From: a virus
Taxonomy: Duplodnaviria; Heunggongvirae; Uroviricota; Caudoviricetes
DNA: 64,000 nt
Direction: 5' to 3' (one strand)
IMG/VR virus record: IMGVR_UViG_2648501839_000008
In this document: positions 1 to 64,000 of the stretch, piece by piece
How the letters are laid out: the number at the start of each line of letters is the position of its first letter
How positions within the stretch are numbered: the stretch's first letter is position 1
Position numbers and translations under genes: made by a program
Notes under the pieces: model-generated
Seen by the model: only the letters and a program-made list of their open reading frames with translations
What the model was told of the DNA's origin: nothing
Databases searched by the model: none

Positions 1-982
1 CGTAGTCGACAACAACCATGTCAGGCACCATGCCGTTGGCTTTCATGCTGTTAAGCATACGGTCCAGATCTGCCGGTGACATACTTCCTGACGGACGCTC
101 AACCACCCACAAACTACCAATCCCCTTCGTGGCTCCCAACTCTGCCAACTTACGATGAACCTCATCGCGCCGTTCCACCAGCTTGGACATTTCCGTCTCC
201 GACAATCTTGCATCAAAACGGTCGGATAAAATGGTGGTGTGAACCTCCAGCGAGAGATACAGAACATTGTAGCCAGCAAGCGTTGCGTTTATGGAAAACT
301 CACCCATTGCGGTCGATTTACCGGATTTAGCGAACCCCATGAAGAGCACCATTTCTCGCTTCGCCCAGCCTTTTTGGTACAGCAACCTATCGAGCAGAGG
401 GAGTCCAGTTGTAATGCTGTTTGGCACATACTCCTCTGAAGCCTCATATTCACGCGCTTTCAATCGCTCACTTGCGGAGGTGTAGTAGTCATAGATTCCG
501 GTCGCTTCGTTCGATCCAATCTGCTGAACCTTGGCCATGATTGCCATCGCCCCCTGAAAGTCGCCTTTCTCTTTCAGTTCAGCAGCCTTAATCAGAGCAT
601 CATCAAACGCTACGCTTTTTGCGAAGGTTGATACTTGGTCAACCATGTACGAGGTATCGGACAATTTTTCTGCAAGGATGCGCTTAAACGCAGCAACAAC
701 ATCGGCGAATAGTTCCTCACGGATAGTCTTATCGCGTTTCGCACGCTTAAGCATATCCAGAATCGCAGATGAAGAGGGCGCGCTCTTGTACATACGGTAA
801 TAGCCCGAAACCATATTAACCAATATGGCATTGGCCGCATTGGCAAATTGGCTAGGCACAACCAGATCTCCCGCACGAGTAAGAAACTCGTGATCACGAC
901 AAAAATATGCCGTCAGTCTGTTCTGGAAATCTTCATCAAACTCTTCGGACAGCCCGCGTCCTGTATGGCAAAGTTCGGTCAT
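1..982 (-). CDS. DnaB-like replicative helicase, N-terminal part (3' end runs off the window)
   Basis: Minus-strand frame open from ATG at 980-982 to position 1; translation MTELCHTGRG... contains a Walker A-like MGFAKSGKST about 225 aa in; RBS AAAGGAAAG upstream. Confidence 0.5.
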   Translation of the reverse strand, partial: MTELCHTGRGLSEEFDEDFQNRLTAYFCRDHEFLTRAGDLVVPSQFANAANAILVNMVSGYYRMYKSAPSSSAILDMLKRAKRDKTIREELFADVVAAFKRILAEKLSDTSYMVDQVSTFAKSVAFDDALIKAAELKEKGDFQGAMAIMAKVQQIGSNEATGIYDYYTSASERLKAREYEASEEYVPNSITTGLPLLDRLLYQKGWAKREMVLFMGFAKSGKSTAMGEFSINATLAGYNVLYLSLEVHTTILSDRFDARLSETEMSKLVERRDEVHRKLAELGATKGIGSLWVVERPSGSMSPADLDRMLNSMKANGMVPDMVVVDY

Positions 983-1002
983 GTGCTTTCCTTTGTTTTT
1001 TT

Positions 1003-1034
1003 AAACAAATTGTTTTCTAGTATTAGTTAATTAG
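1003..1034 (-). promoter_or_regulatory. Class-A palindromic site (AAACAAnTTGTTTTCT) upstream of the helicase gene
   Basis: aaacaaattgttttct followed by gttaattag, about 20 nt upstream of the ATG at 982. Confidence 0.5.
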
Positions 1035-1776
1035 ATAGGGGATCAATAAACCGCCGTGCTTCTTCCAGTTCTTCTGGAAAGTGGGCGGAAATAAGGCGCT
1101 CTGGAACGATTTCCATTAGCCAGATAGCGGAGAAAATTGCGCGTATGCGCTTGCTGCGGGGGATGGCGCGTAAACGCTCCAGAATCCACTCAAAATAGCT
1201 TTCCTGAATCGGGTTGAACTGCATGTCTCCCATATGCTTAAAGCTAACCAGAGAGTCATCCAGACGGGTTGTTGCGCGTCTGGCTAATTTCTCTTCAAAT
1301 ATCTCAATCAGTTCTGGCTGCCACAAATGCTGTGGGCGAGGCAGCTTGTCCCACAAACGTCGTGCAGCTGCGGAAAGCACGGTGGAGATAAAGTAGTCGT
1401 ATGAGCAACAATAGCGGTCAGCAAACTGGCGTGCTTTCCATAGCGACGTTTTATTGGCAGTCGACAACTCCTGATAAGGCAGGCGTTTTAACCCGGTGGT
1501 GAACGGAGCTGTTTCAAAGTGTTCGCGACCGTGCGTCAGCATGATATTTGAGTACTGACGTTTGTATGCCTCCGTAAACAGACAGGTGGCCATAAGAGGA
1601 TGCATGTCGCGGTAATCAAACCACTTCGTATCGAAGAGTTCAGCCTCGTCTTTGCAGCGCGACAAACCAATGTTTTCAGCAACCCACTTATCCATAACAG
1701 CGGTATTCCACTCTGTCATGAAGTCGTACTGGTCGTTGTCGATGGTGTCGAAAAAGATTTGGCTCATGTGGCTCAC
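1027..1776 (-). CDS. Hypothetical protein (249 aa), upstream of the helicase
   Basis: ORF track; track start is GTG, probable ATG at 1765-1767; no recognisable motif. Confidence 0.4.
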   Translation of the reverse strand: MSHMSQIFFDTIDNDQYDFMTEWNTAVMDKWVAENIGLSRCKDEAELFDTKWFDYRDMHPLMATCLFTEAYKRQYSNIMLTHGREHFETAPFTTGLKRLPYQELSTANKTSLWKARQFADRYCCSYDYFISTVLSAAARRLWDKLPRPQHLWQPELIEIFEEKLARRATTRLDDSLVSFKHMGDMQFNPIQESYFEWILERLRAIPRSKRIRAIFSAIWLMEIVPERLISAHFPEELEEARRFIDPLSN

Positions 1777-1779
1777 CTG

Positions 1780-1800
1780 GTAGGTAGTTACTTACTTATC
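1780..1800 (-). promoter_or_regulatory. Class-B palindromic site (TAAGTAAGTA..TACTTACTTA family)
   Basis: gtaggtagttacttacttatc immediately upstream of the gene starting at 1776. Confidence 0.45.
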
Positions 1801-1884
1801 ACAATGAGCTGATGATAGCGATTGGTGGCAGTTTTTGGAAGTGGAAACGGAAGGGAGTTGTTCTGGTGGGTATCTTTTGAAAGA

Positions 1885-1939
1885 CCTGCTTCCGTATATT
1901 TAATAAGTTACTTATTATTTATATATATACAGAAACAGG
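1885..1939. repeat. 55-bp AT-rich palindrome, copy 1 (near-identical to 35506-35560)
   Basis: cctgcttccgtatatttaataagttacttattatttatatatatacagaaacagg; outer arms CCTGCTTC/GAAGCAGG-like, directly 3' of the KAP NTPase gene. Confidence 0.7.
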
Positions 1940-1949
1940 TCATGAATAC

Positions 1950-3644
1950 TTAATTATTAAGCAATCTGCTCACACGTAGTTTGTTAAGACTTGATCTAGA
2001 GGCCAGTTTCGTTAATGCACCTATTGCTTTATTCGTGATTTTTTGCTGTTCTTCTGTTAGTTCTTGCATACTTTTGAATCTGAGCAACCCCTTTCTCACT
2101 AAATCCAAAGCATCCTGATTGCGGGATAGTATCCACTTTAAATAATCATCTTCAGAGAAACTGTTAAGATATGCTATGTCACTATGATTAAATTTGCCTT
2201 CAATTATTTTGTATAAAACATTCTCTAAATTAGTCTCTTCAGGCTTCTTATCCATCAATTTTTTTTGAATTAGCAGACCTAACTTTTCGTTACCAAATAT
2301 CTCTACATACAAATTCCGAAAAGCAGTATAAGCATCATCTTGGCTAACAAAGGCATCTGCATATGCCTCTATATAACTATCACAATCAATCTCCAATCTA
2401 TTTAAGATATCAATCAAGCCTATGAAGTGAGCAACAGGTATGTGTGAAAGATTGTCGTTAATTACACATTTTATCTTAGAAATAAACTCAGATTCATTGT
2501 CCTTGAATGAGTCACTAAAAATATCCCAAACATTGTTAACATCACATAAAGCCTTGTGTTCTTTATATTGTTTATTTTTTTCTTCTATTATACCTCGAAT
2601 ATTGCTTTCAGTAGAAAGATAACCATTCTTGAGATAAAAATCTATGTCATCATCGAAAGCAATTTCCGCTCGTTCATAAATAACATCAAGACTATTAATA
2701 AATGAATATACAGAATCATCCTTTTTATCATCTAACATGTAATCAAATACATGTATGTTTTTAATTGATTCTTTAAACAAGGCATAATCAACACCTGGAA
2801 CACCAGAATAGTAAACCACTGAAAACAGAACCAATCTATTGATAAAACTTTCTCTAACCTTATCCTCTGCCAAGCTTAGCTCATTCCTAAGATTAACCAG
2901 AGATGTTTTTATTTTATTTAATATACGGATATTTTTAATGCCTAAGTCATTTGCTAAGACTTTTAACAAAAGAAAATCAGAATCAGTTTCATAAAAAACT
3001 TTACGTAAGTTCTTCTCAGGCGTAGGATCGTATTTTATTTCGACATCAATTACTTTTTCTCTGTACTCTAAAAACTGTTTTTTTGCAGTTTCATCATGTA
3101 AATTATCTTCATTTAAAATTAGAACAACTTTGCAACCTTTTCTTCTTGCTAATTCATCAATTACCCCCATAATTTCTTTAACTTCTAGCGAATTACCTTT
3201 TCTTTCAACATCATCAATACAAACCAAATAATTATTAACAAATTTATACTCAAGAGATGACAGCAGGTTATCTGTTTTGAACCCAAAAAAATCGTTCTTT
3301 CCGAAATGTATTAAAAATTTTGACAAGGAGTTGTATTTCAACCATCCCCAAAACCCATTTCTATAACGAATCATAGTTCGATCCGTTTCAGATAAAATTA
3401 GTTCTTTATATTTCTTTTCATTAATTGGTGTGGCACAATGATAAAGAGCTTTTTTAATATCACCAATAGAGTTAACCCCAAACAAAGAAACATACGAATA
3501 TGCATTAAAATCTAATCCTTCAGAATGCTTAGTATAAAAACTATTCCAATAATGAGTTTTACCAACGCCCCAATCTCCTTTTATGACGGCAACCCGATGA
3601 TCTGAAACTAGAAAATTTTTTAGAAATGATTCTATCGATTCCAT
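1950..3644 (-). CDS. KAP-family P-loop NTPase (candidate defence or abortive-infection protein), AT-rich cargo gene
   Basis: N-terminal Walker A VIKGDWGVGKTH, Walker B-like LVCIDDVERKG about 140 aa later, long helical C-terminal region; AT-rich codon usage unlike neighbours; probable ATG at 3644 with AAAGGA RBS (track start 3653 is TTG). Confidence 0.55.
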   Translation of the reverse strand: MESIESFLKNFLVSDHRVAVIKGDWGVGKTHYWNSFYTKHSEGLDFNAYSYVSLFGVNSIGDIKKALYHCATPINEKKYKELILSETDRTMIRYRNGFWGWLKYNSLSKFLIHFGKNDFFGFKTDNLLSSLEYKFVNNYLVCIDDVERKGNSLEVKEIMGVIDELARRKGCKVVLILNEDNLHDETAKKQFLEYREKVIDVEIKYDPTPEKNLRKVFYETDSDFLLLKVLANDLGIKNIRILNKIKTSLVNLRNELSLAEDKVRESFINRLVLFSVVYYSGVPGVDYALFKESIKNIHVFDYMLDDKKDDSVYSFINSLDVIYERAEIAFDDDIDFYLKNGYLSTESNIRGIIEEKNKQYKEHKALCDVNNVWDIFSDSFKDNESEFISKIKCVINDNLSHIPVAHFIGLIDILNRLEIDCDSYIEAYADAFVSQDDAYTAFRNLYVEIFGNEKLGLLIQKKLMDKKPEETNLENVLYKIIEGKFNHSDIAYLNSFSEDDYLKWILSRNQDALDLVRKGLLRFKSMQELTEEQQKITNKAIGALTKLASRSSLNKLRVSRLLNN

Positions 3645-3695
3645 TAGTATCAATCCTTTAATTCATATATTGGGCGTAACAAACGCCCAATATAA

Positions 3696-4055
3696 TCAAC
3701 CTTTCTTCATCAACTCTCGTTTAATTTCATCGGTACGCATCGTAACGTCGGCAGCTGTGATCGCCTCGTTAAGCTTCACGATGTCCTCGATTTCCTGCGG
3801 TGACTTCTCTGCCAGATGGAAAATGGCTGCTCGAATCACGTCAGAACGAGTGAACTTCTCGAAGCGAGGGATGAACTTCATCATCTCCAGCAGTTCGAAG
3901 TATTCGTCTTCCAGTGACATTGTGCGGCTTTTAATTTTCTCTTTGCCACGAGTCGGGCGTCCCTGTGGTCTGACTGGTTGGCGCAAAGGAGTTGTGTTCT
4001 TAGCCGGTGCATCAGGCTCTTTGCGCTTTGCTAGGTCACCCATTTTCATGGACAT
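3696..4055 (-). CDS. ParG-like ribbon-helix-helix partition protein
   Basis: 119 aa, basic disordered N-terminus plus C-terminal RHH-like segment; start overlaps parA stop (TAATG coupling). Confidence 0.45.
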   Translation of the reverse strand: MSMKMGDLAKRKEPDAPAKNTTPLRQPVRPQGRPTRGKEKIKSRTMSLEDEYFELLEMMKFIPRFEKFTRSDVIRAAIFHLAEKSPQEIEDIVKLNEAITAADVTMRTDEIKRELMKKG

Positions 4056-4723
4056 TATTCTTCTTCCTCCAGACTCAACAGATAATCTACAAATTCTTCA
4101 AACTCGGCTTCAGCCTTTTTGTCGCGCTCGCTACCGGTCATTTCGAAGATAGAACGACCAGACTCTTCCGCATCATCGTAGACGTTGCGGTTATATAGAT
4201 TGACTGGCGCAGACTCGATGCCAAACGTCTCGACAATCTCTTTAGCCGCCAGAATGCGAGACACTTGTGATGGCAAAGCCGGGCACTGGTTCATGACCGC
4301 GCGGACCTTCACTTTATCGTTTACATTACGAACATTGTCGATAATAGGATCGATGTCACGCAGAGATTTCAAATCACGACGCTTAGGACGAAGCGGGATA
4401 ATGATAACGTCGGCCATCAGCATCGCTTGTCGCTGAATTTCGGAGTCAAAGCCACCAGCATCTACCACTACAAACTCAGCTCTACCCTGAAGCGATTTTA
4501 GGTGCTTAATGATGTCATCCTGGACGTATGCAAAAGGAATCAGCTCAAGGTCTTCGTTCTGTCGACGGTCTTCACACCAGCTCGTTGTCGTGCGCTGAAT
4601 ATCTATATCGGTAATATAAACCTTCTTCTTCTTTTTGACTTTCAGGCAAACGGCAATTTGCTGGGCAACGGTGGATTTGCCAGGCCCGCCCTTTGTGCCG
4701 CCAACCACAAAGATCTTGGTCAT
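4055..4723 (-). CDS. parA: ParA/MinD-family partition ATPase
   Basis: Deviant Walker A GGTKGGPGKST at the N-terminus; 222 aa, small type-Ib ParA size; RBS AAGGGA. Confidence 0.7.
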   Translation of the reverse strand: MTKIFVVGGTKGGPGKSTVAQQIAVCLKVKKKKKVYITDIDIQRTTTSWCEDRRQNEDLELIPFAYVQDDIIKHLKSLQGRAEFVVVDAGGFDSEIQRQAMLMADVIIIPLRPKRRDLKSLRDIDPIIDNVRNVNDKVKVRAVMNQCPALPSQVSRILAAKEIVETFGIESAPVNLYNRNVYDDAEESGRSIFEMTGSERDKKAEAEFEEFVDYLLSLEEEE

Positions 4724-4742
4724 TAGAGAGTTCCCTTTGCGT

Positions 4743-4774
4743 ATATAATTATCGTCTGAAACAACTTGTTTTCT
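4743..4774 (-). promoter_or_regulatory. Class-A palindromic site upstream of parA
   Basis: tataattatcg + gaaacaacttgttttct. Confidence 0.5.
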
Positions 4775-4871
4775 TATATGTGATATAGCCTAAATGCCTA
4801 CGGCTGCGGTGTAAAGGTTAAATGGTAGGTGCTGCCTTAGAATTTTTAGGCGAGAATCAATGGCTGTTAAC

Positions 4872-4893
4872 AAAAAAGGCGACCGAAGTCGCC
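4872..4893 (-). terminator. Rho-independent terminator (minus strand)
   Basis: GGCGACTTCGGTCGCC stem followed by TTTTTT on the minus strand, just 3' of the gene ending at 4900. Confidence 0.6.
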
Positions 4894-4899
4894 TAATTG

Positions 4900-5652
4900 T
4901 TAATCTTTTAGATATAAACCAACTGGGGTTCTTGTTTTGCGGGAGATGATAAGTACGATAAATTTCTCAACGTTAACTTGCACCTTATTTGGAAACCAAG
5001 AGCTTAATTCTGGATCAAGTAACAATCCTCTGTTCCACGGCAAAAAGCCGGTTTCTTTTCCCATCCCATATTCGCCTAACACATCCTCGAACGTCTCAGT
5101 TTTTGCGTTGTAAATTCTTACATCACCTGTTCGCATTAATGGACCGGCCCAGATTTTTGCGCCAGGAATGGTCTGATTGTAATCACAGACAAGATGTTCG
5201 TACCAATGAAGGAGGAAGCGATACGTGAGGTTGCACAGTCCCCTTTGCCTTATTGCTCTTTCTGTCTCAACACCTGCAATCTGATAGCAGTCAATCTCTA
5301 CCCCATCCTCGATGAATGTGTATTCACGCAATGCAATTCTGCCTGCTATCGTGTTTCTGCTCTGATCGAGCATGTCGGAACGCAGAATTGCTTGAATAAT
5401 GTCCGAATCAGACATTCCATCTTCGCCTCTGTCCAGAATGAAGTCCATCAGTTCACCCTGATCTCGTGCTCCAACTTTCTCCATCAGGATATACAGACAG
5501 ATATCATCATCAGGCTCGATAATGGTTATTTCGGATATTTTGAAAAGCGATGCTTCGTTGATGAGGTAGCCAAAACGTGAAACGCGAGTTTCCCCACGGT
5601 GAGGAAACTCATAAAGATTTTTAGAGTATGTGCGTTCTAGTGTAGGTGCCAT
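4900..5652 (-). CDS. Hypothetical protein (250 aa)
   Basis: ORF track; ATG at 5650-5652; overlaps the upstream gene by 16 nt (coupled pair). Confidence 0.4.
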   Translation of the reverse strand: MAPTLERTYSKNLYEFPHRGETRVSRFGYLINEASLFKISEITIIEPDDDICLYILMEKVGARDQGELMDFILDRGEDGMSDSDIIQAILRSDMLDQSRNTIAGRIALREYTFIEDGVEIDCYQIAGVETERAIRQRGLCNLTYRFLLHWYEHLVCDYNQTIPGAKIWAGPLMRTGDVRIYNAKTETFEDVLGEYGMGKETGFLPWNRGLLLDPELSSWFPNKVQVNVEKFIVLIISRKTRTPVGLYLKD

Positions 5653-6020
5653 CTTAGAGCAGTACCATCAGCAGTTGTATTGCTGACAATGCTACCATGA
5701 GTATTAAGAAAGCGGCGAATTGCACTCTCAATAATTTCAGAGAATTGGTCACTAAACCGTGCTAATTCAGGGTATTGTTTTGCTGGCTTCACAATGAAAC
5801 GAACACGATCGTTCAGGAAAATCGCTTCAGCCAACGGTTTTACACTGGCACCAGCATTCTCAACATCGTCTTTGAAAGTTACGATGAAGCGAGTGTCTTT
5901 TGGCGCAGTCGCATCGTTGTTAAGTTTACGCACCTCAAGTTTGCGCTTATTCAGCACATGAGTTGCGATAACACTCGTGCAATCGCGAATTGTTTGTATA
6001 GAACGTTTTTCGTTCAGCAT
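5637..6020 (-). CDS. Hypothetical protein (127 aa)
   Basis: ORF track; ATG at 6018-6020. Confidence 0.4.
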   Translation of the reverse strand: MLNEKRSIQTIRDCTSVIATHVLNKRKLEVRKLNNDATAPKDTRFIVTFKDDVENAGASVKPLAEAIFLNDRVRFIVKPAKQYPELARFSDQFSEIIESAIRRFLNTHGSIVSNTTADGTALRWHLH

Positions 6021-6197
6021 GTGTCCACCTTAGCCGGTATTAACTTAATGTCATAGCGGCGACCCTTGTCAGGGTTTAGAGGCTACGAGTATGCGTCGCA
6101 GCATTAATGCAAGGGATGATTTACTTGACATCCATGTGCCAAATCTACCTTGTGCTCTAATAATATGCAAATTTTATGTTAGAAAACTCCTCTTCTG

Positions 6198-6428
6198 TTA
6201 TGGTACTTTTCTGCCCCATCCACACAATCGCTCCCCTATCATATTGTGAAAAAGTACCTCTCTTTCAGTCTCTTCGGTCATGAGATCATCACGGCTGATG
6301 TATAGCGGTGTAGCCGCATCGCAGAAAAGCACACCAGCGGGTTGAGGCTTAATCACGCAACCACTTATTGTGCAACTCATGATGAACAGTAGAAGCATCC
6401 TTGCTCCGTAACTCATCAAGTGTTTCAT
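6198..6428 (-). CDS. o-spanin (Rz1-like outer-membrane lipoprotein), overlapped with the i-spanin gene
   Basis: Alternative frame across the Rz-like gene; signal peptide with lipobox ...FIMSCTISGC; start placed at internal Met (track ORF is 6198-6506). Confidence 0.4.
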   Translation of the reverse strand: MKHLMSYGARMLLLFIMSCTISGCVIKPQPAGVLFCDAATPLYISRDDLMTEETEREVLFHNMIGERLCGWGRKVP

Positions 6429-6600
6429 TTTTGACGTCCAATGTGCTTTGAAGTCGTTTCCTGTCTTCCTGTTTTGCCTTCTCTTCCATTGCTCGTCGCG
6501 CCGCATTTCCGCCCATCGTGTAAGCGCCGACCAGAACGAAAAGAACGGCAGCCAGCGTAATCAAAGCAACTTTTAGCTTTGTCATCAGGCTGCCTAGCAT
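6349..6600 (-). CDS. i-spanin (Rz-like)
   Basis: N-terminal TM segment (LKVALITLAAVLFVLVGAY) followed by a charged coiled-coil region; contains the Rz1-like ORF in another frame. Confidence 0.5.
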   Translation of the reverse strand: MLGSLMTKLKVALITLAAVLFVLVGAYTMGGNAARRAMEEKAKQEDRKRLQSTLDVKNETLDELRSKDASTVHHELHNKWLRD

Positions 6601-6601
6601 A

Positions 6602-7321
6602 TTAGACCATCCCTTTCTGGTGTCTTCTTACCTGCGACCAGGCAATGAATCCGGCCACAACAATAGTGGCAATGCCGAAGATGATGCGTACTGTATCCCC
6701 GCTAGAGATATGACCTTGTGCCTTATCCATAGCAGCGGAAACCTGCGGCATAACATCGGCCAGCTGCGCCAGACCAATACCTGCTGTAACAGTTGCGCCT
6801 GCAGTTTCTTTAGTTACAGGAACAGCCTTCACGGTTTTCACCGGCTTAACGACGCCAGCTCGACGCAGACCTTCCTCAATAACTTCTGCCGCATACCAGG
6901 TGTTCAGCGTTTTTAGCGGACCTCGCCCATTCTCATGGCGAATGATTGCCTCAACCAAAGGTCGAAGAATGTCGTAATCATGCAGATCGATGATCATGTC
7001 TGCGGTTACACCAACGGCTTTAGACACCTCATTAATGTAGGCGTCAGTGTTGTTTTCATTCGGCGGTGCCCAACGTTCAATAACTTCACGAATGGTATCG
7101 ATACTTGAGCCGTCTTTTGCGCGACGTTTGTCGTGGTAGGTAATTAGAGTCACCGCCAGCGCACGAATCCCCCAAACAGGGTCTTTAAACGTGCAAAAGC
7201 GCGGTTCGTCTGGATTCGCAATCAGACCTTGCCACGGTGATCCTTTATCAAGATTACCGGGGTTATTATTACGAATGCCTCTCGGAGTCTTCATCCTTGA
7301 TCTCCTGTTATTGCAGTCCAT
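6602..7321 (-). CDS. Putative lysis protein / peptidoglycan hydrolase candidate with C-terminal membrane anchor
   Basis: Lies between the holin-like and spanin genes; conserved-looking RNNNPGNL motif; C-terminal hydrophobic segment IIFGIATIVVAGFIAW; family not recognised. Confidence 0.35.
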   Translation of the reverse strand: MDCNNRRSRMKTPRGIRNNNPGNLDKGSPWQGLIANPDEPRFCTFKDPVWGIRALAVTLITYHDKRRAKDGSSIDTIREVIERWAPPNENNTDAYINEVSKAVGVTADMIIDLHDYDILRPLVEAIIRHENGRGPLKTLNTWYAAEVIEEGLRRAGVVKPVKTVKAVPVTKETAGATVTAGIGLAQLADVMPQVSAAMDKAQGHISSGDTVRIIFGIATIVVAGFIAWSQVRRHQKGMV

Positions 7322-7643
7322 TTTTTACGCCATACGCGGCTAACCCCAAAAGCAGTGCAGTAATAATGAACGACGTTATTTTAGAAACAATGCCGCCAAA
7401 GAACCCACTGGAGATGGAATCTAACCGGTTAAGGAGTTTGTCCAGGTTGGAGTGTTGAATACTATGTTGCGCCGGGGTCATATCACCAAAGTAGGTTTTC
7501 AGCTGATCATTGACCTCCTGGCCAATTTCTTCACGTAGCTCTTTACCTAATTTGCCAACAACCTCCCGAGCAACGATCGCGGCAATACGCTCAACTTGCT
7601 CTGTTGTAACGCCCGCCATCTCGTTCGACATGTTTTCCTCCAT
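7308..7643 (-). CDS. Small membrane protein (holin candidate)
   Basis: 111 aa with a single C-terminal TM segment; first gene of the putative lysis cassette. Confidence 0.3.
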   Translation of the reverse strand: MEENMSNEMAGVTTEQVERIAAIVAREVVGKLGKELREEIGQEVNDQLKTYFGDMTPAQHSIQHSNLDKLLNRLDSISSGFFGGIVSKITSFIITALLLGLAAYGVKNGLQ

Positions 7644-7693
7644 GAAAAGTCAAATCGGGATGGCGGATTTATATCACATTTCACCTTCTTGTT

Positions 7694-7714
7694 GTAGGTG
7701 TGTACTTACTTATC
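7694..7714 (-). promoter_or_regulatory. Class-B palindromic site
   Basis: gtaggtgtgtacttacttatc about 50 nt upstream of the gene starting at 7643. Confidence 0.45.
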
Positions 7715-7943
7715 ATTCAACATTGCAACGGACTGATGAGAAAGCACCTACTCCAACCCATCGCCAGTTATAGATGCTACCCGCTTTGTATAAGGTATAG
7801 TCGTTCACTTTTTTAACAGCATATATGGGTATGACTGTCTCCTGTCCACCAATGATAGCCTCACCATAACATATGGGTGTCGGCAATTTCTGACAGCCAG
7901 TAAGAGAGAGAACAACAGCTATTGTTAGAAATAATCTTTTCAT
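7713..7943 (-). CDS. Small lipoprotein (Cor-like superinfection-exclusion candidate)
   Basis: Signal peptide plus lipobox LSLTGC, 76 aa, located just after the tail fiber genes. Confidence 0.4.
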   Translation of the reverse strand: MKRLFLTIAVVLSLTGCQKLPTPICYGEAIIGGQETVIPIYAVKKVNDYTLYKAGSIYNWRWVGVGAFSSVRCNVE

Positions 7944-7953
7944 CGTTTACTCA

Positions 7954-8562
7954 TCAGTTATACAGATTTCTATTTATTACCGGTACTCTGCCATTTACGC
8001 TAAAACTATGGCCGCCATTAAGTTGGTTTACGAATATGGAACTAACAGTATTTCCATATGCCGCATATCCATAAACCATTGTCATGGCCCCGCCCGGTAC
8101 TGGAACCGCGAACACATTTGCATATGTTGGGATTATCGCTGGCGGGTAATCAAAAACATGCCCTCCAGAACTGTTCCACTCCGTATTATTAAGAAAGGTA
8201 AATGAAAGTGGGATATTTGCCGTATTATAGATCTCCTCTCCTCGCGCATTGAAAAAACTCATGCCCCAAGTTTCTTTTTTGGCTATACCTTTCGAAAATA
8301 CGTATATCGTGGCACTAGAGTCGCTACCCTGACCTCCGAAACTGTAAATCACCTGGTTGTTACGCACTATTCTGTTGGCTATTAATGAAACAGCTTTCGA
8401 ATAGGCAACAAAAATCATCGGTGAACGATCTGGAGATATTTGGGTGTTAAACTCTGTCCCGCCAGACAAAGAAACAACCTGCTTTCTCTGAAAAACGATA
8501 GGAGACAAAGAAGGAGACATCCAGACCTTCCCGTCAGATCGATATATCTTGCTTCCGTACAT
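7954..8562 (-). CDS. Hypothetical protein (202 aa), tail-fiber associated
   Basis: ORF track; start overlaps the upstream stop (TAATG). Confidence 0.35.
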   Translation of the reverse strand: MYGSKIYRSDGKVWMSPSLSPIVFQRKQVVSLSGGTEFNTQISPDRSPMIFVAYSKAVSLIANRIVRNNQVIYSFGGQGSDSSATIYVFSKGIAKKETWGMSFFNARGEEIYNTANIPLSFTFLNNTEWNSSGGHVFDYPPAIIPTYANVFAVPVPGGAMTMVYGYAAYGNTVSSIFVNQLNGGHSFSVNGRVPVINRNLYN

Positions 8563-8816
8563 TATTTTTGAAAAACCAATATGTTTAAATTGCCACTAGC
8601 TCCAGACCATGAAATGGTATTTCCAGAAACCGTAAGACTTGTGTATTTCCCATTGGTTACGTCCATTATGTAATAGTCGATTCCCAATCCCGCCTCAACC
8701 TCATATGTTCTACTTCCAGAACCAGAGGGAGTAAAATAATCGAGGTAATAAACAGGGGCCAACGCATCGACCATCTCCTGTCTTGATGGCGACCATACCT
8801 GTGCACCATAGCTCAT
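8562..8816 (-). CDS. Hypothetical protein (84 aa)
   Basis: ORF track; coupled to the downstream gene. Confidence 0.35.
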   Translation of the reverse strand: MSYGAQVWSPSRQEMVDALAPVYYLDYFTPSGSGSRTYEVEAGLGIDYYIMDVTNGKYTSLTVSGNTISWSGASGNLNILVFQK

Positions 8817-8876
8817 AAATATATCCTTATACTTTTAAGCAGGGGCTGGTTTAGTTCCAGCCCCGATTGAAGTTGT

Positions 8877-10499
8877 TTATTCTTTAGGTGAATTTAACTT
8901 CGTTTCAAGCTCCTCAACCCTTTTGGTCAATTGCTGAATATGATGAATGAGTGGTACAACCAAACGCTCATACATCACTCCTTCAGCGACCATACCATTT
9001 GAGGAAATATCTTCTGGAGAATCATTATTTGTTGGTTCACGCCAATGGACATATTGCGGGGCAATCTCACCAACCTCTTCAGCAATAAGGCCGTAATACC
9101 CCCAATCCTTTCGGTCACCTCGACAAATTGAACGATACCAAACAGGTCTTAATGACAAAAGTTCATCAGCATATCGATCTTGTAATGTTTCAATATCCTT
9201 TTTATAGCGCCTTGAAGATGTTGAACGCCAAACTGTATTGATACCTGGGTTTGGATCAATGTACATATTGGCACCGCTAGTAGTTGTGCCAATATCCCAT
9301 ATAGCAAACCCTCCACTACCGCCTGATTTGACAACCAGTGTTTCAGCAATAATATCCAGGTTGCCACTATAGCCTGTCAGTGATGATCTGCTTGCATAGG
9401 AACTTAGAAGGTTTGTTACCTCTGTTTTCGTATAAGCATTAAGGTTAGCCGCAGTCAAAGTAATATCGGCAGAGCCATCAAACGCCACACCAGCAATTTT
9501 CCTTGCTGTCTGCAATTTTGTGGCTGTTGCGGCATTACCAGTAGTATTCTGATTACCGGTTGTATTCACACCAGGGATTGAATCCTTAGCAGTATATACC
9601 TGCGCCCACGCTGACCATGCCGCATCTGTGGTATCTCTTCGTGAGCGAATGAAAACTGGCGCATGTGCACCGCTCGTACCACTCCAGCCAATAAGCAACT
9701 CGCCCTCACCAGCAGCACTCGCACCTTTCATGTGCAATACGTTGCCATACGTGGTCGGGTAGCTATTGTTGTACGCCTCGTACATTTGAATGCCAGCAGT
9801 GCCTTGAGTAGAGCCGCTTAATGCCGTAACTCGGCCACGAGATACCAGTGTATTAATGTTGATATCGCCTGAGCCATCAAACTTAACACCATTGATGTTT
9901 CTCGCTGTTTGCAACTTCGTAGCTGTTGAAGCATTACCGTTCAAACTACCATTTACGCCACCAGTCACATTTAGTCCATTACCAATTGATACCGCACCGC
10001 TGGTATTATTAATTGTAATAGGTCGCAAACCGTTCCATGAACCTAATGTGTCTCCTGATGCTGTTAGCATGAAATATGTGTTCGATCCATCATTACGGAT
10101 AAAGAACCCAAAGCTACCGTAAGCAATGCGGAAACCATTTGCATATTTTGAAATGATCTCGCCAGAAGATGTCAAACCTCCAGATAATGTACCACCGGTA
10201 AGAGGTAATGCACCGACATCAGAGGCTGTTGGTTTGTTTTTCGTGTTATATACTCTTCGCCATCCCGGAGAATAATCTGTGCCATTAAATACATAGATAA
10301 ACTCCGCATTAGTGAGAGCACCAGAGACACTCGTCGTTGTGGCCGTTGTTATACGGATCGTATAATTGTTTGAGCTACTACCGTTATTAAATACCTCTAT
10401 AACAGCTCCTGCCAATGGAATAACGCCACAACCAGTTTCACTATTTGGTATGGTTGCACTATTGGCATAGGCCCACGCACTTTGTGTTAAATGCTCCAT
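8877..10499 (-). CDS. Tail fiber/spike protein with C-terminal intramolecular-chaperone (peptidase S74-like) domain
   Basis: GNASTATKLQTAR tail-fiber repeat motifs; C-terminal ...RRYKKDIETL...GLIAEEV... resembling self-cleaving chaperone domains. Confidence 0.6.
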   Translation of the reverse strand: MEHLTQSAWAYANSATIPNSETGCGVIPLAGAVIEVFNNGSSSNNYTIRITTATTTSVSGALTNAEFIYVFNGTDYSPGWRRVYNTKNKPTASDVGALPLTGGTLSGGLTSSGEIISKYANGFRIAYGSFGFFIRNDGSNTYFMLTASGDTLGSWNGLRPITINNTSGAVSIGNGLNVTGGVNGSLNGNASTATKLQTARNINGVKFDGSGDININTLVSRGRVTALSGSTQGTAGIQMYEAYNNSYPTTYGNVLHMKGASAAGEGELLIGWSGTSGAHAPVFIRSRRDTTDAAWSAWAQVYTAKDSIPGVNTTGNQNTTGNAATATKLQTARKIAGVAFDGSADITLTAANLNAYTKTEVTNLLSSYASRSSLTGYSGNLDIIAETLVVKSGGSGGFAIWDIGTTTSGANMYIDPNPGINTVWRSTSSRRYKKDIETLQDRYADELLSLRPVWYRSICRGDRKDWGYYGLIAEEVGEIAPQYVHWREPTNNDSPEDISSNGMVAEGVMYERLVVPLIHHIQQLTKRVEELETKLNSPKE

Positions 10500-13017
10500 T
10501 ATTTTGCAATAACGTCACTAACTGTGCTGTTGTTATTGCTCCGCCATTACTTCCTGTAGTTAACCAACCAGTAGGAGATGCCGGGCAACCTATATTTGCT
10601 GGCGACAAGGAAATATTTGCCGAGCCGTCAAACGACACCCCATTGATAGTACGCGCAGTCTGCAACTTCGTTGCAGTAGCCGCGTTGCCCGTTGTATTCT
10701 GATTACCAGTCGTATTAACACCTGGCAAATTAATATTCGCAGTACCATCAAAGCTCACGCCGCCGATAGTTCTTGCCGTCTGAAGTTTTGTAGCAGTTGC
10801 AGCATTACCAGTGGTGTTCTGATTACCCGTAGTATTTACACCTGGAAGGTTGATATTTGCAGAACCGTCGAAACCAACTCCACCGATAGATCTTGCCGTC
10901 TGCAATTTCGTTGCTGTACTTGCATTACCATTTAATGTTCCGGTGATCCCACCAGTAACAGACAACGGACCTGAAACTGTTCCTCCGGTTGTTGGCAGTG
11001 CTCCAATATCTAACGGCGTCGGTTTCTGATGTGTGCTATACATCGTATAAACAACACCATCGGTAACGCTGGAAGGCTTACTCGCTGAATATGTTGGCGA
11101 TGTATAAATAGAAACTGTCGCATTTGCAGTACAATCCCAATGGATATTTACACTAGTCGCATAATTGCCAATCTCAACGTAAATATCATATGTATCGCCG
11201 GATGTGTTGATCCAGGCGAAATTCGTTAATCCGACGGCTGTACGCTTCCACAAAGCACCGGTAATCCCTTTGGGGTTTCCATTGCCTGCTCGTAGAACCA
11301 GTTCTGAAATGCCTGCCTGATGTGGGGAGCCGACGTTGTAACCAGCGCCACCAATCAATGCGATGTAAACGATGGAACTCGCTTGTGGCATGGTAACCGT
11401 AGCCAGTTTGAACCACCCAGCCCCGCCAGAGAAAGACATCGTTACTGAATTTAAAGTACCAATATCTTTCGGCGTTAATGTGATATCCGCAGTCAGTGCT
11501 TTACCGTTAACTTTTCGGTTAGATGGCACCCTGCTATTCGCATTGTCATTGGCTGCTTTAACTGCTTTTGGCGTTGCGGCCAGCGATTCACTGGTGCTGT
11601 CGACAGCACTGCTAAGTTTCACAACACCTTTGGTGGTAAGGCTTGCGTCTTCCATCGCAACGGCACCGGCAATCTCTTCAGCACGATCAGCGGCAGCTTC
11701 TGCACGGGTCGCAGCGGATTCAGCAGCAGCTTTGCTCTGAGATGCAGCCGTCGCACTGCCTGCCGCCTCTGTTGCTTTCGTGGATGCCGTTGAAGCACTC
11801 CCCTTCGCAGCTGATGCCTGCTTGGTCGCCTCATCTTTTGAAGCGGATGCCGAGGTGGCTGATGCAGACGCAGAACTTGCAGATTCAGCAGCTGCCTCTT
11901 TAGAGGAAGCGGCATTATCTTCAGAAGCCTTTGCATTTGTTTCAGAGGATTTTGCTGCCGATGCTGAATTTTTAGCGGCTGTAGCCTGATTCGTCGCCTC
12001 AGTCGCTTTTGCGGTAGCTGTTGTCGCTGACGACGACGCGCTTTCCGCAGATTTTCCTGCCGCAGTTGCACTTGATGAAGCACTATCCGCACTTGCTGAG
12101 GCTGCGCTTGCTGACGCTTCTGCCGCAGATTTCGAACTGTTTGCAGACGATGCACTCTGCCCGGCTGCCGTTTCAGATGCTTTTGCGTTTGTCTCTGACG
12201 CTTTTGCTGCCTTAGACGAATTTTCAGCTTCTGTTGCAAATGATGCAGCCGCGTTTGCACTCGATGAAGCGTTAGTCTCTGATGCTTTGGCTGCATCCTT
12301 AGATGCAGAGGCACTGGACGCAGATGTTGCTGCCTCCGATGCTTTGGTCGACGCTACAGACGCTGATTCTGCTGCCGCTAGATATGCTGATTCTGCGTTC
12401 GTTTCAGATTTTTTCGCAGCAGTTGCACTCGCACTTGCGGCACTTTGTGAGGATGCCGCAGCGGATGCACTTTGAGACGCTTGAGAGGCTTTTTCTCCAG
12501 CGGTATTGGCGCTTTCTGCTGCTGCGGCAGCACTGGCCGCCGCCTCACGAGCTTTGTCACCAGCGGCATCAATCGCGTCAGTGTTATTTTTATACCACTC
12601 AACGTTTTCGTTGTGCTCGTTGACGATCTGCATCAGCGGCTTAACGGTCACTTCTGTACCGTCTTCACGCTCGATTGTCACCTCATCCAGAGCAGTCAAC
12701 CAACTACGCATGGACTTGGAATCAGCCGACATACGCGACATTAGCGCGGTAAAGCGCGCGCTAAACTGTGTTAAGTCGCCTTCATAGGTAGTAATGATTC
12801 GGCACGGAACTTCAGACTGAGTTTCACCGGTATAAGGTTCTGAGAGAACAATGTTCGTATCGCTTGTTACGCGCTTGATCTCATACAGCTTATTGTCGGG
12901 GCCAATGACGATCATCCCCGGCAACACACCATTAGCTGTTACGTTCCAGGCTGTCCCAACCCCAACCAGAGTATTACTACCCTGTGTAAATGTGATAGTA
13001 CCTTCCCTGTACCACAT
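10459..13017 (-). CDS. Side tail fiber protein (852 aa)
   Basis: Conserved tail-fiber N-terminal region, long Ala/Ser-rich repetitive shaft, repeated GNASTATKLQTAR...FDGSANI motifs. Confidence 0.7.
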   Translation of the reverse strand: MWYREGTITFTQGSNTLVGVGTAWNVTANGVLPGMIVIGPDNKLYEIKRVTSDTNIVLSEPYTGETQSEVPCRIITTYEGDLTQFSARFTALMSRMSADSKSMRSWLTALDEVTIEREDGTEVTVKPLMQIVNEHNENVEWYKNNTDAIDAAGDKAREAAASAAAAAESANTAGEKASQASQSASAAASSQSAASASATAAKKSETNAESAYLAAAESASVASTKASEAATSASSASASKDAAKASETNASSSANAAASFATEAENSSKAAKASETNAKASETAAGQSASSANSSKSAAEASASAASASADSASSSATAAGKSAESASSSATTATAKATEATNQATAAKNSASAAKSSETNAKASEDNAASSKEAAAESASSASASATSASASKDEATKQASAAKGSASTASTKATEAAGSATAASQSKAAAESAATRAEAAADRAEEIAGAVAMEDASLTTKGVVKLSSAVDSTSESLAATPKAVKAANDNANSRVPSNRKVNGKALTADITLTPKDIGTLNSVTMSFSGGAGWFKLATVTMPQASSIVYIALIGGAGYNVGSPHQAGISELVLRAGNGNPKGITGALWKRTAVGLTNFAWINTSGDTYDIYVEIGNYATSVNIHWDCTANATVSIYTSPTYSASKPSSVTDGVVYTMYSTHQKPTPLDIGALPTTGGTVSGPLSVTGGITGTLNGNASTATKLQTARSIGGVGFDGSANINLPGVNTTGNQNTTGNAATATKLQTARTIGGVSFDGTANINLPGVNTTGNQNTTGNAATATKLQTARTINGVSFDGSANISLSPANIGCPASPTGWLTTGSNGGAITTAQLVTLLQNNGAFNTKCVGLCQ

Positions 13018-13061
13018 GTTGAATATGCTCCTTGATTTGGTGGGCTATCCTTGCCCACCAT

Positions 13062-13080
13062 TAAGTAAGTACATACTTAT
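13062..13080 (-). promoter_or_regulatory. Class-B palindromic site
   Basis: taagtaagtacatacttat between the J-like gene and the tail fiber gene. Confidence 0.45.
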
Positions 13081-13110
13081 TTTTACCGATATAAATATTT
13101 TTTTCTACCA

Positions 13111-16100
13111 TCACAGAAGGCCAATTCTTACTCGTAAGACGTTGTTATCGTCATAAACGTCAATCCGCTGACCATTTATAACCAATCGCCCATTGCCGCC
13201 GCTATTACCGTTGATCTCAAGCGTTCCATTTTTGCCGAACCGCCATCCAGATCTACCGCTAACAAAATTGGTAGATTGCAGATCGCCTACTTTTGCATTG
13301 GTGATTGTGCCATCCTTGATATACGCACCATTCATATAGGCGATACTGTTTTCGATAACAAATGGCGTGGTGATCTTCCCGTTAACAGAGTTGACCAAAC
13401 CAAATCTGTCCGCCTGCACCAAAAACTGAGAAAGACCGGTGGTGTCGATACCAAGCGCAATACCGGCAACATACTTCTGCCCTCCGCTCGTTGAAGTCTC
13501 CATTTTCAACGTCCACGCGGTTGAGACTTTTTTGTTGGTATCAGCAATGGCTGTTGCCTGCTGTTGAATTGTCGCGGTATTTCCATCCACCTCTGCTTTC
13601 AGAGTATCGATTCGCCCACTTAGAGCATTATCTGCCTGCGTTCTCGCTGTCGTTTCAGTTGTGACCGCCGCAGAAATGTTGGCTGCTGTTTGAGACTCTA
13701 AGTTTGTGATTTGAGTCGCCAATGCCGCATCTTGCTCTGTACGCGTTTTCGTTTCGGTTGCTACAGCCGCTTTAATATCCTCTTTGTATTGAGAGGTCAG
13801 CTTGGTGATCTGAGATGACAACGCCGAGTCAGCATCAGTTCGAGCCTGCGTTTCCACTGCAACGGCCGCACTAATATCTTTCGCAGTCTGTGCTTTTAAA
13901 CTTGAAACCTCTTTTGTTAAAGCGGTATCGCCATCTGCACGAGCCGTTGTTTCTTTGGCAAGAGACGCCTCGAGATCATTAGCTTTTGCTGTAAGAGATG
14001 TAATCTGGCTGGACAATGCACTATCGGCGTCAGTCCTTGCCTTTGTCTCTACAGCAACGGCTGCGACAATGTCAGTTCCGGTCTGCGCCCGCAGGCTGTT
14101 AATTTCTCGTGAGAGCGCCTCGTCAGCACTTGCTCTAGCCTCCTGCTCCTGAGTGATGGCGGCGGATATATCACCGTCAACCTTTGCTTGAAGCTGGTTT
14201 ATTTGTTTAGCTAACGCAGAGTCTCCGCTCGCACGCGCCTCCTGCTCACTGCGTATTGCAGCAGAAATATCATCATCAACTTTTGCCTGAAGTTGGGTGA
14301 TCTGGCTTGCCAGAGCCGAATCTTCCGTTGCTCGGGCTTCTTGCTCTTCCTTAATGGCTGCGACAATATCGTTGCTTACTTTCGACTCAAGCTGAGTTAT
14401 TTGTTTCGTCAAAGCTTCATCGGCAGATGTACGAGCCTCCTGTTCTGTACTAATCGCCGCGCTGATATCTCCTTCAAACTTAGATTGCAGCTGAGTGACA
14501 CGCTTTGCCAACGCTTCATCGCCATCGGCACGAGCGGTGGACTCTTCCAGAATACTGGCCTTAATGTCTTCGCCAATTTCTACGCGAATTTCCTCAACCT
14601 TCGTGGCCATTGCAGACATATCATCAGCAAAGGTTTTCTGTGTTGTTGCGATCTTCGCGTTATTGACCATCTGCTTGTGCTGGTCTTCATCTTGACGAAG
14701 AGCCAGGTCAATATTTGTTTTAGCTAACGCCTCAATGTTCGTAGTCAGTTCTGCACTGGCACGATCGACCTCTGCAACCGTCTTTTTCATTTCTTCAACG
14801 GCTGCGGAACTTTCCTCTACCGTCGACTGCAACACTTCCAGTTGTTTAGCGTTTGCGGCATCACCTTCAACACGAGCCTCGCTTTCCTTAGCAATAAGAG
14901 CCGCCGCTTCGTCTCTTGCAGCCTTTATTGCCTCGACTGTATTAGCGAGAGCTTTATCGTGTTCAGATACGGTGTTTTCGATTTCAACAATTGCAGCATC
15001 AGTAGCATCAATTTTTTCAAACGCTTCATTGACCTTGTCGATCGTTGCCGAAACCTCACCTTTAAGCTCGGTTTGTGCGTTCTCCAAAGCATCGCTACGC
15101 TCGTTGAATTTTATTTCAAAACCCGCGAGGTTATCGCTGAACTGCTTATCTAATTCAGCTATATCTTCCTTAACGTCGTTTACCGCCCCCTCCAAAGATT
15201 CGACGCTCTGGTTGATATGCTCATTTAACTCGTCAACTGCTTCTTGAGAGGCTTTGCTGTTGATGTCCTCAAGCAGAGCCTGACCAAGCTCGGAAGATGT
15301 AATTTTGCCAGCCAGGAACGACAGTACATCGCGAGTTGTCGCCTCTGTACCCAAGTTTGAGTTCGGAGGGCTTAACATACCTCGCTTGTTCGATGCTCGA
15401 ACCCAGTAATACCACGTTTCGCTATCCCCAAGACCAGCATGTGTAAAGGTGGTGCTTGCAGACTCTGCGATCAGTTTCGCCGTATCCAGATTGTTGGTCT
15501 GGGATGCGTAAACATTAATGTGATCAAGGTCTACCGAATCTGGATTAACCCAATTCAGTATCACATTACGATAGTCTCCAACGGCCGTTAATGACGTTGG
15601 TGCATCCGGCGGTGTCATTGTGCCCAGCACCTGATAAACGGTACTGATAATTTCTGTTTTTTTACCGTTGAATGAAACCGCATACAGTTGGAAGTCGTAG
15701 CGTCCATTCTCCGCGACATTAACGATTTCGTATTGCTCTTCGGTTACACGCGCCGATTGCCAGTTCGATACATTGTTTTCATCAGAACGTCGCCAACTGA
15801 TCCAATACTCTGGAGATTTCCCTTCCCATGTTGCAGTCAGTTTTACTGACAGGTTGCCCGGGCTTGAGAGGTAAGTCCCTTCAGTGATTTGCAAATTAGA
15901 CGGCTTGGAGTAAGTCGGGTCCAATACCGTCGTATTCTGCGGGATAAGCGTTGCACCATTGTCGATCGCCTCATATTTAGACGGATTGTTTTCAACAGCG
16001 GTGATGTCAAAGCTACCCGACGTTTCCCCCTGAGCGATGTTAACGATGCGAACGCGCATAGGTTCGAGATCTGGTTCTGTAATTGTCCAGACACCGTTCA

Positions 16101-17835
16101 AAACAGGCGTTTCCGCTGACGACAGAGCTTTTGAAAACGTAACCTTTGTTATGTTTTCGCCAGTTTCAAGAACATCGCGCTCAACGATTTTGCCTTCCTG
16201 ATTCAATATCCGAATAAAGCTGCCGCTTTTAGCTAACGACACAGGCGCATCGAGAGTGATGCTGTTTTTGGTAAACTCCACAATTCGACCGGAGTTACGT
16301 TTACCTGCACGATATTTGTTCTGAATCAGAACGGTTTCACCGGGCATCAGAAATGAGGCGTCTAAGCCGGCAGTAAATGTAATTACATCCGACTCCATTC
16401 TGGCGGTATACAAAAGCCACAAACCAACTCGGTGAGCCTGGCCTCGGCTTGTACATCCAAATGCTACGACTTCTGTTTTACGCTCACCATAACGGCGCAT
16501 TGCGTCCTGATCTTCAACGTACTCGATGTTTTGCTTATAACCGTCCTCCTTGTTGTTGTAGGTTACGAGCGCAACGGATGGGCGATCTTTACGCGCAGAA
16601 CCTTTATAGGTAAACAGTCCATCTTTGACGTTGGAGTTGGTAAACATCATTACTGGATCTGATGGGCTATCCTGCATGATGTTAACCATGCCACCAGCCC
16701 AAAACACCATGCCGCGGAATGCACCGGCAATATCCTGAATTAATCGGTATGCGTCTTGTCGACTGGTGATCTGCGTATTGATTGCAAAGCGTTTCTCTTT
16801 ACCCCCAAAGCCATCATCGACCTCTTCGTCACAATATCGACCAATCTGGTAGAGCTGGCCGAGGTCAATCATGGATTCCGACACAAATTGCCCAAGACCA
16901 TACCGAGTATTGGTAAGCAAATCGTAGAGAATCCACGCAGGGTTTGAAGAAGACAACAGCTTAAAAGTACCGTCCCATACGCCGACATAAGTATTGGTGT
17001 ATTCGTTGTAGTTTGACGGCACTCGAATTTTGATACCGCGCACCAAATACGAACGGGAAGGCATTGTGCTACCAAACTGCTCTGAATTGACCTTTAAGCC
17101 AACAAGTGCAGAGTTAGGGTAGTTCATGGGGGTATCTACAATCTCACCGATGGAATCAACCCAAGTATCGTTGTAGAGGTACTGGCTACTGTTATCATCC
17201 GTAAGACGAATCACCCGAACCTTGTATGCACGGCCAGGTTTAGGCAGTTTCAGCTCATAGCTACGGTAATACACGCCGGTTTTCTTTGCCGTTAGCGTGA
17301 TATCAACGCTTTTCTCACCTTCTGCCACTACATCAGAAAATGTTGCGTCTCCGTTGGCGATCTGGAATTTGTACTTCACCGTAGTGCCATTTGTATCGCC
17401 AGAGCTTTTATCAACGCTACGTAAAGAGGGGAATTTCATGATGACACGAACGCGATCAGCTTCATCGTTATCGATTGAAACCGTAACGTCGTGTGTTTTT
17501 TTAAGCTGAATATTTACGGACTTAGGCGTTTCGACAAAATCAAAACCAGCCATTGGCGTCTGGTCTTGTGAGCCGTCACGAAAATCCCATGTAATACCGC
17601 TGAAGTTGGAAGAGCCATCTTCATTCAAGATCGGTAAATCGTCGATGAAGATCGACTTTGCGCCATTTACCAGGCCACCGATAACCCCCTCGCCAAGAAG
17701 GTCGAGGATGGCTGCCATAGCACGAGAATTTACAGTATCATCAGCTTCAACCGGGGTACGGCTGGAGCTTTTACTTTTCTTGCCACCAGCACCGGCAATA
17801 AGAAGCGGTAATTTTTTCTTCTTGAACTGTTCCAT
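13111..17835 (-). CDS. Tail tip / central fiber protein, lambda J-like (host specificity protein)
   Basis: N-terminal about 800 aa align motif-by-motif with lambda gpJ (e.g. ...NYPNSALVGLKVNSEQFGS..., ...AFGCTSRGQAHRVGLWLL...); C-terminal GQKYVAGIALGIDTTGLSQFLV matches the J fiber region; probable ATG at 17835. Confidence 0.85.
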   Translation of the reverse strand: MEQFKKKKLPLLIAGAGGKKSKSSSRTPVEADDTVNSRAMAAILDLLGEGVIGGLVNGAKSIFIDDLPILNEDGSSNFSGITWDFRDGSQDQTPMAGFDFVETPKSVNIQLKKTHDVTVSIDNDEADRVRVIMKFPSLRSVDKSSGDTNGTTVKYKFQIANGDATFSDVVAEGEKSVDITLTAKKTGVYYRSYELKLPKPGRAYKVRVIRLTDDNSSQYLYNDTWVDSIGEIVDTPMNYPNSALVGLKVNSEQFGSTMPSRSYLVRGIKIRVPSNYNEYTNTYVGVWDGTFKLLSSSNPAWILYDLLTNTRYGLGQFVSESMIDLGQLYQIGRYCDEEVDDGFGGKEKRFAINTQITSRQDAYRLIQDIAGAFRGMVFWAGGMVNIMQDSPSDPVMMFTNSNVKDGLFTYKGSARKDRPSVALVTYNNKEDGYKQNIEYVEDQDAMRRYGERKTEVVAFGCTSRGQAHRVGLWLLYTARMESDVITFTAGLDASFLMPGETVLIQNKYRAGKRNSGRIVEFTKNSITLDAPVSLAKSGSFIRILNQEGKIVERDVLETGENITKVTFSKALSSAETPVLNGVWTITEPDLEPMRVRIVNIAQGETSGSFDITAVENNPSKYEAIDNGATLIPQNTTVLDPTYSKPSNLQITEGTYLSSPGNLSVKLTATWEGKSPEYWISWRRSDENNVSNWQSARVTEEQYEIVNVAENGRYDFQLYAVSFNGKKTEIISTVYQVLGTMTPPDAPTSLTAVGDYRNVILNWVNPDSVDLDHINVYASQTNNLDTAKLIAESASTTFTHAGLGDSETWYYWVRASNKRGMLSPPNSNLGTEATTRDVLSFLAGKITSSELGQALLEDINSKASQEAVDELNEHINQSVESLEGAVNDVKEDIAELDKQFSDNLAGFEIKFNERSDALENAQTELKGEVSATIDKVNEAFEKIDATDAAIVEIENTVSEHDKALANTVEAIKAARDEAAALIAKESEARVEGDAANAKQLEVLQSTVEESSAAVEEMKKTVAEVDRASAELTTNIEALAKTNIDLALRQDEDQHKQMVNNAKIATTQKTFADDMSAMATKVEEIRVEIGEDIKASILEESTARADGDEALAKRVTQLQSKFEGDISAAISTEQEARTSADEALTKQITQLESKVSNDIVAAIKEEQEARATEDSALASQITQLQAKVDDDISAAIRSEQEARASGDSALAKQINQLQAKVDGDISAAITQEQEARASADEALSREINSLRAQTGTDIVAAVAVETKARTDADSALSSQITSLTAKANDLEASLAKETTARADGDTALTKEVSSLKAQTAKDISAAVAVETQARTDADSALSSQITKLTSQYKEDIKAAVATETKTRTEQDAALATQITNLESQTAANISAAVTTETTARTQADNALSGRIDTLKAEVDGNTATIQQQATAIADTNKKVSTAWTLKMETSTSGGQKYVAGIALGIDTTGLSQFLVQADRFGLVNSVNGKITTPFVIENSIAYMNGAYIKDGTITNAKVGDLQSTNFVSGRSGWRFGKNGTLEINGNSGGNGRLVINGQRIDVYDDNNVLRVRIGLL
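13850..14850 (-). repeat. Tandem coding repeats (~84 bp, ~28-aa units) inside the J-like gene
   Basis: About 12 units of the form EQEARASADEALTKQITQLQAKVDGDISAAI...; coordinates approximate. Confidence 0.6.
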
Positions 17836-17852
17836 GTCCAAAAAATCCTTGA

Positions 17853-18443
17853 TTACATAAGCTGGTCGATGGTGATAGAAGAACTCACGACCTGTGAGCC
17901 AACTAAAATTTCCTCACCATAGATAAGCTGTACAGGGTTCCCCTGGTTTGTTGTGTTTTGAGGTCCATCGAAGTAATAAGAGTTCGAGTTATCCGCCTGC
18001 CTCACACTTTCGTTAGTGGCTTGCGGAGATATGATTTGCGCTATACCACCCATCATCAGTGACAAACCGAGAGGCGCAAGAGCGGGCACCCATATCGAGG
18101 CAACCATTAATACTGCTCCAACAACCGTCTGAAACCACCCAAAAGCAGATCCACCACTTCCTCGCGGAACAGGGGTAATGCGGATTTTGGCAATGTTGTC
18201 AGACTGCCCCATCATCTGATATTCACTCTCGTCCACAGACCACTTGTGGCCCTGTTTATTGGTGATCTGGATGTGGTATCTGTCATAGGTTTTGATGTTG
18301 CGCTTCATCCATGCTTTAAACCCAGGCTTGTTGGCCTCAATTAAATCCAGAGCCTGTTTTGTATTGCGCACCTTTAAATGCCAGTGGCGGCCAAAATGTT
18401 TGGCCATAGGGCCGCCAAGCTGCACATGAACTAACTCAGACAC
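17853..18443 (-). CDS. Tail assembly protein I-like
   Basis: Position after K and before J; hydrophobic C-terminal half like lambda gpI. Confidence 0.65.
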   Translation of the reverse strand: MSELVHVQLGGPMAKHFGRHWHLKVRNTKQALDLIEANKPGFKAWMKRNIKTYDRYHIQITNKQGHKWSVDESEYQMMGQSDNIAKIRITPVPRGSGGSAFGWFQTVVGAVLMVASIWVPALAPLGLSLMMGGIAQIISPQATNESVRQADNSNSYYFDGPQNTTNQGNPVQLIYGEEILVGSQVVSSSITIDQLM

Positions 18444-19228
18444 GTCTCATCTCCCTTGAGCAAGTCTCTGTGACGCAAGTGATGCGTCGTATGTTTCTGA
18501 TACATTCCGCCGTAATAAGCACGACAACTAAGGCGGTCGATCTGGTGATGAAGAATCATTCCATCGCCGATATAAACCGCGCAGTGGTCAGGCATTTTCC
18601 CGTATTGGATAAAGAAGATGTCCCCACGTTGAGGCTCTGTTCCGGGCGCAAGCCGTACCAATCCTTCGTTTCGGTAGTTCTGGTCGAGAATGTCGTTATC
18701 GCCGGTGTACCACGATGGAATATGCAGGTGTGCGTTCGGGTTTAGTTCGACGTTAAACTCACGCTTCAAATAGTCCCGACACAACATCCAGCAATCGAAT
18801 ACGCCAAATACATACGGTCTGCCCAGGTATGGCATTTCGAAACCATCAGGTGTGATCACATTCATCTCGCTAAAATGGAAAGGGGCATCTCCCTCAACAT
18901 TCTTGCGAATAGCCAGAATCATCCACGGAACTTCCGTCGCTTCGCAGCCTGCACGATCGGCATCAGATGCTTCTGCTGATTCATCAGTATGTGAATGCCA
19001 GATTGCGATAACATCACCCGCATCCTCTGCCGCCATAATGTCGTCAACGTGCATTACAAAAGTGTTCTGCGGGTTCTCCGAAACATTCCGCGCTTCCATA
19101 AAGCGATATTTGTCGCCATTAGTTCTAACCAGAAAGCCACACGCTTCATTAGGGTAGCGATTTATGGCGCAGAGATAGATTTGCTGCATAACGTCAGAGC
19201 CAAGCTCAGGGATTGCTTTATTACCCAT
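18431..19228 (-). CDS. Tail assembly protein K-like (MPN/JAB plus NlpC/P60 domains)
   Basis: Lambda gpK-like architecture and position; probable ATG at 19228 (track start is TTG). Confidence 0.7.
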   Translation of the reverse strand: MGNKAIPELGSDVMQQIYLCAINRYPNEACGFLVRTNGDKYRFMEARNVSENPQNTFVMHVDDIMAAEDAGDVIAIWHSHTDESAEASDADRAGCEATEVPWMILAIRKNVEGDAPFHFSEMNVITPDGFEMPYLGRPYVFGVFDCWMLCRDYLKREFNVELNPNAHLHIPSWYTGDNDILDQNYRNEGLVRLAPGTEPQRGDIFFIQYGKMPDHCAVYIGDGMILHHQIDRLSCRAYYGGMYQKHTTHHLRHRDLLKGDETCLS

Positions 19229-19919
19229 ACCGCGTAGCTCCAATAAATCCGCCAAAATGGATCACACCGTCGGCAAAATAATTCCGACGCGCATTACAGG
19301 CGTCATAACGTTTTGTGCAGTAATCCGCACCAGACATAGACGTCTGCTGGTTATTTTTGTCGAAATATGGACCGGTATATCCGCATTCTGGCCCTCGGTA
19401 TTTCCACGGGCAGGTGTTTTTAATGATCTGACGATACGGCAGTTGCACCCCCATCAAATCGAACACACTGGACAATTCAAACTCGACAACCTGATGAGTT
19501 TCGAGAGTTTTCTGTTCGATAAACCACATTTCATCAGGGAAATGTTGGTTTGGATCTGCTGTTGGGTTGCCGTCTTTAAAATTAACGGCATCGAGGAAGC
19601 GAGCCAGCGTCATCTTGCGAATAATGCGGCAGCCAACAAGATCGTCGTTCGCCTGAACTTCCGCAGAGACGGTTCCGGCAAAGTTCGATACCTGAATTTT
19701 TGGACGTGGCAACGTTCCCTGGCCCGTTTTGTCAAAGCCTGATGCTTTGATTGGCCACGGCTCGTATGTCACCCCTTGCCAGACGACCGGTTGCATCAGT
19801 TCGTTTGTTCCGGCGTGGAAGAATAGCTTCCCCCCTGAAGTTGTGTTCGACATATCCAGTACGAACAACTCAATGAGTGCAGAGGGAGATAAGCTCTGAA
19901 TATCAGCTTTAATTCCCAT
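19221..19919 (-). CDS. Minor tail protein L-like
   Basis: Shares with lambda gpL the ...ARFLDAVNF... and C-terminal Cys cluster (CPWKYRGPECGY...C...C); start at internal ATG with AAGGA RBS. Confidence 0.8.
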   Translation of the reverse strand: MGIKADIQSLSPSALIELFVLDMSNTTSGGKLFFHAGTNELMQPVVWQGVTYEPWPIKASGFDKTGQGTLPRPKIQVSNFAGTVSAEVQANDDLVGCRIIRKMTLARFLDAVNFKDGNPTADPNQHFPDEMWFIEQKTLETHQVVEFELSSVFDLMGVQLPYRQIIKNTCPWKYRGPECGYTGPYFDKNNQQTSMSGADYCTKRYDACNARRNYFADGVIHFGGFIGATRYG

Positions 19920-19981
19920 TGTTTCATCCTTGAAATAAGTAGGCGCTAACATCCTGTCAGCGCCACAATGATAGTAAATTA

Positions 19982-20004
19982 GTACTTACTTATCCAGATA
20001 CTTA
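19982..20004 (-). promoter_or_regulatory. Class-B palindromic site
   Basis: agtaaattagtacttacttatcc overlapping the M stop, upstream of L. Confidence 0.45.
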
Positions 20005-20337
20005 AGCCTCAAATACTTGTCTGAATGTAGCAGTTAAGACACAGTGCCCCTGATATCGCTTGACCGTATGACTGTCACATACAACTACAATCTGCTTGCC
20101 TCTTGGATTAACCCAATAGAACGATTCAACGCCTGATCGCTCAGTCAGGAAGTCATCGATTGCATTAATTTCGTTGTATGATCTGGTAAAGGTTAACGAC
20201 CATTCTTCTTTAATACGATTAAGACCTTGAGCCTGTCGCTGCTCGTAGTCATCACCAAAATTAAGTACCGTTACATTCGGTTTTACGCTTTTTTCAGATT
20301 CGTAATCTGGATACCAATTAAACGTTTGTCTTTCCAT
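20002..20337 (-). CDS. Minor tail protein M-like
   Basis: 111 aa with lambda gpM-like FGDDYEQR and FL.ERSGVESFYW motifs. Confidence 0.75.
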   Translation of the reverse strand: MERQTFNWYPDYESEKSVKPNVTVLNFGDDYEQRQAQGLNRIKEEWSLTFTRSYNEINAIDDFLTERSGVESFYWVNPRGKQIVVVCDSHTVKRYQGHCVLTATFRQVFEA

Positions 20338-20379
20338 CTCACATCCTTGTGAGACTGCCCCGACCGGGGCAGTCGATAG

Positions 20380-23300
20380 TTAGTTACGTTGAGTGTTTGG
20401 GTTGAGTGATCCGCCAGGGCGTTTCTCTTGAGCGATAGTCTCAAGCGCGATTGCTTTCATCCGTTGAGCGGCATTGTTCCATATGCTTTCTGTATCGCCG
20501 GATTCAGTTGTGCTACCGTCACTATGGACGTTGATCTCAATTGATACCGGAGAAAGAACATTTCCTCCTCCACTCATACCATCGGTACTGAGCGTTACAG
20601 GGATTGTTCGACCATCAGGCAATGGAACATACGCCTCATTCATATCGCCTTCCCCAAACAACGCCAATTGAGGTGAGTTGGCGATACCGCCTTTCTGGTA
20701 TGCCCGGAGCGGGATCACGCCGTCTTTTCCAAATATGCCACCATTTGCAAACTTCGGAATTGCAGGAATACCATTCGTGCCATCGGCAGCAGAACTGGTC
20801 AGATTGTTGAAGCCGGAAGTTGAGCCAGAAGAACCGGACATCAATCCATCGAATCCACCACCAGCCCATACTGAAACCAAACCAGATGCAACTGTCGCGC
20901 CGAAATTCAACCACTTATTACCAGAGCCGGAAGCATTAGCTCCAAGCATTGCAAACGCGGCTGACAGAGCGCCGGTAACAGAGCTGAGATTCTGCATCGA
21001 GAAGATGGAGTCCTTCACTGCTTTTGTCTCAGCATCTTTGGCTTCGGTGCTATCAAATAGCCCCGATACCCAGCTACCAATCGCATTTGTTGCTGTGCCA
21101 ATTGCGCTGGTGGTCTGCTGTGTTGTTTGCCCCAATCCAGTTACCGAACTGGACGTCTCCTTCGTGGCTTCTCCTACCGACTTGTCGCCATTAACAGTGT
21201 TGCCCATTCGTACACCTTGATTGGCAACGGCAGAAGCAACCCCGGTCAGCAAATTGCCACTCTGTGAACTACCAGCTGCGGTGGTTCCCATCCCCAACAT
21301 GTTCATTAGAGGCAGCGTGATTTGCGACTTCACGACCATATTGGTGATATCTTTCAAAATGGACTGAGATAGGCTGGAGAAGCTCATCTTCCCGTTAATA
21401 ACGAAATCAGTCAGGACATCAGTTAAGCCACTAAACAAATCAGTCCAGGTGCTTTCAATCTGCTCTGCCAGGTTTTCGTATTCCAGTGCCAACTTCTGCG
21501 TCGCAGTCCCCGTCTCTTTAATAAGCGCGGTATTGCCAGCAGCAATAAGTTGATTGATTTTCTTTGTATAAAGCGCCACGACTTTAGGATCAGACGCCTT
21601 ATCACGAAGTTCTATCAACGCTTTGAGATTGCGGTTGTAGGTGTCTTCGAAATCAGCAACTTTCTCTTCACGAGACGGCGTATAGCCAGCACTAATAATG
21701 GAATCCGCCTCCGGTGCCCAAGTGGAGATCATCTGCTCAACATTGCGGCGATTAAACATCTCGCGATATTCAGGTGTCGCATTTTTGAGGTCTTCAAGAC
21801 GTTTTTTCGCCTTGTCGATCATCTCTTGAGTGATGAACTCGTTAGGAACCGCATTAGCCAAATCAGTTAGCGATTTCGTTGTATCGCGAAGAGACTGATC
21901 AAACGATACCGTAGCCTTAGAGCTTTCACCCATTTGCCCCATAAGCTGATCGGCTTTATCCAGAGCCTTCTGATATCCGGCCGCCAGTTTCTGTTGCGCT
22001 GCCTGTTCTTTCTTGGCCGCACGCTGCGAGGCATTAGCTGATCGTTGGGCTGCTTTCTCGGCGGCTGCGGCATCCTGTTCACGAGCTTTAGTCAGTGCGG
22101 CAATGGCTGCGGCACGCTCTTCATCGCTCATTTTCTCCAGAGAGCTGGCACTGGATGCTTTCTGCAAATTAAGCTGCGTCTTGAGTTGTTTAGGCCCAAT
22201 AATCGGCTTACCTTCGAAGTCCTTCATCGGAGTGCCATCAGGCAAAGTACGCTGATAAGTCGCAGAATCCATCTGGTTTCGCATATATTGCGCCAGCGCC
22301 TTCTGAGCAGCTTTATCAGTTGTACCTAACCCAAGAACCGTCCCCTGGTTTGACATTACGCCCTTACCAGTTTTGGCCGCGTTATCTCTCTCGAACTCTG
22401 CCTGTGTCAGTTCCTGAGCAACGGCTTCCAAATGCTCCTGATAACCACGAATACTGCCTTGCAGTTTCTGGATTTGCTCGGTATTGCCATCTTTTTTGGC
22501 TTTTTCAAGCTGATCATTAAGAGTCGCTATTTGCTTCTCGGTAGCATTCTTACGAGAAGAAAGTGAATCAACCAGTTTTTGCGCAGGCTCCAGATAGCTT
22601 TTGTTTACCGTTTCACGTAACGGTGCCAATAGCTTGTTCTTTTCGTCATCTGAAAGTGAACCGTCATCATTGATTTTCTGGATCTTATCCAGAGCCTCCT
22701 GCCGGGCTTTCACGAATGTTGCCGCGAAAATCTGGTTTTCCGCTCGAATTTTCTCAATCTGAGATTCGGCAGCCTCTTTAGCCAAACGCTTTGCTACAGC
22801 GCCGTCACCAAGAGCTATCGTGCCGGTTATCTTTTGATACTCTTCCTGATTTTTTTTCAGGCGTGCTTCGATGTCAGCCTTCGACTCTTTGTGAGTAATA
22901 ACACCGGCAGAGTTAGATACGTAATTAACACCCTCACCAGTTTTTAATGCTCGTTGATCAGCAAGAATCTGCTTTTCGAGCTTTTCTGCGCGGTCGGCCA
23001 TTTGTGCACGTTTGGCCGCTGTCATCGCTTCTGGTATTTTCCTAATCTCGTCAACGACCTTTGAAGTTTCGCTGCGGAGCATGGTCATGTACGTGATTAG
23101 GCCAGCAACAGCTACAGTGGCAACTGTAAATGCTGCCCCTATAGGGTTTGCTGCAATGAACGCCGTTAATCCTGCAAAAGCGCCTTTCAGCCCCGTAATC
23201 GCCCCACGGATGGCGAAAATGAGAGAGGGGATCGGAGCCAACCCCATACGTGCCGCACGATTGAATCGAGTTACTGCTGTAGCGCCGAGGTTAAATGGAG

Positions 23301-24948
23301 TCTGTATGGCGGTTGCCATCGTGGCGAAGGTACTAACCATCTGGCCGCCAGCACCAACTACGCCCATAATCCCTGCACGCATCAGTTTGAACGCAACCAT
23401 CGCGGCCACGACCTTACCGAGATTAATTACCAGCTCTTGGTTCTTTGCTAACCATTGAGCAAGCTGACGCAACCCATCGATTGCCGTCGTTAACCCCGAA
23501 CCTAAAGAATTAGCAAACGAAATCCCTTCGGCGCTATTCATGATTGAAGCCAGTTCTTTCATCCCCTTCGATAGAGAATCCAGATATCCGGCCTGACCAA
23601 CCCGATCAGCAAATAACGTGAATGACGTCTGAAGTTGCGCCAGCGCACCTGTGTAGGTTTGCATCATGTCTTTCGCTGCGTTCTCATTCTCCGCACGCAG
23701 ACCAACAAACATCAGAGACAACGCCTGTTTTGCCTCAACCGTACCGCTGGCAACGGCTTTAGTCAGTTCCCCCATAGTGATGCCTGCGGCGTCTGCCATT
23801 GCCTGCATCGCGTTAGGAACGGCTTCACCTAATTGCTGACGTAGCTCTTCCATTGACACGACGCCCTTACCGGACATCTGCTGAACGGCCACAGCCGCAC
23901 GTTTCAACAGCTCACTATCACCACCAAAACGAGCAACGGAGTCCACCAGCGCCTTCAGAGAGCCATCGGTTGGATCTAAGCCAGCAGAACGAAACTTCAC
24001 GAAGGAATCTGTTAACGCCTGCATCGCGAACGGCGCATTTTGAGCCATGTCTACGATGTACTTCATGTCATCGGCGGCAGCCTGGCCAGGGTTAGACTTC
24101 TCCTTATTCAACCCACGAAGCATCACCCGCATACGTTCCATTTCGGCCGCAGCTTCAACAATAGGCTTCTGCCATCCAAACATGATGTCAGTAACCGTTC
24201 TGGCTGCATCTCCGATCTCGCCAAGCAGGAAAATGTTGCCACGAAGGCCAGAGAACATACCTCCTTCGTTACTTTTACCGCTATGGCCAGAGCCGCTACG
24301 CCGCCCGCTGCCACCATCGCCACTGCCAGATGTACGAACGCGTACCGGCTTGCTAATCAGTTGCTGACGTCCGATAACTTCGTCCATCTGCTCACGAACC
24401 TTTTTCAGTCCCTCGGCAGCCTGGCTCGTTGTGACACCCCAATTACTGAGTCGCTTCGTCGTGGTATTAAGGCGCGTATTCATGCCACTCACGGACGCAG
24501 AGGCCTCTTTGACCTCCGTACCAAAGCGGCTTGCGCTTTTGCTTGCATAGGTCGACCAATCAGAGAAATCATTTAGCTCTGATTGCACTTTACGTAATGA
24601 CGCGGTGAGTTTATCTACTGAAGAAGTTGTCGTATCGACGCGCTCAATCAGGGCTTTAAGACCAGAATTGAGGCTGGTGATGTTACCACGCATTTTACGC
24701 GTAGCATCTGAAGCAAGCTCAAAACCGGCAGCTACATCCTGTAGTTTATCTGCCGTAGAATCGAGCTTGCTTTCCAGAACGCGAATGATACGGGCGACCG
24801 AACCCAAAGAGCGTTCAAAGGTTTGGATTTTTTGAGCAGGCTTTGTTACCTGCTCACCAAATCGAGTAAGCAGTTTCCCCGCACGATCGATTGACGCTGT
24901 AAACTGTTTGTCTTCCAGCGACAGGATAAACTCTACGTTTTGTGACAT
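20380..24948 (-). CDS. Tail tape measure protein (~1520 aa)
   Basis: Very long helical protein between GT and M with a Gly-rich C-terminal segment; probable ATG at 24948, 8 nt after the T stop. Confidence 0.8.
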   Translation of the reverse strand: MSQNVEFILSLEDKQFTASIDRAGKLLTRFGEQVTKPAQKIQTFERSLGSVARIIRVLESKLDSTADKLQDVAAGFELASDATRKMRGNITSLNSGLKALIERVDTTTSSVDKLTASLRKVQSELNDFSDWSTYASKSASRFGTEVKEASASVSGMNTRLNTTTKRLSNWGVTTSQAAEGLKKVREQMDEVIGRQQLISKPVRVRTSGSGDGGSGRRSGSGHSGKSNEGGMFSGLRGNIFLLGEIGDAARTVTDIMFGWQKPIVEAAAEMERMRVMLRGLNKEKSNPGQAAADDMKYIVDMAQNAPFAMQALTDSFVKFRSAGLDPTDGSLKALVDSVARFGGDSELLKRAAVAVQQMSGKGVVSMEELRQQLGEAVPNAMQAMADAAGITMGELTKAVASGTVEAKQALSLMFVGLRAENENAAKDMMQTYTGALAQLQTSFTLFADRVGQAGYLDSLSKGMKELASIMNSAEGISFANSLGSGLTTAIDGLRQLAQWLAKNQELVINLGKVVAAMVAFKLMRAGIMGVVGAGGQMVSTFATMATAIQTPFNLGATAVTRFNRAARMGLAPIPSLIFAIRGAITGLKGAFAGLTAFIAANPIGAAFTVATVAVAGLITYMTMLRSETSKVVDEIRKIPEAMTAAKRAQMADRAEKLEKQILADQRALKTGEGVNYVSNSAGVITHKESKADIEARLKKNQEEYQKITGTIALGDGAVAKRLAKEAAESQIEKIRAENQIFAATFVKARQEALDKIQKINDDGSLSDDEKNKLLAPLRETVNKSYLEPAQKLVDSLSSRKNATEKQIATLNDQLEKAKKDGNTEQIQKLQGSIRGYQEHLEAVAQELTQAEFERDNAAKTGKGVMSNQGTVLGLGTTDKAAQKALAQYMRNQMDSATYQRTLPDGTPMKDFEGKPIIGPKQLKTQLNLQKASSASSLEKMSDEERAAAIAALTKAREQDAAAAEKAAQRSANASQRAAKKEQAAQQKLAAGYQKALDKADQLMGQMGESSKATVSFDQSLRDTTKSLTDLANAVPNEFITQEMIDKAKKRLEDLKNATPEYREMFNRRNVEQMISTWAPEADSIISAGYTPSREEKVADFEDTYNRNLKALIELRDKASDPKVVALYTKKINQLIAAGNTALIKETGTATQKLALEYENLAEQIESTWTDLFSGLTDVLTDFVINGKMSFSSLSQSILKDITNMVVKSQITLPLMNMLGMGTTAAGSSQSGNLLTGVASAVANQGVRMGNTVNGDKSVGEATKETSSSVTGLGQTTQQTTSAIGTATNAIGSWVSGLFDSTEAKDAETKAVKDSIFSMQNLSSVTGALSAAFAMLGANASGSGNKWLNFGATVASGLVSVWAGGGFDGLMSGSSGSTSGFNNLTSSAADGTNGIPAIPKFANGGIFGKDGVIPLRAYQKGGIANSPQLALFGEGDMNEAYVPLPDGRTIPVTLSTDGMSGGGNVLSPVSIEINVHSDGSTTESGDTESIWNNAAQRMKAIALETIAQEKRPGGSLNPNTQRN

Positions 24949-24955
24949 TCCCTTG

Positions 24956-25225
24956 TCATCCTCTGCCAAATATTTGCATCAGTTGCTCTTTGGCGTCAGG
25001 GTCTGCCTTATCCTGGCTTGGATCGTAGACTTTATCTGTTACGACTGGTCTTCCAATCCTGAGTTGCAAACCCTCCATGAACGCCTTCACAGCCTCGCCA
25101 TCCGCCTGGGACGCACGAGCGACTTGTAAGTTGCGGACATCCTCTTCCGCACGCAGACGGTCTATATTGCGACTGAGCATCCAGAACATCGTGAGAGGAA
25201 CGTTCAGTAGCTCTAATGGCGACAC
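24956..25225 (-). CDS. Tail assembly chaperone T segment (probable G-T -1 frameshift product)
   Basis: The T frame stays open across the 3' end of G and is -1 relative to G. Confidence 0.5.
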   Translation of the reverse strand: MSPLELLNVPLTMFWMLSRNIDRLRAEEDVRNLQVARASQADGEAVKAFMEGLQLRIGRPVVTDKVYDPSQDKADPDAKEQLMQIFGRG

Positions 25226-25305
25226 GGCGTAGTGAGCAACTACACGACTGAAATAGAATCCGAGATCTATTGAGACGGTCCTTGTCCCGGATTCATCACG
25301 GGAAA

Positions 25306-25623
25306 TTACTTTGCCCCTTCGCCAGCCGCTTTTTCGTTTTCTTCATCAATCACTTCCATAGCGAAGGTGAAGATCTGCTGGAGTTGCGGAACAGTCAGTT
25401 TTTCAAGAACTTCATCAGGCACTGAAGGGATAACCTTACGAACCAGATCTGCATAAGCTGTCACTTGCTCAACAGGAGACATGTTCATGAGATCTTTGCC
25501 TTCCATCTGCTTGATGGAAACGAACAAACCTACCGTCATTTCAACGATGGGATATTCCTGACCGCCAAATTTGATGCTTTTCTTCGGAGGCAGAATGGAA
25601 TCGAGATCGAGTAATTTGGTCAT
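25306..25623 (-). CDS. Tail assembly chaperone G-like
   Basis: 105 aa acidic protein between the major tail protein and tape measure genes. Confidence 0.55.
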   Translation of the reverse strand: MTKLLDLDSILPPKKSIKFGGQEYPIVEMTVGLFVSIKQMEGKDLMNMSPVEQVTAYADLVRKVIPSVPDEVLEKLTVPQLQQIFTFAMEVIDEENEKAAGEGAK

Positions 25624-25678
25624 TGGTTAAAATCCTTTTAAAAGAGAGGCTCATCCTGAGCCTCTGCTTAATTACTGA

Positions 25679-26425
25679 TTAACCTGCGGAGTTAATCGTT
25701 ACTGACTTAGTAGCCTTCTTAGAACCGCTATTGCTGGTGAAGGAGATGTTTGCAGTACCCTGCGCCACACCGCGCACAAGACCCGTTTGATCTACCGTGG
25801 CCTTTTCCTGGTCTTCGGATTCCCAAACACCGGTTTTGTCTGCGGCATCAGCTGGAGTGATTTCGGCTGTCAGTTGCACAGTTTCTCCAGCTTTTACGGT
25901 TGGAGATTCCGGTGCGATCGACACAGTTTTTACCGGTTTAGGGCCGCTCATTCTTCCCAGAACGCCTTCGTCATCAGGGTATGCGCTGAACTGAACAGAG
26001 AACACACGAACATCATCAGACTGGTAGGTCATAGTGAAGTTGCCCGCGGTTGCCGCTTTCGGGATGGTCAACACATAGTCGGTGGTGTCCTGCGGAGTCA
26101 GAACCAGCTCCTTCGCCACATCAATCAGGTTAACGCCCTGTGCAGATGTGATCGTGACAGAGTTGTCATCTTCGCTCAGAGTAGAACCAGGCATCAGGTC
26201 AACCATGTTTTGGAGTACAGACTCAGCCAGAGGCGCGGTGATGGTAATGTTGCGCCCCTGAACTAATTCGGAAATTACGGTCTGCCCCAACTGATCGACG
26301 GTGACTTTCAGCGTTTCAGTGGCTACTTCAACCTGAACACCACCTTTGGTGTAACCCAAATCCACACCACCAAACGACACCTTACAGGCACCAAGTTTGA
26401 TGTTTTTTACATGGGTATTAGACAT
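25679..26425 (-). CDS. Major tail protein with C-terminal Ig-like (Big_2-type) domain
   Basis: Position; C-terminal ...TVKAGETVQLTAEITPADAADKTGVWESEDQEKATVDQTGLVRGV... Ig-like domain; probable ATG at 26425 with AAAGGAG RBS. Confidence 0.6.
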   Translation of the reverse strand: MSNTHVKNIKLGACKVSFGGVDLGYTKGGVQVEVATETLKVTVDQLGQTVISELVQGRNITITAPLAESVLQNMVDLMPGSTLSEDDNSVTITSAQGVNLIDVAKELVLTPQDTTDYVLTIPKAATAGNFTMTYQSDDVRVFSVQFSAYPDDEGVLGRMSGPKPVKTVSIAPESPTVKAGETVQLTAEITPADAADKTGVWESEDQEKATVDQTGLVRGVAQGTANISFTSNSGSKKATKSVTINSAG

Positions 26426-26473
26426 TGATGGAAAACTCCTTTTTCCGTTAATTCTACGCATTCATTGCGCTAA

Positions 26474-26493
26474 TAGTAAGTATATACTTACTA
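26474..26493 (-). promoter_or_regulatory. Class-B palindromic site
   Basis: tagtaagtatatacttacta upstream of the major tail protein gene. Confidence 0.45.
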
Positions 26494-26499
26494 ATTGAG

Positions 26500-26856
26500 T
26501 TAATTCAATAAATAGCCAGCAAATTCAACAGGAATGCCTGCTTCTATTAATGCCCCATCATTTTTGGGATAAATGATTGGCATCGCCATCGGTCGTACAA
26601 GTCGAAAATAAACACCACCAGATTCCGTTTCCTCTACTGGAAACATCTCAATGATTTTATTGGCTTTCTCAACCGTCGTAGTAATTGACGAACCACGCAC
26701 AATGATTGTGAATGATTCGAGATAAAAGCCCTGTAGCTCATGATCGATGCTGATACCGGTATTTGGGTTAATAAGCAGGACGCCAGATTTCACATTGGCA
26801 GGCAAGTAGTGACAGAAAATGTCAGTCCCGACCGTGCCAATCTTTGCCTTCTGCAT
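26500..26856 (-). CDS. Tail terminator candidate (gpU-position)
   Basis: Gene order only; start trimmed to an internal ATG to avoid overlap. Confidence 0.35.
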   Translation of the reverse strand: MQKAKIGTVGTDIFCHYLPANVKSGVLLINPNTGISIDHELQGFYLESFTIIVRGSSITTTVEKANKIIEMFPVEETESGGVYFRLVRPMAMPIIYPKNDGALIEAGIPVEFAGYLLN

Positions 26857-26884
26857 CAAACTTGCAAACGCTTCAATAAACACA

Positions 26885-27358
26885 TTAACCTCTCGTAAAT
26901 CCGGCTTTTCTGGCAGCCTCAAGAATCGCTTCTGAGAACTGCTTCTCGCTAATTTCCACCGCTCTTTCCAGAAAGTGTGGCCCAACACGGGGTTTAACAC
27001 CGGCAATTGGTGGGTTTGTCACGTTCTTCATTCGAGAAAGATAACCGAGTCGGTATTTACCCAGCTCCATGTACTTAGCATAGTCACCTACTTCTACGCC
27101 CGGATGCCCCTGACGTGGTTTTGCTCCAGACACAGAAAGCTCAATACGCAGCCCTGAATAACCTTCTTTAATCACCCTGGCAAAGATGGCTGTCTCCAGA
27201 GATCCGGTTTCCAGCGGGGCCATTGCACGGCTGAGACGCTCAACCAAACGCGCCAGCTTTTCCATGTCCCGAATAAGATATCGCTTAAATGCTTTCTGGC
27301 TGTTGTTGAGTCTATTCCCCGCACGTTTGAACTGATGCGCATCGTATTTCAGACCCAT
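26885..27358 (-). CDS. Tail completion / HK97 gp10-like candidate
   Basis: Gene order and size (157 aa). Confidence 0.4.
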   Translation of the reverse strand: MGLKYDAHQFKRAGNRLNNSQKAFKRYLIRDMEKLARLVERLSRAMAPLETGSLETAIFARVIKEGYSGLRIELSVSGAKPRQGHPGVEVGDYAKYMELGKYRLGYLSRMKNVTNPPIAGVKPRVGPHFLERAVEISEKQFSEAILEAARKAGFTRG

Positions 27359-27693
27359 ATATTCGCCCCTACTTCAAGATGCCCAGGTCTTCCTCGTAGC
27401 CCCCAGCGGCGATGAACACTGGACACCTTTAATTTTTGACCTTCAAGGATCAGTACATCATCAAGTTGTACAGCCGCTTCCAAAGGGACAACTAACACAG
27501 CATCAAACAGCTCCAGACTCGCCTTACCACGACTACCAGAGCTATCAGCACGAACTGACGATTTCTCATTACTCTGTTCGAACTTAACCACGCCGACATT
27601 CGTCTTCCTGACGAATTGTAATTGCGCCTCACCGTAAACGTTCTTTGCGCCAAAGCGGTAGATCGCAATTTCTGTTTGCCATGAAATATTCAT
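27349..27693 (-). CDS. Head-tail adaptor candidate
   Basis: Gene order; start trimmed to an internal ATG. Confidence 0.35.
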   Translation of the reverse strand: MNISWQTEIAIYRFGAKNVYGEAQLQFVRKTNVGVVKFEQSNEKSSVRADSSGSRGKASLELFDAVLVVPLEAAVQLDDVLILEGQKLKVSSVHRRWGLRGRPGHLEVGANIWV

Positions 27694-27772
27694 GCTCTCT
27701 CCCTGTTGTTGTCGGTCGCTCTCATTACTGGCCAAAAACCCTTTAGACCAAAAGTAAATAATGCGACTGGCG

Positions 27773-28606
27773 TTACGCACGGCGAACAATCATACGGTTG
27801 TTGATGTAACTGACCAGCAAGCGCCAGGTACTACGAGCCACATGCACGTTTGCAGCTTTACCGGTACGGTACATGTTGGTTGTTTCACCGATGGACTCTG
27901 ACAAAATGCCATCCTCTCGTGCTGCGGCTACATCATTGCCATTTGCGATCTCACACGCTTCGTTGACAACGGCAAGCATCAACGCTTCTTTGAAGTAGTC
28001 AGGGAACTCTTCAAACTTCTCCTGCGTCATCTTTTCCCAATCGACTAAATCATGCCGGTACGCTCCATCTGCTCCCCACGGAATGTCATACACATTCAGC
28101 ATATTTTGAGGGCGATCGTATCGGTCAAAGTCGATACGTAGAATTTTGCGGATTGAGAACGGTAAAGTTTTAATTCGTCTGGTAGCCTCAATGAGACGCT
28201 TGCGCATTAAGCCTTCACCATCCGACAGCAAAGTGTCCCCATTCAGCATATCGATCGCCTGCATTTGAGCATCAGCGACAGTTGCAAACGACTGTTCTGG
28301 TATCGACAGTTCAAAACTATTCAGCAGAACATACATTTGCCGCTCTTCATGCGTCAGACCCGATGCAACAGCCTTCACAATGACGTACCGCAGATCTCGC
28401 TCTTTCACAGAGAGCTGGTTATATTCAGCCGACACGACAACCGGAATCGACATTTGACCGCTGGTAATTTCTAGCGGCTCGCCATCAACGAGAATAGCCC
28501 CGGTGCTGTCCTTTACTGTGTAGGTGGCAGATTCGATATCCAGCACGTTGAAGGCAAATGAAAGAGAAACAGCTTCACCGCTACGATACGAGTCGATCTG
28601 CGCCAT
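27773..28606 (-). CDS. Hypothetical structural protein (277 aa)
   Basis: ORF track; lies within the head-tail joining block. Confidence 0.4.
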   Translation of the reverse strand: MAQIDSYRSGEAVSLSFAFNVLDIESATYTVKDSTGAILVDGEPLEITSGQMSIPVVVSAEYNQLSVKERDLRYVIVKAVASGLTHEERQMYVLLNSFELSIPEQSFATVADAQMQAIDMLNGDTLLSDGEGLMRKRLIEATRRIKTLPFSIRKILRIDFDRYDRPQNMLNVYDIPWGADGAYRHDLVDWEKMTQEKFEEFPDYFKEALMLAVVNEACEIANGNDVAAAREDGILSESIGETTNMYRTGKAANVHVARSTWRLLVSYINNRMIVRRA

Positions 28607-29040
28607 TACTCACCGCCTTGTGCTTTCAGGATGCCGTCAATCATTTCGACAATTCCTTTCGCTTTGACACCAACCTGATTACCAATAACTCGTAGACCGG
28701 CAATACCTTCGTTGTCTGCAATTGACTCCAGCTCTTCTCGTGTGAAAGTCTGGATCTGTTTGGCCGGTTCATCTGGTGTCCCACGTTTCATTGGCACAAT
28801 GTCAGGCGCTGCTGGCTCGGTAATCAGGTCTGCTGTCAATTCACCACGATCACTGTATGCGGCAGACGGAGAAACATTTTTGCCCTCTACTGTTGACGCT
28901 CGCATTGAAGCACAAATCCTCTGCTGATCGATAAAAGGCAACTCCGCTACGGATACCCCGTTCTCGAACTGAACGCCACACAGCATTCCCGAATAACCGG
29001 AAAATTGCGGTTCTAATAAAACAATTTTTGCTGGTTTCAT
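28606..29040 (-). CDS. Hypothetical structural protein (144 aa)
   Basis: ORF track; coupled to the downstream gene. Confidence 0.4.
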   Translation of the reverse strand: MKPAKIVLLEPQFSGYSGMLCGVQFENGVSVAELPFIDQQRICASMRASTVEGKNVSPSAAYSDRGELTADLITEPAAPDIVPMKRGTPDEPAKQIQTFTREELESIADNEGIAGLRVIGNQVGVKAKGIVEMIDGILKAQGGE

Positions 29041-29084
29041 AACGCTTTCTCTCCACTTGGGCGGCGAAAGCCGCCCAATATCGG

Positions 29085-30005
29085 TTATTCCTGTGCGGCA
29101 GTAACTTCTACAGTTGCTGTCGCTTTGTGGCTACCATCTTGGGTAGTAACCTCGATTGTGGCAGTACCAGCCGCAACACCAGTTACAACACCGGTTTCGC
29201 TGTCAACCGTTGCAAACTCGGTATTTTTGGATTCCCAAGTAACGGTTTTATTTGTGGCTCCTGCCGGCTCGACATTTGCTGTCAGCTGAACAGTTTTGTT
29301 TGCCTCAACGGTTGTGCTATTTGGGTCGATTTCGACGCCGGTAACAGCCACAACAGGCGCAGTTACTTCCACCGTTGCAGTTGCCTTTTTGCTGCCATCT
29401 TGGGAAACGATCTCAATCGTCGCAGTGCCAACTTCTACACCAGTAACGTTCCCGCTCTGGTCTACCGTTGCCTTATCTTCATTTTTGGAAGACCAGGTAA
29501 CAGCCTTATTCGTCGCATTTGACGGCTGAACATTCGCTTTCAGACTGACTGATTTCCCTTTCTCAACAGACGTTGATTCTGGCGTTACCGTTACGGATTG
29601 AACGGCTACCGGATTTACGGTGACTTCCACTGAAGCGGAAAGCTGGGTTTCCTGATCAGTTGCAGTAATTTTTACTTTGCCTGGTGCTACGCCAGTTACT
29701 AATCCAGTGCCGTTAACGGTTGCAATTTGGTCATTGGCTGACTTCCAGGTGAATGAACTGGCACTCTTACCCATACTAATACCTGCACTAAGTTGAACAG
29801 TTTTCCCAACCAAAACTGACGGTGAAGCCGGGGTTATGTTTACGGATTGGGAGAGGGGAACCGCCTGCAAACAAGCAGATAGCTGACTTTGTTGCCGCTC
29901 GGTTAAAGGTTCATCGGAGATAGAATTGGTAAATCCGGCACGGCACATATGCCCCGTAAAATCCGAAAATGCCTCTTCCGTAATCTTCATCTTTTGTTCT
30001 GGCAT
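29085..30005 (-). CDS. Ig-like (Big_2) repeat protein, head decoration/fiber candidate
   Basis: Three tandem Ig-like repeats (...VTPESTSVEKGKSVSLKANVQPSNATNKAVTWSSKNEDKATVD...); directly follows the capsid gene. Confidence 0.55.
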   Translation of the reverse strand: MPEQKMKITEEAFSDFTGHMCRAGFTNSISDEPLTERQQSQLSACLQAVPLSQSVNITPASPSVLVGKTVQLSAGISMGKSASSFTWKSANDQIATVNGTGLVTGVAPGKVKITATDQETQLSASVEVTVNPVAVQSVTVTPESTSVEKGKSVSLKANVQPSNATNKAVTWSSKNEDKATVDQSGNVTGVEVGTATIEIVSQDGSKKATATVEVTAPVVAVTGVEIDPNSTTVEANKTVQLTANVEPAGATNKTVTWESKNTEFATVDSETGVVTGVAAGTATIEVTTQDGSHKATATVEVTAAQE

Positions 30006-30016
30006 TTCTCGCTCCT

Positions 30017-30044
30017 ACAAAAAGGGTGGGCGTATAGCCCACCC
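30017..30044 (-). terminator. Rho-independent terminator/attenuator between capsid and decoration genes
   Basis: GGGTGGGC...GCCCACCC stem followed by TTTTTGT on the minus strand, about 15 nt before the downstream RBS. Confidence 0.55.
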
Positions 30045-30053
30045 TTTAACATA

Positions 30054-30070
30054 GATAACTACTTATCTAC
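30054..30070 (-). promoter_or_regulatory. Class-B palindromic site
   Basis: gataactacttatctac. Confidence 0.4.
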
Positions 30071-30078
30071 TGCACTGA

Positions 30079-30954
30079 TTAAATTTTTACATTGGTCAGT
30101 GCAGCGATAGCCTTATCGTGCTTATTCGCCAGAGAGCAGTACCACTTCACACGGGTACGTACTGCGTCTTTGTTCTGTACAGTACCAATGTTTTCAACAA
30201 CGATACCTGCGTTATCGCCGCCATACAGACCAGTAACGCCGTTCTCTTCTGACAGATGCAAGCAGTAGATGCTTGCTTTGCCAGAATCAGTCGGGATGAA
30301 GTCGTTGATGATGAACGGAACGCCGTTATGACACAGCATCGGACGACCGAAGTTCTCCATCATGATTTCAGACGGACCTACGTTTACTGTACGCAGCAGC
30401 GCACGGTAAGCACGAAGGTGCTCTGAACGCATCATGATGCAGTCAGCACCAAGATCTTTCACCGCATCGACCAGTTCGTCGAACATAGAGAAAGTCATAG
30501 ATGCACCGGCGATATCGATCTTCTGATCTGCGTGCATCAGGCGTGGAATGCCGTCAAACGCTTTGTTGTTGGTGCTGGAGTCACCCAAAATCAGATTGCG
30601 ACGGAACGCACGAGCCAGACCTTTAACTTTCTGACGAACCTGAATAGCCAACTGGTTATTGGTGTCGGCCATAGTGGTTGCCAGGAATTTATCAACGTCT
30701 ACGTCACCAGCCAGAATACGCAGTTTCGCAACGCATTCTTCGAAGGTTGCTGCACCTTCCGGGATGGTGTCGTTAACGTCGATGAAGGTAGCTTCACTCA
30801 GCGTTTTTTCACGGTTGTACAGATATGCCTTTGAAGTAATTTTCATAAAAGGCAGGATGGCAAACAGGTCATCGCGATCGATGATGGTTTCAATCACGCC
30901 CTGTTCAAGTTCGTTGTTAGACAGCTTTTCAGCTTCTTCACGCAGTAATGGCAT
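30079..30954 (-). CDS. Major capsid protein candidate
   Basis: 291 aa, located after portal and scaffold, followed by a terminator/attenuator typical of highly expressed capsid genes. Confidence 0.55.
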   Translation of the reverse strand: MPLLREEAEKLSNNELEQGVIETIIDRDDLFAILPFMKITSKAYLYNREKTLSEATFIDVNDTIPEGAATFEECVAKLRILAGDVDVDKFLATTMADTNNQLAIQVRQKVKGLARAFRRNLILGDSSTNNKAFDGIPRLMHADQKIDIAGASMTFSMFDELVDAVKDLGADCIMMRSEHLRAYRALLRTVNVGPSEIMMENFGRPMLCHNGVPFIINDFIPTDSGKASIYCLHLSEENGVTGLYGGDNAGIVVENIGTVQNKDAVRTRVKWYCSLANKHDKAIAALTNVKI

Positions 30955-30979
30955 CTATCAATTCCCTTTGATTTAGATG

Positions 30980-31867
30980 TTACTTAAGTCCAATTTTCCC
31001 CAGACCGGAGGCCAACTTATCCATAGTCGACTTGTTCTTCGGTTGGGATATTGTGTAGGTCGATTTGGAATGTGAGCCTACACCCTGCTTGGCTTCGCTA
31101 CGCATCAATGCGTCAGCTTCCGGATCTGCCCGCACAATGCGTTCAATCGCGGATTCAAACGGCAACGGCTTACCTTCACCGTCAACCAGAACAGCTCGTT
31201 CTTTATGACCTGCCGGTTTGTCATAACCCACTACGCTACCGTCTTCACCCACTTCAAAATGAGAACCGTAGATCACGCGGGCTTTTGCCGGAGTCATCAG
31301 AACTTTGTCACGTAGGAAGAGAGAGTTACTGAAGGAAGCGCCCACGGTCATCTCGACTAATTGAGATTTCAGTGATGCGTTTTCACTTTCCAGTGCTGCA
31401 TAACGTTCGTCACGCTGTGCCAGCTCTGCCTGGTGTGCTTCGATCATCTGTTTTTTAACAGCATCGAACTCACCACGACGCTCCAGTTCAGCTTGCTCCG
31501 CCTCACGACGTGCGTTTTCTGCGGCCTGTTCAGCTTCTAAAAGCTGGCGAGCACGCGCCGGGTCGATTTCACCGTACTGAGCAAGCTGATCGGCCAATGT
31601 GCGCTCTTTCTCTTTGCGCTTCATGTTCTCTTTCAGCAGTTCAGCACCAGCTTTCTTGGTTTTGCGAAGTTCGGCCAGTAACTCTTCATGAGTCATGCCA
31701 GCGTATTCGTCATCACCCTTCGGCTGCTCTTTTTGTTCACCCTGCTTGTCAGGATCTTGTGTACTCTGCTCATTATCAGCAGCTACACCGCCAGCGCCCC
31801 CACGCTCATGCGCTTCAGCAACATCCATCAGACCACGACGGGCCAAAAGCATTTGCCACAGTTTCAT
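30980..31867 (-). CDS. Scaffolding protein candidate
   Basis: Glu/Ala/Arg-rich coiled-coil protein between portal and capsid. Confidence 0.55.
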   Translation of the reverse strand: MKLWQMLLARRGLMDVAEAHERGGAGGVAADNEQSTQDPDKQGEQKEQPKGDDEYAGMTHEELLAELRKTKKAGAELLKENMKRKEKERTLADQLAQYGEIDPARARQLLEAEQAAENARREAEQAELERRGEFDAVKKQMIEAHQAELAQRDERYAALESENASLKSQLVEMTVGASFSNSLFLRDKVLMTPAKARVIYGSHFEVGEDGSVVGYDKPAGHKERAVLVDGEGKPLPFESAIERIVRADPEADALMRSEAKQGVGSHSKSTYTISQPKNKSTMDKLASGLGKIGLK

Positions 31868-31888
31868 AAAAATTCCCTTTGTTACTTA

Positions 31889-33463
31889 TCACTCGTTCTC
31901 TTGAGTAGATGAGTCCCCATTCCCTCGGGGTTGATCTTGCCCGCTTTCTTGGGCTGCACCACGATCATAAGTAAGTACTGACTTATTTTCAAGGGTATTT
32001 AGATCATTTTTTGGCGGAAAATTCAAGAGATCTTTATCAAATTCCTTTTTCATCGCCTCAGTAATGTTCGGGAAAATCTTCTCAATAAGCATTTCCATCT
32101 GGTGACGACGTACAGAGTCCGGTGCCTGAAGTAATGACAGTTTCTCGGCAACAGAAAATTCATCTGTAAGGCCACGAATATCGAAACTTTCTGGATACGC
32201 AATTAAAGAGTGGTCTTCGTCCAGATCTACCCCCATCCATTTCGCAACCAGTAGCATGATTTGGCGTTCAGCCCTTTCCAGACGCTCTGCTTTTGTGACA
32301 AGCAAGCTATTTACACGCTGGAAGTCATACATTTTTGCGGCACCAGATGAGTTATCAATTCCCTGTGCGTTGTCCTGCTTCGTTCGCTCACCAGCGACAC
32401 CAACTGAATGGTAGATTTCGTTAATCACCGTCTTAATCGTAGTGATGATCATCTGAGCTTGTTTCGGGTCTGGTGACAAATAAAACGGCTGGTTTCCACC
32501 TTCAGAATCGTAGGTGAAGACTCGCTTTGTGCCCATTTCAAGCACTTTAGTGTGGTTTTCATCACCAGGTAAAAGCGACTGTACCGGTATAGCCAACTGG
32601 CTAAATGTCTGATCCTGAATAATGGCATCAAGGTTTGACAGATAGTTTGCAACCGCACGATCAAGATAAGCGATATCATCGATCAACGATGGGCTGAAAT
32701 ACGGTGATTCACTTTCTCCAATACAATCAACAGGAAACACAGGAACTACGCCGAGATTATGCTCACCGCTATCCTCTAAAATAACTTTTGCCTGACGGCG
32801 ACCTGCTCCACCAGCGCCCTTCTTCACTTCCTCACGGAACAGATACCACTCGTTTTGTGTCCACAGACGATAACGTTGGTATTCCTGACCTGTAGAAGTA
32901 AAAGGATCTGCGTCATCACGAGCGACTTCCACAATTAACGCCCACAACATATTCCCGTCGTCGTCCCATGCCACATCCAGCATTTGCTGAGGTGAAATCC
33001 AGTAGGCGTAGGCGCGAGCATCTTTCTTTTTCTCGTCAGCTACTGACTCAACATCACCACTCATCGTGCTATCGACAACAACCCATATGCGACCGTAAAT
33101 AGACGACTGCAAATCAATAGCGGCCATAAATGAGTCAATAGAGGCATTCTGGCGAGTCGCACGTTTCCAGAAATTGCGGATCTGCTCTGGTGCCTCTTCG
33201 ATATTTCTATGAATGTCTTCTTTAAAGAGATATTTGTTGATGAGGTTTACCACCTCACGAGTGTGGTTGAAGCGATAAGCACGCTCAACTCGCTCCTTAA
33301 ACTCCTGATCTCCCTCTTTAAAGTAACGAAAGATATTGTCTGTAAACCAACCACGCCCGCCAGCGTAAGTGCTGGCGAGGAAGTCCCAATGTTCTTTTTT
33401 CTTTTCGTATTCCGGGTGGCGTCGCGCCACCAGATCCTTAATTTGTTTGTCGTTCAATTCCAT
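31889..33463 (-). CDS. Portal protein
   Basis: 524 aa, immediately downstream of TerL; size and position typical. Confidence 0.7.
   Translation of the reverse strand: MELNDKQIKDLVARRHPEYEKKKEHWDFLASTYAGGRGWFTDNIFRYFKEGDQEFKERVERAYRFNHTREVVNLINKYLFKEDIHRNIEEAPEQIRNFWKRATRQNASIDSFMAAIDLQSSIYGRIWVVVDSTMSGDVESVADEKKKDARAYAYWISPQQMLDVAWDDDGNMLWALIVEVARDDADPFTSTGQEYQRYRLWTQNEWYLFREEVKKGAGGAGRRQAKVILEDSGEHNLGVVPVFPVDCIGESESPYFSPSLIDDIAYLDRAVANYLSNLDAIIQDQTFSQLAIPVQSLLPGDENHTKVLEMGTKRVFTYDSEGGNQPFYLSPDPKQAQMIITTIKTVINEIYHSVGVAGERTKQDNAQGIDNSSGAAKMYDFQRVNSLLVTKAERLERAERQIMLLVAKWMGVDLDEDHSLIAYPESFDIRGLTDEFSVAEKLSLLQAPDSVRRHQMEMLIEKIFPNITEAMKKEFDKDLLNFPPKNDLNTLENKSVLTYDRGAAQESGQDQPRGNGDSSTQENE
31966..31989 (-). 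promoter_or_regulatory. Class-B palindromic site (inside the portal 3' end)
   Basis: cataagtaagtactgacttatttt. Confidence 0.4.
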
Positions 33464-33475
33464 TTGAATAACCTT

Positions 33476-33497
33476 AGATAATTACTTACCTATCTAG
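33476..33497 (-). promoter_or_regulatory. Class-B palindromic site (overlaps the TerL stop / portal RBS)
   Basis: agataattacttacctatctag. Confidence 0.4.
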
Positions 33498-34746
33498 AAC
33501 CACCAAGAATAACACGGTTTTTGACTGGATACCTACGATGTACTGGATAGCCCAATGCGTCTGCACTATGCTCAATGCCACCTGTCTTATCCATATCTCG
33601 TGTTCCAGGCTTGTAGATGACTTTTTCCAGTGAATCAATCAAATGCTTGCACTTCGGATCGATATACAACCGGATATCTCCAGATGCGGTCATCAGCATT
33701 CGGTTAACAGCATTAACACGATCCGCAATTGGCGGGTGCTTTTTCGAATAATCGACACGTAAGAATCCCTTCTCTTTGAATATGTCGACGTCAGACTCCC
33801 CGCGAGCATGTTGGCGATAAGCACCTGCCGGATCTGGAAATACCGTTATCTGTGATTTCCAGCGCCAGAAGCGTCTCTCAAGCTCATCACAAACCTCTGC
33901 CGTGTTAGAGGAAAAGAGCACCAATTCATCAATTGCCCATAGCTCACCATTTGGCTGAGGTTGCAAAATTACTGAAGACATCGGGTCAATGTTGAAGTCC
34001 TGCCCTACCCATATAGGCAACCGAGGGTTGAACTGAAGCGGTTTTACATGCACGTTACGATCGAACGGGTAGTAAACGCGCCCGGACATGTTCTCAAAGC
34101 TCGCCAGGTACTCCTGAGCGAACGATTTCGGGTCCATATCGTTCTTAGCAGCTTCAATTTCCGCCGTAGGCACAAACGGAGAATCGGCAGTTACAAACTG
34201 CCAGCTCTTCCACTGTCCCTTTCTTTGCAGCTCTACGTTCTGGCCTATAGTCCACAGTTTGTGAAATTCCGAGAAACCTTTTGGCGTACCAATGATAAGT
34301 GCACCGCCGCGTGTCGATGAAAGAGTAGGTCGTAACACCTTGTACCAGGTGTCAGCCTTCATATCCTGAAATTCATCAAGCACTACAAAATGCAACGCTA
34401 CGCCGCGCAGAGTGTCAGGCTTATCAGCACCTTTGAGGGCGATCTCCGAACCGTTCTTCAACACGATTGTCATCGTGGTGTCGTTCTTTTTCCTAACCCA
34501 CTTACGAGGCAGAACTTCCTGTAGATCGTCCCACAAAATCTGGCGAGCCATCTGGTAAGTAGGAGCGACATACCAGACCCTTTGCTTTTTTTCCTTTGCC
34601 GCCGCACGAATAATAGTGGAGATCGACAACCGGGATTTTCCCCAGCGTCGACCAGCACAAACAACTTTAAATCGATGCGGAGACTGGAAGACTTTCATCT
34701 GTCCAGAATGCAGTTGCACAAGACTGAGCGAGGACGGGATTGCCAT
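33490..34746 (-). CDS. Terminase large subunit
   Basis: Walker A-like CAGRRWGKS, Walker B VVLDEF, C-terminal nuclease-like half; 418 aa. Confidence 0.85.
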   Translation of the reverse strand: MAIPSSLSLVQLHSGQMKVFQSPHRFKVVCAGRRWGKSRLSISTIIRAAAKEKKQRVWYVAPTYQMARQILWDDLQEVLPRKWVRKKNDTTMTIVLKNGSEIALKGADKPDTLRGVALHFVVLDEFQDMKADTWYKVLRPTLSSTRGGALIIGTPKGFSEFHKLWTIGQNVELQRKGQWKSWQFVTADSPFVPTAEIEAAKNDMDPKSFAQEYLASFENMSGRVYYPFDRNVHVKPLQFNPRLPIWVGQDFNIDPMSSVILQPQPNGELWAIDELVLFSSNTAEVCDELERRFWRWKSQITVFPDPAGAYRQHARGESDVDIFKEKGFLRVDYSKKHPPIADRVNAVNRMLMTASGDIRLYIDPKCKHLIDSLEKVIYKPGTRDMDKTGGIEHSADALGYPVHRRYPVKNRVILGGSR

Positions 34747-35378
34747 TATTCGTCCTCCCCTTCACTTCCATCATCTGTCGCATCAAATTCGCTTAGAGCT
34801 TCTTCTTCCAACGTCTCAAGCAATTCGTCATCGATGATTTCAGGCTCGTCGTCTTCCTGACGTAATTTCGCCACCTGGGAAGGCGTAAGCTCACCAAATA
34901 CCAGGTTCGGAATTTCTTCCTCGTCATTTTCCGCATGATCCATGCCCAATGCTTTGGACGAAACTTCAAAGCATTTTGCAAGGGTATTACTGGCTCTCTG
35001 TAAGCTCTTGAGAGAATCCTCAATCGCCCCTAAAGGCTTACCCTCACGTTTGGCCGTAGTGACTTCGACCATCACCATCTGCCCCAACGCATACGCCCAG
35101 CCGTCATAACGTGTACGACGTTCTTCTATCTTTTCCGCACGGGCTTTAGCGCGAAGCTCTGCGTCAGATTTAAGAGACTCACGAACCATCTTCCCAACAG
35201 AGTCCGCGCCTTTCTCTAATCCTCGCTTTTTGAAATGTCTGGAGAGTGTTTCACGACGAATGCCGTACTCTTCCTCCAGCTTTGAGAGTGTATATTCGCC
35301 TGACGTCCATTTGGCTTCAGCTTCGGCCCACTCCGCTGGTGTCAGGCGAGTTTTTACCTCGTCTTTTTCGACCGTCAT
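34746..35378 (-). CDS. Terminase small subunit candidate
   Basis: 210 aa, HTH-like N-terminus, acidic C-terminal tail; stop overlaps the TerL start. Confidence 0.55.
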   Translation of the reverse strand: MTVEKDEVKTRLTPAEWAEAEAKWTSGEYTLSKLEEEYGIRRETLSRHFKKRGLEKGADSVGKMVRESLKSDAELRAKARAEKIEERRTRYDGWAYALGQMVMVEVTTAKREGKPLGAIEDSLKSLQRASNTLAKCFEVSSKALGMDHAENDEEEIPNLVFGELTPSQVAKLRQEDDEPEIIDDELLETLEEEALSEFDATDDGSEGEDE

Positions 35379-35417
35379 AGATCCCTCTAAAACACACAGA
35401 GCGCGTCCATGCGCTCT

Positions 35418-35475
35418 AAAACAACTTGTTTACTGCATTTTCTAACCAACTTGTTTTCTGGGTTGTTTAATTAGG
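35418..35475 (-). promoter_or_regulatory. Class-A palindromic sites (two) upstream of the packaging operon
   Basis: aaaacaacttgtttact and aaccaacttgttttct + ggttgtttaattagg. Confidence 0.5.
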
Positions 35476-35505
35476 TCTGGGCATGTCTTATTAAGCCTGC
35501 TTCCG

Positions 35506-35560
35506 TATATATTTAATAAGTTACTTATTATTTATATATACAGAAGCAGGTCTTTAAATA
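35506..35560. repeat. 55-bp AT-rich palindrome, copy 2
   Basis: cctgcttccgtatatatttaataagttacttattatttatatatacagaagcagg, directly 3' of the wHTH gene. Confidence 0.7.
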
Positions 35561-35574
35561 AGCTCCCAGACCGA

Positions 35575-35841
35575 TTACATCACCAGTAACTTCGCTTTGG
35601 CTCGACCTAAAGTGGTTAACCCAAGAGTTCGGCGGTGATAGCGATTGTCACTGCGTTGGCGCGTATGCCCTTTCTCCACAAGCCCCTTTTTTATCAGAGC
35701 GCGAATTGAGAACTGGATACTTTGCTTGGTTGTCTTGTACGGCAAAACTTCAAGCAATTCGTCCAGATCAAGTAGATGACCTCGCTCATAACCGAGATTG
35801 AGCGTTTTGATGATGTCCTTTTGTTTATCGGTTAACGTCAT
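35575..35841 (-). CDS. Small winged-helix-like DNA-binding protein (last gene of the five-gene operon)
   Basis: 88 aa, basic; ATG at 35841, 9 nt after the GNAT stop. Confidence 0.4.
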   Translation of the reverse strand: MTLTDKQKDIIKTLNLGYERGHLLDLDELLEVLPYKTTKQSIQFSIRALIKKGLVEKGHTRQRSDNRYHRRTLGLTTLGRAKAKLLVM

Positions 35842-35850
35842 GGCAAATCC

Positions 35851-36741
35851 TTATGCCGGTAAAGCAATTTCTAACGGTTTATCCAAAGGTTGTTTGTCGA
35901 ATGCCAGCAGTGGCAGCGTGTCAGGCAGTCGACGACCAAAGTCAGGGTTTCGATACACCCCATACAACGGAGACGTAAAGCTCAGGTTGTGAATGTCCTT
36001 GAGCAACTTCACAATGCTGGCCTCGTCCACCAGACTGTCGGCAATGTCCTGAATCGTCGTGCCACGATTCCGCCCAGCTTTTGCCAGGGAACTGTTCTTG
36101 TGGTAGTCCGCCACCAGATCACGCAGTGCACGGCGACGACGAGACTCGCTCATTGCGAACAACTCTTTGACGATCGCCTCGTTATCACCCGGGTCGGAAC
36201 GGAAATGGCGCTGGAATACACGCAGTGCACTTTCATAGCTCTTCGGTCGCTCAGGGCGGATGAACTTAAACCCTGCTTTCATGGCGAAGGGATTGTATTT
36301 ACTCATCGAGGACTGGATCTCAATGATTGGCCGGTCATGCATCCTGCTAACCAGGTTAATCATTCGATAAGAGACGCCTACGCCACGATACTGAGTATCC
36401 ACAACTGAGCGACTGATCACCGCAAAGTTGTTATTCACGTACCGACCCCAGTACTGGTTAGCCACGGTGGTATTAGTGGTTGGTTTCAACTTAGGAAACA
36501 TGCGGTGGCGAGGTGCCAACAGTAGTTTCGGGTAAGCCATAACCACGACGCCCACCAGACGGTCATCAAGTTCGCAGCGATAGTAAGTTGGCGCGAAAGG
36601 TTTGCCGTCTGTTTTGTAGTGAAGCGACTTAAGAGCGTGCCAGTCCTCTACAGTTCCCTTTGTAACAGTCATTCGCTCCAGAAAGTCCAGATGACGCGGA
36701 AACTCTTCAGGGCGGTAGCGTTTAATGATGATGTCCGTCAT
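35851..36741 (-). CDS. GNAT-like acetyltransferase-fold protein with C-terminal extension
   Basis: ...AVISRSVVDTQYRGVGVSYRMINL... resembles GNAT motif A (acetyl-CoA binding); 296 aa. Confidence 0.45.
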   Translation of the reverse strand: MTDIIIKRYRPEEFPRHLDFLERMTVTKGTVEDWHALKSLHYKTDGKPFAPTYYRCELDDRLVGVVVMAYPKLLLAPRHRMFPKLKPTTNTTVANQYWGRYVNNNFAVISRSVVDTQYRGVGVSYRMINLVSRMHDRPIIEIQSSMSKYNPFAMKAGFKFIRPERPKSYESALRVFQRHFRSDPGDNEAIVKELFAMSESRRRRALRDLVADYHKNSSLAKAGRNRGTTIQDIADSLVDEASIVKLLKDIHNLSFTSPLYGVYRNPDFGRRLPDTLPLLAFDKQPLDKPLEIALPA

Positions 36742-37403
36742 GAATGGACCTCATCGTGACTACCATTGTGATATTCCACCTTCACGCGTTCTTTGTAGTG
36801 CTTGGTGATCTGCATATCCGGGCGCAGCGCGTTCTTCAGGTCTTCGTGAGTCGTCGCCACCATTACCGTCGCACCAACCTTTCGAGCGGCACGCTGGAGG
36901 TTAGACGCCACAACCTGAGCGGTTACACGGTCGAGAACAGCGCCGAACTCGTCAGCAGCCCACACTTTAGCGCCTGACTCAATCAGTTTGGCAATCTTGA
37001 GACGATATTTCTGGCCGTCTGACATTTCAGAAGGCTTGCGAACAAACAGATATGCATCGTTCAGACCAGCCATAGATAACAACCCAAGCGCATCACTGGT
37101 CGTTTTGCCCAACTGATCGATGACGTTAACCTCATTATCGAAGGTAAAATCATCGATGGAGGCTACAGACAGCCCTTCATCCTTCATCTGTCGTTGCAAC
37201 TCGCGCAGCACAACGGATTTGCCGGAACCGGATTGGCCGGTGATGTACACCACATCGCCCTGCTTCACTTCCAGCTCCAGATTGTCGTAAAGCGTCCACT
37301 CTTTTTCGTCCAGGCCAAGCCCGAACGACTCAGCGATTTCCAACGTGCGCGTGGTTTTATTTACGCGTGTCTGAAACGATACGTTGATGATGTATTTGCT
37401 CAT
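36738..37403 (-). CDS. ABC-type ATPase (stand-alone nucleotide-binding domain)
   Basis: Walker A GQSGSGKS, signature-like SDGQKYR, Walker B VWAADEF, H-loop TTHE; 221 aa. Confidence 0.65.
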   Translation of the reverse strand: MSKYIINVSFQTRVNKTTRTLEIAESFGLGLDEKEWTLYDNLELEVKQGDVVYITGQSGSGKSVVLRELQRQMKDEGLSVASIDDFTFDNEVNVIDQLGKTTSDALGLLSMAGLNDAYLFVRKPSEMSDGQKYRLKIAKLIESGAKVWAADEFGAVLDRVTAQVVASNLQRAARKVGATVMVATTHEDLKNALRPDMQITKHYKERVKVEYHNGSHDEVHS

Positions 37404-38068
37404 GCAGCCATCTCCCCGGAAGAGATCTTCTCCGCATATGCCACAAATGCGTCTACCCCGCTTTCTCCCGTCATTTCTTCCATGTGGGCAAGCAAATCAC
37501 CAACAACAATGGCAGAGCCAGCAGGGAGCGTTTTAAAGCCCAATACGTCGACAACACGTACTTCTTCCGCTGCAACTTCACGACTGATCTCGGTGTGTTC
37601 ATCCTTCTGTCGTTTAGTTTCTTCGCCAAGATCGATAACTAGCGAGTCGGTGTCCATTTCTTCTGTCATACTGCCAACGAGAACATTCAACTCACGCTCT
37701 TCAAAGCCGAAAACCTCGATATCGTCCAGAACAAGCGACTCAAGCTCTTTCTGTAGCTTAATTGCATCGTAATCAATGCTGGCAAGTCGGTTATCTTCAA
37801 GGCGCTTCGCACGAACCTCGTCATCACTGAGATCATCGCGAACAATAACCGGTACGCGCTCAAGTCCAGCAAAAATTGCAGCCTCACGGCGGCCGTGGCC
37901 AGTAATAATTACGTCGTTCTTATCGACCGTAATTGGCTGGTCAAATCCGCGCTTTTTAATGGCTGCGGCTAGATCTCGGATCTGCTGTTCATCATGCTTT
38001 TTGGCATTCATCTCATAGGGAATAAGATCTGCCGGGTCGCGATATACGATTTCAAACTTTTTGGTCAT
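37400..38068 (-). CDS. ParB-like nuclease-domain protein 1
   Basis: ParB-box-like ITGHGRREAA; start trimmed to ATG 38066-38068, overlapping the upstream stop (TAATG). Confidence 0.6.
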   Translation of the reverse strand: MTKKFEIVYRDPADLIPYEMNAKKHDEQQIRDLAAAIKKRGFDQPITVDKNDVIITGHGRREAAIFAGLERVPVIVRDDLSDDEVRAKRLEDNRLASIDYDAIKLQKELESLVLDDIEVFGFEERELNVLVGSMTEEMDTDSLVIDLGEETKRQKDEHTEISREVAAEEVRVVDVLGFKTLPAGSAIVVGDLLAHMEEMTGESGVDAFVAYAEKISSGEMAA

Positions 38069-38748
38069 TACATACGCTCCTTGTAGTAGTCGACCAGCCA
38101 CACCAGAGCCTCACCAGCGTTCTCCATTTCATTACCGGTGTTAATAGCCTGCTCTTTGATGATGTTTTTTATGGTTTCTGCAACACGATCTGACGCATCG
38201 AAAGTTACTTTGAAGCGCATGGTCTGATGTTCCGCACCCACACGTTCGGTTTTCTCTCGTTTGTCGGTATCGACAGGCTCATCACTACCACGAGACAACG
38301 CCTCCAGTGCTTCAAGGTCGATTGCCGCCTCTTTTGCTAAAACCATCGAGATTTCGTCGTCATACGGGGCGATTTCAGACAGTTGATAGTCAAGTTCTGA
38401 CTGAATTTCTTCAATGAAGCGTTGCAATGCGATTTGGTCGTCTTCACCGTATCGCTCGTTGTCCACCAGTGACATCTGTTTAGCTACGACATCGCTAATT
38501 TTGCCCACAGAAAGCACCGGAACCGTTGAAATTCCTTGCTCAATAGCAGCACGCCAGCGATGTTCGCCGCCGAGGATTTCAAAAAATCCATCTTCAAGTT
38601 CACGAGCCAAAATTGGCTTAAAAAAGCCCAATTTTTCGATAGAACCTTTCAGTTTTTCAAAATTCTGCGCACCAACCGAATTGGTGTTCCAGGTATTCGG
38701 GCGAAGGTTGGCAACATCAACCTGCAAAATCGTGATTTTTACATCCAT
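38068..38748 (-). CDS. ParB-like nuclease-domain protein 2
   Basis: ParB-box-like EILGGEHRWRAA; 226 aa. Confidence 0.6.
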   Translation of the reverse strand: MDVKITILQVDVANLRPNTWNTNSVGAQNFEKLKGSIEKLGFFKPILARELEDGFFEILGGEHRWRAAIEQGISTVPVLSVGKISDVVAKQMSLVDNERYGEDDQIALQRFIEEIQSELDYQLSEIAPYDDEISMVLAKEAAIDLEALEALSRGSDEPVDTDKREKTERVGAEHQTMRFKVTFDASDRVAETIKNIIKEQAINTGNEMENAGEALVWLVDYYKERM

Positions 38749-38767
38749 TTTATTGCTACAATCTACT

Positions 38768-38791
38768 AGGTATTCACTTACTTATTATAAT
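38768..38791. promoter_or_regulatory. Class-B-like site in the divergent region between the ParB operon and the helicase module
   Basis: aggtattcacttacttattataat; contains a perfect TATAAT on the plus strand. Confidence 0.4.
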
Positions 38792-38830
38792 AGCCAAATA
38801 ACATACAAAAGGCACTAAGGAAAGAGGTTT

Positions 38831-40390
38831 ATGACTGTTCGGATTGTATCTAACGCAGTAAATGCGCTTATTTCTGGCGCAGATGACAAGGTAAAGCAAC
38901 TGGTGCAGCAAATGTTGAGCTACGAAGTCGAGACTGGCGACTGGAAGGGCACAAGCACGATGTTCAACTGGAGTAAAAACTCGTTCCCTGCTGGCTTTGC
39001 CAAGCCTGTAGCGGCGAACTTGAACAAGGCGGGCATCAAATGTGTTCATATCCGCAAAGACAAAGCCCCGGCGCTTGGTAAACCAAATCCGGCGGTTAAC
39101 CCATTCCCATACAATCCTGATTATGCGTATCAGGATCAGACTGTGGAAACACTGGTTCGAGAGGGAATGATGATTGCGCAGATCGCTACTGGTGGCGGGA
39201 AATCTAACGTTGCCTGCAAAGCAGCTGCACGTATCGGTCGAATGACATTATTTTTAACAACCCGCTCTGTTCTGATGTTTCAAATGGCCGAAAACTTCCA
39301 GAGATCCATCGACTACCGCGCCGAAAATGGCGAACCGTGGTTAAAAGACCAAAAGGTTGGAGTCATTGGCTCGGGTGAGTTCCAGGTATCACGACATATC
39401 AACGTCGCTACAGTTCAAACTCTTGCAAGTTTCCTCGAAGAACCACCACGCGATGCAACACCAGATAAGAAAAGCTACCACCTCAAACGTCGGGAGTTGG
39501 TGAAACGCTTCCTTTCAAGTGTCTCTCTTCTTATTCTGGAAGAGGCGCATGAGTCTTCAGGCTCAAATTTCTATGACATCGCCAGATTATGTGTGAACGC
39601 GGACTATCGTCTGGCGCTTACAGCCACGCCGTTCATGAAGGATTCGACGGAAGCCAACATGCGCCTGATGGCGGTGGCCGGGCGAATTGAAATTAAAGTC
39701 ACAGAAAAGTACCTGATTGATCGAGGCATTCTGGCAAAGCCGTACTTCCTTTATCATAAAGTTGCCTACAAGCCAGACGAGGCCAGAATCAAGGCCGAAC
39801 TTGCCAACAAACACCTCAATTTTAGAGTTGGTATGAGCACCGCCTACCAAAAGGCTTATCAGTTGGGGATCGTGTATAATTTGGGACGTAACGAGGCCAT
39901 TGTTCGCGAAGCATTGCTCTATAAGCAACATTCTCTCAATTGTATGACTCTGGTTCGTCTTAAACGCCACGGGCAAATCCTGATGGAAATGATGAAAGAG
40001 TCCGGCCTTAGAGTTGACTTCATCTATGGGGAATCTAACCAGGCGACAAGGCAAGCAAAGCTGAACAGTTTAGCGTCTGGAGAAATAGATGTTTTAATAG
40101 GCTCGACTATTCTGGATGTCGGTGTTGATGTGCCAAGCGTTGGTGCGGTCATTCTTGCTGGTGGTGGGAAAGCAGAAGTTGAAATGAGGCAGCGTGTCGG
40201 TCGTGGCTTACGAGCCAAAAAAAATCAGGCAAACGTGTGTTTTATCACTGATTTCATTGACATTAGCAACAAATACCTGTTGTCTCACTCTTATGAGCGA
40301 AAACACATCATCGACACCACACCTGGCTTTGCAGAAGGTGTATTGCCTATTGATGGAGCATTCGATTTTGGAGTTCTGAAACGAGATTAG
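38831..40390 (+). CDS. SF2 (DEAD/DEAH-box type) helicase
   Basis: Motif I ATGGGKS, motif II ILEEAHES, motif III LTATP, motif VI QRVGRGLR; RBS AAAGAGG. Confidence 0.7.
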   Translation: MTVRIVSNAVNALISGADDKVKQLVQQMLSYEVETGDWKGTSTMFNWSKNSFPAGFAKPVAANLNKAGIKCVHIRKDKAPALGKPNPAVNPFPYNPDYAYQDQTVETLVREGMMIAQIATGGGKSNVACKAAARIGRMTLFLTTRSVLMFQMAENFQRSIDYRAENGEPWLKDQKVGVIGSGEFQVSRHINVATVQTLASFLEEPPRDATPDKKSYHLKRRELVKRFLSSVSLLILEEAHESSGSNFYDIARLCVNADYRLALTATPFMKDSTEANMRLMAVAGRIEIKVTEKYLIDRGILAKPYFLYHKVAYKPDEARIKAELANKHLNFRVGMSTAYQKAYQLGIVYNLGRNEAIVREALLYKQHSLNCMTLVRLKRHGQILMEMMKESGLRVDFIYGESNQATRQAKLNSLASGEIDVLIGSTILDVGVDVPSVGAVILAGGGKAEVEMRQRVGRGLRAKKNQANVCFITDFIDISNKYLLSHSYERKHIIDTTPGFAEGVLPIDGAFDFGVLKRD

Positions 40391-40392
40391 TT

Positions 40393-40671
40393 ATGAGCGA
40401 AAAGAAAACAACTTATTGTCAGGTAGCATTGTCTGATAAGGCCAATGACAAACTTGGAAAGTTTCAAGTGAAACTAAAAGAAAAAAATATCAAAATGTCT
40501 AAGGCTGAAGTCATAAATACCATTCTGGAACAATTGACAATGGCCGACTTTGACAAGGTTATATCTTCTGTCGGGGCTTCCGCTAAGACTCGTGAGAAAA
40601 TCATGCGTATCTATGAGAACTCTAATATGACAAAGGAAGATCTCGAAACGCTATTAAGCAGATTAAAATAA
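40393..40671 (+). CDS. Small ribbon-helix-helix-like DNA-binding protein
   Basis: 92 aa; predicted beta-strand then two helices (TYCQVAL...KLKEKNIKMSKAEVINTILEQL). Confidence 0.4.
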   Translation: MSEKKTTYCQVALSDKANDKLGKFQVKLKEKNIKMSKAEVINTILEQLTMADFDKVISSVGASAKTREKIMRIYENSNMTKEDLETLLSRLK

Positions 40672-40697
40672 TCACGCTATCAATTAGGGAGACAAAG

Positions 40698-41162
40698 ATG
40701 AAGTCTCCCATACTGTTCACTTTCTGTTCTAAAACTATCATGAAATACTCGCTTCTCCCTCTACTAACGTTACCAGTGTTGATGCTTACCGCGTGCCAAT
40801 CACGCCCAATATCAATCCATGACGCCAAACCAGCACCGCAGGCCAAAGTGTTCAAGTATCAAAGCGCAGCGCCAGCTACGTTGGTGGTAATGAGAGACAC
40901 AGGTTTTGTAGGAGCTGGATGTGATGCTTCCATTTTCATCAACGGCGAAACTGTCGCAAAACTGGCTACAGGCGAAAAAGCGACTTTCCATTTAAATGCC
41001 GGAGAATTAATTGTGGGTGCATCTCTTGAAGGTGCAGGTTTATGTGCTCTAAACCCCGCTCGTCAAGAGCGAGAAACGACTCTGAAGAATGGAGACACAA
41101 AAGCGTTCAGGGTGTTCACCAGCAATTCTGGTGACATCGACATTCTGCCAACAACTCTGTGA
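40698..41162 (+). CDS. Lipoprotein
   Basis: Signal peptide with lipobox LMLTAC; GGGAG RBS. Confidence 0.5.
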   Translation: MKSPILFTFCSKTIMKYSLLPLLTLPVLMLTACQSRPISIHDAKPAPQAKVFKYQSAAPATLVVMRDTGFVGAGCDASIFINGETVAKLATGEKATFHLNAGELIVGASLEGAGLCALNPARQERETTLKNGDTKAFRVFTSNSGDIDILPTTL

Positions 41163-41166
41163 TGAC

Positions 41167-41691
41167 ATGACAACCAAAGATATTACCTACGGTATCCAAG
41201 CTGAACTCTGGCCGCGAGATTACACTAACGTTGAAAAACTACTGATGTTCTGGCGCAGAGAACAAATTCCTGTAAGGGTCACTCTCGAAGATGGCCAGGC
41301 GTTTTGCATGTACGTTTATGGCCTCATGCCATCTCGTAACAAAGTTGACCTTTGCCCAGCCCCTTTTGACAAAGAAAATCGTATAAGGCTCCCACTTGAA
41401 CGCATTAGTACAATTGAATCAGGTGTGGTTGACAGTATCGCTCACGATTTCAAAGGTCGACTAACAGTTCACCCTGATTATGTCGATAATCGGCCATCAC
41501 GCCGCGATTTTTTTGCAATTTGCAACCAAGCCTACAAAGCAAACAAATCTATAAGGGTGTACATGGCGGATGGCCGTGAAATTGAGGGGGTGTCAGCAGG
41601 CGCAGATGCTTGTCAGGTTACACTACGTGTCGAGAACGGTAGAAAAATAGTTGTTTTGTTCGATTGGGTTGAACGAATTTTGCCTTTTTGA
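41167..41691 (+). CDS. Hypothetical protein (174 aa)
   Basis: ORF track trimmed to the ATG at 41167 after the upstream stop. Confidence 0.4.
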   Translation: MTTKDITYGIQAELWPRDYTNVEKLLMFWRREQIPVRVTLEDGQAFCMYVYGLMPSRNKVDLCPAPFDKENRIRLPLERISTIESGVVDSIAHDFKGRLTVHPDYVDNRPSRRDFFAICNQAYKANKSIRVYMADGREIEGVSAGADACQVTLRVENGRKIVVLFDWVERILPF

Positions 41692-41694
41692 GTT

Positions 41695-42003
41695 ATGAAA
41701 TCGATATTGTTACCACCATTATTTTTACTTTGCTCAGTTGCGGCAAATGCAATGGACTATAAGCCTGTCATTCAGTCGCTGATGAATGACGTGTGCTCAA
41801 CGTCTCAGAATGTATCAGTTTGCATGTATCAATTTTCGGCAGCCGTAAAAGCAGGAAAAGCGATAGGTGAGAATGTGGAACTGTGTAAGAAAGTGGCAAA
41901 TGAAGAAAGGGCAATGTTGGATTGCGAATCTAGCGAGTCATCGGCACAGTTCGTTGATGCGCTATTTGACACCAATCGTAAGGCTGTAGAGTCTGTTCAA
42001 TAA
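41695..42003 (+). CDS. Small secreted Cys-containing protein
   Basis: Signal peptide MKSILLPPLFLLCSVAANA; 102 aa. Confidence 0.45.
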   Translation: MKSILLPPLFLLCSVAANAMDYKPVIQSLMNDVCSTSQNVSVCMYQFSAAVKAGKAIGENVELCKKVANEERAMLDCESSESSAQFVDALFDTNRKAVESVQ

Positions 42004-42194
42004 ATCTATAAGGTTAATAACCGGCTAAGTCCGGTTATTATTTTTCACATCACTTCTTTATATCTACAAATCAAATAACCTAAATATATATAAGGTCTAA
42101 AGCCGCAATCGATTATTTATTTAGGGAACACCTTCGACGATCTCGCTTTTATTTCTAGGACTTTCATCCCTGCAAAAAATTTTAAAAAAAACAC

Positions 42195-42222
42195 TTGCAA
42201 TCTTTTTTCGCGTATCGATAAT
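42195..42222 (+). promoter_or_regulatory. Sigma70-type promoter of the AT-rich moron
   Basis: TTGCAA-16 bp-GATAAT with an upstream A-tract (UP-like), about 65 nt before the ATG at 42288. Confidence 0.55.
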
Positions 42223-42287
42223 TGAACTCGTCGAAAGCGAAGACGCTAACGACAATAAATTTTAAATTTACATAAGGAAAAATTATC

Positions 42288-42938
42288 ATGGCTAACATTA
42301 TCATTTCTAAAAAATCCATCATTGAAGCTGCTTCCATTGTATCCGATGAACTGCGCGAAAAAGCAGATCTGGCAACTCAAACATATAACGAACATTATAA
42401 AAATGGTACGCACACTAAAGCAGACAAAGCAAATATGCAAGCTGCGACCACTAAACTTGCTTACTTCATCAACAACGTCGTAAACGCAGTAGAAGACGAA
42501 AAATTATGCTCTGTTTTCTACTATGCGATTAAAGCAAGCAAACAAGCGCCAGAAGTATTTTTCCGTGATGCAATGACTAATAGTTATTCTCTGGAAAAAC
42601 TGGTTTATCTGGTTAAATCAATTAAATCTGGTAAATGCGTTTATTCCATCGCTGATATGTCAGGATCTCGTGTATTCGCTTTAATCGATATGATTAACGA
42701 CGAGATCGACACGTTCACCAATGGCGCTGTTTTCGATTTAATGAATGAAGCTAAAAAAGCGTGTGAAATTAAATTGGACGCTGGCTATACTCAAGCCAAC
42801 CAGTTGATCAATCTTTGCGAACGTCTTGGACTTGTTGAAAAAGTCAAAGGAGCTGGGAGCGCGAAAGCTGGTACTCAGCAATATCGCTTCATTAAAAATG
42901 ATTTCTACAATTATTTAGCTGATGCTTTCAAAGCGTAA
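42288..42938 (+). CDS. Hypothetical protein (216 aa), AT-rich moron gene 1
   Basis: ORF track; RBS AAGGAAAAA; codon usage much more AT-rich than the flanks. Confidence 0.5.
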   Translation: MANIIISKKSIIEAASIVSDELREKADLATQTYNEHYKNGTHTKADKANMQAATTKLAYFINNVVNAVEDEKLCSVFYYAIKASKQAPEVFFRDAMTNSYSLEKLVYLVKSIKSGKCVYSIADMSGSRVFALIDMINDEIDTFTNGAVFDLMNEAKKACEIKLDAGYTQANQLINLCERLGLVEKVKGAGSAKAGTQQYRFIKNDFYNYLADAFKA

Positions 42939-42986
42939 TAAATGGAATCAAGCGCCCATAGTGGGCGCTTTAAAGGAGCTTTAAAG

Positions 42987-43190
42987 ATGGTCAGCTATGA
43001 CAAGATCCGCGCGGAATATCGCGCAAAGTATCGCGCTTATAAACTGGAATTAATCGATGATTTGATCGCGCAACGCGACCAATTAAATTTTACGTTTTCT
43101 GATTTGCTTAACAGCAAGCGAGATTGCAAGCGCAAACGTGAATACTTACGTTTAAGCGCATTAATCGGAAAACTTCAAAATTCTATTTAA
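42987..43190 (+). CDS. Small basic coiled-coil protein (67 aa), moron gene 2
   Basis: ATG at 42987 with AAAGGAG RBS; preceded by hairpin AGCGCCCATAGTGGGCGCT. Confidence 0.4.
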   Translation: MVSYDKIRAEYRAKYRAYKLELIDDLIAQRDQLNFTFSDLLNSKRDCKRKREYLRLSALIGKLQNSI

Positions 43191-43209
43191 TTTTTTAAGG
43201 AGCTTAATC

Positions 43210-43440
43210 ATGTTTGTTCTTATCGCTGGCGTTAACGTCCATAATGAATATTATGTTAATCGCATCGCTGGGATCGCTGGTTACGCTGGGCGCGCAGTCG
43301 AGCTTATAGATGAAACGACGCGCAAAATTGACTTATTGAGCGACCAGGAGCGAAAAAAAGCAGACGTGAACGACGCTGATATATTTTTAATGTTAAAAGC
43401 GTTTGTAGAAATGGGATTTAAAATCAGTTTACACAAATAA
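43210..43440 (+). CDS. Small protein (76 aa), moron gene 3
   Basis: ORF track; RBS AAGGAG. Confidence 0.4.
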   Translation: MFVLIAGVNVHNEYYVNRIAGIAGYAGRAVELIDETTRKIDLLSDQERKKADVNDADIFLMLKAFVEMGFKISLHK

Positions 43441-43445
43441 AATCG

Positions 43446-43470
43446 AGCGCCCACTATGGGCGCTTTTTTC
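43446..43470 (+). terminator. Rho-independent terminator of the moron
   Basis: AGCGCCCACTATGGGCGCT followed by TTTTTT. Confidence 0.7.
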
Positions 43471-43924
43471 GTTTCCAATACTCCCACCATAACGCGCCAT
43501 CATTAGCGCGTTTTTTATTGTCTTTAACTCACTCCAACAACATAAAAATAAGCGCCAAAATAACGCCATAGACGCGCTTTTATATCCTTACCAGTACATA
43601 CCCATTACTTAACACATTAACGCGCTTAAAACGCGTTATATTGCGCTATAGAGTATGGTTAATCATTGGCTTTTAGTCTTGCTTTATGATCCGCGTTTAT
43701 TTGTCGGCGCGGATCGGCATTTTGTTTTGTTCCGTATCCGCTCGCGTATTATGTGCGCGTGATTTTTCACATAATCACACCACTTAATCACGTATGTGAT
43801 TATGCTACGAAAGAAATCTGGATGTCTCAGGCGACGAAAGTCATCATAATTTTCGCCGCTCACCTGTCCGACAACCGCTGGTTGGATTCCACCAGCTTCC
43901 CGATGTTTTTTCTACATAAAGGCG

Positions 43925-44048
43925 AATGCAGCCGTTTCCCGAAAAAATCCTGGCCGTTTCCCGTCGGCTCATGAATGCTTTCCTCGCCGTTTCTGAAAAT
44001 TTCCCTGCGGCAGCTGGTGGCTATAGATAAAGGGCCGTTTCTGGCCCT
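43925..44048. repeat. Iteron-like direct repeats (GCCGTTTCCCG/GCCGTTTCTG family), cluster 1
   Basis: At least 4 copies (about 43930, 43953, 43985, 44033); same repeat family as 46820-46960. Confidence 0.5.
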
Positions 44049-44056
44049 CTTCTCAG

Positions 44057-44539
44057 TTACACGCCATCAAGGATGTGGATGCGGTTGCTTGCGTATACAT
44101 TCAGCATAAAGTTAGCGCAAAACAGTTTCCATGTGTCAACGCCAGCGGTATACGTAATGTTTTTGCATTTAATCGCATTGTTGGCGATCCGCATCCCCTG
44201 CGATACTGCTTCATCGTCGGAAAATTTGAACGACGATTGAGTTTTAATCCAGAAAGAAATCTGCGTAGCGAACTCAATCAGCTTGGACTGGCAGAATCGC
44301 CCGGAGCGCACCGGAAAGACGAACGTTCCGAATCCAGAATTTACCACATACGCTTTCTCAAATACCCGCGAGTAACGACGATTGCCAATGATGTCGCGTG
44401 CAATAATGCATTTTTCTTGTGCTGACAGTTCTACCGTCTCATTGTCGCGCCATGCACCAAGTACTCGTTTTTCAATGTCAGAGAACGTTACAGCGATATT
44501 GCCATGTGCGGGTGCGTTTACAGTAGCGATAAAATTCAT
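44057..44539 (-). CDS. Hypothetical early protein (160 aa)
   Basis: ORF track; terminator hairpin GGGCCAGAAACGGCCC just 3' of the stop. Confidence 0.4.
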   Translation of the reverse strand: MNFIATVNAPAHGNIAVTFSDIEKRVLGAWRDNETVELSAQEKCIIARDIIGNRRYSRVFEKAYVVNSGFGTFVFPVRSGRFCQSKLIEFATQISFWIKTQSSFKFSDDEAVSQGMRIANNAIKCKNITYTAGVDTWKLFCANFMLNVYASNRIHILDGV

Positions 44540-44560
44540 GATTAATTCCTTATCGTAAAT

Positions 44561-44593
44561 AACAAATTGTTTTCTTGTTTGTGTTAATTATCG
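44561..44593 (-). promoter_or_regulatory. Class-A site (palindrome plus extended -10-like element)
   Basis: aacaaattgttttct + gtgttaattatcg. Confidence 0.5.
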
Positions 44594-44743
44594 TTGTACG
44601 AATAAGGCGTCAAAGTGGAAAGTTGCGGTAGCCGGACGGGAACAGGTGGGTTTGTCGGTTGCCTGGAGGTAAGAGGTTGGTGTTTTTAGCCTGAGGGAAG
44701 CAGGATGGTCATTTAAGGCCACCAGCATTGGTGACCTTATTCT

Positions 44744-45031
44744 TCAGTGGAGCAGACCGATGTCGATGGTATCCCCTGAATCATCCACACGGATCATCAG
44801 CATGGCAAAGGCGTTTAGTGGATAGCTTGCGTGCCATTCAGGGAAGCGGTCATCTCGCATGAAGTCGGCAATGTCGTAAACGCATCCCTCAAAGTGGAAG
44901 AATCGCGTGCTTACCTGCTCATCATAATCCACATGATCCATTTCTTGCTGTTCTGTTTCCGGCAAGTCCAGCCATGATTCGAGGAATACATTTTGTGCTT
45001 TGGTGGTAATGGTGAAATCAGTCATGAGCAT
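44744..45031 (-). CDS. Small highly acidic early protein (95 aa)
   Basis: ORF track; about 20 Asp/Glu versus 5 Lys/Arg. Confidence 0.4.
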   Translation of the reverse strand: MLMTDFTITTKAQNVFLESWLDLPETEQQEMDHVDYDEQVSTRFFHFEGCVYDIADFMRDDRFPEWHASYPLNAFAMLMIRVDDSGDTIDIGLLH

Positions 45032-45044
45032 ATCCTCACTGCGT

Positions 45045-45110
45045 AAACATGTTGTTTTCTTGTTGTTGTAATTATCGCAGCGAGATAAAGGCAGAAAACA
45101 AATTGTTATC
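45045..45110 (-). promoter_or_regulatory. Class-A sites (two palindromes flanking TGCGATAATTA)
   Basis: aaacatgttgttttct + tgttgtaattatcgca + gaaaacaaattgttatc. Confidence 0.5.
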
Positions 45111-45153
45111 GGGCATAAGAAAATGGCGCGGTTTACGCGCCATTCAAAGAGGA

Positions 45154-45549
45154 TTAAGCGAATACGCTTTCAGGGATTAAGGTGCCGGCAGGAATGCCAG
45201 AGGTAATGCGCAGACCGTACTGGCCAATCCAGGTGGTGCTGGTGTTCAGGCTGGAGGCGAATACGGTGTTAACCATATTCATCATGGTTTCAAACACCTC
45301 TTCATCAACCTGGCGGAAGTAGTTCTCGATTTTCAGCAGCAGCGGGTCAGTTGCATCGAGAATGGACTGGTATTGAGTCGCGTACTCGCCGCCGGAGGCA
45401 TCACCTTTACGCACGATCGTACTGGCCTGGACTTCGGCACCAGTTTCGGTGTTGTACGTAACAACGGTGATTTTTGCCACATTCTTACCTTCGGCGGTTT
45501 CAGAGGCATAGTAAACATCAACTGTCAGTTTTTCGCGTTTAACGGTCAT
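45154..45549 (-). CDS. Hypothetical early protein
   Basis: ORF track trimmed to the internal ATG at 45549. Confidence 0.4.
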   Translation of the reverse strand: MTVKREKLTVDVYYASETAEGKNVAKITVVTYNTETGAEVQASTIVRKGDASGGEYATQYQSILDATDPLLLKIENYFRQVDEEVFETMMNMVNTVFASSLNTSTTWIGQYGLRITSGIPAGTLIPESVFA

Positions 45550-45591
45550 TTCACTCTCCGTAGTGTATTGGTTATTTTTATATTCTATGAT

Positions 45592-45613
45592 CGTAAGTAT
45601 GTACTTACAATAC
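45592..45613 (-). promoter_or_regulatory. Class-B palindromic site preceded by a terminator hairpin (45615-45641)
   Basis: cgtaagtatgtacttacaatac; adjacent GCCCCG...CGGGGC hairpin with a T-run on the minus strand. Confidence 0.4.
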
Positions 45614-45675
45614 AAAAAAGCCCCGTAAGGATGGCGGGGCTGTCGTACTGTCGACTAATTACCACTTGCACATTA

Positions 45676-45987
45676 TCAGGCTATTGCCATCACTGATGCT
45701 CTCTGAATTTCTTGCTGGGCCACGCGGTTAACTTCCATCAAGGCCAGTTCGAGCTGATGTTCCGGCCACATTCTTTGAAATGCCACCCATCCTTTTCCAC
45801 GCTGGCGACGAACATTCATTACATAACGAGTAAAGGTGTTTTTATCGAAAGACACCGCTGTTTCACGGAACAGACGAATAGAAGTTCCATTGGCAACGAT
45901 GTCTAGCAAAGTTAATTGAGCAACCAGTGCAGGCTTCTCTTTTCTCTTCTGGTCTTTGTCCAGACCAAGAACCAATGATTTTTTCAT
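45676..45987 (-). CDS. Hypothetical early protein
   Basis: ORF track trimmed to the ATG at 45987. Confidence 0.4.
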   Translation of the reverse strand: MKKSLVLGLDKDQKRKEKPALVAQLTLLDIVANGTSIRLFRETAVSFDKNTFTRYVMNVRRQRGKGWVAFQRMWPEHQLELALMEVNRVAQQEIQRASVMAIA

Positions 45988-45997
45988 CACAACTCCG

Positions 45998-46040
45998 TAA
46001 ACAACTTGTTTTCTCAATGGCGTAAATAATACCAGTAAGA
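45998..46040 (-). promoter_or_regulatory. Class-A site
   Basis: taaacaacttgttttct. Confidence 0.5.
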
Positions 46041-46140
46041 AAACGGCTACAAAGCATAATGATCAGGTGCATGATCGATATGCAGGTTCCTCCCAGCGGC
46101 TATAGAGAAATTAAGCCAGCAATGCTGGCTTTGGTTGGGA

Positions 46141-46470
46141 TTACGCGAATACCTCAAGAAACTCCTGAACGTCCCAATGCTGGACGAGGTGAAGATAGAC
46201 CTTAGAAATCACGTCATTTTCGCTATCGCATGTGAAGTAGTACTTCTGGCTGCGGTTGTATGTGTCCACACAAAATTCGCTCATATCCATAAAGTCAGCA
46301 TCTTCACCCATGTCGCAAATCATCAAAGCAGGTGCGTCATCACGAGTCATCAGCTCAAGCACCCACCGCGAATTGATCAGAGTGGAAGACCAACCTTCTA
46401 ACTCATAAAACTGATCAAACTCTTTTTGAGTTAATTTCTTGATTTGGTTGATGTCGATATTTGCAAACAT
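46141..46470 (-). CDS. Small acidic early protein
   Basis: ORF track trimmed to the ATG at 46470 (AAGGA RBS); the track start lies inside the class-A palindrome. Confidence 0.4.
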   Translation of the reverse strand: MFANIDINQIKKLTQKEFDQFYELEGWSSTLINSRWVLELMTRDDAPALMICDMGEDADFMDMSEFCVDTYNRSQKYYFTCDSENDVISKVYLHLVQHWDVQEFLEVFA

Positions 46471-46482
46471 AAAGCAATCCTT

Positions 46483-46520
46483 AAACAACATGTTTTCTTG
46501 ATGGTGTTATTATCGCAATA
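46483..46520 (-). promoter_or_regulatory. Class-A site
   Basis: aaacaacatgttttct + gatggtgttattatcgcaat (TGcGATAAT on the minus strand). Confidence 0.5.
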
Positions 46521-46819
46521 ACGCACAGGCGAAAAAGGATTTTATTCCGGTGAATGTGGTTTTGGCAGTGAGTTTTCAGGTTCAGTACCGAGTACACTTT
46601 TTACATTATTCTGATTTAGTGGCTGGTGGGCAGAATAATCCTCTCCCCGAAAACCTACTGAAATCGATTGTGACCCGTTGGCTGTCTGGCACAATTACGC
46701 TGTAGCTGGGCATTCAGAGGGAATCCAGCGGTAAGCAAGTCCGCCTACGTGAGCGCCTCTCTTCTTCCCGCACATTACAGGTGGGTAGCCGCAACTCTCC
46801 CTCTCGCTATACCGGTACG

Positions 46820-46960
46820 CCACCTTTCCTGAACCGGCATCGAGCCTTCTCCCGAAATCCACACAGGCAACTCGACCGTTTCCCTGAAAACCTCCAGCCG
46901 TTCCCCGAAGGCAACCCAGCCGTTTCTGTAGCGGGATGCAGCCTTTTCCCTGTATGGACC
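46820..46960. repeat. Iteron-like direct repeats with ~21-22 bp periodicity, cluster 2
   Basis: Five to six copies of cAGCCgTTtCCCtGaa-like units (46842, 46873, 46895, 46917, 46938). Confidence 0.55.
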
Positions 46961-46999
46961 GAAGGCTGACCGTAGGGGTGTTACGGGGGATAAAATCAG

Positions 47000-47960
47000 G
47001 AGTTGAATAAATACGAAAAAGGAGGCGACACCCCTCCTTCCCTCCCCACTTATACATACCTGGCTTCTTCGCTATGCATGTTGTGTTTTATCTGTCTCAA
47101 CCTCTCTATAGGCGTTAATGCTCACTCCTTCCAGAATGTTCTATACGGCGACTATTTCTGTTGGTGAATTGGGTGTGTTGTTTTCTCTGTCGGTGTATGT
47201 GGTTTCGTTCGTTTTGCGGTGGTTCTTCTATGGGGTGTTCTCGTCGTTTTGGTGATTGTTCTTCTCCATGTATGGAGTAATGGCAGGTGGGCGAATCCTT
47301 TCGTTATTGTGTTTGAGTTGTTTGTCTGGAGTGTGTGAAGGGCTTTTGTAGTTATTCGTGTATTGGGTAATGGCGTTTCCCGTGATTGTTATGTTTCGTG
47401 TCTTTTGGGATTGAGAGAATCCTTGCGGTTACAGGCTTCGTTGGGTTTTCAGTGATTCTGGTGTTTCTTCGCTGTTTGGGGAATGGCGTGTCGTGGGTAT
47501 CGCGCGTATGAATGTTTTCGGATTGCCTGTGAAAGTTAGGTTGGCTGTCCGGTAGCCTGGGGAGAAGAGGTGGGTCTTTTCGGTAGCCTGCCATAAAGAG
47601 GTTGGTTGTTTTGGGGAATGGCATGTGTGTTATTTAGTTGTTTTGTTATAGCTGAAAATAAGTTGTTTATATAGTTATGTAACGCAATGGGAGTGATTTT
47701 GAGCGTGTGTTTTTTCTTGGTAGTGTGTTGGGTCGTCTGTGGTGAAAATTGGACGCTGTGGCGCTGTCTGCTGCGTAGAATTACGGGTATAAGAAGTGAT
47801 GTGTGAATACGTCAATTTTTTAGACCAAATCGGGTGAAAGCGTTGACGTTTCGTTGATCTGTTATTTAGTTGTTTTCTTATTGGTATAAACAACGTTAAC
47901 CTATTGATATTTAAAGGTGTGATTGCAGGTATGGAAGAAGAGTAGTGGCGATCAACGGAT
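47000..47960. repeat. Noncoding, strand-biased (G+T-rich on plus) degenerate repeat region
   Basis: No credible ORF; recurrent GGGGAATGGCGTGT-like and CGGTAGCCTGG..GAGGTGGGT-like units; the latter also occur at 44615-44690. Confidence 0.5.
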
Positions 47961-48022
47961 TCTTATAGAAAAGAATCAAATTGTGACCGCCATTATCAAC
48001 TGATTGATTAAGCTAATTACAC

Positions 48023-49252
48023 TCAAACATCCCCGTTCTTAATCCACTGCCTGACTTGCTCGTCTTGTGCGACTTCTTTCTCATGTTTGGCAATATACAA
48101 GTCTGGCAATAGGGGTGGAGCGAATTCAGGCTCTGTCGCACGCCACTTTTCATATGCGTCACGCATGGATTTCTCAACATTCCAATGCTCCAACTCTTGG
48201 TATTCAATCGGCCAGTTATCCTGCAATCTCTTCACTGCATTAGCCAGGTCGTATCGGAAGTAAGGATTAAGACCAATGAAATTACCAGCCAGCATGTCAT
48301 CAACCTCCTTCACTCTGGCAATCTTAGAAAACTTACCAATAGCAATGTTGAGGTCCCAATCTGACACGAACAACAAAAGTGCTGCAAATGCCAGAAACTT
48401 AGCTTCCCCGTATGCTCTGTCGCTAACCGTTTTTGTCTGAAACTCAATGTAATTGCCCATCACAAAACTAGTAAGCTTACAGGTATTACTTATCTCGTCC
48501 TCCAAATGCGATGGATCGAGAATTGTGCGGTCACGATTATTGTTTATGTGTTCTAAGATTACAGCAATGTCTCTATGTGAGACTGAAATTTCACGCAATT
48601 GCTGGAGAGTCTTGATGTGAACTCTTAGCACCTCTTTGTCAATCGCACGCTTCCAAGAAAAACCAGGCACAGTAACCTGAATGGGCGCGAAAGGTAGAAT
48701 ATCAGGAGTTGTCCATGCTAGATATGCATCACGTAACCCACTAATATAATAAAGCCAGTCTAAATGCTCGCTTTCTAACCATATTTCAAATGTGGAATCC
48801 TTTCGCTTATTGAAGAACCATTCCCTCATCTGCCACATTTTTTCTTGAGTAAATATCCCTTCCTGTATGCCGGCACAGACCAGCTTTCGTATTACCTGCG
48901 AATACTTTGTTCGATCTTTTGTGAATGAGACAAGGTGCTGCTTCACCTCAGATGTTAGTCTATCTCCATAGAAATCACATGATGGATGATGGCCTTGACC
49001 ATCTTCACCGGTAAATCTGAAATGCGCCTTCTTGTGATAGCCACCATTCCTAGTGGCTCTAACGAACGAACCACCTCCAACTTTGCAAATGGGGCAGATG
49101 ATATCGTCACGGGCAATAGCATGAACCGAGCTGTCATCTAAATTCTTTAGCGCCAAGTACTGCTCAGGATCGACTTCTTTTTGTAACGATTTTGAAAAAG
49201 CGGTATCAGTCATTCCAAGCTCCGAGCAAGGGGTTATTTGTTCAATTATCAT
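48023..49252 (-). CDS. Hypothetical protein (409 aa) with N-terminal Cys/His cluster
   Basis: ORF track; ...CPICKVGGG...HHPSCDF... possible zinc-binding motif; AT-richer than the structural genes. Confidence 0.45.
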   Translation of the reverse strand: MIIEQITPCSELGMTDTAFSKSLQKEVDPEQYLALKNLDDSSVHAIARDDIICPICKVGGGSFVRATRNGGYHKKAHFRFTGEDGQGHHPSCDFYGDRLTSEVKQHLVSFTKDRTKYSQVIRKLVCAGIQEGIFTQEKMWQMREWFFNKRKDSTFEIWLESEHLDWLYYISGLRDAYLAWTTPDILPFAPIQVTVPGFSWKRAIDKEVLRVHIKTLQQLREISVSHRDIAVILEHINNNRDRTILDPSHLEDEISNTCKLTSFVMGNYIEFQTKTVSDRAYGEAKFLAFAALLLFVSDWDLNIAIGKFSKIARVKEVDDMLAGNFIGLNPYFRYDLANAVKRLQDNWPIEYQELEHWNVEKSMRDAYEKWRATEPEFAPPLLPDLYIAKHEKEVAQDEQVRQWIKNGDV

Positions 49253-49383
49253 TCGGAATTATTTACTGTCTCGCCCAGTTTCACGTCATTTTATTCCCTA
49301 GTCTAGCTTTTCTAGGGTATACAGCTTATTACAAGCTCCTCATTATTAACTGTTTCCGTAACTCATTGATCCGCTTATACACT

Positions 49384-49683
49384 CTACCAACACCAGCACT
49401 CAAGCCCTTCAACGATCGGCGCACCACAATCAAAATGTACAGAGTCAAAGCCTACATCAAGTACTTTCTGAATGTTAGCAATCGCGCCTTCGGATATACC
49501 ATATCGACGCAAGTCGTCTTTCCAGACATCATCCTGTAACCCGGCGTGGACAATACAACCGCCATCAATTTGTGAAACCCAATCCAGCTCATTGCTTGCG
49601 ATCATGAATCGGCGAGCATCTTCCTCTGATGTATGAGATGAACTGATCAATGCCACCTGGTAGGCTTGGGTAATGTTCAACAT
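49384..49683 (-). CDS. Hypothetical early protein
   Basis: ORF track trimmed to the ATG at 49683 with GGAG RBS. Confidence 0.4.
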   Translation of the reverse strand: MLNITQAYQVALISSSHTSEEDARRFMIASNELDWVSQIDGGCIVHAGLQDDVWKDDLRRYGISEGAIANIQKVLDVGFDSVHFDCGAPIVEGLECWCW

Positions 49684-49695
49684 TTCAACCACTCC

Positions 49696-49762
49696 GAAAC
49701 AATTTGTTTTCTTATGTGGCTTATTATCTCAATCAACAAAAGGTAGAAAACAAATTGTTTTA
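49696..49762 (-). promoter_or_regulatory. Class-A sites (two palindromes)
   Basis: gaaacaatttgttttct ... ttattatctc ... gaaaacaaattgtttta. Confidence 0.5.
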
Positions 49763-49797
49763 GGGCTTGTGTAAATCAGGAGGGATTGTGTCTATAT

Positions 49798-49825
49798 GAA
49801 AAATGCCCAGCGTGTTGCCGGGCAT
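49798..49825 (-). terminator. Rho-independent terminator of metG
   Basis: ATGCCCGG...CTGGGCAT stem plus TTTTT on the minus strand, 20 nt after the metG stop. Confidence 0.7.
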
Positions 49826-49845
49826 TGCGAACAGAGGTTGCTTAA

Positions 49846-51879
49846 TTACTTAACCTGGTGGCCAGGTTTAGCACCAGCATCCGGGCTTAACAGGAAGATA
49901 TCTTTCCCGCCGGGGCCAGCAGCCATCACCATACCTTCGGAGATGCCGAAGCGCATCTTACGCGGAGCCAGGTTAGCCACCATAATGGTGTGACGACCAA
50001 TCAGTGCCTGTGGGTCTGGATAAGCAGAACGGATGCCTGAGAAGACATTGCGTTTTTCACCGCCGAGATCCAGCGTCAGGCGCAGCAGTTTGTCAGAACC
50101 TTCAACAAACTCTGCGTTTTCGATCAGTGCCACGCGCAGGTCAACTTTGGCAAAGTCGTCAAAGGTGATGGTTTCCTGAATCGGGTCGTCTGCCAGCGGG
50201 CCAGTAACTGGCGCGGCAGTAGCTTTCACTTCTTCTTTAGACGCTTCCACCAATGCTTCCACCTGTTTCATGTCGATACGGTTATACAGTGCTTTGAACG
50301 GATTCACTTTATGGCCCAGCAGCGGTTGCTGGATGCCATCCCAGGTCAGTTCCGTATTCAGGAATGCTTCCGCACGTTCTGTCAGTTTCGGCAGTACCGG
50401 TTTCAGGTAAGTCATCAGCACGCGGAACAGGTTGATGCCCATTGAGCAAATCGCCTGCAGGTCAGCATCGCGACCTTCCTGTTTTGCGACTACCCAAGGA
50501 GCCTGCTCGTCGACATAGCGGTTAGCCAGGTCAGCCAGTGCCATGATTTCACGGATAGCTTTACCAAATTCGCGGCTTTCCCACGCTTCACCAATCACTT
50601 CAGCGGCATCAGTGAAGGTTTTGTACAACTGCGGGTCAGCCAGCTCGCTTGCCAGCACACCGTCAAAACGCTTATTGATAAAGCCAGCGTTACGGGACGC
50701 CAGGTTAACCACTTTGTTCACGATATCGGCATTCACACGCTGAACGAAATCCTCCAGGTTGAGATCGATATCATCAATGCGCGAAGAGAGTTTCGCAGTG
50801 TAGTAGTAACGCAGGCTGTCAGCGTCAAAATGATTCAACCAGGTGCTGGCTTTAATAAAGGTGCCGCGAGACTTGGACATCTTCGCGCCGTTCACCGTCA
50901 CATAGCCGTGAACAAACAGGTTGGTCGGCTTGCGGAAGTTGCTGCCTTCCAGCATGGCAGGCCAGAACAGGCTGTGGAAGTAAACGATATCTTTACCGAT
51001 GAAGTGGTACAGCTCGGCGGTGGAGTCTTTCTTCCAGTATTCATCGAAGCTGGTAGTGTCGCCGCGCTTGTCGCACAGATTCTTGAAGGAACCCATGTAG
51101 CCAATCGGTGCGTCCAGCCAGACGTAGAAATATTTACCCGGCGCGTTCGGAATTTCAAAACCGAAGTAAGGTGCGTCGCGGGAGATATCCCACTGTTGCA
51201 GACCAGATTCAAACCACTCCTGCATTTTGTTTGCCACCTGCTCCTGCAACGCACCGCTGCGGGTCCATGCCTGCAACATTTCGCTGAAAGAGGGCAGATC
51301 AAAGAAGAAGTGTTCAGAATCACGCATTACCGGGGTAGCACCAGAAACCACCGATTTCGGCTCGATCAGTTCAGTCGGGCTGTAGGTCGCGCCGCAAACT
51401 TCACAGTTATCGCCGTATTGATCTGGCGCTTTACATTTCGGGCAGGTGCCTTTCACAAAACGATCCGGCAGGAACATGCCTTTTTCCGGGTCGTACAACT
51501 GAGAGATAGTGCGATTTTTAATAAAACCGTTCTCTTTCAGGCGAGTATAGATAAGCTCAGACAACTGACGGTTCTCTTCGCTGTGCGTCGAGTGATAGTT
51601 GTCATAGCTGATGTTAAAGCCTGCGAAATCAGTCTGGTGTTCCTGACTCATTTCGCCAATCATCTGCTCCGGTGTGATACCAAGTTGCTGTGCTTTCAGC
51701 ATGATCGGCGTACCGTGGGCATCGTCGGCACAGATGAAATTAACCTCGTGGCCGCGCATTCGCTGGTAACGAACCCAGACATCAGCCTGGATGTGCTCCA
51801 GCATATGGCCGAGGTGGATTGAGCCGTTAGCGTACGGCAGCGCGCACGTCACCAGAATTTTCTTCGCGACTTGGGTCAT
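49846..51879 (-). CDS. metG: Methionyl-tRNA synthetase
   Basis: 677-aa translation from [26 protein letters not shown] (HIGH-type motif) through KMSKS to the C-terminal tRNA-binding domain; enterobacterial MetRS; true ATG at 51877-51879 (track ORF extended upstream). Confidence 0.95.
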
Positions 51880-52036
51880 AGTAGGCATTACTTCTTTGTA
51901 GTGAAAAGGGGCTTGATAGTAACAAAATGGCCTTATGTCTGCCATGTGATAACAGCATTTCTCATAAATGATTAAATGTCGCAGCTGGAGTACACTACAA
52001 GGCGACAATTGCGCAAATTAAAATAAAGGAGACGGG

Positions 52037-53137
52037 ATGAGCGAGTCCAAATCGCCGGATGCCCTGAGAGCAATGGTAGCCGGTACGCTGGCTAATTTTC
52101 AGCACCCAACCCTGAAACACAACCTGACTACGCTTAAAGCGTTACACCATGTTGCGTTGATGGATGACACACTGCATGTCGAACTAATCATGCCTTTCGT
52201 GTGGAATAAGCCTTTTGAAGACCTGAAAGAGCAATGTAGTGGTGATCTGCTCCGTATCACTGGCGCAAAGGCTATTGACTGGAAGCTGTCGTACAACATT
52301 GCCACGCTTAAGCGCGTCAAAAACCAACCAGGCATTAATGGTGTTAAGAATATTATCGCCGTAAGCTCAGGCAAGGGCGGTGTAGGCAAATCGTCCACAG
52401 CAGTAAACTTGGCACTGGCTTTGGCTGCTGAAGGTGCGAAAGTTGGTATTTTGGATGCCGATATCTATGGTCCATCAATTCCAACCATGCTGGGCGCGGA
52501 AAACCAACGTCCAACCTCACCTGACGGTACTCACATGGCACCTATCATGTCTCATGGCCTGGCAACCAACTCTATTGGTTATCTGGTCACCGACGACAAT
52601 GCAATGGTGTGGCGTGGACCGATGGCCAGCAAGGCGCTGATGCAGATGTTGCAGGAAACTCTATGGCCTGATCTGGACTATCTCGTTCTCGATATGCCGC
52701 CGGGCACTGGTGATATTCAGTTGACGCTGGCGCAGAACATTCCTGTAACTGGTGCGGTTGTGGTAACTACGCCGCAAGACATCGCGCTGATCGATGCGAA
52801 GAAAGGCATTGTGATGTTCGAAAAAGTCGAAGTGCCGGTACTAGGTATCGTCGAAAACATGAGTGTGCATATTTGCAGTAACTGCGGTCATCACGAGCCA
52901 ATTTTTGGCACCGGTGGCGCACAGAAACTGGCCGAGAAATACAACACGCAGTTGTTAGGCCAAATGCCACTTCATATCTCTCTTCGTGAAGATCTGGATA
53001 ACGGAACACCAACCGTTATTAGTCGTCCAGATAGCGAATTTACGGCTATTTATCGTGACCTCGCAGATCGCGTTGCTGCCCAAATGTATTGGCAAGGTGA
53101 AGTAATACCTGGCGAAATCGCATTCCGCGCAGTGTGA
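52037..53137 (+). CDS. apbC: Fe-S cluster carrier ATPase ApbC/Mrp
   Basis: Deviant Walker A SGKGGVGKSS, CxxC motif ...HICSNCGHH..., divergent from metG as in enterobacterial chromosomes; RBS AAGGAG. Confidence 0.9.
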   Translation: MSESKSPDALRAMVAGTLANFQHPTLKHNLTTLKALHHVALMDDTLHVELIMPFVWNKPFEDLKEQCSGDLLRITGAKAIDWKLSYNIATLKRVKNQPGINGVKNIIAVSSGKGGVGKSSTAVNLALALAAEGAKVGILDADIYGPSIPTMLGAENQRPTSPDGTHMAPIMSHGLATNSIGYLVTDDNAMVWRGPMASKALMQMLQETLWPDLDYLVLDMPPGTGDIQLTLAQNIPVTGAVVVTTPQDIALIDAKKGIVMFEKVEVPVLGIVENMSVHICSNCGHHEPIFGTGGAQKLAEKYNTQLLGQMPLHISLREDLDNGTPTVISRPDSEFTAIYRDLADRVAAQMYWQGEVIPGEIAFRAV

Positions 53138-53174
53138 TAAAAAGGTGGTGCAATGCACCACCTAAACAGTTCTC

Positions 53175-53564
53175 CTACATCACAGGACAATCATCAAACT
53201 CGCCACTTCTTGCGTCGTTGATAATGTGAGTGATCACACCAAACACGGCATTGCTGCCCGTGCATCCATCATCATCCTTTGGCAATGCTTCCTTCTTACC
53301 AGTTCTTAAATCCTCCAGATGCTGACGTGGATACTTCCGGTATCTTTTTACGCGATATTCCCCATCCAGAGCACATACAAGAAGAGATCCATCAACAGGA
53401 GTCAGTGAGGAATCGACCACCAGCAATGCACCCTGCAATATTCCCTCACGATGATGACTATCAGCCGCCCTCATGAAGTAGGTCGCTGAAGGATGTCTAA
53501 TTATCTGCTGATCAAGAGAAATACGGCTCTCAGCATAATCCGCCGCAGGAGAAGGGAAGCCCAT
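53175..53564 (-). CDS. UmuD-like (LexA/S24 peptidase family) protein
   Basis: C-terminal domain aligns with the UmuD/LexA catalytic core (Ser in ...AADSHH..., Lys in ...RVKRYRK...); SOS box immediately upstream. Confidence 0.65.
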   Translation of the reverse strand: MGFPSPAADYAESRISLDQQIIRHPSATYFMRAADSHHREGILQGALLVVDSSLTPVDGSLLVCALDGEYRVKRYRKYPRQHLEDLRTGKKEALPKDDDGCTGSNAVFGVITHIINDARSGEFDDCPVM

Positions 53565-53580
53565 AATACTCGCCTCTTAA

Positions 53581-53600
53581 TACTGTATATGCATACAGTA
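53581..53600. promoter_or_regulatory. LexA (SOS) box
   Basis: TACTGTATATGCATACAGTA = CTGT-N8-ACAG consensus, about 17 nt upstream of the UmuD-like start. Confidence 0.75.
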
Positions 53601-53894
53601 TATGTTGAAGCTATATATTTTTGAACTCTATCTCTTAAAAAAGATGTTAATAAGATGCTAACTATTGAAAGGCATAAATATATACAATTCCAACAAACGT
53701 TATTTTTAACAAATTTTTACTTCCCATTGACTTTCCCAGACTCCTTGTCTGAACTAATGTCCGCGGAAACCACTTTTTCCTTTACGAGTTATCCACAAAG
53801 TTATGCACTTGCACATAGTCTCTATAAATCCTATCTTAATTCGCAAGACACTGATGTTGCGGTATTGTGGGTACATTTGGTTAAAAACGGACAT

Positions 53895-53928
53895 TAAAAA
53901 AGCCCAGTTGACTAGGCTGGGCTTTTTA
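53895..53928. terminator. Bidirectional rho-independent terminator
   Basis: AAAAAAGCCCAG...CTGGGCTTTTT. Confidence 0.6.
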
Positions 53929-53959
53929 AAAGGAAACAGAGTTTGCGCCTCTGTTCCTG

Positions 53960-54157
53960 AGCCATAAGTATCTGGCGACTGAGCTAAGATTAACCGAATG
54001 TACTGGATTCATCAAGAAACGTTGAGCCGTCATGCTAGGTAATAATGACCATTTACCAAACATCGTTGTTCTCAAAGAAGATTTAAGTCCAGGTTTTTGG
54101 TGACTCTAAAACCTTACCTTAACTCGAAATCGTGCCGTAAGTATCTGGCGACTACAG
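53960..54157. repeat. Direct repeats (gtaagtatctggcgact x2; aaatcgtgccg x2) in a noncoding region
   Basis: Copies at 53965/54136 and 54126/54246. Confidence 0.5.
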
Positions 54158-54325
54158 ATATTGCAACTGCAAAGGCAAGCTCAAAGGTATTTGCAGCTAG
54201 GTGCGATAAAACTAAGTGAGGCCTATAGTGCTTAACTTACTTTTCAAAATCGTGCCGCCTATGTTCGCAATCATCGAAGCGATCATTGAGTACGTCAACC
54301 AGCGCCCATAATGCTAGTTGTTACC

Positions 54326-54350
54326 GGCCCCATCCAAATGGGGCCATTTT
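54326..54350 (+). terminator. Hairpin terminator
   Basis: GGCCCCATCCAAATGGGGCC followed by ATTTTATT. Confidence 0.5.
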
Positions 54351-54360
54351 ATTGTATTGA

Positions 54361-55032
54361 CTACATACTTTCTGATCTAATTGAGTTGTTCACTGCTCTG
54401 GCAATTTTCTCCCGCAATTGCTGCGTTCCGTGGTACTGAACCGCAATATCCCGCAACTCATTCACCAGTTCTCTAATCTGGTGATCTTTAAGCTCATTAT
54501 TTGGGTGATGGGCAACAACTCTGGTTAATTCACCCTTGTCTTTTGCTCTTACGTATGCAGCTCTTGTGCATTCGACCCATGTATTACCGCCTACATTAAC
54601 TTCGTAGATTAGGCTGGACTTATCTGTCAATTCGGAACAAATACGGGCCGTGGTCTGGCAACTAGAGCATTCGCAGTTATCGCGGAAACCGTGATCTACT
54701 GGCTTCGGTTTCACATCATCAACTTTTTCTACCCTATCGGAATTTAAATACTTCGAAGCCTTGCTATGCCAATCGCTGGTTTTAGGATCTTGTCCATCCA
54801 TCAAACGCCAGGCTTCAGCGATTAACTCATAACTAGTGACTGTAGCTTCCTGCGCATCACCAATAAGTCGTGTAATCTCTCTTTCAAGCCGACCGCCTAA
54901 CTCCGTTTTAGTGCAATGTTCTGACCAATCGCCAGCCTCAAGAAGCGCGAGAATGCTTAAAATATCGTCCAATAGAACGGTAGTATTATCGACTTCCTTC
55001 TGAAACTCACCGGCTACTGATTTATGCATCAT
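54361..55032 (-). CDS. Hypothetical protein (223 aa)
   Basis: ORF track; last gene of a coupled nine-gene operon. Confidence 0.4.
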   Translation of the reverse strand: MMHKSVAGEFQKEVDNTTVLLDDILSILALLEAGDWSEHCTKTELGGRLEREITRLIGDAQEATVTSYELIAEAWRLMDGQDPKTSDWHSKASKYLNSDRVEKVDDVKPKPVDHGFRDNCECSSCQTTARICSELTDKSSLIYEVNVGGNTWVECTRAAYVRAKDKGELTRVVAHHPNNELKDHQIRELVNELRDIAVQYHGTQQLREKIARAVNNSIRSESM

Positions 55033-55682
55033 TCGTCATCCTCATCCGAGTCATCCTCATCACAGGATGAGAGTAGTGGGTTAGTCATTCGCCCTACTTG
55101 AGTGGCGTAGCCACGCCGACAGAGATTGCGCAGCACACTGTATATTTCGAACATCTCGGTTCGTTCATCGCCAACATCAAGCTCAGATGCTATAGCGTGG
55201 CATTCAGTCGCGAGAGCCGATATTTTCTGAAATAACTCTGCATTATTCACTGTTCGACTCCTGCGGCGTTCTGGTAGTGGCATCCAGTGTGTGACATTGC
55301 TAATCAGACCATATTCATTAGTTTGAGGATGGTTGCCGTTATCGTCTCCGTATTTAAGACTCTCCATAAAGCCATAATGCCTATTACCATTAACGCTCAC
55401 AAAGCCGTAATAAGCAGGTATAACGCCGATCTCACACGTAACCAGTAAAGGAAAACTAGTTCTCCAATTTAGCTCGCCAATTACAGGCATTCGCTCACTA
55501 CAGCTTATCCAACCATCCTTAGATGCGGCTGTATTGGCATAGGCCTTACGGTGCTTCTGTAGCTCTGCTGCAATCGCTCTCACGACTTCAACTGGTGCCC
55601 TTGCAGCAAACTCAATGTTGGTGATCAGCTCATTAAGATATTTCTCGCTTGGGTAGCATTTCTTATTGTTAACGGTGGTCAT
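55029..55682 (-). CDS. Hypothetical prophage protein (DUF551-like WMPLPE motif, acidic C-terminal tail)
   Basis: ORF track; motif recognition only. Confidence 0.4.
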   Translation of the reverse strand: MTTVNNKKCYPSEKYLNELITNIEFAARAPVEVVRAIAAELQKHRKAYANTAASKDGWISCSERMPVIGELNWRTSFPLLVTCEIGVIPAYYGFVSVNGNRHYGFMESLKYGDDNGNHPQTNEYGLISNVTHWMPLPERRRSRTVNNAELFQKISALATECHAIASELDVGDERTEMFEIYSVLRNLCRRGYATQVGRMTNPLLSSCDEDDSDEDDE

Positions 55683-55867
55683 TAGGCAGCTCTCTCAACA
55701 ACAAGCAATTCGTCGTAGTCATAATCAGTTTCGGAACCATCCGTACCGAACAGAGTCACTTTGTCATTTTCCATCCAAAAAGATTTAACCGCACATTGTT
55801 GACCTTTAGATGTTATGAGCACATCACCAGGGATTACGTCTTCAGCGCGAACCTCTAGTGTTCTCAT
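55682..55867 (-). CDS. Small hypothetical protein (61 aa)
   Basis: ORF track; coupled overlaps on both sides. Confidence 0.3.
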
Positions 55868-56745
55868 CGTGCTGCCCCCTCTTTGGTGAAAATACCTGCT
55901 GCAATGCTGTTTATGATGCTGTCAGTGCATGGAGTAGAAAGCTGGGCATCTCCAGCAATTTTCATGACCTCAACATCCGCATATCGAATACCGAGGTGTA
56001 TCAGACCGGCTATACCTGACTTAAGTCGAACATTTTCCATAAACAGATCTTTTTCCCGCTGTTTAGCGGCTTCCAACTCCATCGACAATTTTTCCAACTG
56101 CTCTTTATGCTTCTTGTATTCCTGATACGCGTGCCAAGACTGACCTTTGCGCACACTATCAGTGATATCAGCAACCTGCTCTGGTGTTAGCGTGGTCAGT
56201 GGCTGTGATGGAAAAATCATCACTTGCCCGGCATCCCAATCAAAACCCGCCTTAATTGACTGAACCTCAACTGATGGTGTTGAACCGATGCGACCAGGCG
56301 AATGAACAACGATCGTTACATCCATATCGCGACGATGGCTGTGGTTGTTGGACAAAATACGATTCACCAACTCAGAAAATTTGGATAATTTCATGCTGAT
56401 CCCTCTTTCTCTCCCCGGATAATTCTGTTGCACACATCCACACTCGTCGCAGATGAAAACGGCGTCCCCAGCAATTAACTTTTTGACGGCGTACTGGGAT
56501 TTGTTGCAGAAGCTGCAACAAAGTGTTCGCCTGACTGATAAGGATGGAGCGCCAGATGTCAGCCGCTCCATATCGTTCTTGCGACGCAATATCACACGGC
56601 TGAACTCAACCAGTTTCTCCGGGGATATCTCCTCCTCCGTAGCGAGCGTCTCTAGTCGTTCGAGTATGTTGAAGGCTTTTTCTTGGTAATAGCAGAGTGC
56701 GATGTGGTCATTTTCTTTCACCTTCAATGTTCGTGGCGCTGGCAA
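55864..56745 (-). CDS. Protein with ClpX-type C4 zinc ribbon
   Basis: ...[29 protein letters not shown]... resembles the ClpX N-terminal zinc-binding domain. Confidence 0.4.
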
Positions 56746-57109
56746 GATTGTCCTTGCGAAGAAGAGCGGCTATGCGCTTACTTCCATCCGAGATAACGCC
56801 CTCGTAATACTCACGCTGCTCGTTGAGTTTTGATTTTGCCAACTCCAGTTGTTTTGTTAGTTCCGCAATACGGCAAACATCGTTGATACGCGTTTCCTCT
56901 AATGCGTTGATCTCATCCAGTAGTGCCAGCACGGTTTCTGGTCCGGCCAGAAATTTGAAGGCGTTGAGGGCATCAATATCAACACCGCTATCTTTAAGTT
57001 CCTGTTCGCTTATCAGATCATCATCAACTGGCAACATTAACAGGCGTTCCATTGCCGGAATTGCACGCTCTGCCGCCTCACGCAGTGCCTGATAGTCAAT
57101 CTTGCTCAC
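56708..57109 (-). CDS. Hypothetical coiled-coil protein (133 aa)
   Basis: ORF track. Confidence 0.35.
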
Positions 57110-57606
57110 TGGATGACTCCTTTACGAAGCTGTTCAGCAATACTTACGCATATCTCTGCGCCTCTAATCAGCCCCGGAACGTTCTTGTTTGGCCCAACTT
57201 CACCATCAACAAAATCAATCATCGCGTTACGAGCCATATCCACGCCCTGCGCACGTACTTCAGCCAGAAAAGCATCGGTGGCTGGAGTCTCCGTTAATTC
57301 GCTAACCCAATTATCTCCGTGTTCCTCGGCACACATCGCATCGAATGCTCGCTCAGATTCTTTCAGGGCTGCATTCTCCGCCGCTAATGCGTCTCTCTGC
57401 GCTCGCAACTTCTCAATTTCGGCAGCCATGTAGTAACCAACCATAGCGAAAGTGGCGAAAGGGTAGTCAGAATCATCAGGAGATACGGAGGCCATTAGCA
57501 GACCATCGTGCATGTTCTGGCTTCCATCAGTGATGGATACCGCATAAGAATCGCTGGTTTCCCGTTTATACAATACGACGACCGGGTTCTTGATTTTCTC
57601 TCTCAT
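57106..57606 (-). CDS. Hypothetical protein (166 aa)
   Basis: ORF track. Confidence 0.35.
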   Translation of the reverse strand: MREKIKNPVVVLYKRETSDSYAVSITDGSQNMHDGLLMASVSPDDSDYPFATFAMVGYYMAAEIEKLRAQRDALAAENAALKESERAFDAMCAEEHGDNWVSELTETPATDAFLAEVRAQGVDMARNAMIDFVDGEVGPNKNVPGLIRGAEICVSIAEQLRKGVIQ

Positions 57607-58160
57607 TACGATGCCTCTAACTTATCTAACTCTTTCAGCCCTTCACGTACCGCGTTCACAATGCGTTCCAGATACTGGTATTTCGGGTTTGGTACCGTTG
57701 GCCAGTCGGCATACCACGGATCATCACCAAAGAGATTCAGCAGTTTGTTACCGACGCCGAAACAACAGCAGCTTTCTTTTACGTCATCGGCGTTTTCCGC
57801 CTCGTCCCACATTTCACGAGCCAGTACGGCGTCGATTTCTCTCTCTCTTCGTAACTTTATGATTTCTGACTTCACGAAAAGCAGATTTGCATCGTTGTCA
57901 TCGTCGACCGTGCTTCGCAGTTGAGAGTCGAAATAGCCGATTAGATACTCGTTGCTGACCCGCTTAATGAACGTCTGCACATCATCACCGCCCATAGCAA
58001 ACCAAGCCGCAGTCCACGCTTTTCCGTAGCAGATGATGGTGATTCTTCCCTTACCAGGTTCGTAGTTTTCAATCATTACTCGAACCGGATCGAGGCGTTC
58101 CAGATCCGTCAGCACAAAGGAAAGAACATCTATTTTTTCGACCTTCATGCAGCCTCCCAC
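57606..58160 (-). CDS. Hypothetical protein (184 aa)
   Basis: ORF track. Confidence 0.35.
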   Translation of the reverse strand: MGGCMKVEKIDVLSFVLTDLERLDPVRVMIENYEPGKGRITIICYGKAWTAAWFAMGGDDVQTFIKRVSNEYLIGYFDSQLRSTVDDDNDANLLFVKSEIIKLRREREIDAVLAREMWDEAENADDVKESCCCFGVGNKLLNLFGDDPWYADWPTVPNPKYQYLERIVNAVREGLKELDKLEAS

Positions 58161-58786
58161 GCGCTCCAGATCAGCGATTTGTGTTTTTCATAACGTTTGA
58201 TGTGTACCGGTTTCAGAAGCGCAATACCTTCAGTGACTTTCGCCATTGCGCTTAATAGCAACGGGTGTTCTATTCCTATCCTCTCCATGTACTCGACAAC
58301 ATCAGCGTTGGCACCAATCTCTTTGCCGTGAAAGAGTACGTCCAGCATCAGTTCTTTCTCTGCGAGGTAGACAGCTGAAAACTCGGGATCGCGACTCACG
58401 ATAGAAGAGGTATTGTCGAGCAGGTCAGCCAGCTTGATCATGCGCGTCTGCATGTCGAGATTTTGCTCCAGCTCCAGGACATTGATGATGAAACGCTGTA
58501 TTCGATTGCCGTCTTCTGGCCTTGCAATGTTGGTCAGAGCCTGAACCATTTCAGCTACGCGCTCACCGAAGTGATCACGAACCATCTCTATGGTTACATG
58601 GGTGTCTTCGACCACATCATGCAGAAGCGCCGCGATTTGCATCTCCACGGTTCCGTCATGCAATGCAACAATCTCTCGGACAGCAACCGGGTGGTTGATG
58701 TAGTCTTCGCCGGTATATTTTCTTTTCTGACCAACGCCACCATGAGCGCCAGCGGCGAACATATGAGCTTCGGAAATACTAGACAT
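58145..58786 (-). CDS. HD-domain hydrolase, SpoT/RelA-hydrolase-like (small alarmone hydrolase candidate)
   Basis: ...HPVAVREIVALHDGTVEMQIAALLHDVVEDT... matches the HD motif arrangement of (p)ppGpp hydrolase domains. Confidence 0.55.
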   Translation of the reverse strand: MSSISEAHMFAAGAHGGVGQKRKYTGEDYINHPVAVREIVALHDGTVEMQIAALLHDVVEDTHVTIEMVRDHFGERVAEMVQALTNIARPEDGNRIQRFIINVLELEQNLDMQTRMIKLADLLDNTSSIVSRDPEFSAVYLAEKELMLDVLFHGKEIGANADVVEYMERIGIEHPLLLSAMAKVTEGIALLKPVHIKRYEKHKSLIWSAWEAA

Positions 58787-58795
58787 TCTTAACTC

Positions 58796-58854
58796 CGTTG
58801 TTTTCTAGTTGTGGTTATTTTCACAAATAAGAAAAGGTAGAAAACAATTTATTT
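58796..58854 (-). promoter_or_regulatory. Class-A sites upstream of the nine-gene early operon
   Basis: ccgttgttttct + gttgtggttattttcac + gaaaacaatttattt. Confidence 0.5.
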
Positions 58855-58905
58855 AAGGCCACAACTTATGGCCTTTATTTATTCATGCCGAAGGATTTGT
58901 AGCGT

Positions 58906-59286
58906 CTAATTGCCGGATAAAATGGGGTGAGGTGCTTGCCAGTAGGCTCCACCGGTCCATGTGAACCCCATGCGAATAAGAGTGTTTATTGCGGCTTTGG
59001 TAGACTCCGATTCGACACTGGCTTTTCGAAACTCTTGAACCTCTTTCGCCAACTTGTATGTAATTGTGCAGGGGACGATTGCAGCCCAGCCTTTCTCATG
59101 ACTGTTAATGACCATCTGGATGTGACCATCCAGAATAGGTTGATTAGGCATGTTATTGAAAATGTCTGCCTGTTTTTGAATGTGAAGAAAAAGCCTTGCC
59201 AGCTCCATTTGCTCACTACGAGACAAGGGATTATCAAGAGGGCTTTTTGCAAAAGCGGCTATACGCTGTGCGTCAATGCCAAACAT
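58906..59286 (-). CDS. Hypothetical protein (126 aa)
   Basis: ORF track. Confidence 0.35.
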   Translation of the reverse strand: MFGIDAQRIAAFAKSPLDNPLSRSEQMELARLFLHIQKQADIFNNMPNQPILDGHIQMVINSHEKGWAAIVPCTITYKLAKEVQEFRKASVESESTKAAINTLIRMGFTWTGGAYWQAPHPILSGN

Positions 59287-59990
59287 CAGCGCACCTCACC
59301 ATCTTTATGGCTGGAGTTAACTTCCGCCATTAAATGTCTGACGTAATCGACAAGAGAGCCACCTGGTGGAATCTGGCATTCCTCAACTAACTGGAAGTAG
59401 ATATCCGCTGCATTACGTGTATTGCTACCCGCACATATTCTTTCTTCCCGAAGTGCATGAAGCTCGTTGATCAAACGGTCACACTCTCCGTTACGCTGAT
59501 CCACAACGGCCTCAAGCTCTGCGACGCGTTCACCTGGCGTCTTACCTTCTTTGCGTTGGATGGTAACGACGAAATCGCCAATTGCAGAGACGTTGTAATC
59601 CAGCTCAAGGTAGTTTTTGGCACCGCTGCGGACGAACTCACCCGCGAACATGGTGGCGAACATCGCAGAGGCCACTTCGCCGTTGAAAAGTGACTCAAGA
59701 TCTAACGGAGTCCCGGCAGCAAGAGCCTCTTTTGCTGTATCCATTGCATCCATGAACCGATCAAACTCACTAGCGCGCTTTTCCAGGTCTTTCCATTGCT
59801 CGCTCCAACGTTTGGCAACGAAGTCTATGAATGTTTTCGCGGATTCATCAAAATTCCCCTCAAACTTAACGATGCCTTTATCAATAATGATCTGGCCTAC
59901 CGCATCCTCTGCATAACCTTTCAATGTAAACTTGAAAGGAAAATCAGAATGGCCTGTGACGTTAAAATGCTCTAACTGGAGGTTGTTCAT
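59286..59990 (-). CDS. Hypothetical protein (234 aa)
   Basis: ORF track. Confidence 0.35.
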   Translation of the reverse strand: MNNLQLEHFNVTGHSDFPFKFTLKGYAEDAVGQIIIDKGIVKFEGNFDESAKTFIDFVAKRWSEQWKDLEKRASEFDRFMDAMDTAKEALAAGTPLDLESLFNGEVASAMFATMFAGEFVRSGAKNYLELDYNVSAIGDFVVTIQRKEGKTPGERVAELEAVVDQRNGECDRLINELHALREERICAGSNTRNAADIYFQLVEECQIPPGGSLVDYVRHLMAEVNSSHKDGEVR

Positions 59991-60032
59991 GTGTTTTTCT
60001 CTTATCGTTTAGCCACTAAATTCTTACACAAA

Positions 60033-60053
60033 TTAAGTAAGTATTTACCTATC
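60033..60053 (-). promoter_or_regulatory. Class-B palindromic site
   Basis: ttaagtaagtatttacctatc. Confidence 0.4.
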
Positions 60054-61737
60054 ATTTAACGCGTTTGAAAACGTATACGCTGACTGTGATCCCTGTGTCT
60101 TCAAACTCGTTGGTAAACGACTTCCCTCTGGCATAAACGTAATTATCCATCGTCATCCAGTCCAGTATTGGCGCAGTGCCCGGCAATACTGCTACAAGAC
60201 GCCCGCCGACTTTCAGATGCCCCAGCGCAGCCATCGTGTGCTCTCTATGACGACCAAGCGAGTACGGCGGGTTCATAACGATTTTGTCGAACTGATAACC
60301 TGCGTTGTCCTCAGACCACTTTATGAAGTCGCAGCAAATCGTGTTCGTATACCCTTTTCCACGCAGGATATCAGCGAAGAGAGGTGCGATTTCTATGCAG
60401 GTAACATCTTCCAGATCGGCGTTAATATAGGCCAGAAGATCCCCACGTCCGGCTTGAGGCTCCAGCAGCTTCTCACCAGACTTCAATTCAGTGGCTCTGG
60501 CAACGTACTCAGCAATCAAGCGTGGGGTAGGGTAGAACTGGTGTGATTTAGTATCCGGTATTAAACCGGTAGCCACAATCGTATTTAGCGTATGGCCGAT
60601 GTCATACGGGAACTGCCAGTGCTTTTTCTCCTGCACGCCGCCAATGAAGCTCAGTGTGCGCTCAAGCTCTTCCACCTGCGACTTCTGGAGAGCTGAATCA
60701 GAGAAGTACCATACGCCTTTGTCTTTGCTCAATCGCCCGTCACGAAGCGCAGTGCGAACCGGCACAGAGATCGTCTTCTGGATTAACCCGAACTGCTTTG
60801 GTGCCCGTGTTTTTGGCGCAGTTCGGCATGGCGCGGGGATTGCAGCAGGCATACTGTAAGCCAGCACCTCATTCAACTTCCAGGCCACGTCAGGATGTAT
60901 TTCAAAGTGAACGTTGCCGTTCTTGAACATCTTCACGCGCATCAGATTTCCATCGACGTTCATCCAGTCACCGGTCTGGCAGTCGTTTGCCCTATACGCA
61001 GCTGATAGCACCTCAGCAGTGCGGTTGATGGTAATAAATTCTTTGTGCGCGAAGAAATGAAGCAAGACACGCAGATCGTCGATGTAGTCCTCTTTGCGAT
61101 AGTTCACGCTAACGCTGTCCCGCCAGAAATCAGAAATGCAGTCAGCGATTATCAGCCGCTCGCTGAAACCGTTTGTCTTATTTGTCTTGTGCGCAGGACT
61201 CAGCGCCTTAAACAAGCCATACACGCGCTCAGAGAGATATTTGTGCCTGTCATTCAGCAAATTAAGCATCGTGGGTATGACCGTTTCTGCTTTGAACTCC
61301 GGTACACCAACGAACTCTTTAACCTTCATCTGGTAGCCGGTTCTGTCAGTTTTGATGACTTCCTGTTTGCCCTCTATAAACTGCTCGCGCCACTCATCTC
61401 GACGGGAAGCTGGCATGATCAGCAAAACGTTAGTCATGTCCGTGACCTTCCTCCAGTACTCGGCCCAAATATTCTGTTTCACCCATTCCAGATCGACTTT
61501 ATCCAACCAACCTCGATTTAAACGCGAGCGATCTTCATCTGGTCGATGGTTTAGTCTCAGCAGGCGATTAATCATGTTGTGGCGTTCGTCGCCATAAACG
61601 AAGTCGTGTACCTGATACATGAAGGCGATCTCTTTCTCGCACTCGGCCACGATTTCGTGGATGACATTCATTTCCTGACGATAGTCGATAGCCGTGTTTG
61701 AGCTGGCATCGTCGATGATAGAAAGGGCTGTATTCAT
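60052..61737 (-). CDS. N6-adenine DNA methyltransferase with large N-terminal domain
   Basis: Motif I-like LEPQAGRGDLL and motif IV NPPY in the C-terminal about 200 aa; 561 aa. Confidence 0.65.
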   Translation of the reverse strand: MNTALSIIDDASSNTAIDYRQEMNVIHEIVAECEKEIAFMYQVHDFVYGDERHNMINRLLRLNHRPDEDRSRLNRGWLDKVDLEWVKQNIWAEYWRKVTDMTNVLLIMPASRRDEWREQFIEGKQEVIKTDRTGYQMKVKEFVGVPEFKAETVIPTMLNLLNDRHKYLSERVYGLFKALSPAHKTNKTNGFSERLIIADCISDFWRDSVSVNYRKEDYIDDLRVLLHFFAHKEFITINRTAEVLSAAYRANDCQTGDWMNVDGNLMRVKMFKNGNVHFEIHPDVAWKLNEVLAYSMPAAIPAPCRTAPKTRAPKQFGLIQKTISVPVRTALRDGRLSKDKGVWYFSDSALQKSQVEELERTLSFIGGVQEKKHWQFPYDIGHTLNTIVATGLIPDTKSHQFYPTPRLIAEYVARATELKSGEKLLEPQAGRGDLLAYINADLEDVTCIEIAPLFADILRGKGYTNTICCDFIKWSEDNAGYQFDKIVMNPPYSLGRHREHTMAALGHLKVGGRLVAVLPGTAPILDWMTMDNYVYARGKSFTNEFEDTGITVSVYVFKRVK

Positions 61738-61750
61738 AATTACACCATTA

Positions 61751-61784
61751 AATAATTTGTTTTCTGATTGGTGTAATTATCGCA
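61751..61784 (-). promoter_or_regulatory. Class-A site
   Basis: aataatttgttttct + gtgtaattatcgca (TGCGATAAT on the minus strand). Confidence 0.5.
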
Positions 61785-61839
61785 AACTTGAAAAGGCATA
61801 AAAGCTGCATTCATAGGCGTTACAGCAGATTTAAGGCGT

Positions 61840-61861
61840 AAAAATGGGGGCTTTCGCCCCC
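61840..61861 (-). terminator. Rho-independent terminator (minus strand)
   Basis: GGGGGCGAAAGCCCCC followed by ATTTTT on the minus strand. Confidence 0.6.
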
Positions 61862-61878
61862 TGTCGACTGGTGCAGTA

Positions 61879-62445
61879 TTAGAGTGCGTATTGCGTTTTG
61901 TGCGGCTGCTTATTCAAGTCATGGCGATGCGTGAGCTCCCGCATCATGTCTTCAAGGCGACTCTTTGTGTCGTCGAGCTGGTCGGCCATTGCACCTAAAA
62001 GCTGGCGAACGGCCATCGGATCGTCGCTGTTTAGTGATGGCATTTTATAACCTGCTTTAGAAGACATAAGGTTGATTGCAGACATCAACATCGTTAGAGA
62101 GGATTTAAGCCCGGCAATTTCACGATCTTTGCTGGCAATAATCGTCTCACTTTTGTTACCGTCATCAGTTCCTTGAGTCTCGCTCACCATATCCAAAGTC
62201 GCTTGCAACTTATCAGCTCTCTCTTTTTCAGCAAGGTAATGAACACCGAAATGGTGTGCCAAAGCTACAATCTGAGTTGGCTCTTCAAAGGTGGAATTAA
62301 AATTAAGTATTGTAAACAGTCTCTCAAATATGGAAACGTCTTCTATTCCTCGAAGAATGGATAACATTTTGACAAGTTCATTAGCATCCATTTCTTCGAA
62401 TAGGGCGTTTTGTTCATCAGCTATTGCTTTGCATTTCTCGCACAT
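61879..62445 (-). CDS. Hypothetical protein (188 aa)
   Basis: ORF track. Confidence 0.35.
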   Translation of the reverse strand: MCEKCKAIADEQNALFEEMDANELVKMLSILRGIEDVSIFERLFTILNFNSTFEEPTQIVALAHHFGVHYLAEKERADKLQATLDMVSETQGTDDGNKSETIIASKDREIAGLKSSLTMLMSAINLMSSKAGYKMPSLNSDDPMAVRQLLGAMADQLDDTKSRLEDMMRELTHRHDLNKQPHKTQYAL

Positions 62446-62463
62446 GTGTTTTCCTTAATGCTT

Positions 62464-62499
62464 AAACAAGTTGTTTTCTTATTGGTTTTATTGTGATGT
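62464..62499 (-). promoter_or_regulatory. Class-A site
   Basis: aaacaagttgttttct + ttggttttattgtgatg. Confidence 0.5.
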
Positions 62500-62584
62500 G
62501 GCATATAAGGGGAGCAAGCTAAACGTAAAGGTGCAAACTCTCTATTTCGGTCAACGAAACACAAGGGCCAAATGGCCCTTGTCA

Positions 62585-62743
62585 TTAACACTTTGCTTTA
62601 CGAACTAACGGATAAGCGAAGTAGATCGCCAAACCAATGAGGACGCCATCAGAAATGACAGACATCATCTTTCCCGTAAAATCCACCAACACCGCCATCA
62701 CCAGAAGAGCAATGACGATCACAAGCCGGAATCTCTCAAGCAT
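62585..62743 (-). CDS. Small hydrophobic peptide (52 aa, two predicted TM segments), not in the ORF track
   Basis: Hand translation MLERFRLVIVIALLVMAVLVDFTGKMMSVISDGVLIGLAIYFAYPLVRKAKC; ATG overlaps the TerB-like stop (TAATG). Confidence 0.35.
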   Translation of the reverse strand: MLERFRLVIVIALLVMAVLVDFTGKMMSVISDGVLIGLAIYFAYPLVRKAKC

Positions 62744-63168
62744 TAGAGATAAGCATCCAGTGACAACTGAAGCGCCTGGGCGATCTTTTTCAGTGCCTGC
62801 TCTTCTTGTTCACCAATGCCGTCCTGATCGGCAATATCAAGGCACAGACACAGAACATCGACCGCCTCTGGAGTACCCGCAATATCAGACAGCTCACGAA
62901 TAGCCTGTGCATTAGCAGAACGAGGGGACGCTTCGTAACGAGCACGGATATTGGCGCTCATTTGGGCAATTTCACCAGCAAACGGAGAAAACGCAGGCAG
63001 AGCTGCAATTGTCTTCTCAAGAATGGCAATTTCTTTTGCGTCACATGTGCCGTCGGCATAGGAGATCATGTACGCGCCCCACACGGTGGCCTCAACCGCA
63101 TCACGGTTCTCCATTTTTTTGACTTCGATAACTGCTTTACGAGTTTTCTTTTTGAAGAAACCTAACAT
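62743..63168 (-). CDS. TerB-like domain protein
   Basis: 141 aa with TerB-like paired acidic helices (...YADGTCDAKEIAILE... and ...DIADQDGIGEQEEQALKKIAQ...). Confidence 0.45.
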   Translation of the reverse strand: MLGFFKKKTRKAVIEVKKMENRDAVEATVWGAYMISYADGTCDAKEIAILEKTIAALPAFSPFAGEIAQMSANIRARYEASPRSANAQAIRELSDIAGTPEAVDVLCLCLDIADQDGIGEQEEQALKKIAQALQLSLDAYL

Positions 63169-63191
63169 GTGTTTTCCTTTTGTTATTTGTC

Positions 63192-63208
63192 AAAACAAGT
63201 TGTTTTCT
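63192..63208 (-). promoter_or_regulatory. Class-A site
   Basis: aaaacaagttgttttct. Confidence 0.5.
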
Positions 63209-63261
63209 AGTTAAATAAATTGCTTACGCAAAGACGGTCAATGCATATGCACTAACAACCG

Positions 63262-63450
63262 TCAGAAATAACCAAGTACCGAACCGACTGGAAAAATAAA
63301 AATCCCAACTACACGAGCCAAGGTCATGCCAGCCTGAAACTGGAGATCGCCAGAGCAAACAAGTTTTATAATGTTCGATACCCAACCGGCGGCCATGAGG
63401 GCAAGAATTGCCAGCCAAATTTTTCCAAAGTGATTTGAAAACCAGTTCAT
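63262..63450 (-). CDS. Small membrane protein (62 aa)
   Basis: ORF track; two hydrophobic segments. Confidence 0.35.
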   Translation of the reverse strand: MNWFSNHFGKIWLAILALMAAGWVSNIIKLVCSGDLQFQAGMTLARVVGIFIFPVGSVLGYF

Positions 63451-63698
63451 ACAACCGCCTTAGTCACAGCATGATCCTGAGTAACTGGATGAACTTGAGG
63501 TATCGCATCCACCGCCATCCCATCCAGAGTGACAGGACGCTCCACTGGAGTGGTGGTAATTGTCGTCGACGAAGGTGTGGTGATGGATGAATCCGGCATC
63601 AAAAGGCTCTGACCGGCTGGAACGGCTACCGTCGCCAGTGAAACTATAATGAGAACGTAGGCCATTGGTTTCAGCCTCTTTCTTTGAAAATTTTCCAT
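63447..63698 (-). CDS. Small secreted/Thr-rich protein (frame uncertain)
   Basis: ORF track; coupled (ATGA) to the downstream gene; overlaps 63460-63954 in another frame. Confidence 0.25.
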   Translation of the reverse strand: MENFQRKRLKPMAYVLIIVSLATVAVPAGQSLLMPDSSITTPSSTTITTTPVERPVTLDGMAVDAIPQVHPVTQDHAVTKAVV

Positions 63699-63954
63699 TC
63701 GAACTGTCCTTGTTGTTTTTCTCCTTCACTAAAGGCCGTGCATTTTTCGCTTCGCGTGAAGAACCAGAGGCAACAATCGCCCCCACGTTCGCAACAACTG
63801 ACGCTTGATTATCTAAACGTTCATTCAGCAACCGAACGGTAGTCTCTAGTTCATCAAGACGTGACATAACACGACCGCTAAATAATTCGGCCAAAATTTG
63901 ACGTAAAGAACGAGGACGTTTAGTTACAGAAGTGAAATAGGTTTGACGTGCCAT
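63460..63954 (-). CDS. Hypothetical protein (frame conflict with 63447-63698 over the 3' half)
   Basis: ORF track; the N-terminal about 85 codons are unique to this frame. Confidence 0.3.
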   Translation of the reverse strand: MARQTYFTSVTKRPRSLRQILAELFSGRVMSRLDELETTVRLLNERLDNQASVVANVGAIVASGSSREAKNARPLVKEKNNKDSSNGKFSKKEAETNGLRSHYSFTGDGSRSSRSEPFDAGFIHHHTFVDDNYHHSSGASCHSGWDGGGCDTSSSSSYSGSCCD

Positions 63955-64000
63955 GTGGACTCCATCCAGTGTCAGAAAGAGTTGCGGCTGGCGATTGCCA

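Follow-up and report, generated by a model that had tools for sequence, protein, structure and literature searches.

A stand-alone HumD-family gene with a predicted LexA operator on an SSU5-like phage-plasmid

The window analysed here, i.e., the whole stretch of 64,000 nucleotides, carries a stand-alone UmuD′-like gene whose product belongs to the HumD family and starts at the UmuD′ point. The gene has no polymerase partner, and it lies behind a conserved, consensus-grade LexA box that overlaps the -10 element of its predicted promoter. These features support, from sequence, the assignment of the protein as a HumD orthologue encoded by a LexA-controlled, stand-alone gene. The best explanation of its role, to which a probability of roughly 80% is assigned, is that HumD dimers produced upon SOS derepression would pair with UmuC of the host, yielding pol V with no need for RecA-mediated cleavage.

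The gene itself is an ordinary and already catalogued copy of humD, and is not new. Descriptions of HumD and its LexA operator in phage P1 date back to 1999–2004, and reviews of P1-like phage-plasmids list humD as a LexA-regulated SOS gene. No discussion of humD in SSU5-type elements was found in the literature, including two large surveys of phage-plasmids, which is a gap in commentary and not the sign of a new biological kind. The additions made here are minor and consist of an exchangeable module of 426 bp, family-wide conservation of the operator, and recognition of a C-terminal tail, rather than the Ser/Lys dyad, as the hallmark of the family; the tail is the only thread with some potential for novelty. 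The features of the region are collected in Table 1.

Table 1. Positions of humD, its predicted control elements, and neighbouring genes in the window
Feature	Position	Strand	Basis and remarks
humD CDS	53175..53564 (including stop codon)	minus	ORF list; ATG start; 129 aa
Shine-Dalgarno AAGAGG	53573..53578	minus	Read from sequence; 8 nt before humD ATG
LexA operator (SOS box) TACTGTATATGCATACAGTA, predicted	53581..53600	no strand	Consensus match
Sigma-70 promoter of humD, predicted	53597..53625	minus	Promoter scan
Hairpin terminator	53143..53163	minus	Terminator scan; 9-bp stem followed by T-run
apbC	52037..53137	plus	Tail-to-tail (convergent) with humD
metG	49846..51879	minus	Divergent partner of apbC
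Genes upstream of humD	54361..56745	minus	Variable accessory region common to SSU5-like and P1-like elements

Protein Identity and the UmuD′ Form

The 129-aa reading frame on the minus strand, which the first-pass annotation had assigned to the S24 family, retains the S24 catalytic-domain fold in comparisons with Pfam Peptidase_S24 (PF00717, E = 1.6e-9) and with UmuD′ chains of the PDB (E = 7e-23). The NCBIfam equivalog NF051876, “HumD family translesion DNA polymerase,” is matched with 219.8 bits, where the curated cut-off is 120, and over profile positions 1–129 of 129. RefSeq entry WP_000506720.1, which is exactly the window protein, bears the same name, and the PHROGs label is UmuD-like. 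The kinship with UmuD that had been proposed from the sequence is borne out by alignment, at 44% identity to E. coli UmuD and 91% to P1 HumD, with 69 and 72% identity to gp26 of N15 and gp23 of phiKO2, respectively. The GenBank note on the P1 protein (AAQ14181, AF234173) states that it “functionally complements E. coli UmuD′.” A truncated umuD pseudogene was considered and rejected, because the match to the HumD profile is full-length and the protein is conserved in hundreds of records. An AlphaFold2 model built from a 50-sequence alignment, all of whose members are at least 67% identical to the query, was unusable (pLDDT 43, pTM 0.33).

The start of the protein coincides with that of processed UmuD. 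Met1-Gly2 aligns with Cys24-Gly25 of UmuD, which is the site of RecA-mediated cleavage, and in the best match to a solved structure, UmuD′ (1UMU), residue 2 of the query falls on residue 1 of the chain. A longer precursor with an N-terminal arm is ruled out by an in-frame TAA five codons upstream of the humD ATG. The start at the position of UmuD Gly25 and the exclusion of a precursor together indicate that the protein is encoded directly in the activated, pre-cleaved UmuD′ form. The same starting point is found in 109 of the 120 representatives of the HumD family, and direct encoding in the activated form is the defining property of HumD (PMC7092418).

Comparison with UmuD and with its relatives on mobile elements places these features in context. 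E. coli UmuD and window HumD share the S24 fold, an alignment of HumD residues 2–119 with UmuD residues 25–139, and an operator of the same quality at similar spacing. UmuD, in contrast, is a 139-aa precursor that undergoes RecA*-mediated cleavage at Cys24-Gly25 and is co-transcribed with umuC, whereas HumD has neither the 24-residue arm nor umuC, and contains an insertion near residues 100–105 (about four residues in the alignment) and a 10-residue C-terminal extension. The mucAB, impAB, samAB, and rumAB systems resemble humD in that their UmuD-family proteins are SOS-linked and borne on mobile elements, yet these proteins are full-length cleavable precursors encoded in operons with their own Y-family polymerase, neither of which is true of window humD. 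By tblastn, thousands of plasmid umuD genes match the window protein at about 38–48% identity.

The Ser/Lys dyad that had been read into the protein at first pass is present on alignment, where S36 and K73 fall on S60 and K97 of UmuD, but its context is not intact: the GDSM motif is degenerate, reading A-DSHH with a one-residue deletion, and there is no arm on which the dyad could act. No cleavable Ala-Gly or Cys-Gly site occurs in the N-terminal segment, the protein beginning at Gly. Conservation of the dyad was assessed in a sample of 121 family sequences, made up of 120 database representatives and the window protein. The Ser position is occupied by Ser in 76 and by Thr in 43, the remaining two having Ala, and the Lys is kept in 118. 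Homologues from Aeromonas and Hafnia phages carry Gln or Tyr in place of Ser and Arg in place of Lys; these proteins without a dyad have nevertheless retained the box and the tail and are truncated in the same way. The lack of an arm and a cleavage site, the frequency of Thr, and the loss of the dyad in distant homologues argue that the dyad does not define the function of the protein, and it is best regarded as a relic that is still partly constrained, possibly for structural reasons.

The alignment of S36 and K73 with the dyad, the hydroxyl group retained in all but the two Ala-bearing family sequences, and the near-constant Lys would also fit a HumD that is still an active S24 serine protease in trans, acting on host UmuD within a heterodimer or on a phage repressor, and cleavage of UmuD can indeed be intermolecular. 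Such an activity is nevertheless very improbable given the degenerate, shortened motif and the Aeromonas and Hafnia proteins, which have lost the dyad. Furthermore, UmuD′ with an S60A substitution remains active in mutagenesis, which means that the known function does not need the dyad.

The LexA Operator and the humD Transcription Unit

Read on the minus strand, the box is TACTGTATGCATATACAGTA, and it is separated from the humD ATG by 16 nt (53565..53580). It had been described from the sequence as a perfect SOS box about 17 nt upstream of the gene; its presence and approximate position stand, whereas “perfect” is slightly generous. The box agrees with the 20-nt LexA consensus TACTGT(AT)4ACAGTA at 18 of 20 positions, with the two mismatches confined to the central spacer, so that the box is of consensus grade with a non-palindromic centre. 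Taken from the genome, the umuDC operator of E. coli K-12 reaches the same 18/20 and stands 19 nt ahead of umuD. Within the 64 kb, the pattern TACTGTAT-N4-ATACAGTA has a single match even when three mismatches are allowed, compared with 0.18 expected, and an exact match to the 16 specified bases would be expected, by arithmetic, ~3e-5 times.

Conservation of the box was evaluated in 80 related viral loci from IMG/VR by means of the pattern CTG-N10-CAG. A box of this form occurs 16–19 nt before the humD ATG in every one of the 80 loci, although the CTG and CAG arms are invariant by construction, being set by the search pattern itself. The 20 distinct box sequences found among these loci owe most of their variation to the spacer, with occasional changes in flanking bases. 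Beyond the box, the upstream DNA is of several unrelated sequence types; TATACTGT is kept in nearly all of them, as is the TATACT that overlaps the box. LexA boxes also precede the homologues in N15, phiKO2, HK140, Aeromonas phage pAEv1818, and Hafnia phage yong1, whose proteins are only 44–69% identical to window HumD (46–49% for the Aeromonas and Hafnia proteins). In GenBank, the homologous sites of phiKO2 and P1 are annotated as LexA binding sites, that of P1 being entered as “LexA binding site in the regulatory region of lxr and humD” (AF234173). Judged by sequence, the window box is a real LexA operator that is conserved across the HumD family. The same 20-nt box, without any change, is carried by phiKO2, where it stands directly beside the annotated lexA site (L005:1137..1175), giving two adjacent boxes.

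The predicted promoter of humD consists of a -35 element, TTCAAA (53625..53620), a 17-nt spacer, and a -10 element, TATACT (53602..53597), which shares four bases with the LexA box. The Shine-Dalgarno sequence is kept in related loci that have the same upstream type. Adjacency to apbC had been pointed out in the first-pass annotation, and the two genes are convergent and 37 nt apart, with the hairpin terminator lying 3′ of the humD stop codon inside this gap. The possession of its own promoter, operator, ribosome-binding site, gene, and terminator makes the humD unit monocistronic and self-contained. Beyond humD, the divergent metG-apbC pair is arranged on the phage-plasmid as it is on enterobacterial chromosomes.

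A further proposal, that the box may also control a divergent transcript on the plus strand, found no backing. No homologue of lxr, which is the divergent LexA-regulated gene of P1, was found in the window, the ORF list and annotation contain no dinI homologue beside humD in the window, and a promoter scan yielded no plus-strand promoter near the box. An 80-aa reading frame on the plus strand (53655..53897) matches phrog_28987 over its full length (E = 1.5e-39) and has no recognisable ribosome-binding site. It was rejected as a gene, since differences among relatives are spread evenly over the codon positions (67:65:56), and an internal stop interrupts four of its six distinct copies; it is probably an over-called ORF that has been propagated in phage annotations. 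The sequence thus offers no evidence of a second LexA-controlled gene here.

The 760-bp gap upstream of humD was also considered as the site of a structured RNA. This candidate was rejected, as all Rfam matches in the gap were below threshold (RNAI, 24 bits vs. a gathering cut-off of 47; toxic sRNA, 21 vs. 50). Between humD and the next gene, the DNA is gene-free and contains two pairs of short direct repeats, GCC[A/G]TAAGTATCTGGCGACT at 53961..53980 and 54134..54153, spaced 173 nt, and TC[G/A]AAATCGTGCCG at 54124..54137 and 54244..54257, spaced 120 nt. Neither pair has a match in Rfam, and both could be products of chance or relics.

Orphan Status, Host Element, and Module Exchange

The first-pass annotation had noted that no umuC-like gene lies next to humD, and this holds on a wider scale. 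The replicon-wide search covered the 64-kb window and, as a stand-in for the complete replicon, a 94–99% related complete plasmid of 108 kb (NZ_JBVDMJ010000004.1). A tblastn search with E. coli UmuC returned nothing credible in the window (best E = 0.53), no match at E ≤ 10 in the complete plasmid, and no UmuC within 3 kb of humD in the 80 related viral loci; the annotation of the complete plasmid includes no Y-family polymerase. The gene order is likewise not that of a umuDC-type operon, in that humD is followed by the terminator and then by convergent apbC. The absence of UmuC matches from the window, from the related plasmid, and from the vicinity of humD in the 80 loci indicates that humD is a genuine orphan, as it is in P1.

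The 1.3-kb region 53100–54400 is 100% identical to several E. coli plasmids of ~108–113 kb. Escherichia phage Cyrano (108 kb) encodes an identical HumD protein, with 92% DNA identity over the same 1.3 kb. The complete related plasmid is mostly 94–99% identical to the window, with a few short mosaic segments at 87–91%. Its virion genes include those for portal, capsid, tape-measure, tail, and terminase proteins, its maintenance genes those for RepB and ParB, and its genes of DNA metabolism those for a DnaB-like helicase, primase, DnaE, ligase, RecA, and RuvC; it also encodes nrdAB, thyA, dfrA51, four tRNAs, metG, and apbC. The literature describes such a gene set as an SSU5/pHCM2-type phage-plasmid. 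The co-occurrence of plasmid and phage genes in the complete relative agrees with the suggestion made at first reading that phage-plasmids are home to stand-alone UmuD′-like genes of this kind, and these comparisons place the window within an SSU5-like E. coli phage-plasmid of ~110 kb. Over the queried 1.3 kb, which takes in the 3′ end of apbC, most E. coli records reach only 80–90% identity. Derivation of the DNA from a chromosomal metG-apbC locus beside an integrated prophage was rejected, all near-identical records being plasmid-borne.

SSU5-like phage-plasmids are widespread in E. coli, Shigella, and Salmonella and carry clinically interesting cargo, e.g., the neighbouring metG, and dfrA51 and CTX-M-15 in relatives. 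A role of phage-plasmid-borne metG in antimicrobial survival has been reported for Shigella sonnei (Tam et al., 2024, as cited in PMC12452169), so that the metG-apbC part of the element is not new and is of clinical relevance. The related plasmid NZ_JBVDMJ010000004.1 contains a second LexA-like box, TACTGTTTACTTATACAGTG, at 41490..41509, which agrees with the consensus at 16 of 20 positions and whose first base lies 46 nt ahead of a gene for a tyrosine recombinase/integrase (41536..42639). This box may mark another SOS-controlled function of the element.

Among the products of the related complete plasmid are DnaE, a RecA homologue, a helicase, and a primase, P1 and some SSU5-like relatives have humD beside hot, which encodes a homologue of the Pol III theta subunit, and both UmuD and UmuD′ are known to bind the alpha, epsilon, and beta subunits of Pol III. 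HumD might accordingly be an accessory to the element's own replication proteins, i.e., DnaE, RecA, or the Hot protein of relatives, in place of host UmuC when damaged templates are replicated. This arrangement is highly unlikely: hot is missing from the window, and HumD homologues are found in N15, phiKO2, and small lambdoid phages without such genes, so that no element-encoded partner is common to the HumD family. In the related plasmid, the genes for the RecA homologue and DnaE are located at L008:4857..5930 and from L007:47203 onward. Because pol V needs RecA-ATP, the RecA of the element could in principle act with HumD.

The closest described counterpart is the humD gene of P1, and the resemblance covers the 129-aa length, the M-G-F-P-S-P start at the UmuD′ N-terminus, the tail, a LexA box 16–19 nt before the ATG, the lack of a cognate umuC, and residence on a phage-plasmid. 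The two differ in the replicon, which is an SSU5-like siphovirus phage-plasmid for the window and a P1-like myovirus for the other, in the spacer of the box, and in the flanking genes. Window humD is convergent with apbC/metG and has no lxr or hot upstream, whereas P1 humD is flanked by divergent lxr, with hot beyond it, and has phd-doc downstream. DNA similarity to P1 amounts to 82.9% over 428 nt and runs from the outer edge of the box at window position 53600, which is also the start of the annotated LexA site of P1, to the humD stop codon. Box and gene together form a compact module of 426 bp.

The surroundings of this module vary in a manner that points to exchange. In the 80 related loci, the gene downstream of humD is apbC in 30, representing the SSU5-like context, and phd-doc in 46, representing the P1-like context. 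Upstream of humD, shared sequence types and the genes hot, lxr, and orf223 turn up with either downstream neighbour, which indicates that the box-humD unit and its surroundings have been exchanged between the two phage-plasmid families. The window itself retains a 124-nt remnant of the upfO/hot-upstream region of P1 on the minus strand (53690..53813; 72% identity over 126 nt, including an identical core of 26 nt), and a perfect DnaA box, TTATCCACA, lies inside this remnant at 53789..53797. The accessory region farther upstream includes orf223 (phrog_20174) and genes for a DUF551 protein and a protein with a ClpX-type zinc finger; orf223 adjoins humD in P1-like contexts too.

Pol V Activation, SOS Modulation, and the C-Terminal Tail

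In an undamaged cell, host LexA bound to the operator that overlaps the -10 element would keep humD off. DNA damage would activate RecA and promote the self-cleavage of LexA, whereupon humD would be transcribed. No proteolytic activation of the product would be needed, because HumD already has the length and N-terminus of processed UmuD′, and a HumD dimer could combine with chromosomal UmuC and RecA-ATP to form a pol V-type translesion polymerase. The checkpoint imposed by the slow cleavage of UmuD to UmuD′ would thereby be skipped, so that replication of the cell and of its resident phage-plasmid could pass lesions earlier, with mutagenesis as the price. We infer LexA binding, SOS induction, dimerisation, binding of UmuC and RecA, and mutagenesis from the 91%-identical P1 protein, the only one for which functional replacement of UmuD′ is known, and from the biology of umuDC. 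In work attributed to McLenigan et al. in 1999, HumD reportedly forms dimers, interacts with UmuC and with RecA filaments, and restores mutagenesis on overexpression. P1 HumD is reported to complement well only when supplied from a high-copy plasmid, its native expression being poor. An SOS-induced, pre-activated subunit of pol V could raise damage-induced mutagenesis of the host, including under quinolone treatment.

Substitution for UmuD′ may not account for all of the protein. HumD residues 120–129, SGEFDDCPVM (DNA 53175..53207), form the extension that UmuD and UmuD′ lack. Its last eight residues, E-F-D-D-C-P-V-[M/I/L]-COOH, are near-invariant in the HumD family, with each position of the tail conserved in at least 109 of the 121 family sequences. 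The tail persists as E-[FW]-D-D-x-P-x-x in the distant Aeromonas and Hafnia homologues that lack the dyad; as it outlasts the dyad in these proteins, it is the better marker of the family. Such conservation suggests at least one interaction or property that is unexplained by a role as a UmuD′ surrogate. The tail bears a loose resemblance to the C-terminal tip of SSB, MDFDDDIPF. It is unlikely that the tail is a short, SSB-tip-like linear docking motif by which HumD competes with SSB for, or is recruited by, SSB-binding proteins of repair and replication; if it were, the phage version of UmuD′ would do more than replace UmuD′ and would have a targeting or anti-host function as well.

A partner that UmuD′ does not have, as the conserved tail could imply, would also suit a HumD that mainly modulates the SOS/RecA machinery of the host in the manner of DinI or PsiB, rather than activating a polymerase. 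By binding RecA filaments or titrating UmuC or host UmuD, HumD would then damp recombination, the co-protease activity of RecA, or the UmuD checkpoint, from which the element would profit. UmuD′2C is known to inhibit RecA-mediated recombination, and native levels of HumD complement poorly. In phiKO2 and HK140, one LexA-controlled region serves both the homologous gene and a divergent dinI-like gene, whose product is a binder of RecA filaments. Modulation as the main role is unlikely, however, given that the P1 orthologue is recorded as functionally complementing UmuD′ and that dinI is not next to humD in the window.

N15 gp26, phiKO2 gp23, and the UmuD-like protein of the lambdoid phage HK140 have in common with window HumD the pre-truncated form, the tail, and the upstream LexA box. 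Their proteins are 66–73% identical to it and have Thr for Ser at the dyad position, and their genes lie beside partition genes or attP/integrase, often with a divergent dinI. In phiKO2 and HK140 (L092:1215..1240), the LexA-controlled region common to humD and the divergent dinI-like gene constitutes a recurrent dinI-humD SOS module of temperate enterobacterial phages.

Follow-up and report, generated by a model that had tools for sequence, protein, structure and literature searches.

A candidate type I toxin-antitoxin module in an unannotated gap of an SSU5-group phage-plasmid

Results

An unannotated gap beside humD contains three distinct parts

The window analysed here, a stretch of 64,000 nucleotides, represents an SSU5-group phage-plasmid of E. 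coli. Positions 53565-54360 carry no annotation in the RefSeq, GenBank and PLSDB records checked, the sole exception being an 80-aa open reading frame (ORF) labelled 'hypothetical' in one record, and a tRNA/tmRNA scan of the whole window returned no hit. Three parts can be distinguished in this region: the promoter of humD, a UmuD-like gene, with its LexA box; a copy of the E. coli nrdA promoter region; and, at 53896-54353, a compact two-gene module. An original prediction made for this DNA had listed the ORF, two terminators and two pairs of direct repeats, all of which were found in the sequence, with one repeat length needing correction. The left half of the region, made up of the LexA-controlled humD promoter and the P1/P7-type copy of the nrdA promoter, is a mosaic piece separate from the module and comprises the following features.

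53581-53625, minus strand: humD promoter and operator (promoter scan)
53581-53600: LexA box TACTGTATATGCATACAGTA, overlapping the humD -10
53602-53597, minus strand: humD -10, TATACT
53625-53620, minus strand: humD -35, TTCAAA
53655-53897, plus strand: 80-aa ORF, probably not a gene, overlying the nrdA-promoter-like DNA
53745-53840, plus strand: copy of the E. coli nrdA promoter region, facing the bidirectional terminator
53789-53797: DnaA box TTATCCACA
53801-53809: DnaA box TTATGCACT
53809-53814, plus strand: nrdA-like -35, TTGCAC, 17-nt spacer to the -10
53832-53837, plus strand: nrdA-like -10, TATCTT

The 80-aa plus-strand ORF is present as originally described, but lacks a coding signature. 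Differences by codon position number 10/14/14 relative to phage Cyrano (19 nonsynonymous and 5 synonymous codons) and 10/7/8 relative to P7 (16 nonsynonymous and 4 synonymous), statistics that make it an improbable gene despite an open homologous frame in P7 and a match in PHROGs (phrog_28987, its only one, of unknown function). PGAP leaves the ORF unannotated.

The DNA beneath this ORF matches the ypaB-nrdA intergenic region of all 5426 E. coli genomes at 91.5-92% identity over 47-49 nt, and the copy is oriented as nrdA, with the -35 and -10 in register in the alignment. Two DnaA boxes lie upstream of or overlap the -35, the -10 follows at 17-nt spacing, and the same element occurs in both P1 and P7; 'two predicted DnaA boxes' are mentioned in the record of P1. 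Thus, both DnaA boxes, the -35 and the in-register -10 TATCTT are shared with the E. coli nrdAB promoter at ~92% identity, whereas the copy has no nrd gene downstream and meets a bidirectional terminator after ~60 nt. If active, this promoter would yield a plus-strand RNA of ~80 nt (~53844-53927).

A structured small RNA is predicted on the minus strand

The features of the module, on both strands, are as follows.

53896-53980, minus strand: predicted antitoxin small RNA (sRNA), ~85 nt, with 5' tail AGUC, SL1 (53976-53961), SL2 (53958-53931) and terminator (53927-53897)
53896-53927: bidirectional intrinsic terminator with GCCCAG / CTGGGC stem, loop 53908-53916, six A at 53896-53901 and five T at 53923-53927; predicted sRNA 3' end on its minus side
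53961-53980, minus strand: copy 1 of direct repeat 1, the first 20 nt (seed) of the predicted sRNA, AGUCGCCAGAUACUUAUGGC
53987-54015, minus strand: predicted sRNA promoter, -35 TTGATG (54015-54010), 17-nt spacer, -10 TAATCT (53992-53987)
54090-54227, plus strand: predicted 5' UTR of the peptide mRNA, start point approximate and placed where conservation begins
54128-54207, plus strand: long-range UTR helix, AAUCGUGCC (54128-54136, copy 1 of repeat 2) with GGUGCGAU (54200-54207)
54134-54153, plus strand: copy 2 of direct repeat 1, where the sRNA is predicted to bind the 5' UTR, 75-94 nt ahead of the start codon
54140-54162, plus strand: target hairpin, stem AGUAUCUG / CAGAUAUU
54218-54221, plus strand: Shine-Dalgarno GAGG, 6 nt from the start codon
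54228-54311, plus strand: 27-aa peptide ORF, MLNLLFKIVPPMFAIIEAIIEYVNQRP, GTG start at 54228 and stop at 54309-54311; relatives start with ATG
54244-54257, plus strand: copy 2 of repeat 2, within the ORF (codons F-K-I-V-P), alternative partner of 54200-54207
54326-54353, plus strand: intrinsic terminator of the peptide mRNA, GGCCCCAU-CCAA-AUGGGGCC then AUUUUAUU

The bidirectional terminator recognized originally is present (stem 53902-53922 with an A-run and a T-run), and its minus-strand side is the one reported by the terminator scan. In relatives, its pairs 62-82 (AU 12, GC 7) and 66-78 (GC 14, AU 4) show compensatory changes, with 100% of cells paired. At the other end of the predicted sRNA, the A at 53980 lies 7 nt downstream of the -10 of a promoter too weak for a simple consensus scan to detect. 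The promoter blocks TTGA(A/T)G and TAA(G/T)CT are kept at a fixed 17-nt spacing in 19 homologues (TTGTAG in one of them, L008) while the spacer itself varies.

The sRNA folds at -32.9 kcal/mol as a single sequence, and its consensus fold across 19 distinct homologues leaves 95.7% of cells paired versus 89.2% in shuffles (0/500), with 35 both-sided changes versus 12.8 in shuffles and at most 62% of cells paired in slid controls. All three sRNA helices carry compensatory changes, and the fold stands out from both the shuffled and the slid controls. The original prediction that small RNAs are made here therefore holds in that the region is predicted to encode one, but the best-supported sRNA lies on the minus strand, from 53980 to ~53896, rather than on the plus strand. 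Its anatomy points to a separate, divergent sRNA gene with its own promoter and terminator, as in the divergent class of type I toxin-antitoxin systems.

A covariance-model scan of the whole window found no Rfam family at its gathering threshold. At a permissive setting (E up to 10), the only window match was RNAI (24 bits against a threshold of 47), a weak three-hairpin resemblance; one relative, L005, scored 34.2 bits against 60 for OrzO-P, 27.8 against 47 for RNAI and 15 against 40 for AgrB. The sub-threshold RNAI and OrzO-P resemblances are driven largely by terminators, and neither the window nor L005 reaches the gathering score of OrzO-P (RF02083), istR, AgrB, sok or RNAI.

The direct repeats co-vary like an RNA duplex

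Repeat 1 is an exact 16-nt match, TAAGTATCTGGCGACT, at 53965-53980 and 54138-54153, and not the 17 nt given originally, because copy 1 reads aTAAG and copy 2 gTAAG; with this one A/G mismatch it extends to 20 nt (53961-53980 and 54134-54153). None of 1000 dinucleotide shuffles contained a repeat of 15 nt or more, the largest being 14. Repeat 2, AAATCGTGCCG, is an exact 11-nt match at 54127-54137 and 54247-54257, as previously noted, and extends to 14 nt with one mismatch. By itself, repeat 2 is not beyond chance (exact repeats of at least 11 nt occurred in 87/1000 shuffles) and gains meaning only from the comparative structure described below.

Read as RNA, the 5' end of the sRNA forms 20 contiguous pairs, including one G·U, with copy 2 of repeat 1. 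Across 12 distinct sRNA/target combinations, 97.2% of cells of this duplex are paired, compared with at most 36% in slid controls, and 10/24 pairs show compensatory double changes (0/500 shuffles). Some 20 diverged relatives from at least 6 genera fall into five seed or specificity classes, among which the sRNA, its target and the stem of the target hairpin vary in step. The predicted duplex thus spans 20 nt at least 75 nt upstream of the GTG at 54228, clear of the ribosome binding site and the ORF, as expected for the divergent class, where such complementarity runs to ~18-30 nt. RNAduplex cross-class energies, in which the cognate pair is most stable in 4/5 rows including the window's but the L005 sRNA outscores the window's own on the window UTR, were set aside as evidence of specificity because long bulged duplexes inflate their absolute values.

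The repeats had also been proposed as protein-binding sites or recombination remnants. They might thus act as DNA, either as sites for a replication, partition or other regulatory protein, in the manner of iterons, or as remnants or targets of recombination resembling att sites. Two direct repeats 173 bp apart in a noncoding stretch would suit such a role, the element in Kosakonia lies ~1.1 kb from a repA gene, and protein-binding sites, too, are expected to evolve in concert. However, there are only two copies: repeat 1, searched with up to 2 mismatches, has no third copy in the 64-kb window (~47 kb of the replicon lie outside this search), which speaks against att sites, and neither the window nor most relatives have a rep or par gene next to the repeats. 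Differences between copies at positions 2-20 are all A/G or C/T in the direction that permits G·U pairing, never A·C, a pattern that a DNA-binding-site model does not predict. Furthermore, copy 2 co-varies with an inverted third segment with which it forms an RNA hairpin, and the predicted +1 of a conserved promoter coincides with copy 1, after which come structured helices and a terminator. Few independent events underlie the G·U asymmetry, and concerted change of the repeats could in principle reflect gene conversion. Taken together, we regard a role of the repeats at the DNA level as very improbable, and the complementarity between the sRNA and the mRNA leader is what appears in the DNA as a 'direct repeat'.

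The plus strand carries a predicted structured leader and a conserved short ORF

Conservation on the plus strand starts abruptly at GGTTTTTGGTGA (54092) in alignments. Promoter scans of the window and of two relatives (L009 and L005) detected no consensus sigma-70 promoter for the peptide mRNA, and AAGATT at 54078-54083 is not put forward as a -10, being weak, devoid of a -35 and overlapping a small hairpin in some relatives. Manual inspection shows that a -10-like block just upstream of the conservation start keeps A2 and T6.

Within the leader, the target hairpin is predicted in 9/9 sequence variants, presents GCGACUA (54148-54154) in its loop, complementary to the 5' end of the sRNA, and co-varies with the seed, its stems being wholly different in L008 (GUUAAC/GUUAAC) and L010 (CACUG/CAGUG). 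The long-range helix surrounds this hairpin and an invariant one (CUGCAAA...UUUGCAG, 54167-54196), and its 7 pairs are nearly always kept in the RNAalifold consensus of 15 homologues. In the minimum-energy fold of the full-length mRNA, copy 2 of repeat 2 pairs instead with 54200-54207 and closes a hairpin over the Shine-Dalgarno sequence and start codon. This alternative helix is predicted in 8/15 homologues with one compensatory change (L039 versus L040), so it may form in some family members but is not universal.

The second hairpin terminator described originally is present at 54326-54345, followed by ATTTTATT, and the scan reports it as a plus-strand terminator only; relatives have a hairpin and T-run at the matching position with differing stem sequences. 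As proposed, it appears to end a plus-strand transcript inside a block of minus-strand genes, but the predicted transcript is an mRNA for a short peptide and not an sRNA.

The 27-aa ORF is intact in 26/26 distinct sequences, all picked via the UTR alone. Its variation falls mainly at third codon positions (variable columns 7/3/15 in the window's class and 9/3/17 in the class of the paralogous ORF1), in contrast to the 10/14/14 of the 80-aa ORF. This is the signature of a gene under protein-level selection, here for a small (<60 aa) hydrophobic peptide with a GRAVY of 0.86 and a best 19-residue hydropathy window of 1.85. TisB and ZorO are more hydrophobic than this peptide, which has Pro-Pro in mid-helix and a charged tail. 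Some relatives carry tandem paralogous ORFs.

Searches of Pfam and NCBIfam with three family peptides (E up to 10) gave no match to TisB, DinQ/DqlB, ZorO, ShoB, Ibs, Ldr, Hok or Fst, and PHROGs and PADLOC had none for the peptides. A family HMM scored TisB, DinQ, ZorO, ShoB, Ibs and Hok sequences no higher than shuffles; LdrD reached 4.6 bits, a score equalled by 2/500 shuffles and marginal after seven tests, which we treat as a lead only. An exact look-up returns the peptide solely under an 'uncharacterized' entry without a name.

SOS control of the module is not indicated

The plus-strand terminators had originally been taken to suggest small RNAs or an SOS-controlled divergent transcript. 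In the latter case, a LexA-controlled transcript would leave the humD operator, cross the region and end at these terminators. The LexA box at 53581-53600 is strong, and the homologous site is annotated in P1 and P7 as the LexA binding site of humD; in the P1 record, the same box also serves a divergent gene, lxr. Moreover, tisB and dinQ, toxin genes of the class to which the module is compared here, are SOS genes (PMC3567139). Against this, the lxr homologue is absent from the region, the bidirectional terminator stands between the LexA box and the module, and relatives of the module are found in contexts without humD. The humD box is the only CTG-N10-CAG in 53500-54400, and the predicted start of the peptide mRNA has no LexA-type box within 500 nt. 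Because there is no LexA box near the module, we reject SOS control of it, and a transcript of the kind originally envisioned is scarcely credible.

The module recurs among enterobacterial phages and plasmids

At 67-77% identity, the module occurs in unannotated gaps of Enterobacter, Kosakonia, Citrobacter and Klebsiella plasmids, and it is also present in Kluyvera and in 43 IMG/VR contigs. Its carriers are SSU5-group phage-plasmids, other plasmids and IMG/VR viral contigs, its genera at least Escherichia, Shigella, Citrobacter, Enterobacter, Klebsiella, Kosakonia and Kluyvera. Among complete E. coli genomes, 115/5426 (~2%) contain it, and pAVS0225-A (NZ_CP124493) is an example of an E. coli plasmid whose sequence does not differ from the window in this region. 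Several unrelated relatives also have a perfect DnaA box, TTATCCACA, placed ~30-40 nt past the sRNA terminator. A literature search returned nothing relevant for the peptide strings, the seed sequence or type I toxin-antitoxin systems of SSU5 or other phage-plasmids.

Discussion

A probable type I toxin-antitoxin module

Insights from this survey lead us to regard 53896-54353 as a probable type I toxin-antitoxin module with the layout of the divergent, 5'-UTR-targeting class, in which the antitoxin is complementary to a long 5' UTR, clear of the translation start (PMC4147584), and pairing proceeds via the sRNA 5' end with specificity set by a variable region (PMC3919570). Under this model, a constitutive-looking promoter (TTGATG-17-TAATCT) would drive the 85-nt minus-strand sRNA, and an mRNA of ~260 nt would start on the other strand at ~54090, encode the 27-aa hydrophobic peptide and end at the 54326-54345 terminator. 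The first 20 nt of the sRNA would pair with the leader at 54134-54153: its extreme 5' end (AGUCGCC) would first contact the loop of the target hairpin (GGCGACU), and pairing would then extend through the stem into the base of the long-range UTR helix. The resulting 20-24-bp duplex would block translation, be cut by RNase III, or both. Repeat 2 would mark two alternative partners of the UTR strand 54200-54207, one arrangement burying the ribosome binding site. Once the sRNA is gone, for instance upon plasmid loss, the mRNA would outlast it and be translated, and growth would be halted by the membrane peptide. Weighing against the model are the negative promoter scans for the peptide mRNA, the GTG start codon in the window and the prediction of the alternative helix in just 8/15 relatives. 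The module might serve plasmid or prophage maintenance, or phage exclusion.

A second model retains the pairing between sRNA and mRNA as described but holds that the peptide is a small membrane protein other than a toxin, acting for instance to exclude superinfecting phages, to time lysis or to modulate a membrane protein of the host, with the sRNA simply tuning its level. The RNA evidence is silent on toxicity, and the peptide, moderately hydrophobic and with its Pro-Pro motif, matches no toxin family; the module is also located among early 'moron-like' genes of temperate phages. Conversely, the architecture is that of known type I systems (divergent sRNA, 5'-UTR target, sequestered ribosome binding site, a peptide of <30 aa and, in some relatives, tandem paralogous ORFs), the module resides on low-copy plasmids, where addiction modules are common, and the compact two-gene cassette moves between unrelated replicons. 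We therefore view a non-toxin peptide as unlikely, albeit far less so than the SOS and DNA-level readings.

Extending the toxin-antitoxin model, it is conceivable, if distinctly speculative, that the module is wired to replication status. The DnaA-box-controlled copy of the nrdA promoter would fire toward the antitoxin gene and use the same bidirectional terminator. Disturbance of replication initiation or of the dNTP supply could then, through convergent DnaA-dependent transcription or read-through, reduce how much antitoxin is made. The module would then be a replication-sensing kill switch or an abortive-infection switch, and the seed classes an 'incompatibility code', with five classes letting several phages or plasmids carry non-cross-reacting copies.

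Type I toxin-antitoxin loci escape standard annotation, and the candidate family described here is mobile, fairly common and unannotated in the records checked. If it acts in addiction or exclusion, it would go some way to account for how stably clinical lineages carry these 'cryptic' phage-plasmids. Its five natural seed/target classes, together with a target hairpin that co-varies three ways, offer a ready system for studies of antisense specificity, and annotation pipelines would need a peptide model plus an RNA model for the family.

Comparison with known systems

Among members of the divergent 5'-UTR-targeting class, which also include shoB-ohsC, the module invites comparison with zorO-orzO and zorP-orzP of E. 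coli O157:H7. There, too, the sRNA gene diverges from the peptide gene, and it is the very 5' end of the sRNA that pairs, over an unbroken stretch (18 nt in OrzO, a predicted 20 here), within a long 5' UTR and at a distance from the ribosome binding site. Which of the paralogous systems is recognized depends on a variable sub-region, and the peptide is shorter than 30 aa (ZorO 29 aa, here 27 aa) (PMC3919570). One relative's sRNA weakly matches OrzO-P (34.2 bits, E = 0.00045 on a 221-nt search), short of the gathering score of 60; this match aligns mainly the terminator, the middle helix of the sRNA is missing from the OrzO model, and the window sRNA has no match to that model. By further contrast, the peptide is unrelated to ZorO in the HMM and shuffle test, and the module is found on phages and plasmids whereas zor-orz occupies a chromosomal locus.

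The module resembles tisB-istR-1 and dinQ-agrB in its divergent arrangement and in the predicted placing of the antitoxin's pairing site, within the 5' UTR and well ahead of a ribosome binding site closed off by structure (PMC4147584). Its full-length mRNA is likewise predicted to be translationally inert, and the tandem ORFs of some relatives recall tisA/tisB. Both known pairs are SOS-induced, whereas the window's peptide gene has no LexA box; the IstR and AgrB models do not rise above noise (AgrB 15 bits), and the peptide has no TisB or DinQ family match.

In par (fst/RNA II) of Enterococcus plasmid pAD1, the two RNAs owe their complementarity to direct DNA repeats transcribed in opposite directions; they are convergent and share a bidirectional terminator, whereas the RNAs predicted here are divergent with separate terminators. 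A proline in the membrane helix is conserved in Fst and Ldr toxins, whose C-terminus is charged; the present peptide likewise has PP in mid-helix and a charged tail, and the ORF2 paralogues share a (D/N)(Y/W)(I/L)NKR-like end with LdrD. However, Rdl is a cis-antisense RNA, and there is no Pfam Ldr or Fst match.

As with hok/sok and P1 phd-doc, the module, carried by a low-copy plasmid or prophage, would probably act by post-segregational killing. Its mRNA, like that of hok, is predicted to adopt a fold in which the ribosome binding site is closed, but Sok overlaps its target in cis, hok requires the mok reading frame, and the window has no sok Rfam match. The phd-doc addiction module flanks humD in P1, and the module here lies on the other side of humD; phd-doc is, however, a protein-protein (type II) system. 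Few type I families are known in enterobacteria, and those with a divergent layout (tisB, zor, dinQ and shoB) are all E. coli chromosomal (PMC4147584). Set beside them, the module appears to represent a new type I (RNA-controlled) toxin-antitoxin family, spread among enterobacterial phages and plasmids.

Genomic context of the module

The region beside humD (53565-54360) carries no annotation in RefSeq (PGAP), GenBank phage or PLSDB records, and the sole annotation in it is an 80-aa ORF labelled 'hypothetical' in one DDBJ record. Circular, non-mobilizable E. coli plasmids of ~110 kb share 100% identity with the window over 53100-54450; for 'Escherichia phage Cyrano' and 'CMS-2020a' the figure is 93-95%. 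Judged from the sequence, these matches, together with a portal protein of 93% identity to that of Salmonella phage SSU5, identify the window as an SSU5-group phage-plasmid with metG, apbC and humD (UmuD-like). The window is thus no prophage-bearing chromosome.

One plasmid, pAVS0225-A, shows no difference from the window over at least 53100-54450. Annotation of the early-gene block differs between records: beside a 223-aa gene, PGAP gives a short ORF and a DUF551 pseudogene in pAVS0225-A (7930-8421 of compared sequence L001), and the window ORF list has a single intact 217-aa ORF (55029-55682). Full-length metG (methionyl-tRNA synthetase) and apbC (mrp) form a divergent pair at 49846-53137, housekeeping-gene copies carried by a mobile element; chromosomal matches to a query including the apbC end show 80-90% DNA identity.

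In a distant-mode search, 53888-54224 proved to be conserved (67-77% identity) in plasmids of Enterobacter, Kosakonia, Citrobacter and Klebsiella, in unannotated gaps within unrelated gene neighbourhoods. The first alignment displayed hairpins with compensatory changes, conservation of repeat 1 in both copies, and a small ORF (with Shine-Dalgarno sequence) and a terminator downstream. Searching with an invariant UTR hairpin retrieved 29 contigs from IMG/VR and one from Kluyvera, and the back-translated peptide C-terminus added 14 more contigs. Of 5426 complete E. coli genomes, 115 carry the module, which sits on 106 plasmids and 10 chromosomes and is unannotated throughout.

A direct repeat that reads as a predicted sRNA seed and its target

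All features named in the original prediction (an ORF, terminators and direct repeats) exist in the sequence. Repeat 1 indeed occurs twice, at 53965-53980 and 54138-54153; the exact match covers 16 nt and grows to 20 nt if a single A/G difference is allowed. This is beyond chance, the longest exact repeat in 1000 dinucleotide shuffles being 14 nt. The 11-nt repeat 2 is by itself within chance (87/1000 shuffles). The idea that the repeats might be att candidates gained nothing from the 64-kb window, which holds no further copy of repeat 1. The two copies of repeat 1 fit the following predicted arrangement.

Features of the predicted module, 53896-54353 (window coordinates)
54015-54010 and 53992-53987, minus strand: sRNA promoter, TTGATG and TAATCT with a 17-nt spacer, upstream of the A at 53980
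53980 to ~53896, minus strand: predicted 85-nt sRNA, from conservation, covariation and fold
54128-54136 with 54200-54207, plus strand: long-range UTR helix of the consensus fold, AAUCGUGCC (repeat 2, copy 1) with GGUGCGAU
54140-54162, plus strand: target hairpin, loop GCGACUA complementary to the sRNA 5' end
54228, plus strand: peptide ORF start, GTG, 6 nt downstream of GAGG (relatives have ATG)
54326-54345, plus strand: mRNA terminator, position kept and stem sequence varying among relatives

In 19 distinct homologues both promoter hexamer blocks are kept and the distance between them is constant, whereas the sequence of the spacer drifts. The predicted sRNA fold has three elements: a short hairpin at the 5' end, one of 10 bp in the middle, and the terminator. 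Across the 19-sequence alignment, 95.7% of helix cells are paired versus 89.2% in column shuffles (0/500), and both-sided changes number 35, where 12.8 would be expected; no register-shifted control exceeds 62% paired.

As RNA, the first 20 nt of the sRNA are complementary to plus-strand 54134-54153, and the 'direct repeat' is, on sequence evidence, this sRNA/target complementarity seen on DNA. Over 12 distinct sRNA/target combinations, 97.2% of duplex cells are paired, with compensatory double changes at 10 of 24 positions (0/500 shuffles; slid controls at most 36%), and five seed classes are distinguished: ...UAAGUAUCUGGCGACU (window), ...AAUGUAUCUGGCGACU, ...UUGUUAACCGGCGAC, ...UAAAACACUGGCGAC and ...AAUGUAUCUGGCUACA. 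At positions 2-20 the differences between copies 1 and 2 are all A/G or C/T, giving G·U and never A·C, which is expected for an RNA duplex and would not be predicted for a DNA-binding site. The predicted seed, target and target-hairpin arm show three-way covariation, the 3' arm shifting with seed class (GUUAAC/GUUAAC in L008, a Klebsiella IncFIB plasmid of class 3; CACUG/CAGUG in L010, an IMG/VR contig of class 4).

Several observations concern the surroundings of the sRNA gene. A 14-nt inverted repeat, 13/14 complementary (GTACATTTGGTTAA / TTAACCGAATGTAC; 53871-53884 and 53990-54003), flanks it on both sides, the right arm overlapping the sRNA -10; it is probably chance or recent, because it is weaker in Cyrano (12/14) and absent in distant relatives. 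Non-SSU5 relatives carry a conserved motif, CTAyATrTAGTryTTATCCACAG, ~30-40 nt past the sRNA terminator (alignment columns 190-235; ~5780-5815 in relative L009, also in L040/L042/L052, L044 and L021). A palindrome comes first in the motif and a perfect DnaA box second; a DnaA box beside the 3' end of the predicted antitoxin therefore recurs across different genomic contexts. Contig L010 ends beside the SraC/RyeA and SdsR/RyeB sRNA locus (159 and 112 bits; 13350-13494), which suggests a prophage integrated next to it. Plasmid L008 has a sub-threshold sok-like match (50 bits versus 59; 94-233) ~2.3 kb from the module, at the start of an annotated IS3 transposase gene, and may hold two RNA-antitoxin cassettes close together.

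The predicted peptide mRNA

The predicted window peptide is MLNLLFKIVPPMFAIIEAIIEYVNQRP. Its ORF is intact in every homologue chosen by the UTR alone and varies 7/3/15 by codon position; the figures are 9/3/17 for a paralogous ORF that some relatives carry upstream. A single leader precedes two tandem paralogous peptide ORFs in many relatives (L005, L006, L008, L019 and L039-L052), and the first of the two has ATA for ATG in L039, L043 and L048; the single-ORF form of the window looks like a deletion joining the ORF1 leader to ORF2. Promoter scans of the window, L009 and L005 identified no promoter for this mRNA.

In the consensus fold, both the target hairpin and the invariant one lie within the long-range helix. 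In the predicted fold of the full-length window mRNA, 54200-54207 pairs with repeat-2 copy 2 (54248-54256, within the ORF), which would enclose the Shine-Dalgarno sequence and start codon in a closed hairpin. The prediction of this alternative helix extends to 8 of 15 relatives and includes one compensatory change, and alternative helix partners are a plausible but unproven reason for repeat 2.

The humD operator and a copy of the nrdA promoter

Next to the module are two further elements: a humD operator of the ordinary kind and, more curiously, a P1-type copy of the nrdA promoter.

Features left of the module (53565-53895)
53581-53600: humD LexA operator, a 20-nt palindrome overlapping a minus-strand promoter; annotated LexA site in P1 and P7
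53745-53840: nrdA-type copy (also L003 ~2560-2660 and L004 ~3660-3760, compared sequences)
53789-53797 and 53801-53809: DnaA boxes, in register with nrdA
-35 TTGCAC and -10 TATCTT of the nrdA-type copy, both in register with nrdA

The operator is the sole LexA-type box in 53500-54400. P7 and P1-like plasmids share 82% identity with the segment 53565-53813, and at the core of the shared stretch lies a copy of the E. coli nrdA promoter region (47-49 nt with 91.5-92% identity to the ypaB-nrdA intergenic region, matched in 5426/5426 complete E. coli genomes in the orientation of nrdA). Directed rightwards, towards the bidirectional terminator, it could give a plus-strand RNA of ~80 nt, which would account for the plus-strand face of that terminator. 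Such near-exact copies, with two DnaA boxes, -35 and -10 and no nrd gene behind, occur in SSU5-group phage-plasmids, P1 and P7; DnaA titration or cell-cycle-timed transcription are possibilities for a DnaA-binding promoter in temperate phage-plasmids.

The 80-aa ORF overlies this nrdA-type DNA. Codon-position differences from Cyrano (10/14/14; 19 nonsynonymous, 5 synonymous codons) and P7 (10/7/8; 16 nonsynonymous, 4 synonymous) show no protein-level selection; the ORF nonetheless matches a function-unassigned PHROG, and its frame is open in P7.

Comparison with known toxin-antitoxin systems

Membership of a named family fails. The Rfam scan proposed in the original prediction reached no family threshold (best OrzO-P, 34 versus 60, in one relative, and RNAI, 24-32 versus 47), and the peptides match no Pfam, NCBIfam, PHROG or PADLOC model. 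Against the family HMM, TisB, DinQ, ZorO, ShoB, Ibs and Hok sequences score no better than shuffles, and the LdrD score is marginal (equalled by 2/500 shuffles). Neither peptide nor seed strings appeared in a relevant context in the literature searched.

[quoted passage not shown] The closest match is zorO-orzO: OrzO uses 18 nt at its 5' end to pair with the UTR, and specificity is determined by a variable region (PMC3919570). That an antisense sRNA pairs with the leader of a small-peptide mRNA is very probable; that this is a genuine type I toxin-antitoxin module, for which we infer transcripts, toxicity, control direction and nuclease, is a broader claim that we consider likely. The module represents a new family, of a kind of system already known.

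What the first reader, a model, noticed from the sequence alone, without database searches (positions are those of the whole stretch)
54361..58854. Nine-gene early operon with back-to-back overlapping reading frames
Every junction from 58786 down to 54361 is a 1-38 nt overlap, with a single class-A promoter cluster upstream and a terminator downstream. Most products are unassigned, apart from the HD hydrolase, the ClpX-zinc-ribbon protein and a DUF551-like protein, making this a dense block of probable host-takeover or anti-defence genes.
Basis: seen in the sequence. Interest (0 to 1): 0.35.

Follow-up and report, generated by a model that had tools for sequence, protein, structure and literature searches.

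The report
Mosaic accessory-gene operon of a phage-plasmid
This is an ordinary, tightly packed string of small accessory genes in a well-sampled E. coli phage-plasmid (SSU5/pSLy3 type); only its first gene has a tested role, through an 87%-identical relative that disarms "toxSAS" anti-phage toxins.

Summary
The window is part of a ~110-kb SSU5-supergroup phage-plasmid. The 9.4 kb around the finding is 99.9% identical to E. coli plasmids already in RefSeq. The chain of overlapping reading frames is real, but this sequence has eight ORFs, not nine. Two private slippage deletions break the ClpX-zinc-finger gene and fuse it in frame to the next ORF. Intact relatives have nine ORFs joined by eight ATGA/GTGA/TAATG overlaps.

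The "class-A promoter cluster" is also real. An extended -10 (TGtGAAAAT) is bracketed by two copies of an 18-nt palindromic motif, which occurs 19 times in the window against about 1 expected. None lies inside the block. The downstream "terminator" is a hairpin whose T-run is on the other strand. The first canonical same-strand terminator is 440 nt further on.

The HD protein is 87% identical to SSU5 PaSpo, a small alarmone hydrolase shown to neutralise toxSAS toxins. That supports an anti-defence reading for this one gene. The rest are lambda/P22 "ea"/exo-xis-type mosaic proteins of untested function, mostly under purifying selection. The homologous block in phage-plasmid Cyrano is silent in lysogens, except for the last gene or two.

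Verdict: a new member of a known kind, of low interest.

The parts
58855..58875 (-). Hairpin between the upstream MTase-234aa-126aa genes and the block. Probably a leaky or bidirectional terminator of the upstream unit.
   Evidence: The terminator scan flags it with its T-run on the plus strand. Folding gives -12.1 kcal/mol, z = -2.9. One stem pair covaries among relatives (T:G, C:G, T:A).
58839..58856 (+). Upstream copy of the palindromic 18-nt motif (AGAAAACAATTTATTTAA), centred near -38. Putative operator.
   Evidence: Exact match to the motif. It pairs as an inverted repeat with 58788-58820. It is conserved in SSU5, Cyrano and four E. coli plasmids.
58817..58825 (-). Extended -10 element TGtGAAAAT of the block's promoter. 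The start site near 58810 is inferred.
   Evidence: Read directly from the sequence. The same TGnGATAAT-N10-motif architecture occurs at 44558, 45043, 46481, 49695 and 61748. A lenient sigma-70 score gives 5.81. It is invariant in relatives, and recombination breakpoints sit just after it, at 58812-58815.
58789..58806 (-). Downstream copy of the motif (AGAAAACAACGGAGTTAA). Its left half is intact. Its right half is replaced by the HD gene's Shine-Dalgarno GGAG.
58145..58786 (-). HD-domain small alarmone hydrolase (213 aa), orthologue of SSU5 PaSpo.
   Evidence: Pfam HD_4, E = 3.4e-17. It is 87% identical over all 213 aa to SSU5_099. It aligns to Rel/SpoT/MESH1 hydrolase domains, and the query carries YINHP, LLHDVVEDT and KLADLLDN at those positions. 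pN/pS is 0.07-0.23.
57606..58148 (-). 180-aa Eae-like / 'phiTE_072' / PF26211 protein of unknown function.
   Evidence: phrog_3451. It is 87% identical to SSU5_100. The ATGA overlap and GGGAGG SD are shown. There are 190 homologues in Enterobacterales prophages. The AF2 model has pLDDT 76, no PDB fold match, and only uncharacterised phage proteins in BFVD. pN/pS is 0.13-0.28.
57106..57606 (-). 166-aa coiled-coil Ead/Ea22-type protein ('phage EaE' in UniRef).
   Evidence: phrog_492, 368 and 614. The exact sequence is on 928 contigs. pN/pS is 0.09-0.23.
56708..57109 (-). 133-aa truncated Ead/Ea22-like ORF. PGAP annotates it as a pseudogene lacking its C-terminus.
   Evidence: Pfam Ead_Ea22, E = 1.3e-22. 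PGAP note. The intact 240-aa version is in p4_0.2. The exact 133-aa ORF is nevertheless on 938 contigs.
56391..56711 (-). ClpX zinc-binding-domain mimic gene (107 aa in relatives). Here it is broken by a 1-nt deletion at 56684 and a 2-nt deletion at 56438.
   Evidence: indels, frames. Pfam zf-C4_ClpX. The intact homologue is 29/41 identical to E. coli ClpX ZBD by sequence. It superposes at 0.6 A over 38 residues at 74% identity.
55864..56745 (-). 293-aa ORF as it stands in this window: out-of-frame leader, then zinc finger, then the 176-aa Ea22-like protein.
   Evidence: The fusion is not in the 15-billion-protein collection. The deletions are absent from all 59 complete E. coli genomes carrying the gene.
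55864..56394 (-). 176-aa protein with a phrog_6026 N-domain and an Ea22-type coiled coil. It is a separate gene in relatives.
   Evidence: pN/pS is 0.17-0.44.
55682..55867 (-). 61-aa protein (phrog_15283), unknown function.
   Evidence: ATGA overlap.
55029..55682 (-). 217-aa chimeric ORF: phrog_6847 N-fragment (1-49), partial DUF551 (57-138), and a complete phrog_4220 73-aa protein (145-217; 55029-55250).
   Evidence: PGAP splits it into a DUF551 pseudogene and a 73-aa gene. The exact 217-aa ORF is on 174 contigs.
54361..55032 (-). 223-aa modular protein. Residues 1-106 form a conserved module that is joined to different C-terminal modules in relatives. It is truncated relative to 284-aa versions.
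   Evidence: The breakpoint at 54383 is seen against pEC881_2. pN/pS is 0.05-0.23.
54326..54345 (.). GC-rich hairpin just after the last stop codon. The T-run is on the plus strand only. It is not conserved as an operon end: pEC881_2 continues with a toprim-domain gene.
53901..53918 (-). First canonical minus-strand intrinsic terminator downstream of the block (stem followed by TTTTTTAAT).
   Evidence: -14.6 kcal/mol, z = -3.65.

Best explanation
What it is. The block is the promoter-distal, recombination-plastic accessory-gene operon of an SSU5-supergroup (pSLy3-like) E. coli phage-plasmid.

Shown.
- The ORFs form an unbroken minus-strand chain. Each start codon overlaps the previous stop (ATGA, GTGA or TAATG), with a Shine-Dalgarno inside the preceding ORF.
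- Immediately upstream sits an extended -10 (TGtGAAAAT) bracketed by two inverted copies of an 18-nt palindromic motif. That motif marks at least 15 other gene-proximal sites in the window and is absent from the block interior.
- The first ORF is an 87%-identical orthologue of SSU5 PaSpo.
- The remaining ORFs belong to lambda/P22 'ea'/exo-xis-type families and are a patchwork shared in 30-350-nt pieces with about 400 lambdoid and P22-like phages.
- Most ORFs are under purifying selection.

Inferred.
- The motif copies are operators of a phage-plasmid repressor, centred near -38 and +14, about five helical turns apart.
- They keep the promoter shut in the plasmid state.
- On derepression or infection, one leftward polycistronic mRNA is made and the ORFs are translated by coupling.
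- PaSpo then degrades (p)ppGpp/(p)ppApp and removes the 3'-pyrophosphate that toxSAS defence toxins add to tRNA. This blunts the stringent response and abortive infection.
- The other products are host- or decision-modulating proteins, like those of the lambda exo-xis region. One of them, in intact relatives, is a near-copy of the host ClpX zinc-binding domain and could act as a ClpX decoy.
- The cassette content is reshuffled by recombination at gene boundaries and coiled-coil segments.
For: - Identity of the element: 99.9% to 111.7-kb E. coli plasmids; synteny with SSU5 and Cyrano.
- ORF chain, overlaps and Shine-Dalgarno sites.
- Motif enrichment: 19 against 1.07 expected for the 18-mer, and 17 against 1.3 for the 9-mer.
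- Fixed -10/N10/motif architecture, with paired copies at three promoters.
- The promoter module is conserved from SSU5 to E. coli plasmids. Recombination breakpoints lie exactly after the -10 in relatives that lack HD.
- The motif is also present at the SSU5 HD and MTase promoters.
- There is no motif inside the block, and no internal minus-strand terminator better than 5-bp stems of -5 to -9 kcal/mol.
- Cyrano homologues CYRAN_90-95 give 5.5-10 normalised counts in lysogens, the same as structural genes.
- PaSpo: 87% identity. It neutralises CapRel, FaRel, FaRel2, PhRel and PhRel2 (PMC7229694) and removes the tRNA modification (bioRxiv 10.1101/2024.07.05.602228). The query carries the HD..ED, D and N segments where it aligns to Rel/MESH1 hydrolase domains.
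- Mosaicism.
- pN/pS of 0.05-0.28 for HD, p180, p166 and p223.
- ClpX-ZBD mimicry.
Against: - The generic promoter scan does not call the site, and there is no good -35. The promoter rests on an extended -10 plus recurrence and conservation, not on a mapped start site.
- No binder for the motif was identified among 20 window ORFs scanned with Pfam and 10 of them with PHROGs. The motif also precedes the terminase and a ParA-like gene, so it is not specific to early genes.
- The hairpin after the last ORF lacks a U-tract on the coding strand.
- The hairpin upstream of the promoter is also a weak terminator on this strand, so read-through from the MTase promoter is possible.
- In Cyrano the last two homologues are expressed above the rest: 14 and 32 against about 6 in LB, and log2 8.0 against 2.6 in condition B6. 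This suggests an internal promoter.
- The Cyrano data are per-gene counts from a relative that lacks the HD gene. No induction time course was available.
- Seven of the eight ORFs have no tested function.
- The zinc-finger gene is disrupted in this sequence.
Confidence: 0.7

Rival explanations
1. The block is not an independent unit. It is the tail of a longer leftward transcript that starts at the DUF4942 methyltransferase promoter (about 61.78 kb) or further upstream. The 58875-58855 hairpin acts only as an attenuator.
For: All genes from at least 63.9 kb down to 54.36 kb are on the same strand with short gaps. The 58875-58855 hairpin has no contiguous U-tract on the minus strand. The MTase promoter has the same architecture (TGcGATAAT-N10-motif) and follows a strong terminator at 61861-61846.
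Against: A complete promoter/operator module sits directly upstream of HD. It is conserved even where the downstream gene differs. The hairpin stem shows a covarying pair, which suggests it is functional. The two readings are not mutually exclusive.
Confidence: 0.3
2. The block is two units. An internal promoter inside the DUF551 remnant drives the 73-aa and 223-aa ORFs at a low level in the plasmid state (moron-like). Only the proximal genes are strictly lytic.
For: Cyrano per-gene counts step up from CYRAN_93-95 (5.5-8.3) to CYRAN_96 (14) and CYRAN_97 (32). In condition B6 the log2 values are 2.6-3.3, then 5.4, then 8.0. PGAP annotates the 73-aa protein as a gene of its own. There is a weak candidate, TTGTGA-17-CATTAT, at 55402-55374.
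Against: The candidate promoter is no better than chance-level hits. The generic scan finds no minus-strand promoter inside the block, and overall finds 8 sites against 15 expected in shuffles. The absolute expression is still low, below the authors' moron cut-off. The data come from a relative, not from this element.
Confidence: 0.35
3. The distal ORFs are non-functional recombination debris (pseudogene fragments that happen to stay open), so the 'operon' is mostly junk behind one useful gene.
For: PGAP marks the Ea22-like and DUF551 parts as incomplete pseudogenes. The 217-aa and 223-aa ORFs are chimeras or truncations. The content varies greatly among relatives, and in pR9-658-1 it is interrupted by ISEcp1-blaCTX-M-15. 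The zinc-finger gene is broken here.
Against: pN/pS is well below 1 for HD, p180, p166 and p223. Every junction keeps a start/stop overlap and an SD. The exact ORF products recur on hundreds of contigs.
Confidence: 0.1

Closest known systems
Salmonella phage SSU5 locus SSU5_095-SSU5_100, including PaSpo (SSU5_099)
   Same: The gene order is the same: DUF4942 methyltransferase, 234-aa protein, Eaa-like protein, hairpin, promoter module, HD hydrolase, 180-aa protein. Identity is 87% aa for both HD and p180. The palindromic motif pair is the same.
   Different: Downstream of the 180-aa gene, SSU5 carries unrelated genes (LprI-like, YdfZ-like, DUF1380). The window instead has Ea22-like, zinc-finger and DUF551 cassettes.
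Lambda exo-xis region and P22 'ea' region (ea22, ea8.5, orf60a-63, eaA-eaI): early-left accessory genes of lambdoid phages
   Same: Same protein families: Pfam Ead_Ea22, with Eaa-, Eae- and Ea22-like names given by annotators, plus DUF551. Small coupled ORFs behind a repressor-controlled promoter. Extreme mosaicism. Short patches of >90% nt identity shared with about 400 lambdoid and P22-like phages. Literature: PMC7093339, PMC10834534, PMC3824215.
   Different: The block sits in a phage-plasmid, not between int/xis and exo of an integrating prophage. There is no N-antitermination context. It carries a small alarmone hydrolase. None of these particular ORFs has been tested. There is no sequence match to the solved lambda Ea22 domain in PDB searches.
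Escherichia phage-plasmid Cyrano (pLF82) genes CYRAN_93-97, and pSLy3-group E. coli phage-plasmids
   Same: The flanks (metG-apbC-humD and the MTase) and the promoter module are the same. The last three ORFs are 96-100% identical. Transcriptome data exist for Cyrano lysogens.
   Different: Cyrano lacks HD, the zinc finger, p166 and p133. It has five genes where the window has eight. The ARG hot spot of this group lies here: ISEcp1-blaCTX-M-15 sits inside the block in pR9-658-1 (PMC9600943).
P1 C1 repressor with dispersed operators
   Same: The logic is similar by analogy: one short sequence repeated at many promoters scattered over a phage-plasmid genome, sometimes in pairs. That P1 C1 has many dispersed operators is from my own knowledge.
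   Different: The motif here is palindromic (AAACAA-n-TTGTTT) and unrelated in sequence to the asymmetric 17-bp C1 operator (from my own knowledge). No binding protein has been identified. One copy plus the hairpin occurs in a P1-like genome.

Membership tests
Small alarmone hydrolase (RSH hydrolase-only), PaSpo subfamily | HD_4 / RelA-SpoT hydrolase domain | tested here: met
   PF13328, E = 3.4e-17. TIGR00691 gives a partial match to residues 7-130. PDB hits are to Rel, SpoT, MESH1 and SAH hydrolases.
Small alarmone hydrolase (RSH hydrolase-only), PaSpo subfamily | Catalytic and metal-binding motifs (H..HD..ED..D..N) intact | tested here: met
   The alignments to Rel/SpoT-type hydrolase domains and MESH1 (3NR1) cover YINHP, LLHDVVEDT and KLADLLDN in the query. 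Assigning these segments to the catalytic motifs is from my own knowledge of the family.
Small alarmone hydrolase (RSH hydrolase-only), PaSpo subfamily | Close orthology to the tested protein (SSU5 PaSpo), single-domain, about 213 aa | tested here: met
   185/213 identical, no gaps, same length, same genomic position.
Small alarmone hydrolase (RSH hydrolase-only), PaSpo subfamily | Hydrolyses alarmones / neutralises toxSAS toxicity | not testable with these tools
   Shown only for the SSU5 orthologue (PMC7229694; bioRxiv 10.1101/2024.07.05.602228).
Lambdoid exo-xis / P22 ea-region accessory genes | Ead/Ea22-family domain content | tested here: met
   PF13935, E = 1.3e-22, for the 133-aa ORF. 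phrog_368, 492 and 250 are shared by p166, p133 and p176.
Lambdoid exo-xis / P22 ea-region accessory genes | Location between int/xis and exo in the PL early-left operon of an integrating lambdoid prophage | tested here: not met
   The element is a circular 110-kb plasmid-prophage. The neighbours are humD, metG/apbC and a DUF4942 methyltransferase.
Lambdoid exo-xis / P22 ea-region accessory genes | Early, repressor-controlled transcription | tested here: inconclusive
   There is an operator-like motif pair at the promoter, and the block is silent in Cyrano lysogens. No induction time course or TSS map was available.
   One conserved promoter module lies upstream and no motif copy lies inside. 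However, Cyrano counts rise for the last two genes.
   The hairpin at 54345-54326 is followed by GGUAACAAC on the minus strand, and its T-run is on the plus strand. The canonical terminator is at 53918-53901.
SSU5-supergroup phage-plasmids (pSLy3-like group) | Near-full-length similarity and synteny with known members that replicate as ~110-kb plasmids | tested here: met
   53 E. coli records cover at least 80% of the 9.4-kb query. The best hits are 110-113-kb plasmids. There is synteny with SSU5 and Cyrano.
Known anti-phage defence systems (PADLOC) | Match to any defence-system protein model | tested here: not met
   The only hit is a pAgo match at E = 0.0084 with no significant stretch.
ClpX N-terminal zinc-binding domain (as a free-standing mimic) | C4 treble-clef ZBD fold and sequence | tested here: met
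   PF06689. The intact homologue is 29/41 identical to E. coli ClpX ZBD by sequence. The fold match is 0.6 A over 38 residues at 74% identity. In this window the last ZBD helix is lost to the frameshift.

The most novel reading that the evidence does not exclude
The intact form of this block may encode more than one new host-interference factor. In particular, the 107-aa protein is a helical hairpin fused to a near-copy of the host ClpX zinc-binding domain. It could be a decoy that titrates ClpX adaptors or substrates, or poisons ClpX N-domain dimers, protecting phage-plasmid proteins from ClpXP. I found no paper describing this. In addition, the block may be one member of a regulon of at least 15 promoters wired to a single palindromic operator (AAACAA-n-TTGTTT). 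That would be a P1-like dispersed immunity network, which I did not find described for SSU5-type phage-plasmids in the papers I read.
Probability: 0.3. Interest if true: 0.5.

Novelty: new member of a known kind. Interest (0 to 1): 0.2.

Why it matters
The finding itself matters little. The sequence is already in RefSeq many times over. The architecture is the standard coupled accessory-gene array of temperate phages. The one gene with a clear role has been tested in SSU5.

It does have three practical uses.
- It places a validated anti-toxSAS hydrolase as the first gene behind a repressor-type promoter in E. coli phage-plasmids, where it is gained and lost as a cassette.
- It marks the plastic locus where ISEcp1-blaCTX-M-15 has landed in clinical relatives.
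- It supplies a short list of conserved, selected, uncharacterised ORFs for anti-defence or host-takeover screens: the PF26211 protein, the ClpX-ZBD mimic and the 223-aa modular protein.

The recurrent operator-like motif is probably the most useful by-product. It gives a testable handle on how SSU5-type phage-plasmids control their genes.

Tried and rejected
- Rfam (E up to 1) on 53-64 kb: no RNA family.
- tRNA scan: none.
- PADLOC: no defence homology.
- NCBIfam: nothing beyond partial RelA/SpoT and ClpX matches.
- PDB sequence searches of p180, p166, p133, p217 and p223: nothing significant.
- AlphaFold2 plus Foldseek of p180: pLDDT 76, no PDB fold (best E = 0.046), only uncharacterised phage proteins in BFVD.
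- Generic sigma-70 scan: no minus-strand hit at the promoter, and fewer hits overall than in shuffles. My own lenient scan found only weak internal candidates.
- Search for the motif-binding repressor (Pfam on 20 window ORFs, PHROGs on 10 of them): no HTH protein found.
- Moron or lysogenic-conversion reading of the whole block: rejected, because CYRAN_90-95 are at background in lysogens.
- IHF site reading of the motif: considered by eye and rejected, because it does not fit the IHF consensus as I recall it.
- Sequencing error versus real mutation for the two deletions: could not be decided. The variants are private. Both fall in one 324-nt gene of an otherwise indel-free 9.4 kb.
- Literature searches for phage ClpX-ZBD mimics and for metG on pHCM2-type elements: nothing found.

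Full report
CONTEXT. The window is not a lytic phage. It is a 64-kb piece of an SSU5-supergroup phage-plasmid of E. coli. The 9.4 kb around the finding (53100-62500) matches 111.7-kb circular E. coli plasmids at 99.9% identity, and 53 complete-genome records cover at least 80% of it. Among phage records the best matches are 'Escherichia phage CMS-2020a', PhiR41_1, Cyrano (pLF82) and, at 87% over part of the query, Salmonella phage SSU5. The PGAP annotation of a near-identical plasmid (L001) and the annotations of SSU5 and Cyrano give the neighbourhood. All genes below are on the minus strand except apbC. In order of transcription they are: RNase H, tciA/TerB, a 188-aa protein, a DUF4942 methyltransferase (60052-61737), a 234-aa protein, a 126-aa 'Eaa-like' protein, then the block, then an ~800-nt gene-poor stretch, then humD (53175-53564), and then, unexpectedly, apbC and metG.

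OBSERVATION: ORFS AND JUNCTIONS. The ORF listing gives eight consecutive minus-strand ORFs from 58786 to 54361. Their junctions overlap by 16, 1, 4, 38, 4, 1 and 4 nt. The 16-nt overlap is an artefact of taking the longest ORF. The ATG at 58148 has a GGGAGG Shine-Dalgarno, is the start PGAP uses, and gives an ATGA overlap.

Against L001, the window lacks one C of a CCC run (at 56684) and one TG of a (TG)3 run (at 56438). These are the only indels in 9.4 kb, and both fall inside the 324-nt ClpX-zinc-finger gene. The canonical ATG (56711, in an ATGA overlap with the 133-aa ORF) now stops after 19 codons. The finger lies in another frame that opens at a TTG (56745), which explains the '38-nt overlap', and that frame runs on into the 176-aa ORF.

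The fused product, with any of four possible starts, is absent from a 15-billion-protein collection. The other seven products are exact matches on 6 to more than 1000 contigs. None of 59 complete E. coli genomes carrying the gene has the TG deletion, and no genome has a perfect match across the C deletion. So the fusion is private to this sequence. It is either a very recent double hit or an assembly error, and I could not decide which.

In intact relatives there are nine ORFs and eight junctions, every one ATGA, GTGA or TAATG. Every start except that of HD, which follows the promoter region, is preceded by an SD-like purine run inside the upstream ORF. In the rest of the element about 10 of 48 same-strand PGAP junctions overlap. 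The unbroken run is therefore more than chance, but it is the usual signature of translational coupling in phage accessory operons.

OBSERVATION: PROMOTER. The generic sigma-70 scan finds nothing on the minus strand between the 126-aa gene and HD. The repeat search showed that this 119-nt spacer shares a 31-56-nt module with the spacers upstream of the methyltransferase and the 188-aa gene. The core is an 18-mer, AGAAAACAAnTTGTTTAA, with a palindromic centre AAACAA-n-TTGTTT. It occurs 19 times (up to 2 mismatches) in the window against 1.07 expected, and 0 of 100 shuffles reach 19. The 9-mer occurs 17 times against 1.3 expected.

Laid out in register, the copies sit in intergenic DNA, mostly oriented with the downstream gene. 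In the clearest cases they lie exactly 10 nt after a -10-like hexamer, often with an extended TG (TGcGATAAT at 44558, 45043, 46481, 49695 and 61748; TGtGAAAAT at the HD gene). Three promoters, including this one, have a second, inverted copy about 33 nt upstream. The two palindromes are therefore centred near -38 and +14.

The module is conserved from SSU5 to the E. coli plasmids. SSU5 has the motif at its own HD and MTase promoters, and a P1-like genome carries one copy plus the hairpin. No copy lies inside 54361-58786. Its function as a repressor-controlled promoter is inferred, not shown.

OBSERVATION: TERMINATORS. The hairpin right after the last stop (54345-54326) is stable (-17.3 kcal/mol). 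On the coding strand it is followed by GGUAACAAC, and the T-run is on the opposite strand. It is also not a conserved operon end, because in pEC881_2 homology breaks at 54383 and a toprim-domain gene follows. The first canonical minus-strand terminator is at 53918-53901. Inside the block only two 5-bp stems are flagged (-8.7 and -5.4 kcal/mol), which is within chance expectation. Upstream, the 58875-58855 hairpin separates the block from the MTase unit. Its stem shows a covarying pair among relatives, but its U-tract on this strand is poor, so some read-through is possible.

WHAT THE GENES ARE.
- HD (213 aa). It matches Pfam HD_4 and aligns to Rel, SpoT, MESH1 and SAH hydrolase domains. The query carries YINHP, LLHDVVEDT and KLADLLDN at the aligned positions, which I read as the H..HD..ED..D..N motifs. 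It is 185/213 identical, without gaps, to SSU5_099. That protein is PaSpo, which neutralised all five toxSAS toxins tested (PMC7229694). It counteracts FaRel2 by removing the pyrophosphate placed on the tRNA 3' end (bioRxiv 10.1101/2024.07.05.602228).
- p180. It is 87% identical to SSU5_100 and belongs to PF26211 / 'phiTE_072' / Eae-like proteins, which are widespread in Enterobacterales prophages. An AlphaFold2 model (pLDDT 76) has no PDB fold match and only uncharacterised viral matches.
- p166, p133 and p176. These are Ead/Ea22-type coiled-coil proteins. p133 is a shortened version of a 240-aa protein that is intact in p4_0.2.
- The zinc-finger protein. In its intact 107-aa form it is a helical hairpin plus a domain that is 29/41 identical to the E. 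coli ClpX zinc-binding domain by sequence. The domain superposes on ClpX ZBD at 0.6 A over 38 residues at 74% identity.
- p217. It is a chimera of an N-fragment, a partial DUF551 and a complete 73-aa phrog_4220 protein. PGAP annotates it as a pseudogene plus a small gene.
- p223. It is modular. Residues 1-106 recur joined to many different C-terminal modules, and this copy is truncated relative to 284-aa versions.

None of the ORFs matches a defence-system model.

MOSAICISM AND SELECTION. Relatives differ cassette by cassette:
- Cyrano lacks HD, p166, p133 and the zinc finger.
- pR9-658-1 lacks HD and p180 and has ISEcp1-blaCTX-M-15 inserted in the DUF551 region.
- p4_0.2 has an intact Ea22-like gene plus DUF7739.
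- pEC881_2 has a full DUF551 gene and a toprim gene.
- SSU5 diverges completely after p180.

Breakpoints sit at the transcription start (58812-58815), at gene boundaries (57606, 56711) and inside coiled-coil segments. About 400 lambdoid and P22-like phages share 30-350-nt patches at more than 90% identity. This locus lies in the plastic region where ARGs were reported for the pSLy3 group, whose flanks are DUF3927 and tellurite-resistance genes (PMC9600943). Despite this, pN/pS is 0.05-0.28 for HD, p180, p166 and p223. It is 0.17-0.55, based on few substitutions, for p176 and p217. Most ORFs are therefore maintained as coding sequence.

EXPRESSION EVIDENCE FROM A RELATIVE. Supplementary Table S1 of PMC9928086 gives per-gene RNA-seq for Cyrano in LF82 lysogens. 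CYRAN_90-95, which run from the MTase through the 61-aa ORF homologue, have 5.5-10 normalised counts. That is the same as terminase and capsid genes. By contrast, the putative repressor has 96, humD has 148 and apbC has 92. The block is therefore not a set of lysogen-expressed morons, which is consistent with a repressed promoter. However, CYRAN_96 and CYRAN_97, the homologues of p217 and p223 at about 99% nt identity, have 14 and 32 counts. In condition B6 CYRAN_97 is at log2 8.0 against 2.6 for CYRAN_93. I found only a weak candidate (TTGTGA-17-CATTAT, 55402-55374).

MECHANISM, WITH STATUS.
- Shown: gene chain, overlaps, SDs, motif enrichment and architecture, conservation, PaSpo orthology, mosaicism, purifying selection, and silence of the proximal homologues in a lysogen of a relative.
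- Inferred: the palindromes are operators of an unidentified repressor. Derepression gives one leftward polycistronic mRNA that is translated by coupling. PaSpo, as first product, lowers alarmone levels and reverses toxSAS tRNA modification. The Ea22-type proteins act like lambda exo-xis products on host physiology or the lysis-lysogeny decision (PMC7093339, PMC3824215). The ZBD mimic could interfere with ClpX.

Confidence in the overall picture is 0.7. The main uncertainties are whether the unit is strictly single-promoter and where it ends.

COMPARISON AND NOVELTY. The closest known systems are the SSU5 PaSpo locus, the lambda exo-xis and P22 ea regions, and the homologous Cyrano block. The block fails the positional definition of an exo-xis region, because there is no int/xis-exo context. 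It meets the family-content test and probably works similarly. The sequence is already in public databases many times, and the only functionally informative gene has been characterised in SSU5. I rate it a new member of a known kind, with interest 0.2. The most novel readings left open are a ClpX-ZBD decoy, other new effectors among the conserved ORFs, and a dispersed-operator regulon in SSU5-type phage-plasmids.

Noticed in passing
window-wide; e.g. 1001-1018, 4757-4774, 35417-35459, 44558-44575, 45043-45110, 45997-46014, 46481-46498, 49695-49762, 58789-58856, 61748-61765, 62462-62479, 63191-63208: An 18-nt palindromic motif, AGAAAACAAnTTGTTTAA, occurs 19 times against about 1 expected. It is nearly always intergenic. 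In the clearest cases it lies 10 nt after a (TGn)GATAAT-like -10 and upstream of a gene, and three sites have an inverted second copy about 33 nt upstream. It looks like a dispersed operator or regulon signal of the phage-plasmid. It is also present in SSU5, and once in a P1-like genome. The binding protein was not identified.
   Followed up: partly
49846-52008 (-) and 52037-53137 (+): The phage-plasmid carries full-length chromosomal-type housekeeping genes, metG (methionyl-tRNA synthetase) and apbC/mrp. The E. coli relatives examined and Cyrano carry them too. In Cyrano lysogens apbC is expressed about 10-fold above background. Their origin and role were not examined.
   Followed up: partly
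56438 and 56684: Two slippage-type deletions, (TG)3 to (TG)2 and CCC to CC, both fall inside the 324-nt ClpX-zinc-finger gene. The TG deletion is shared by none of the 59 complete E. coli genomes carrying the gene, and a 50-mer spanning the C deletion has no perfect match in any complete genome. The fused product is absent from 15 billion proteins. This is either a recent double inactivation or an assembly error.
   Followed up: yes
56391-56711 (intact form in relatives, e.g. L001 9292-9615): The free-standing 107-aa protein has a C-terminal domain that is a near-copy of the host ClpX zinc-binding domain (74% identity, 0.6 A). It is possibly a ClpX decoy. I found no literature on such phage proteins.
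   Followed up: partly
53175-53564 (-), with a LexA box at 53581-53600: A humD (umuD-like S24 peptidase) gene has a perfect LexA box, TACTGTATGCATATACAGTA, over its promoter. It is shared with P1 at 84% nt identity. It is strongly expressed and inducible in Cyrano data.
   Followed up: partly
53565-54360: An ~800-nt gene-poor stretch lies between the block and humD. It has two 20-nt direct repeats (53961-53980 and 54134-54153) and a strong minus-strand terminator (53918-53901). There is no Rfam hit. It is replaced by other genes in pEC881_2. It could hold an unannotated small RNA or peptide, or be a remnant.
   Followed up: partly
41089-41691 (+): An ORF gives a strong match to Pfam Flag1_repress (FljA, repressor of phase-1 flagellin; E = 2.5e-84). 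The phage-plasmid may modulate host flagellin expression.
   Followed up: no
L006 (pR9-658-1) 3889-6673, equivalent to window ~55150: In a clinical relative, ISEcp1-blaCTX-M-15 is inserted inside this block, in the DUF551 region. The block therefore lies in the ARG-acquisition hot spot of this phage-plasmid group.
   Followed up: partly
59286-59990 and 57606-58148: The N-terminus of the upstream 234-aa protein (residues 13-101) and the whole 180-aa protein match consecutive halves of one PHROG family (phrog_3451, 287 aa). This suggests that an ancestral gene was split, or that its halves were recombined around the Eaa-like gene, the promoter and the HD cassette.
   Followed up: no
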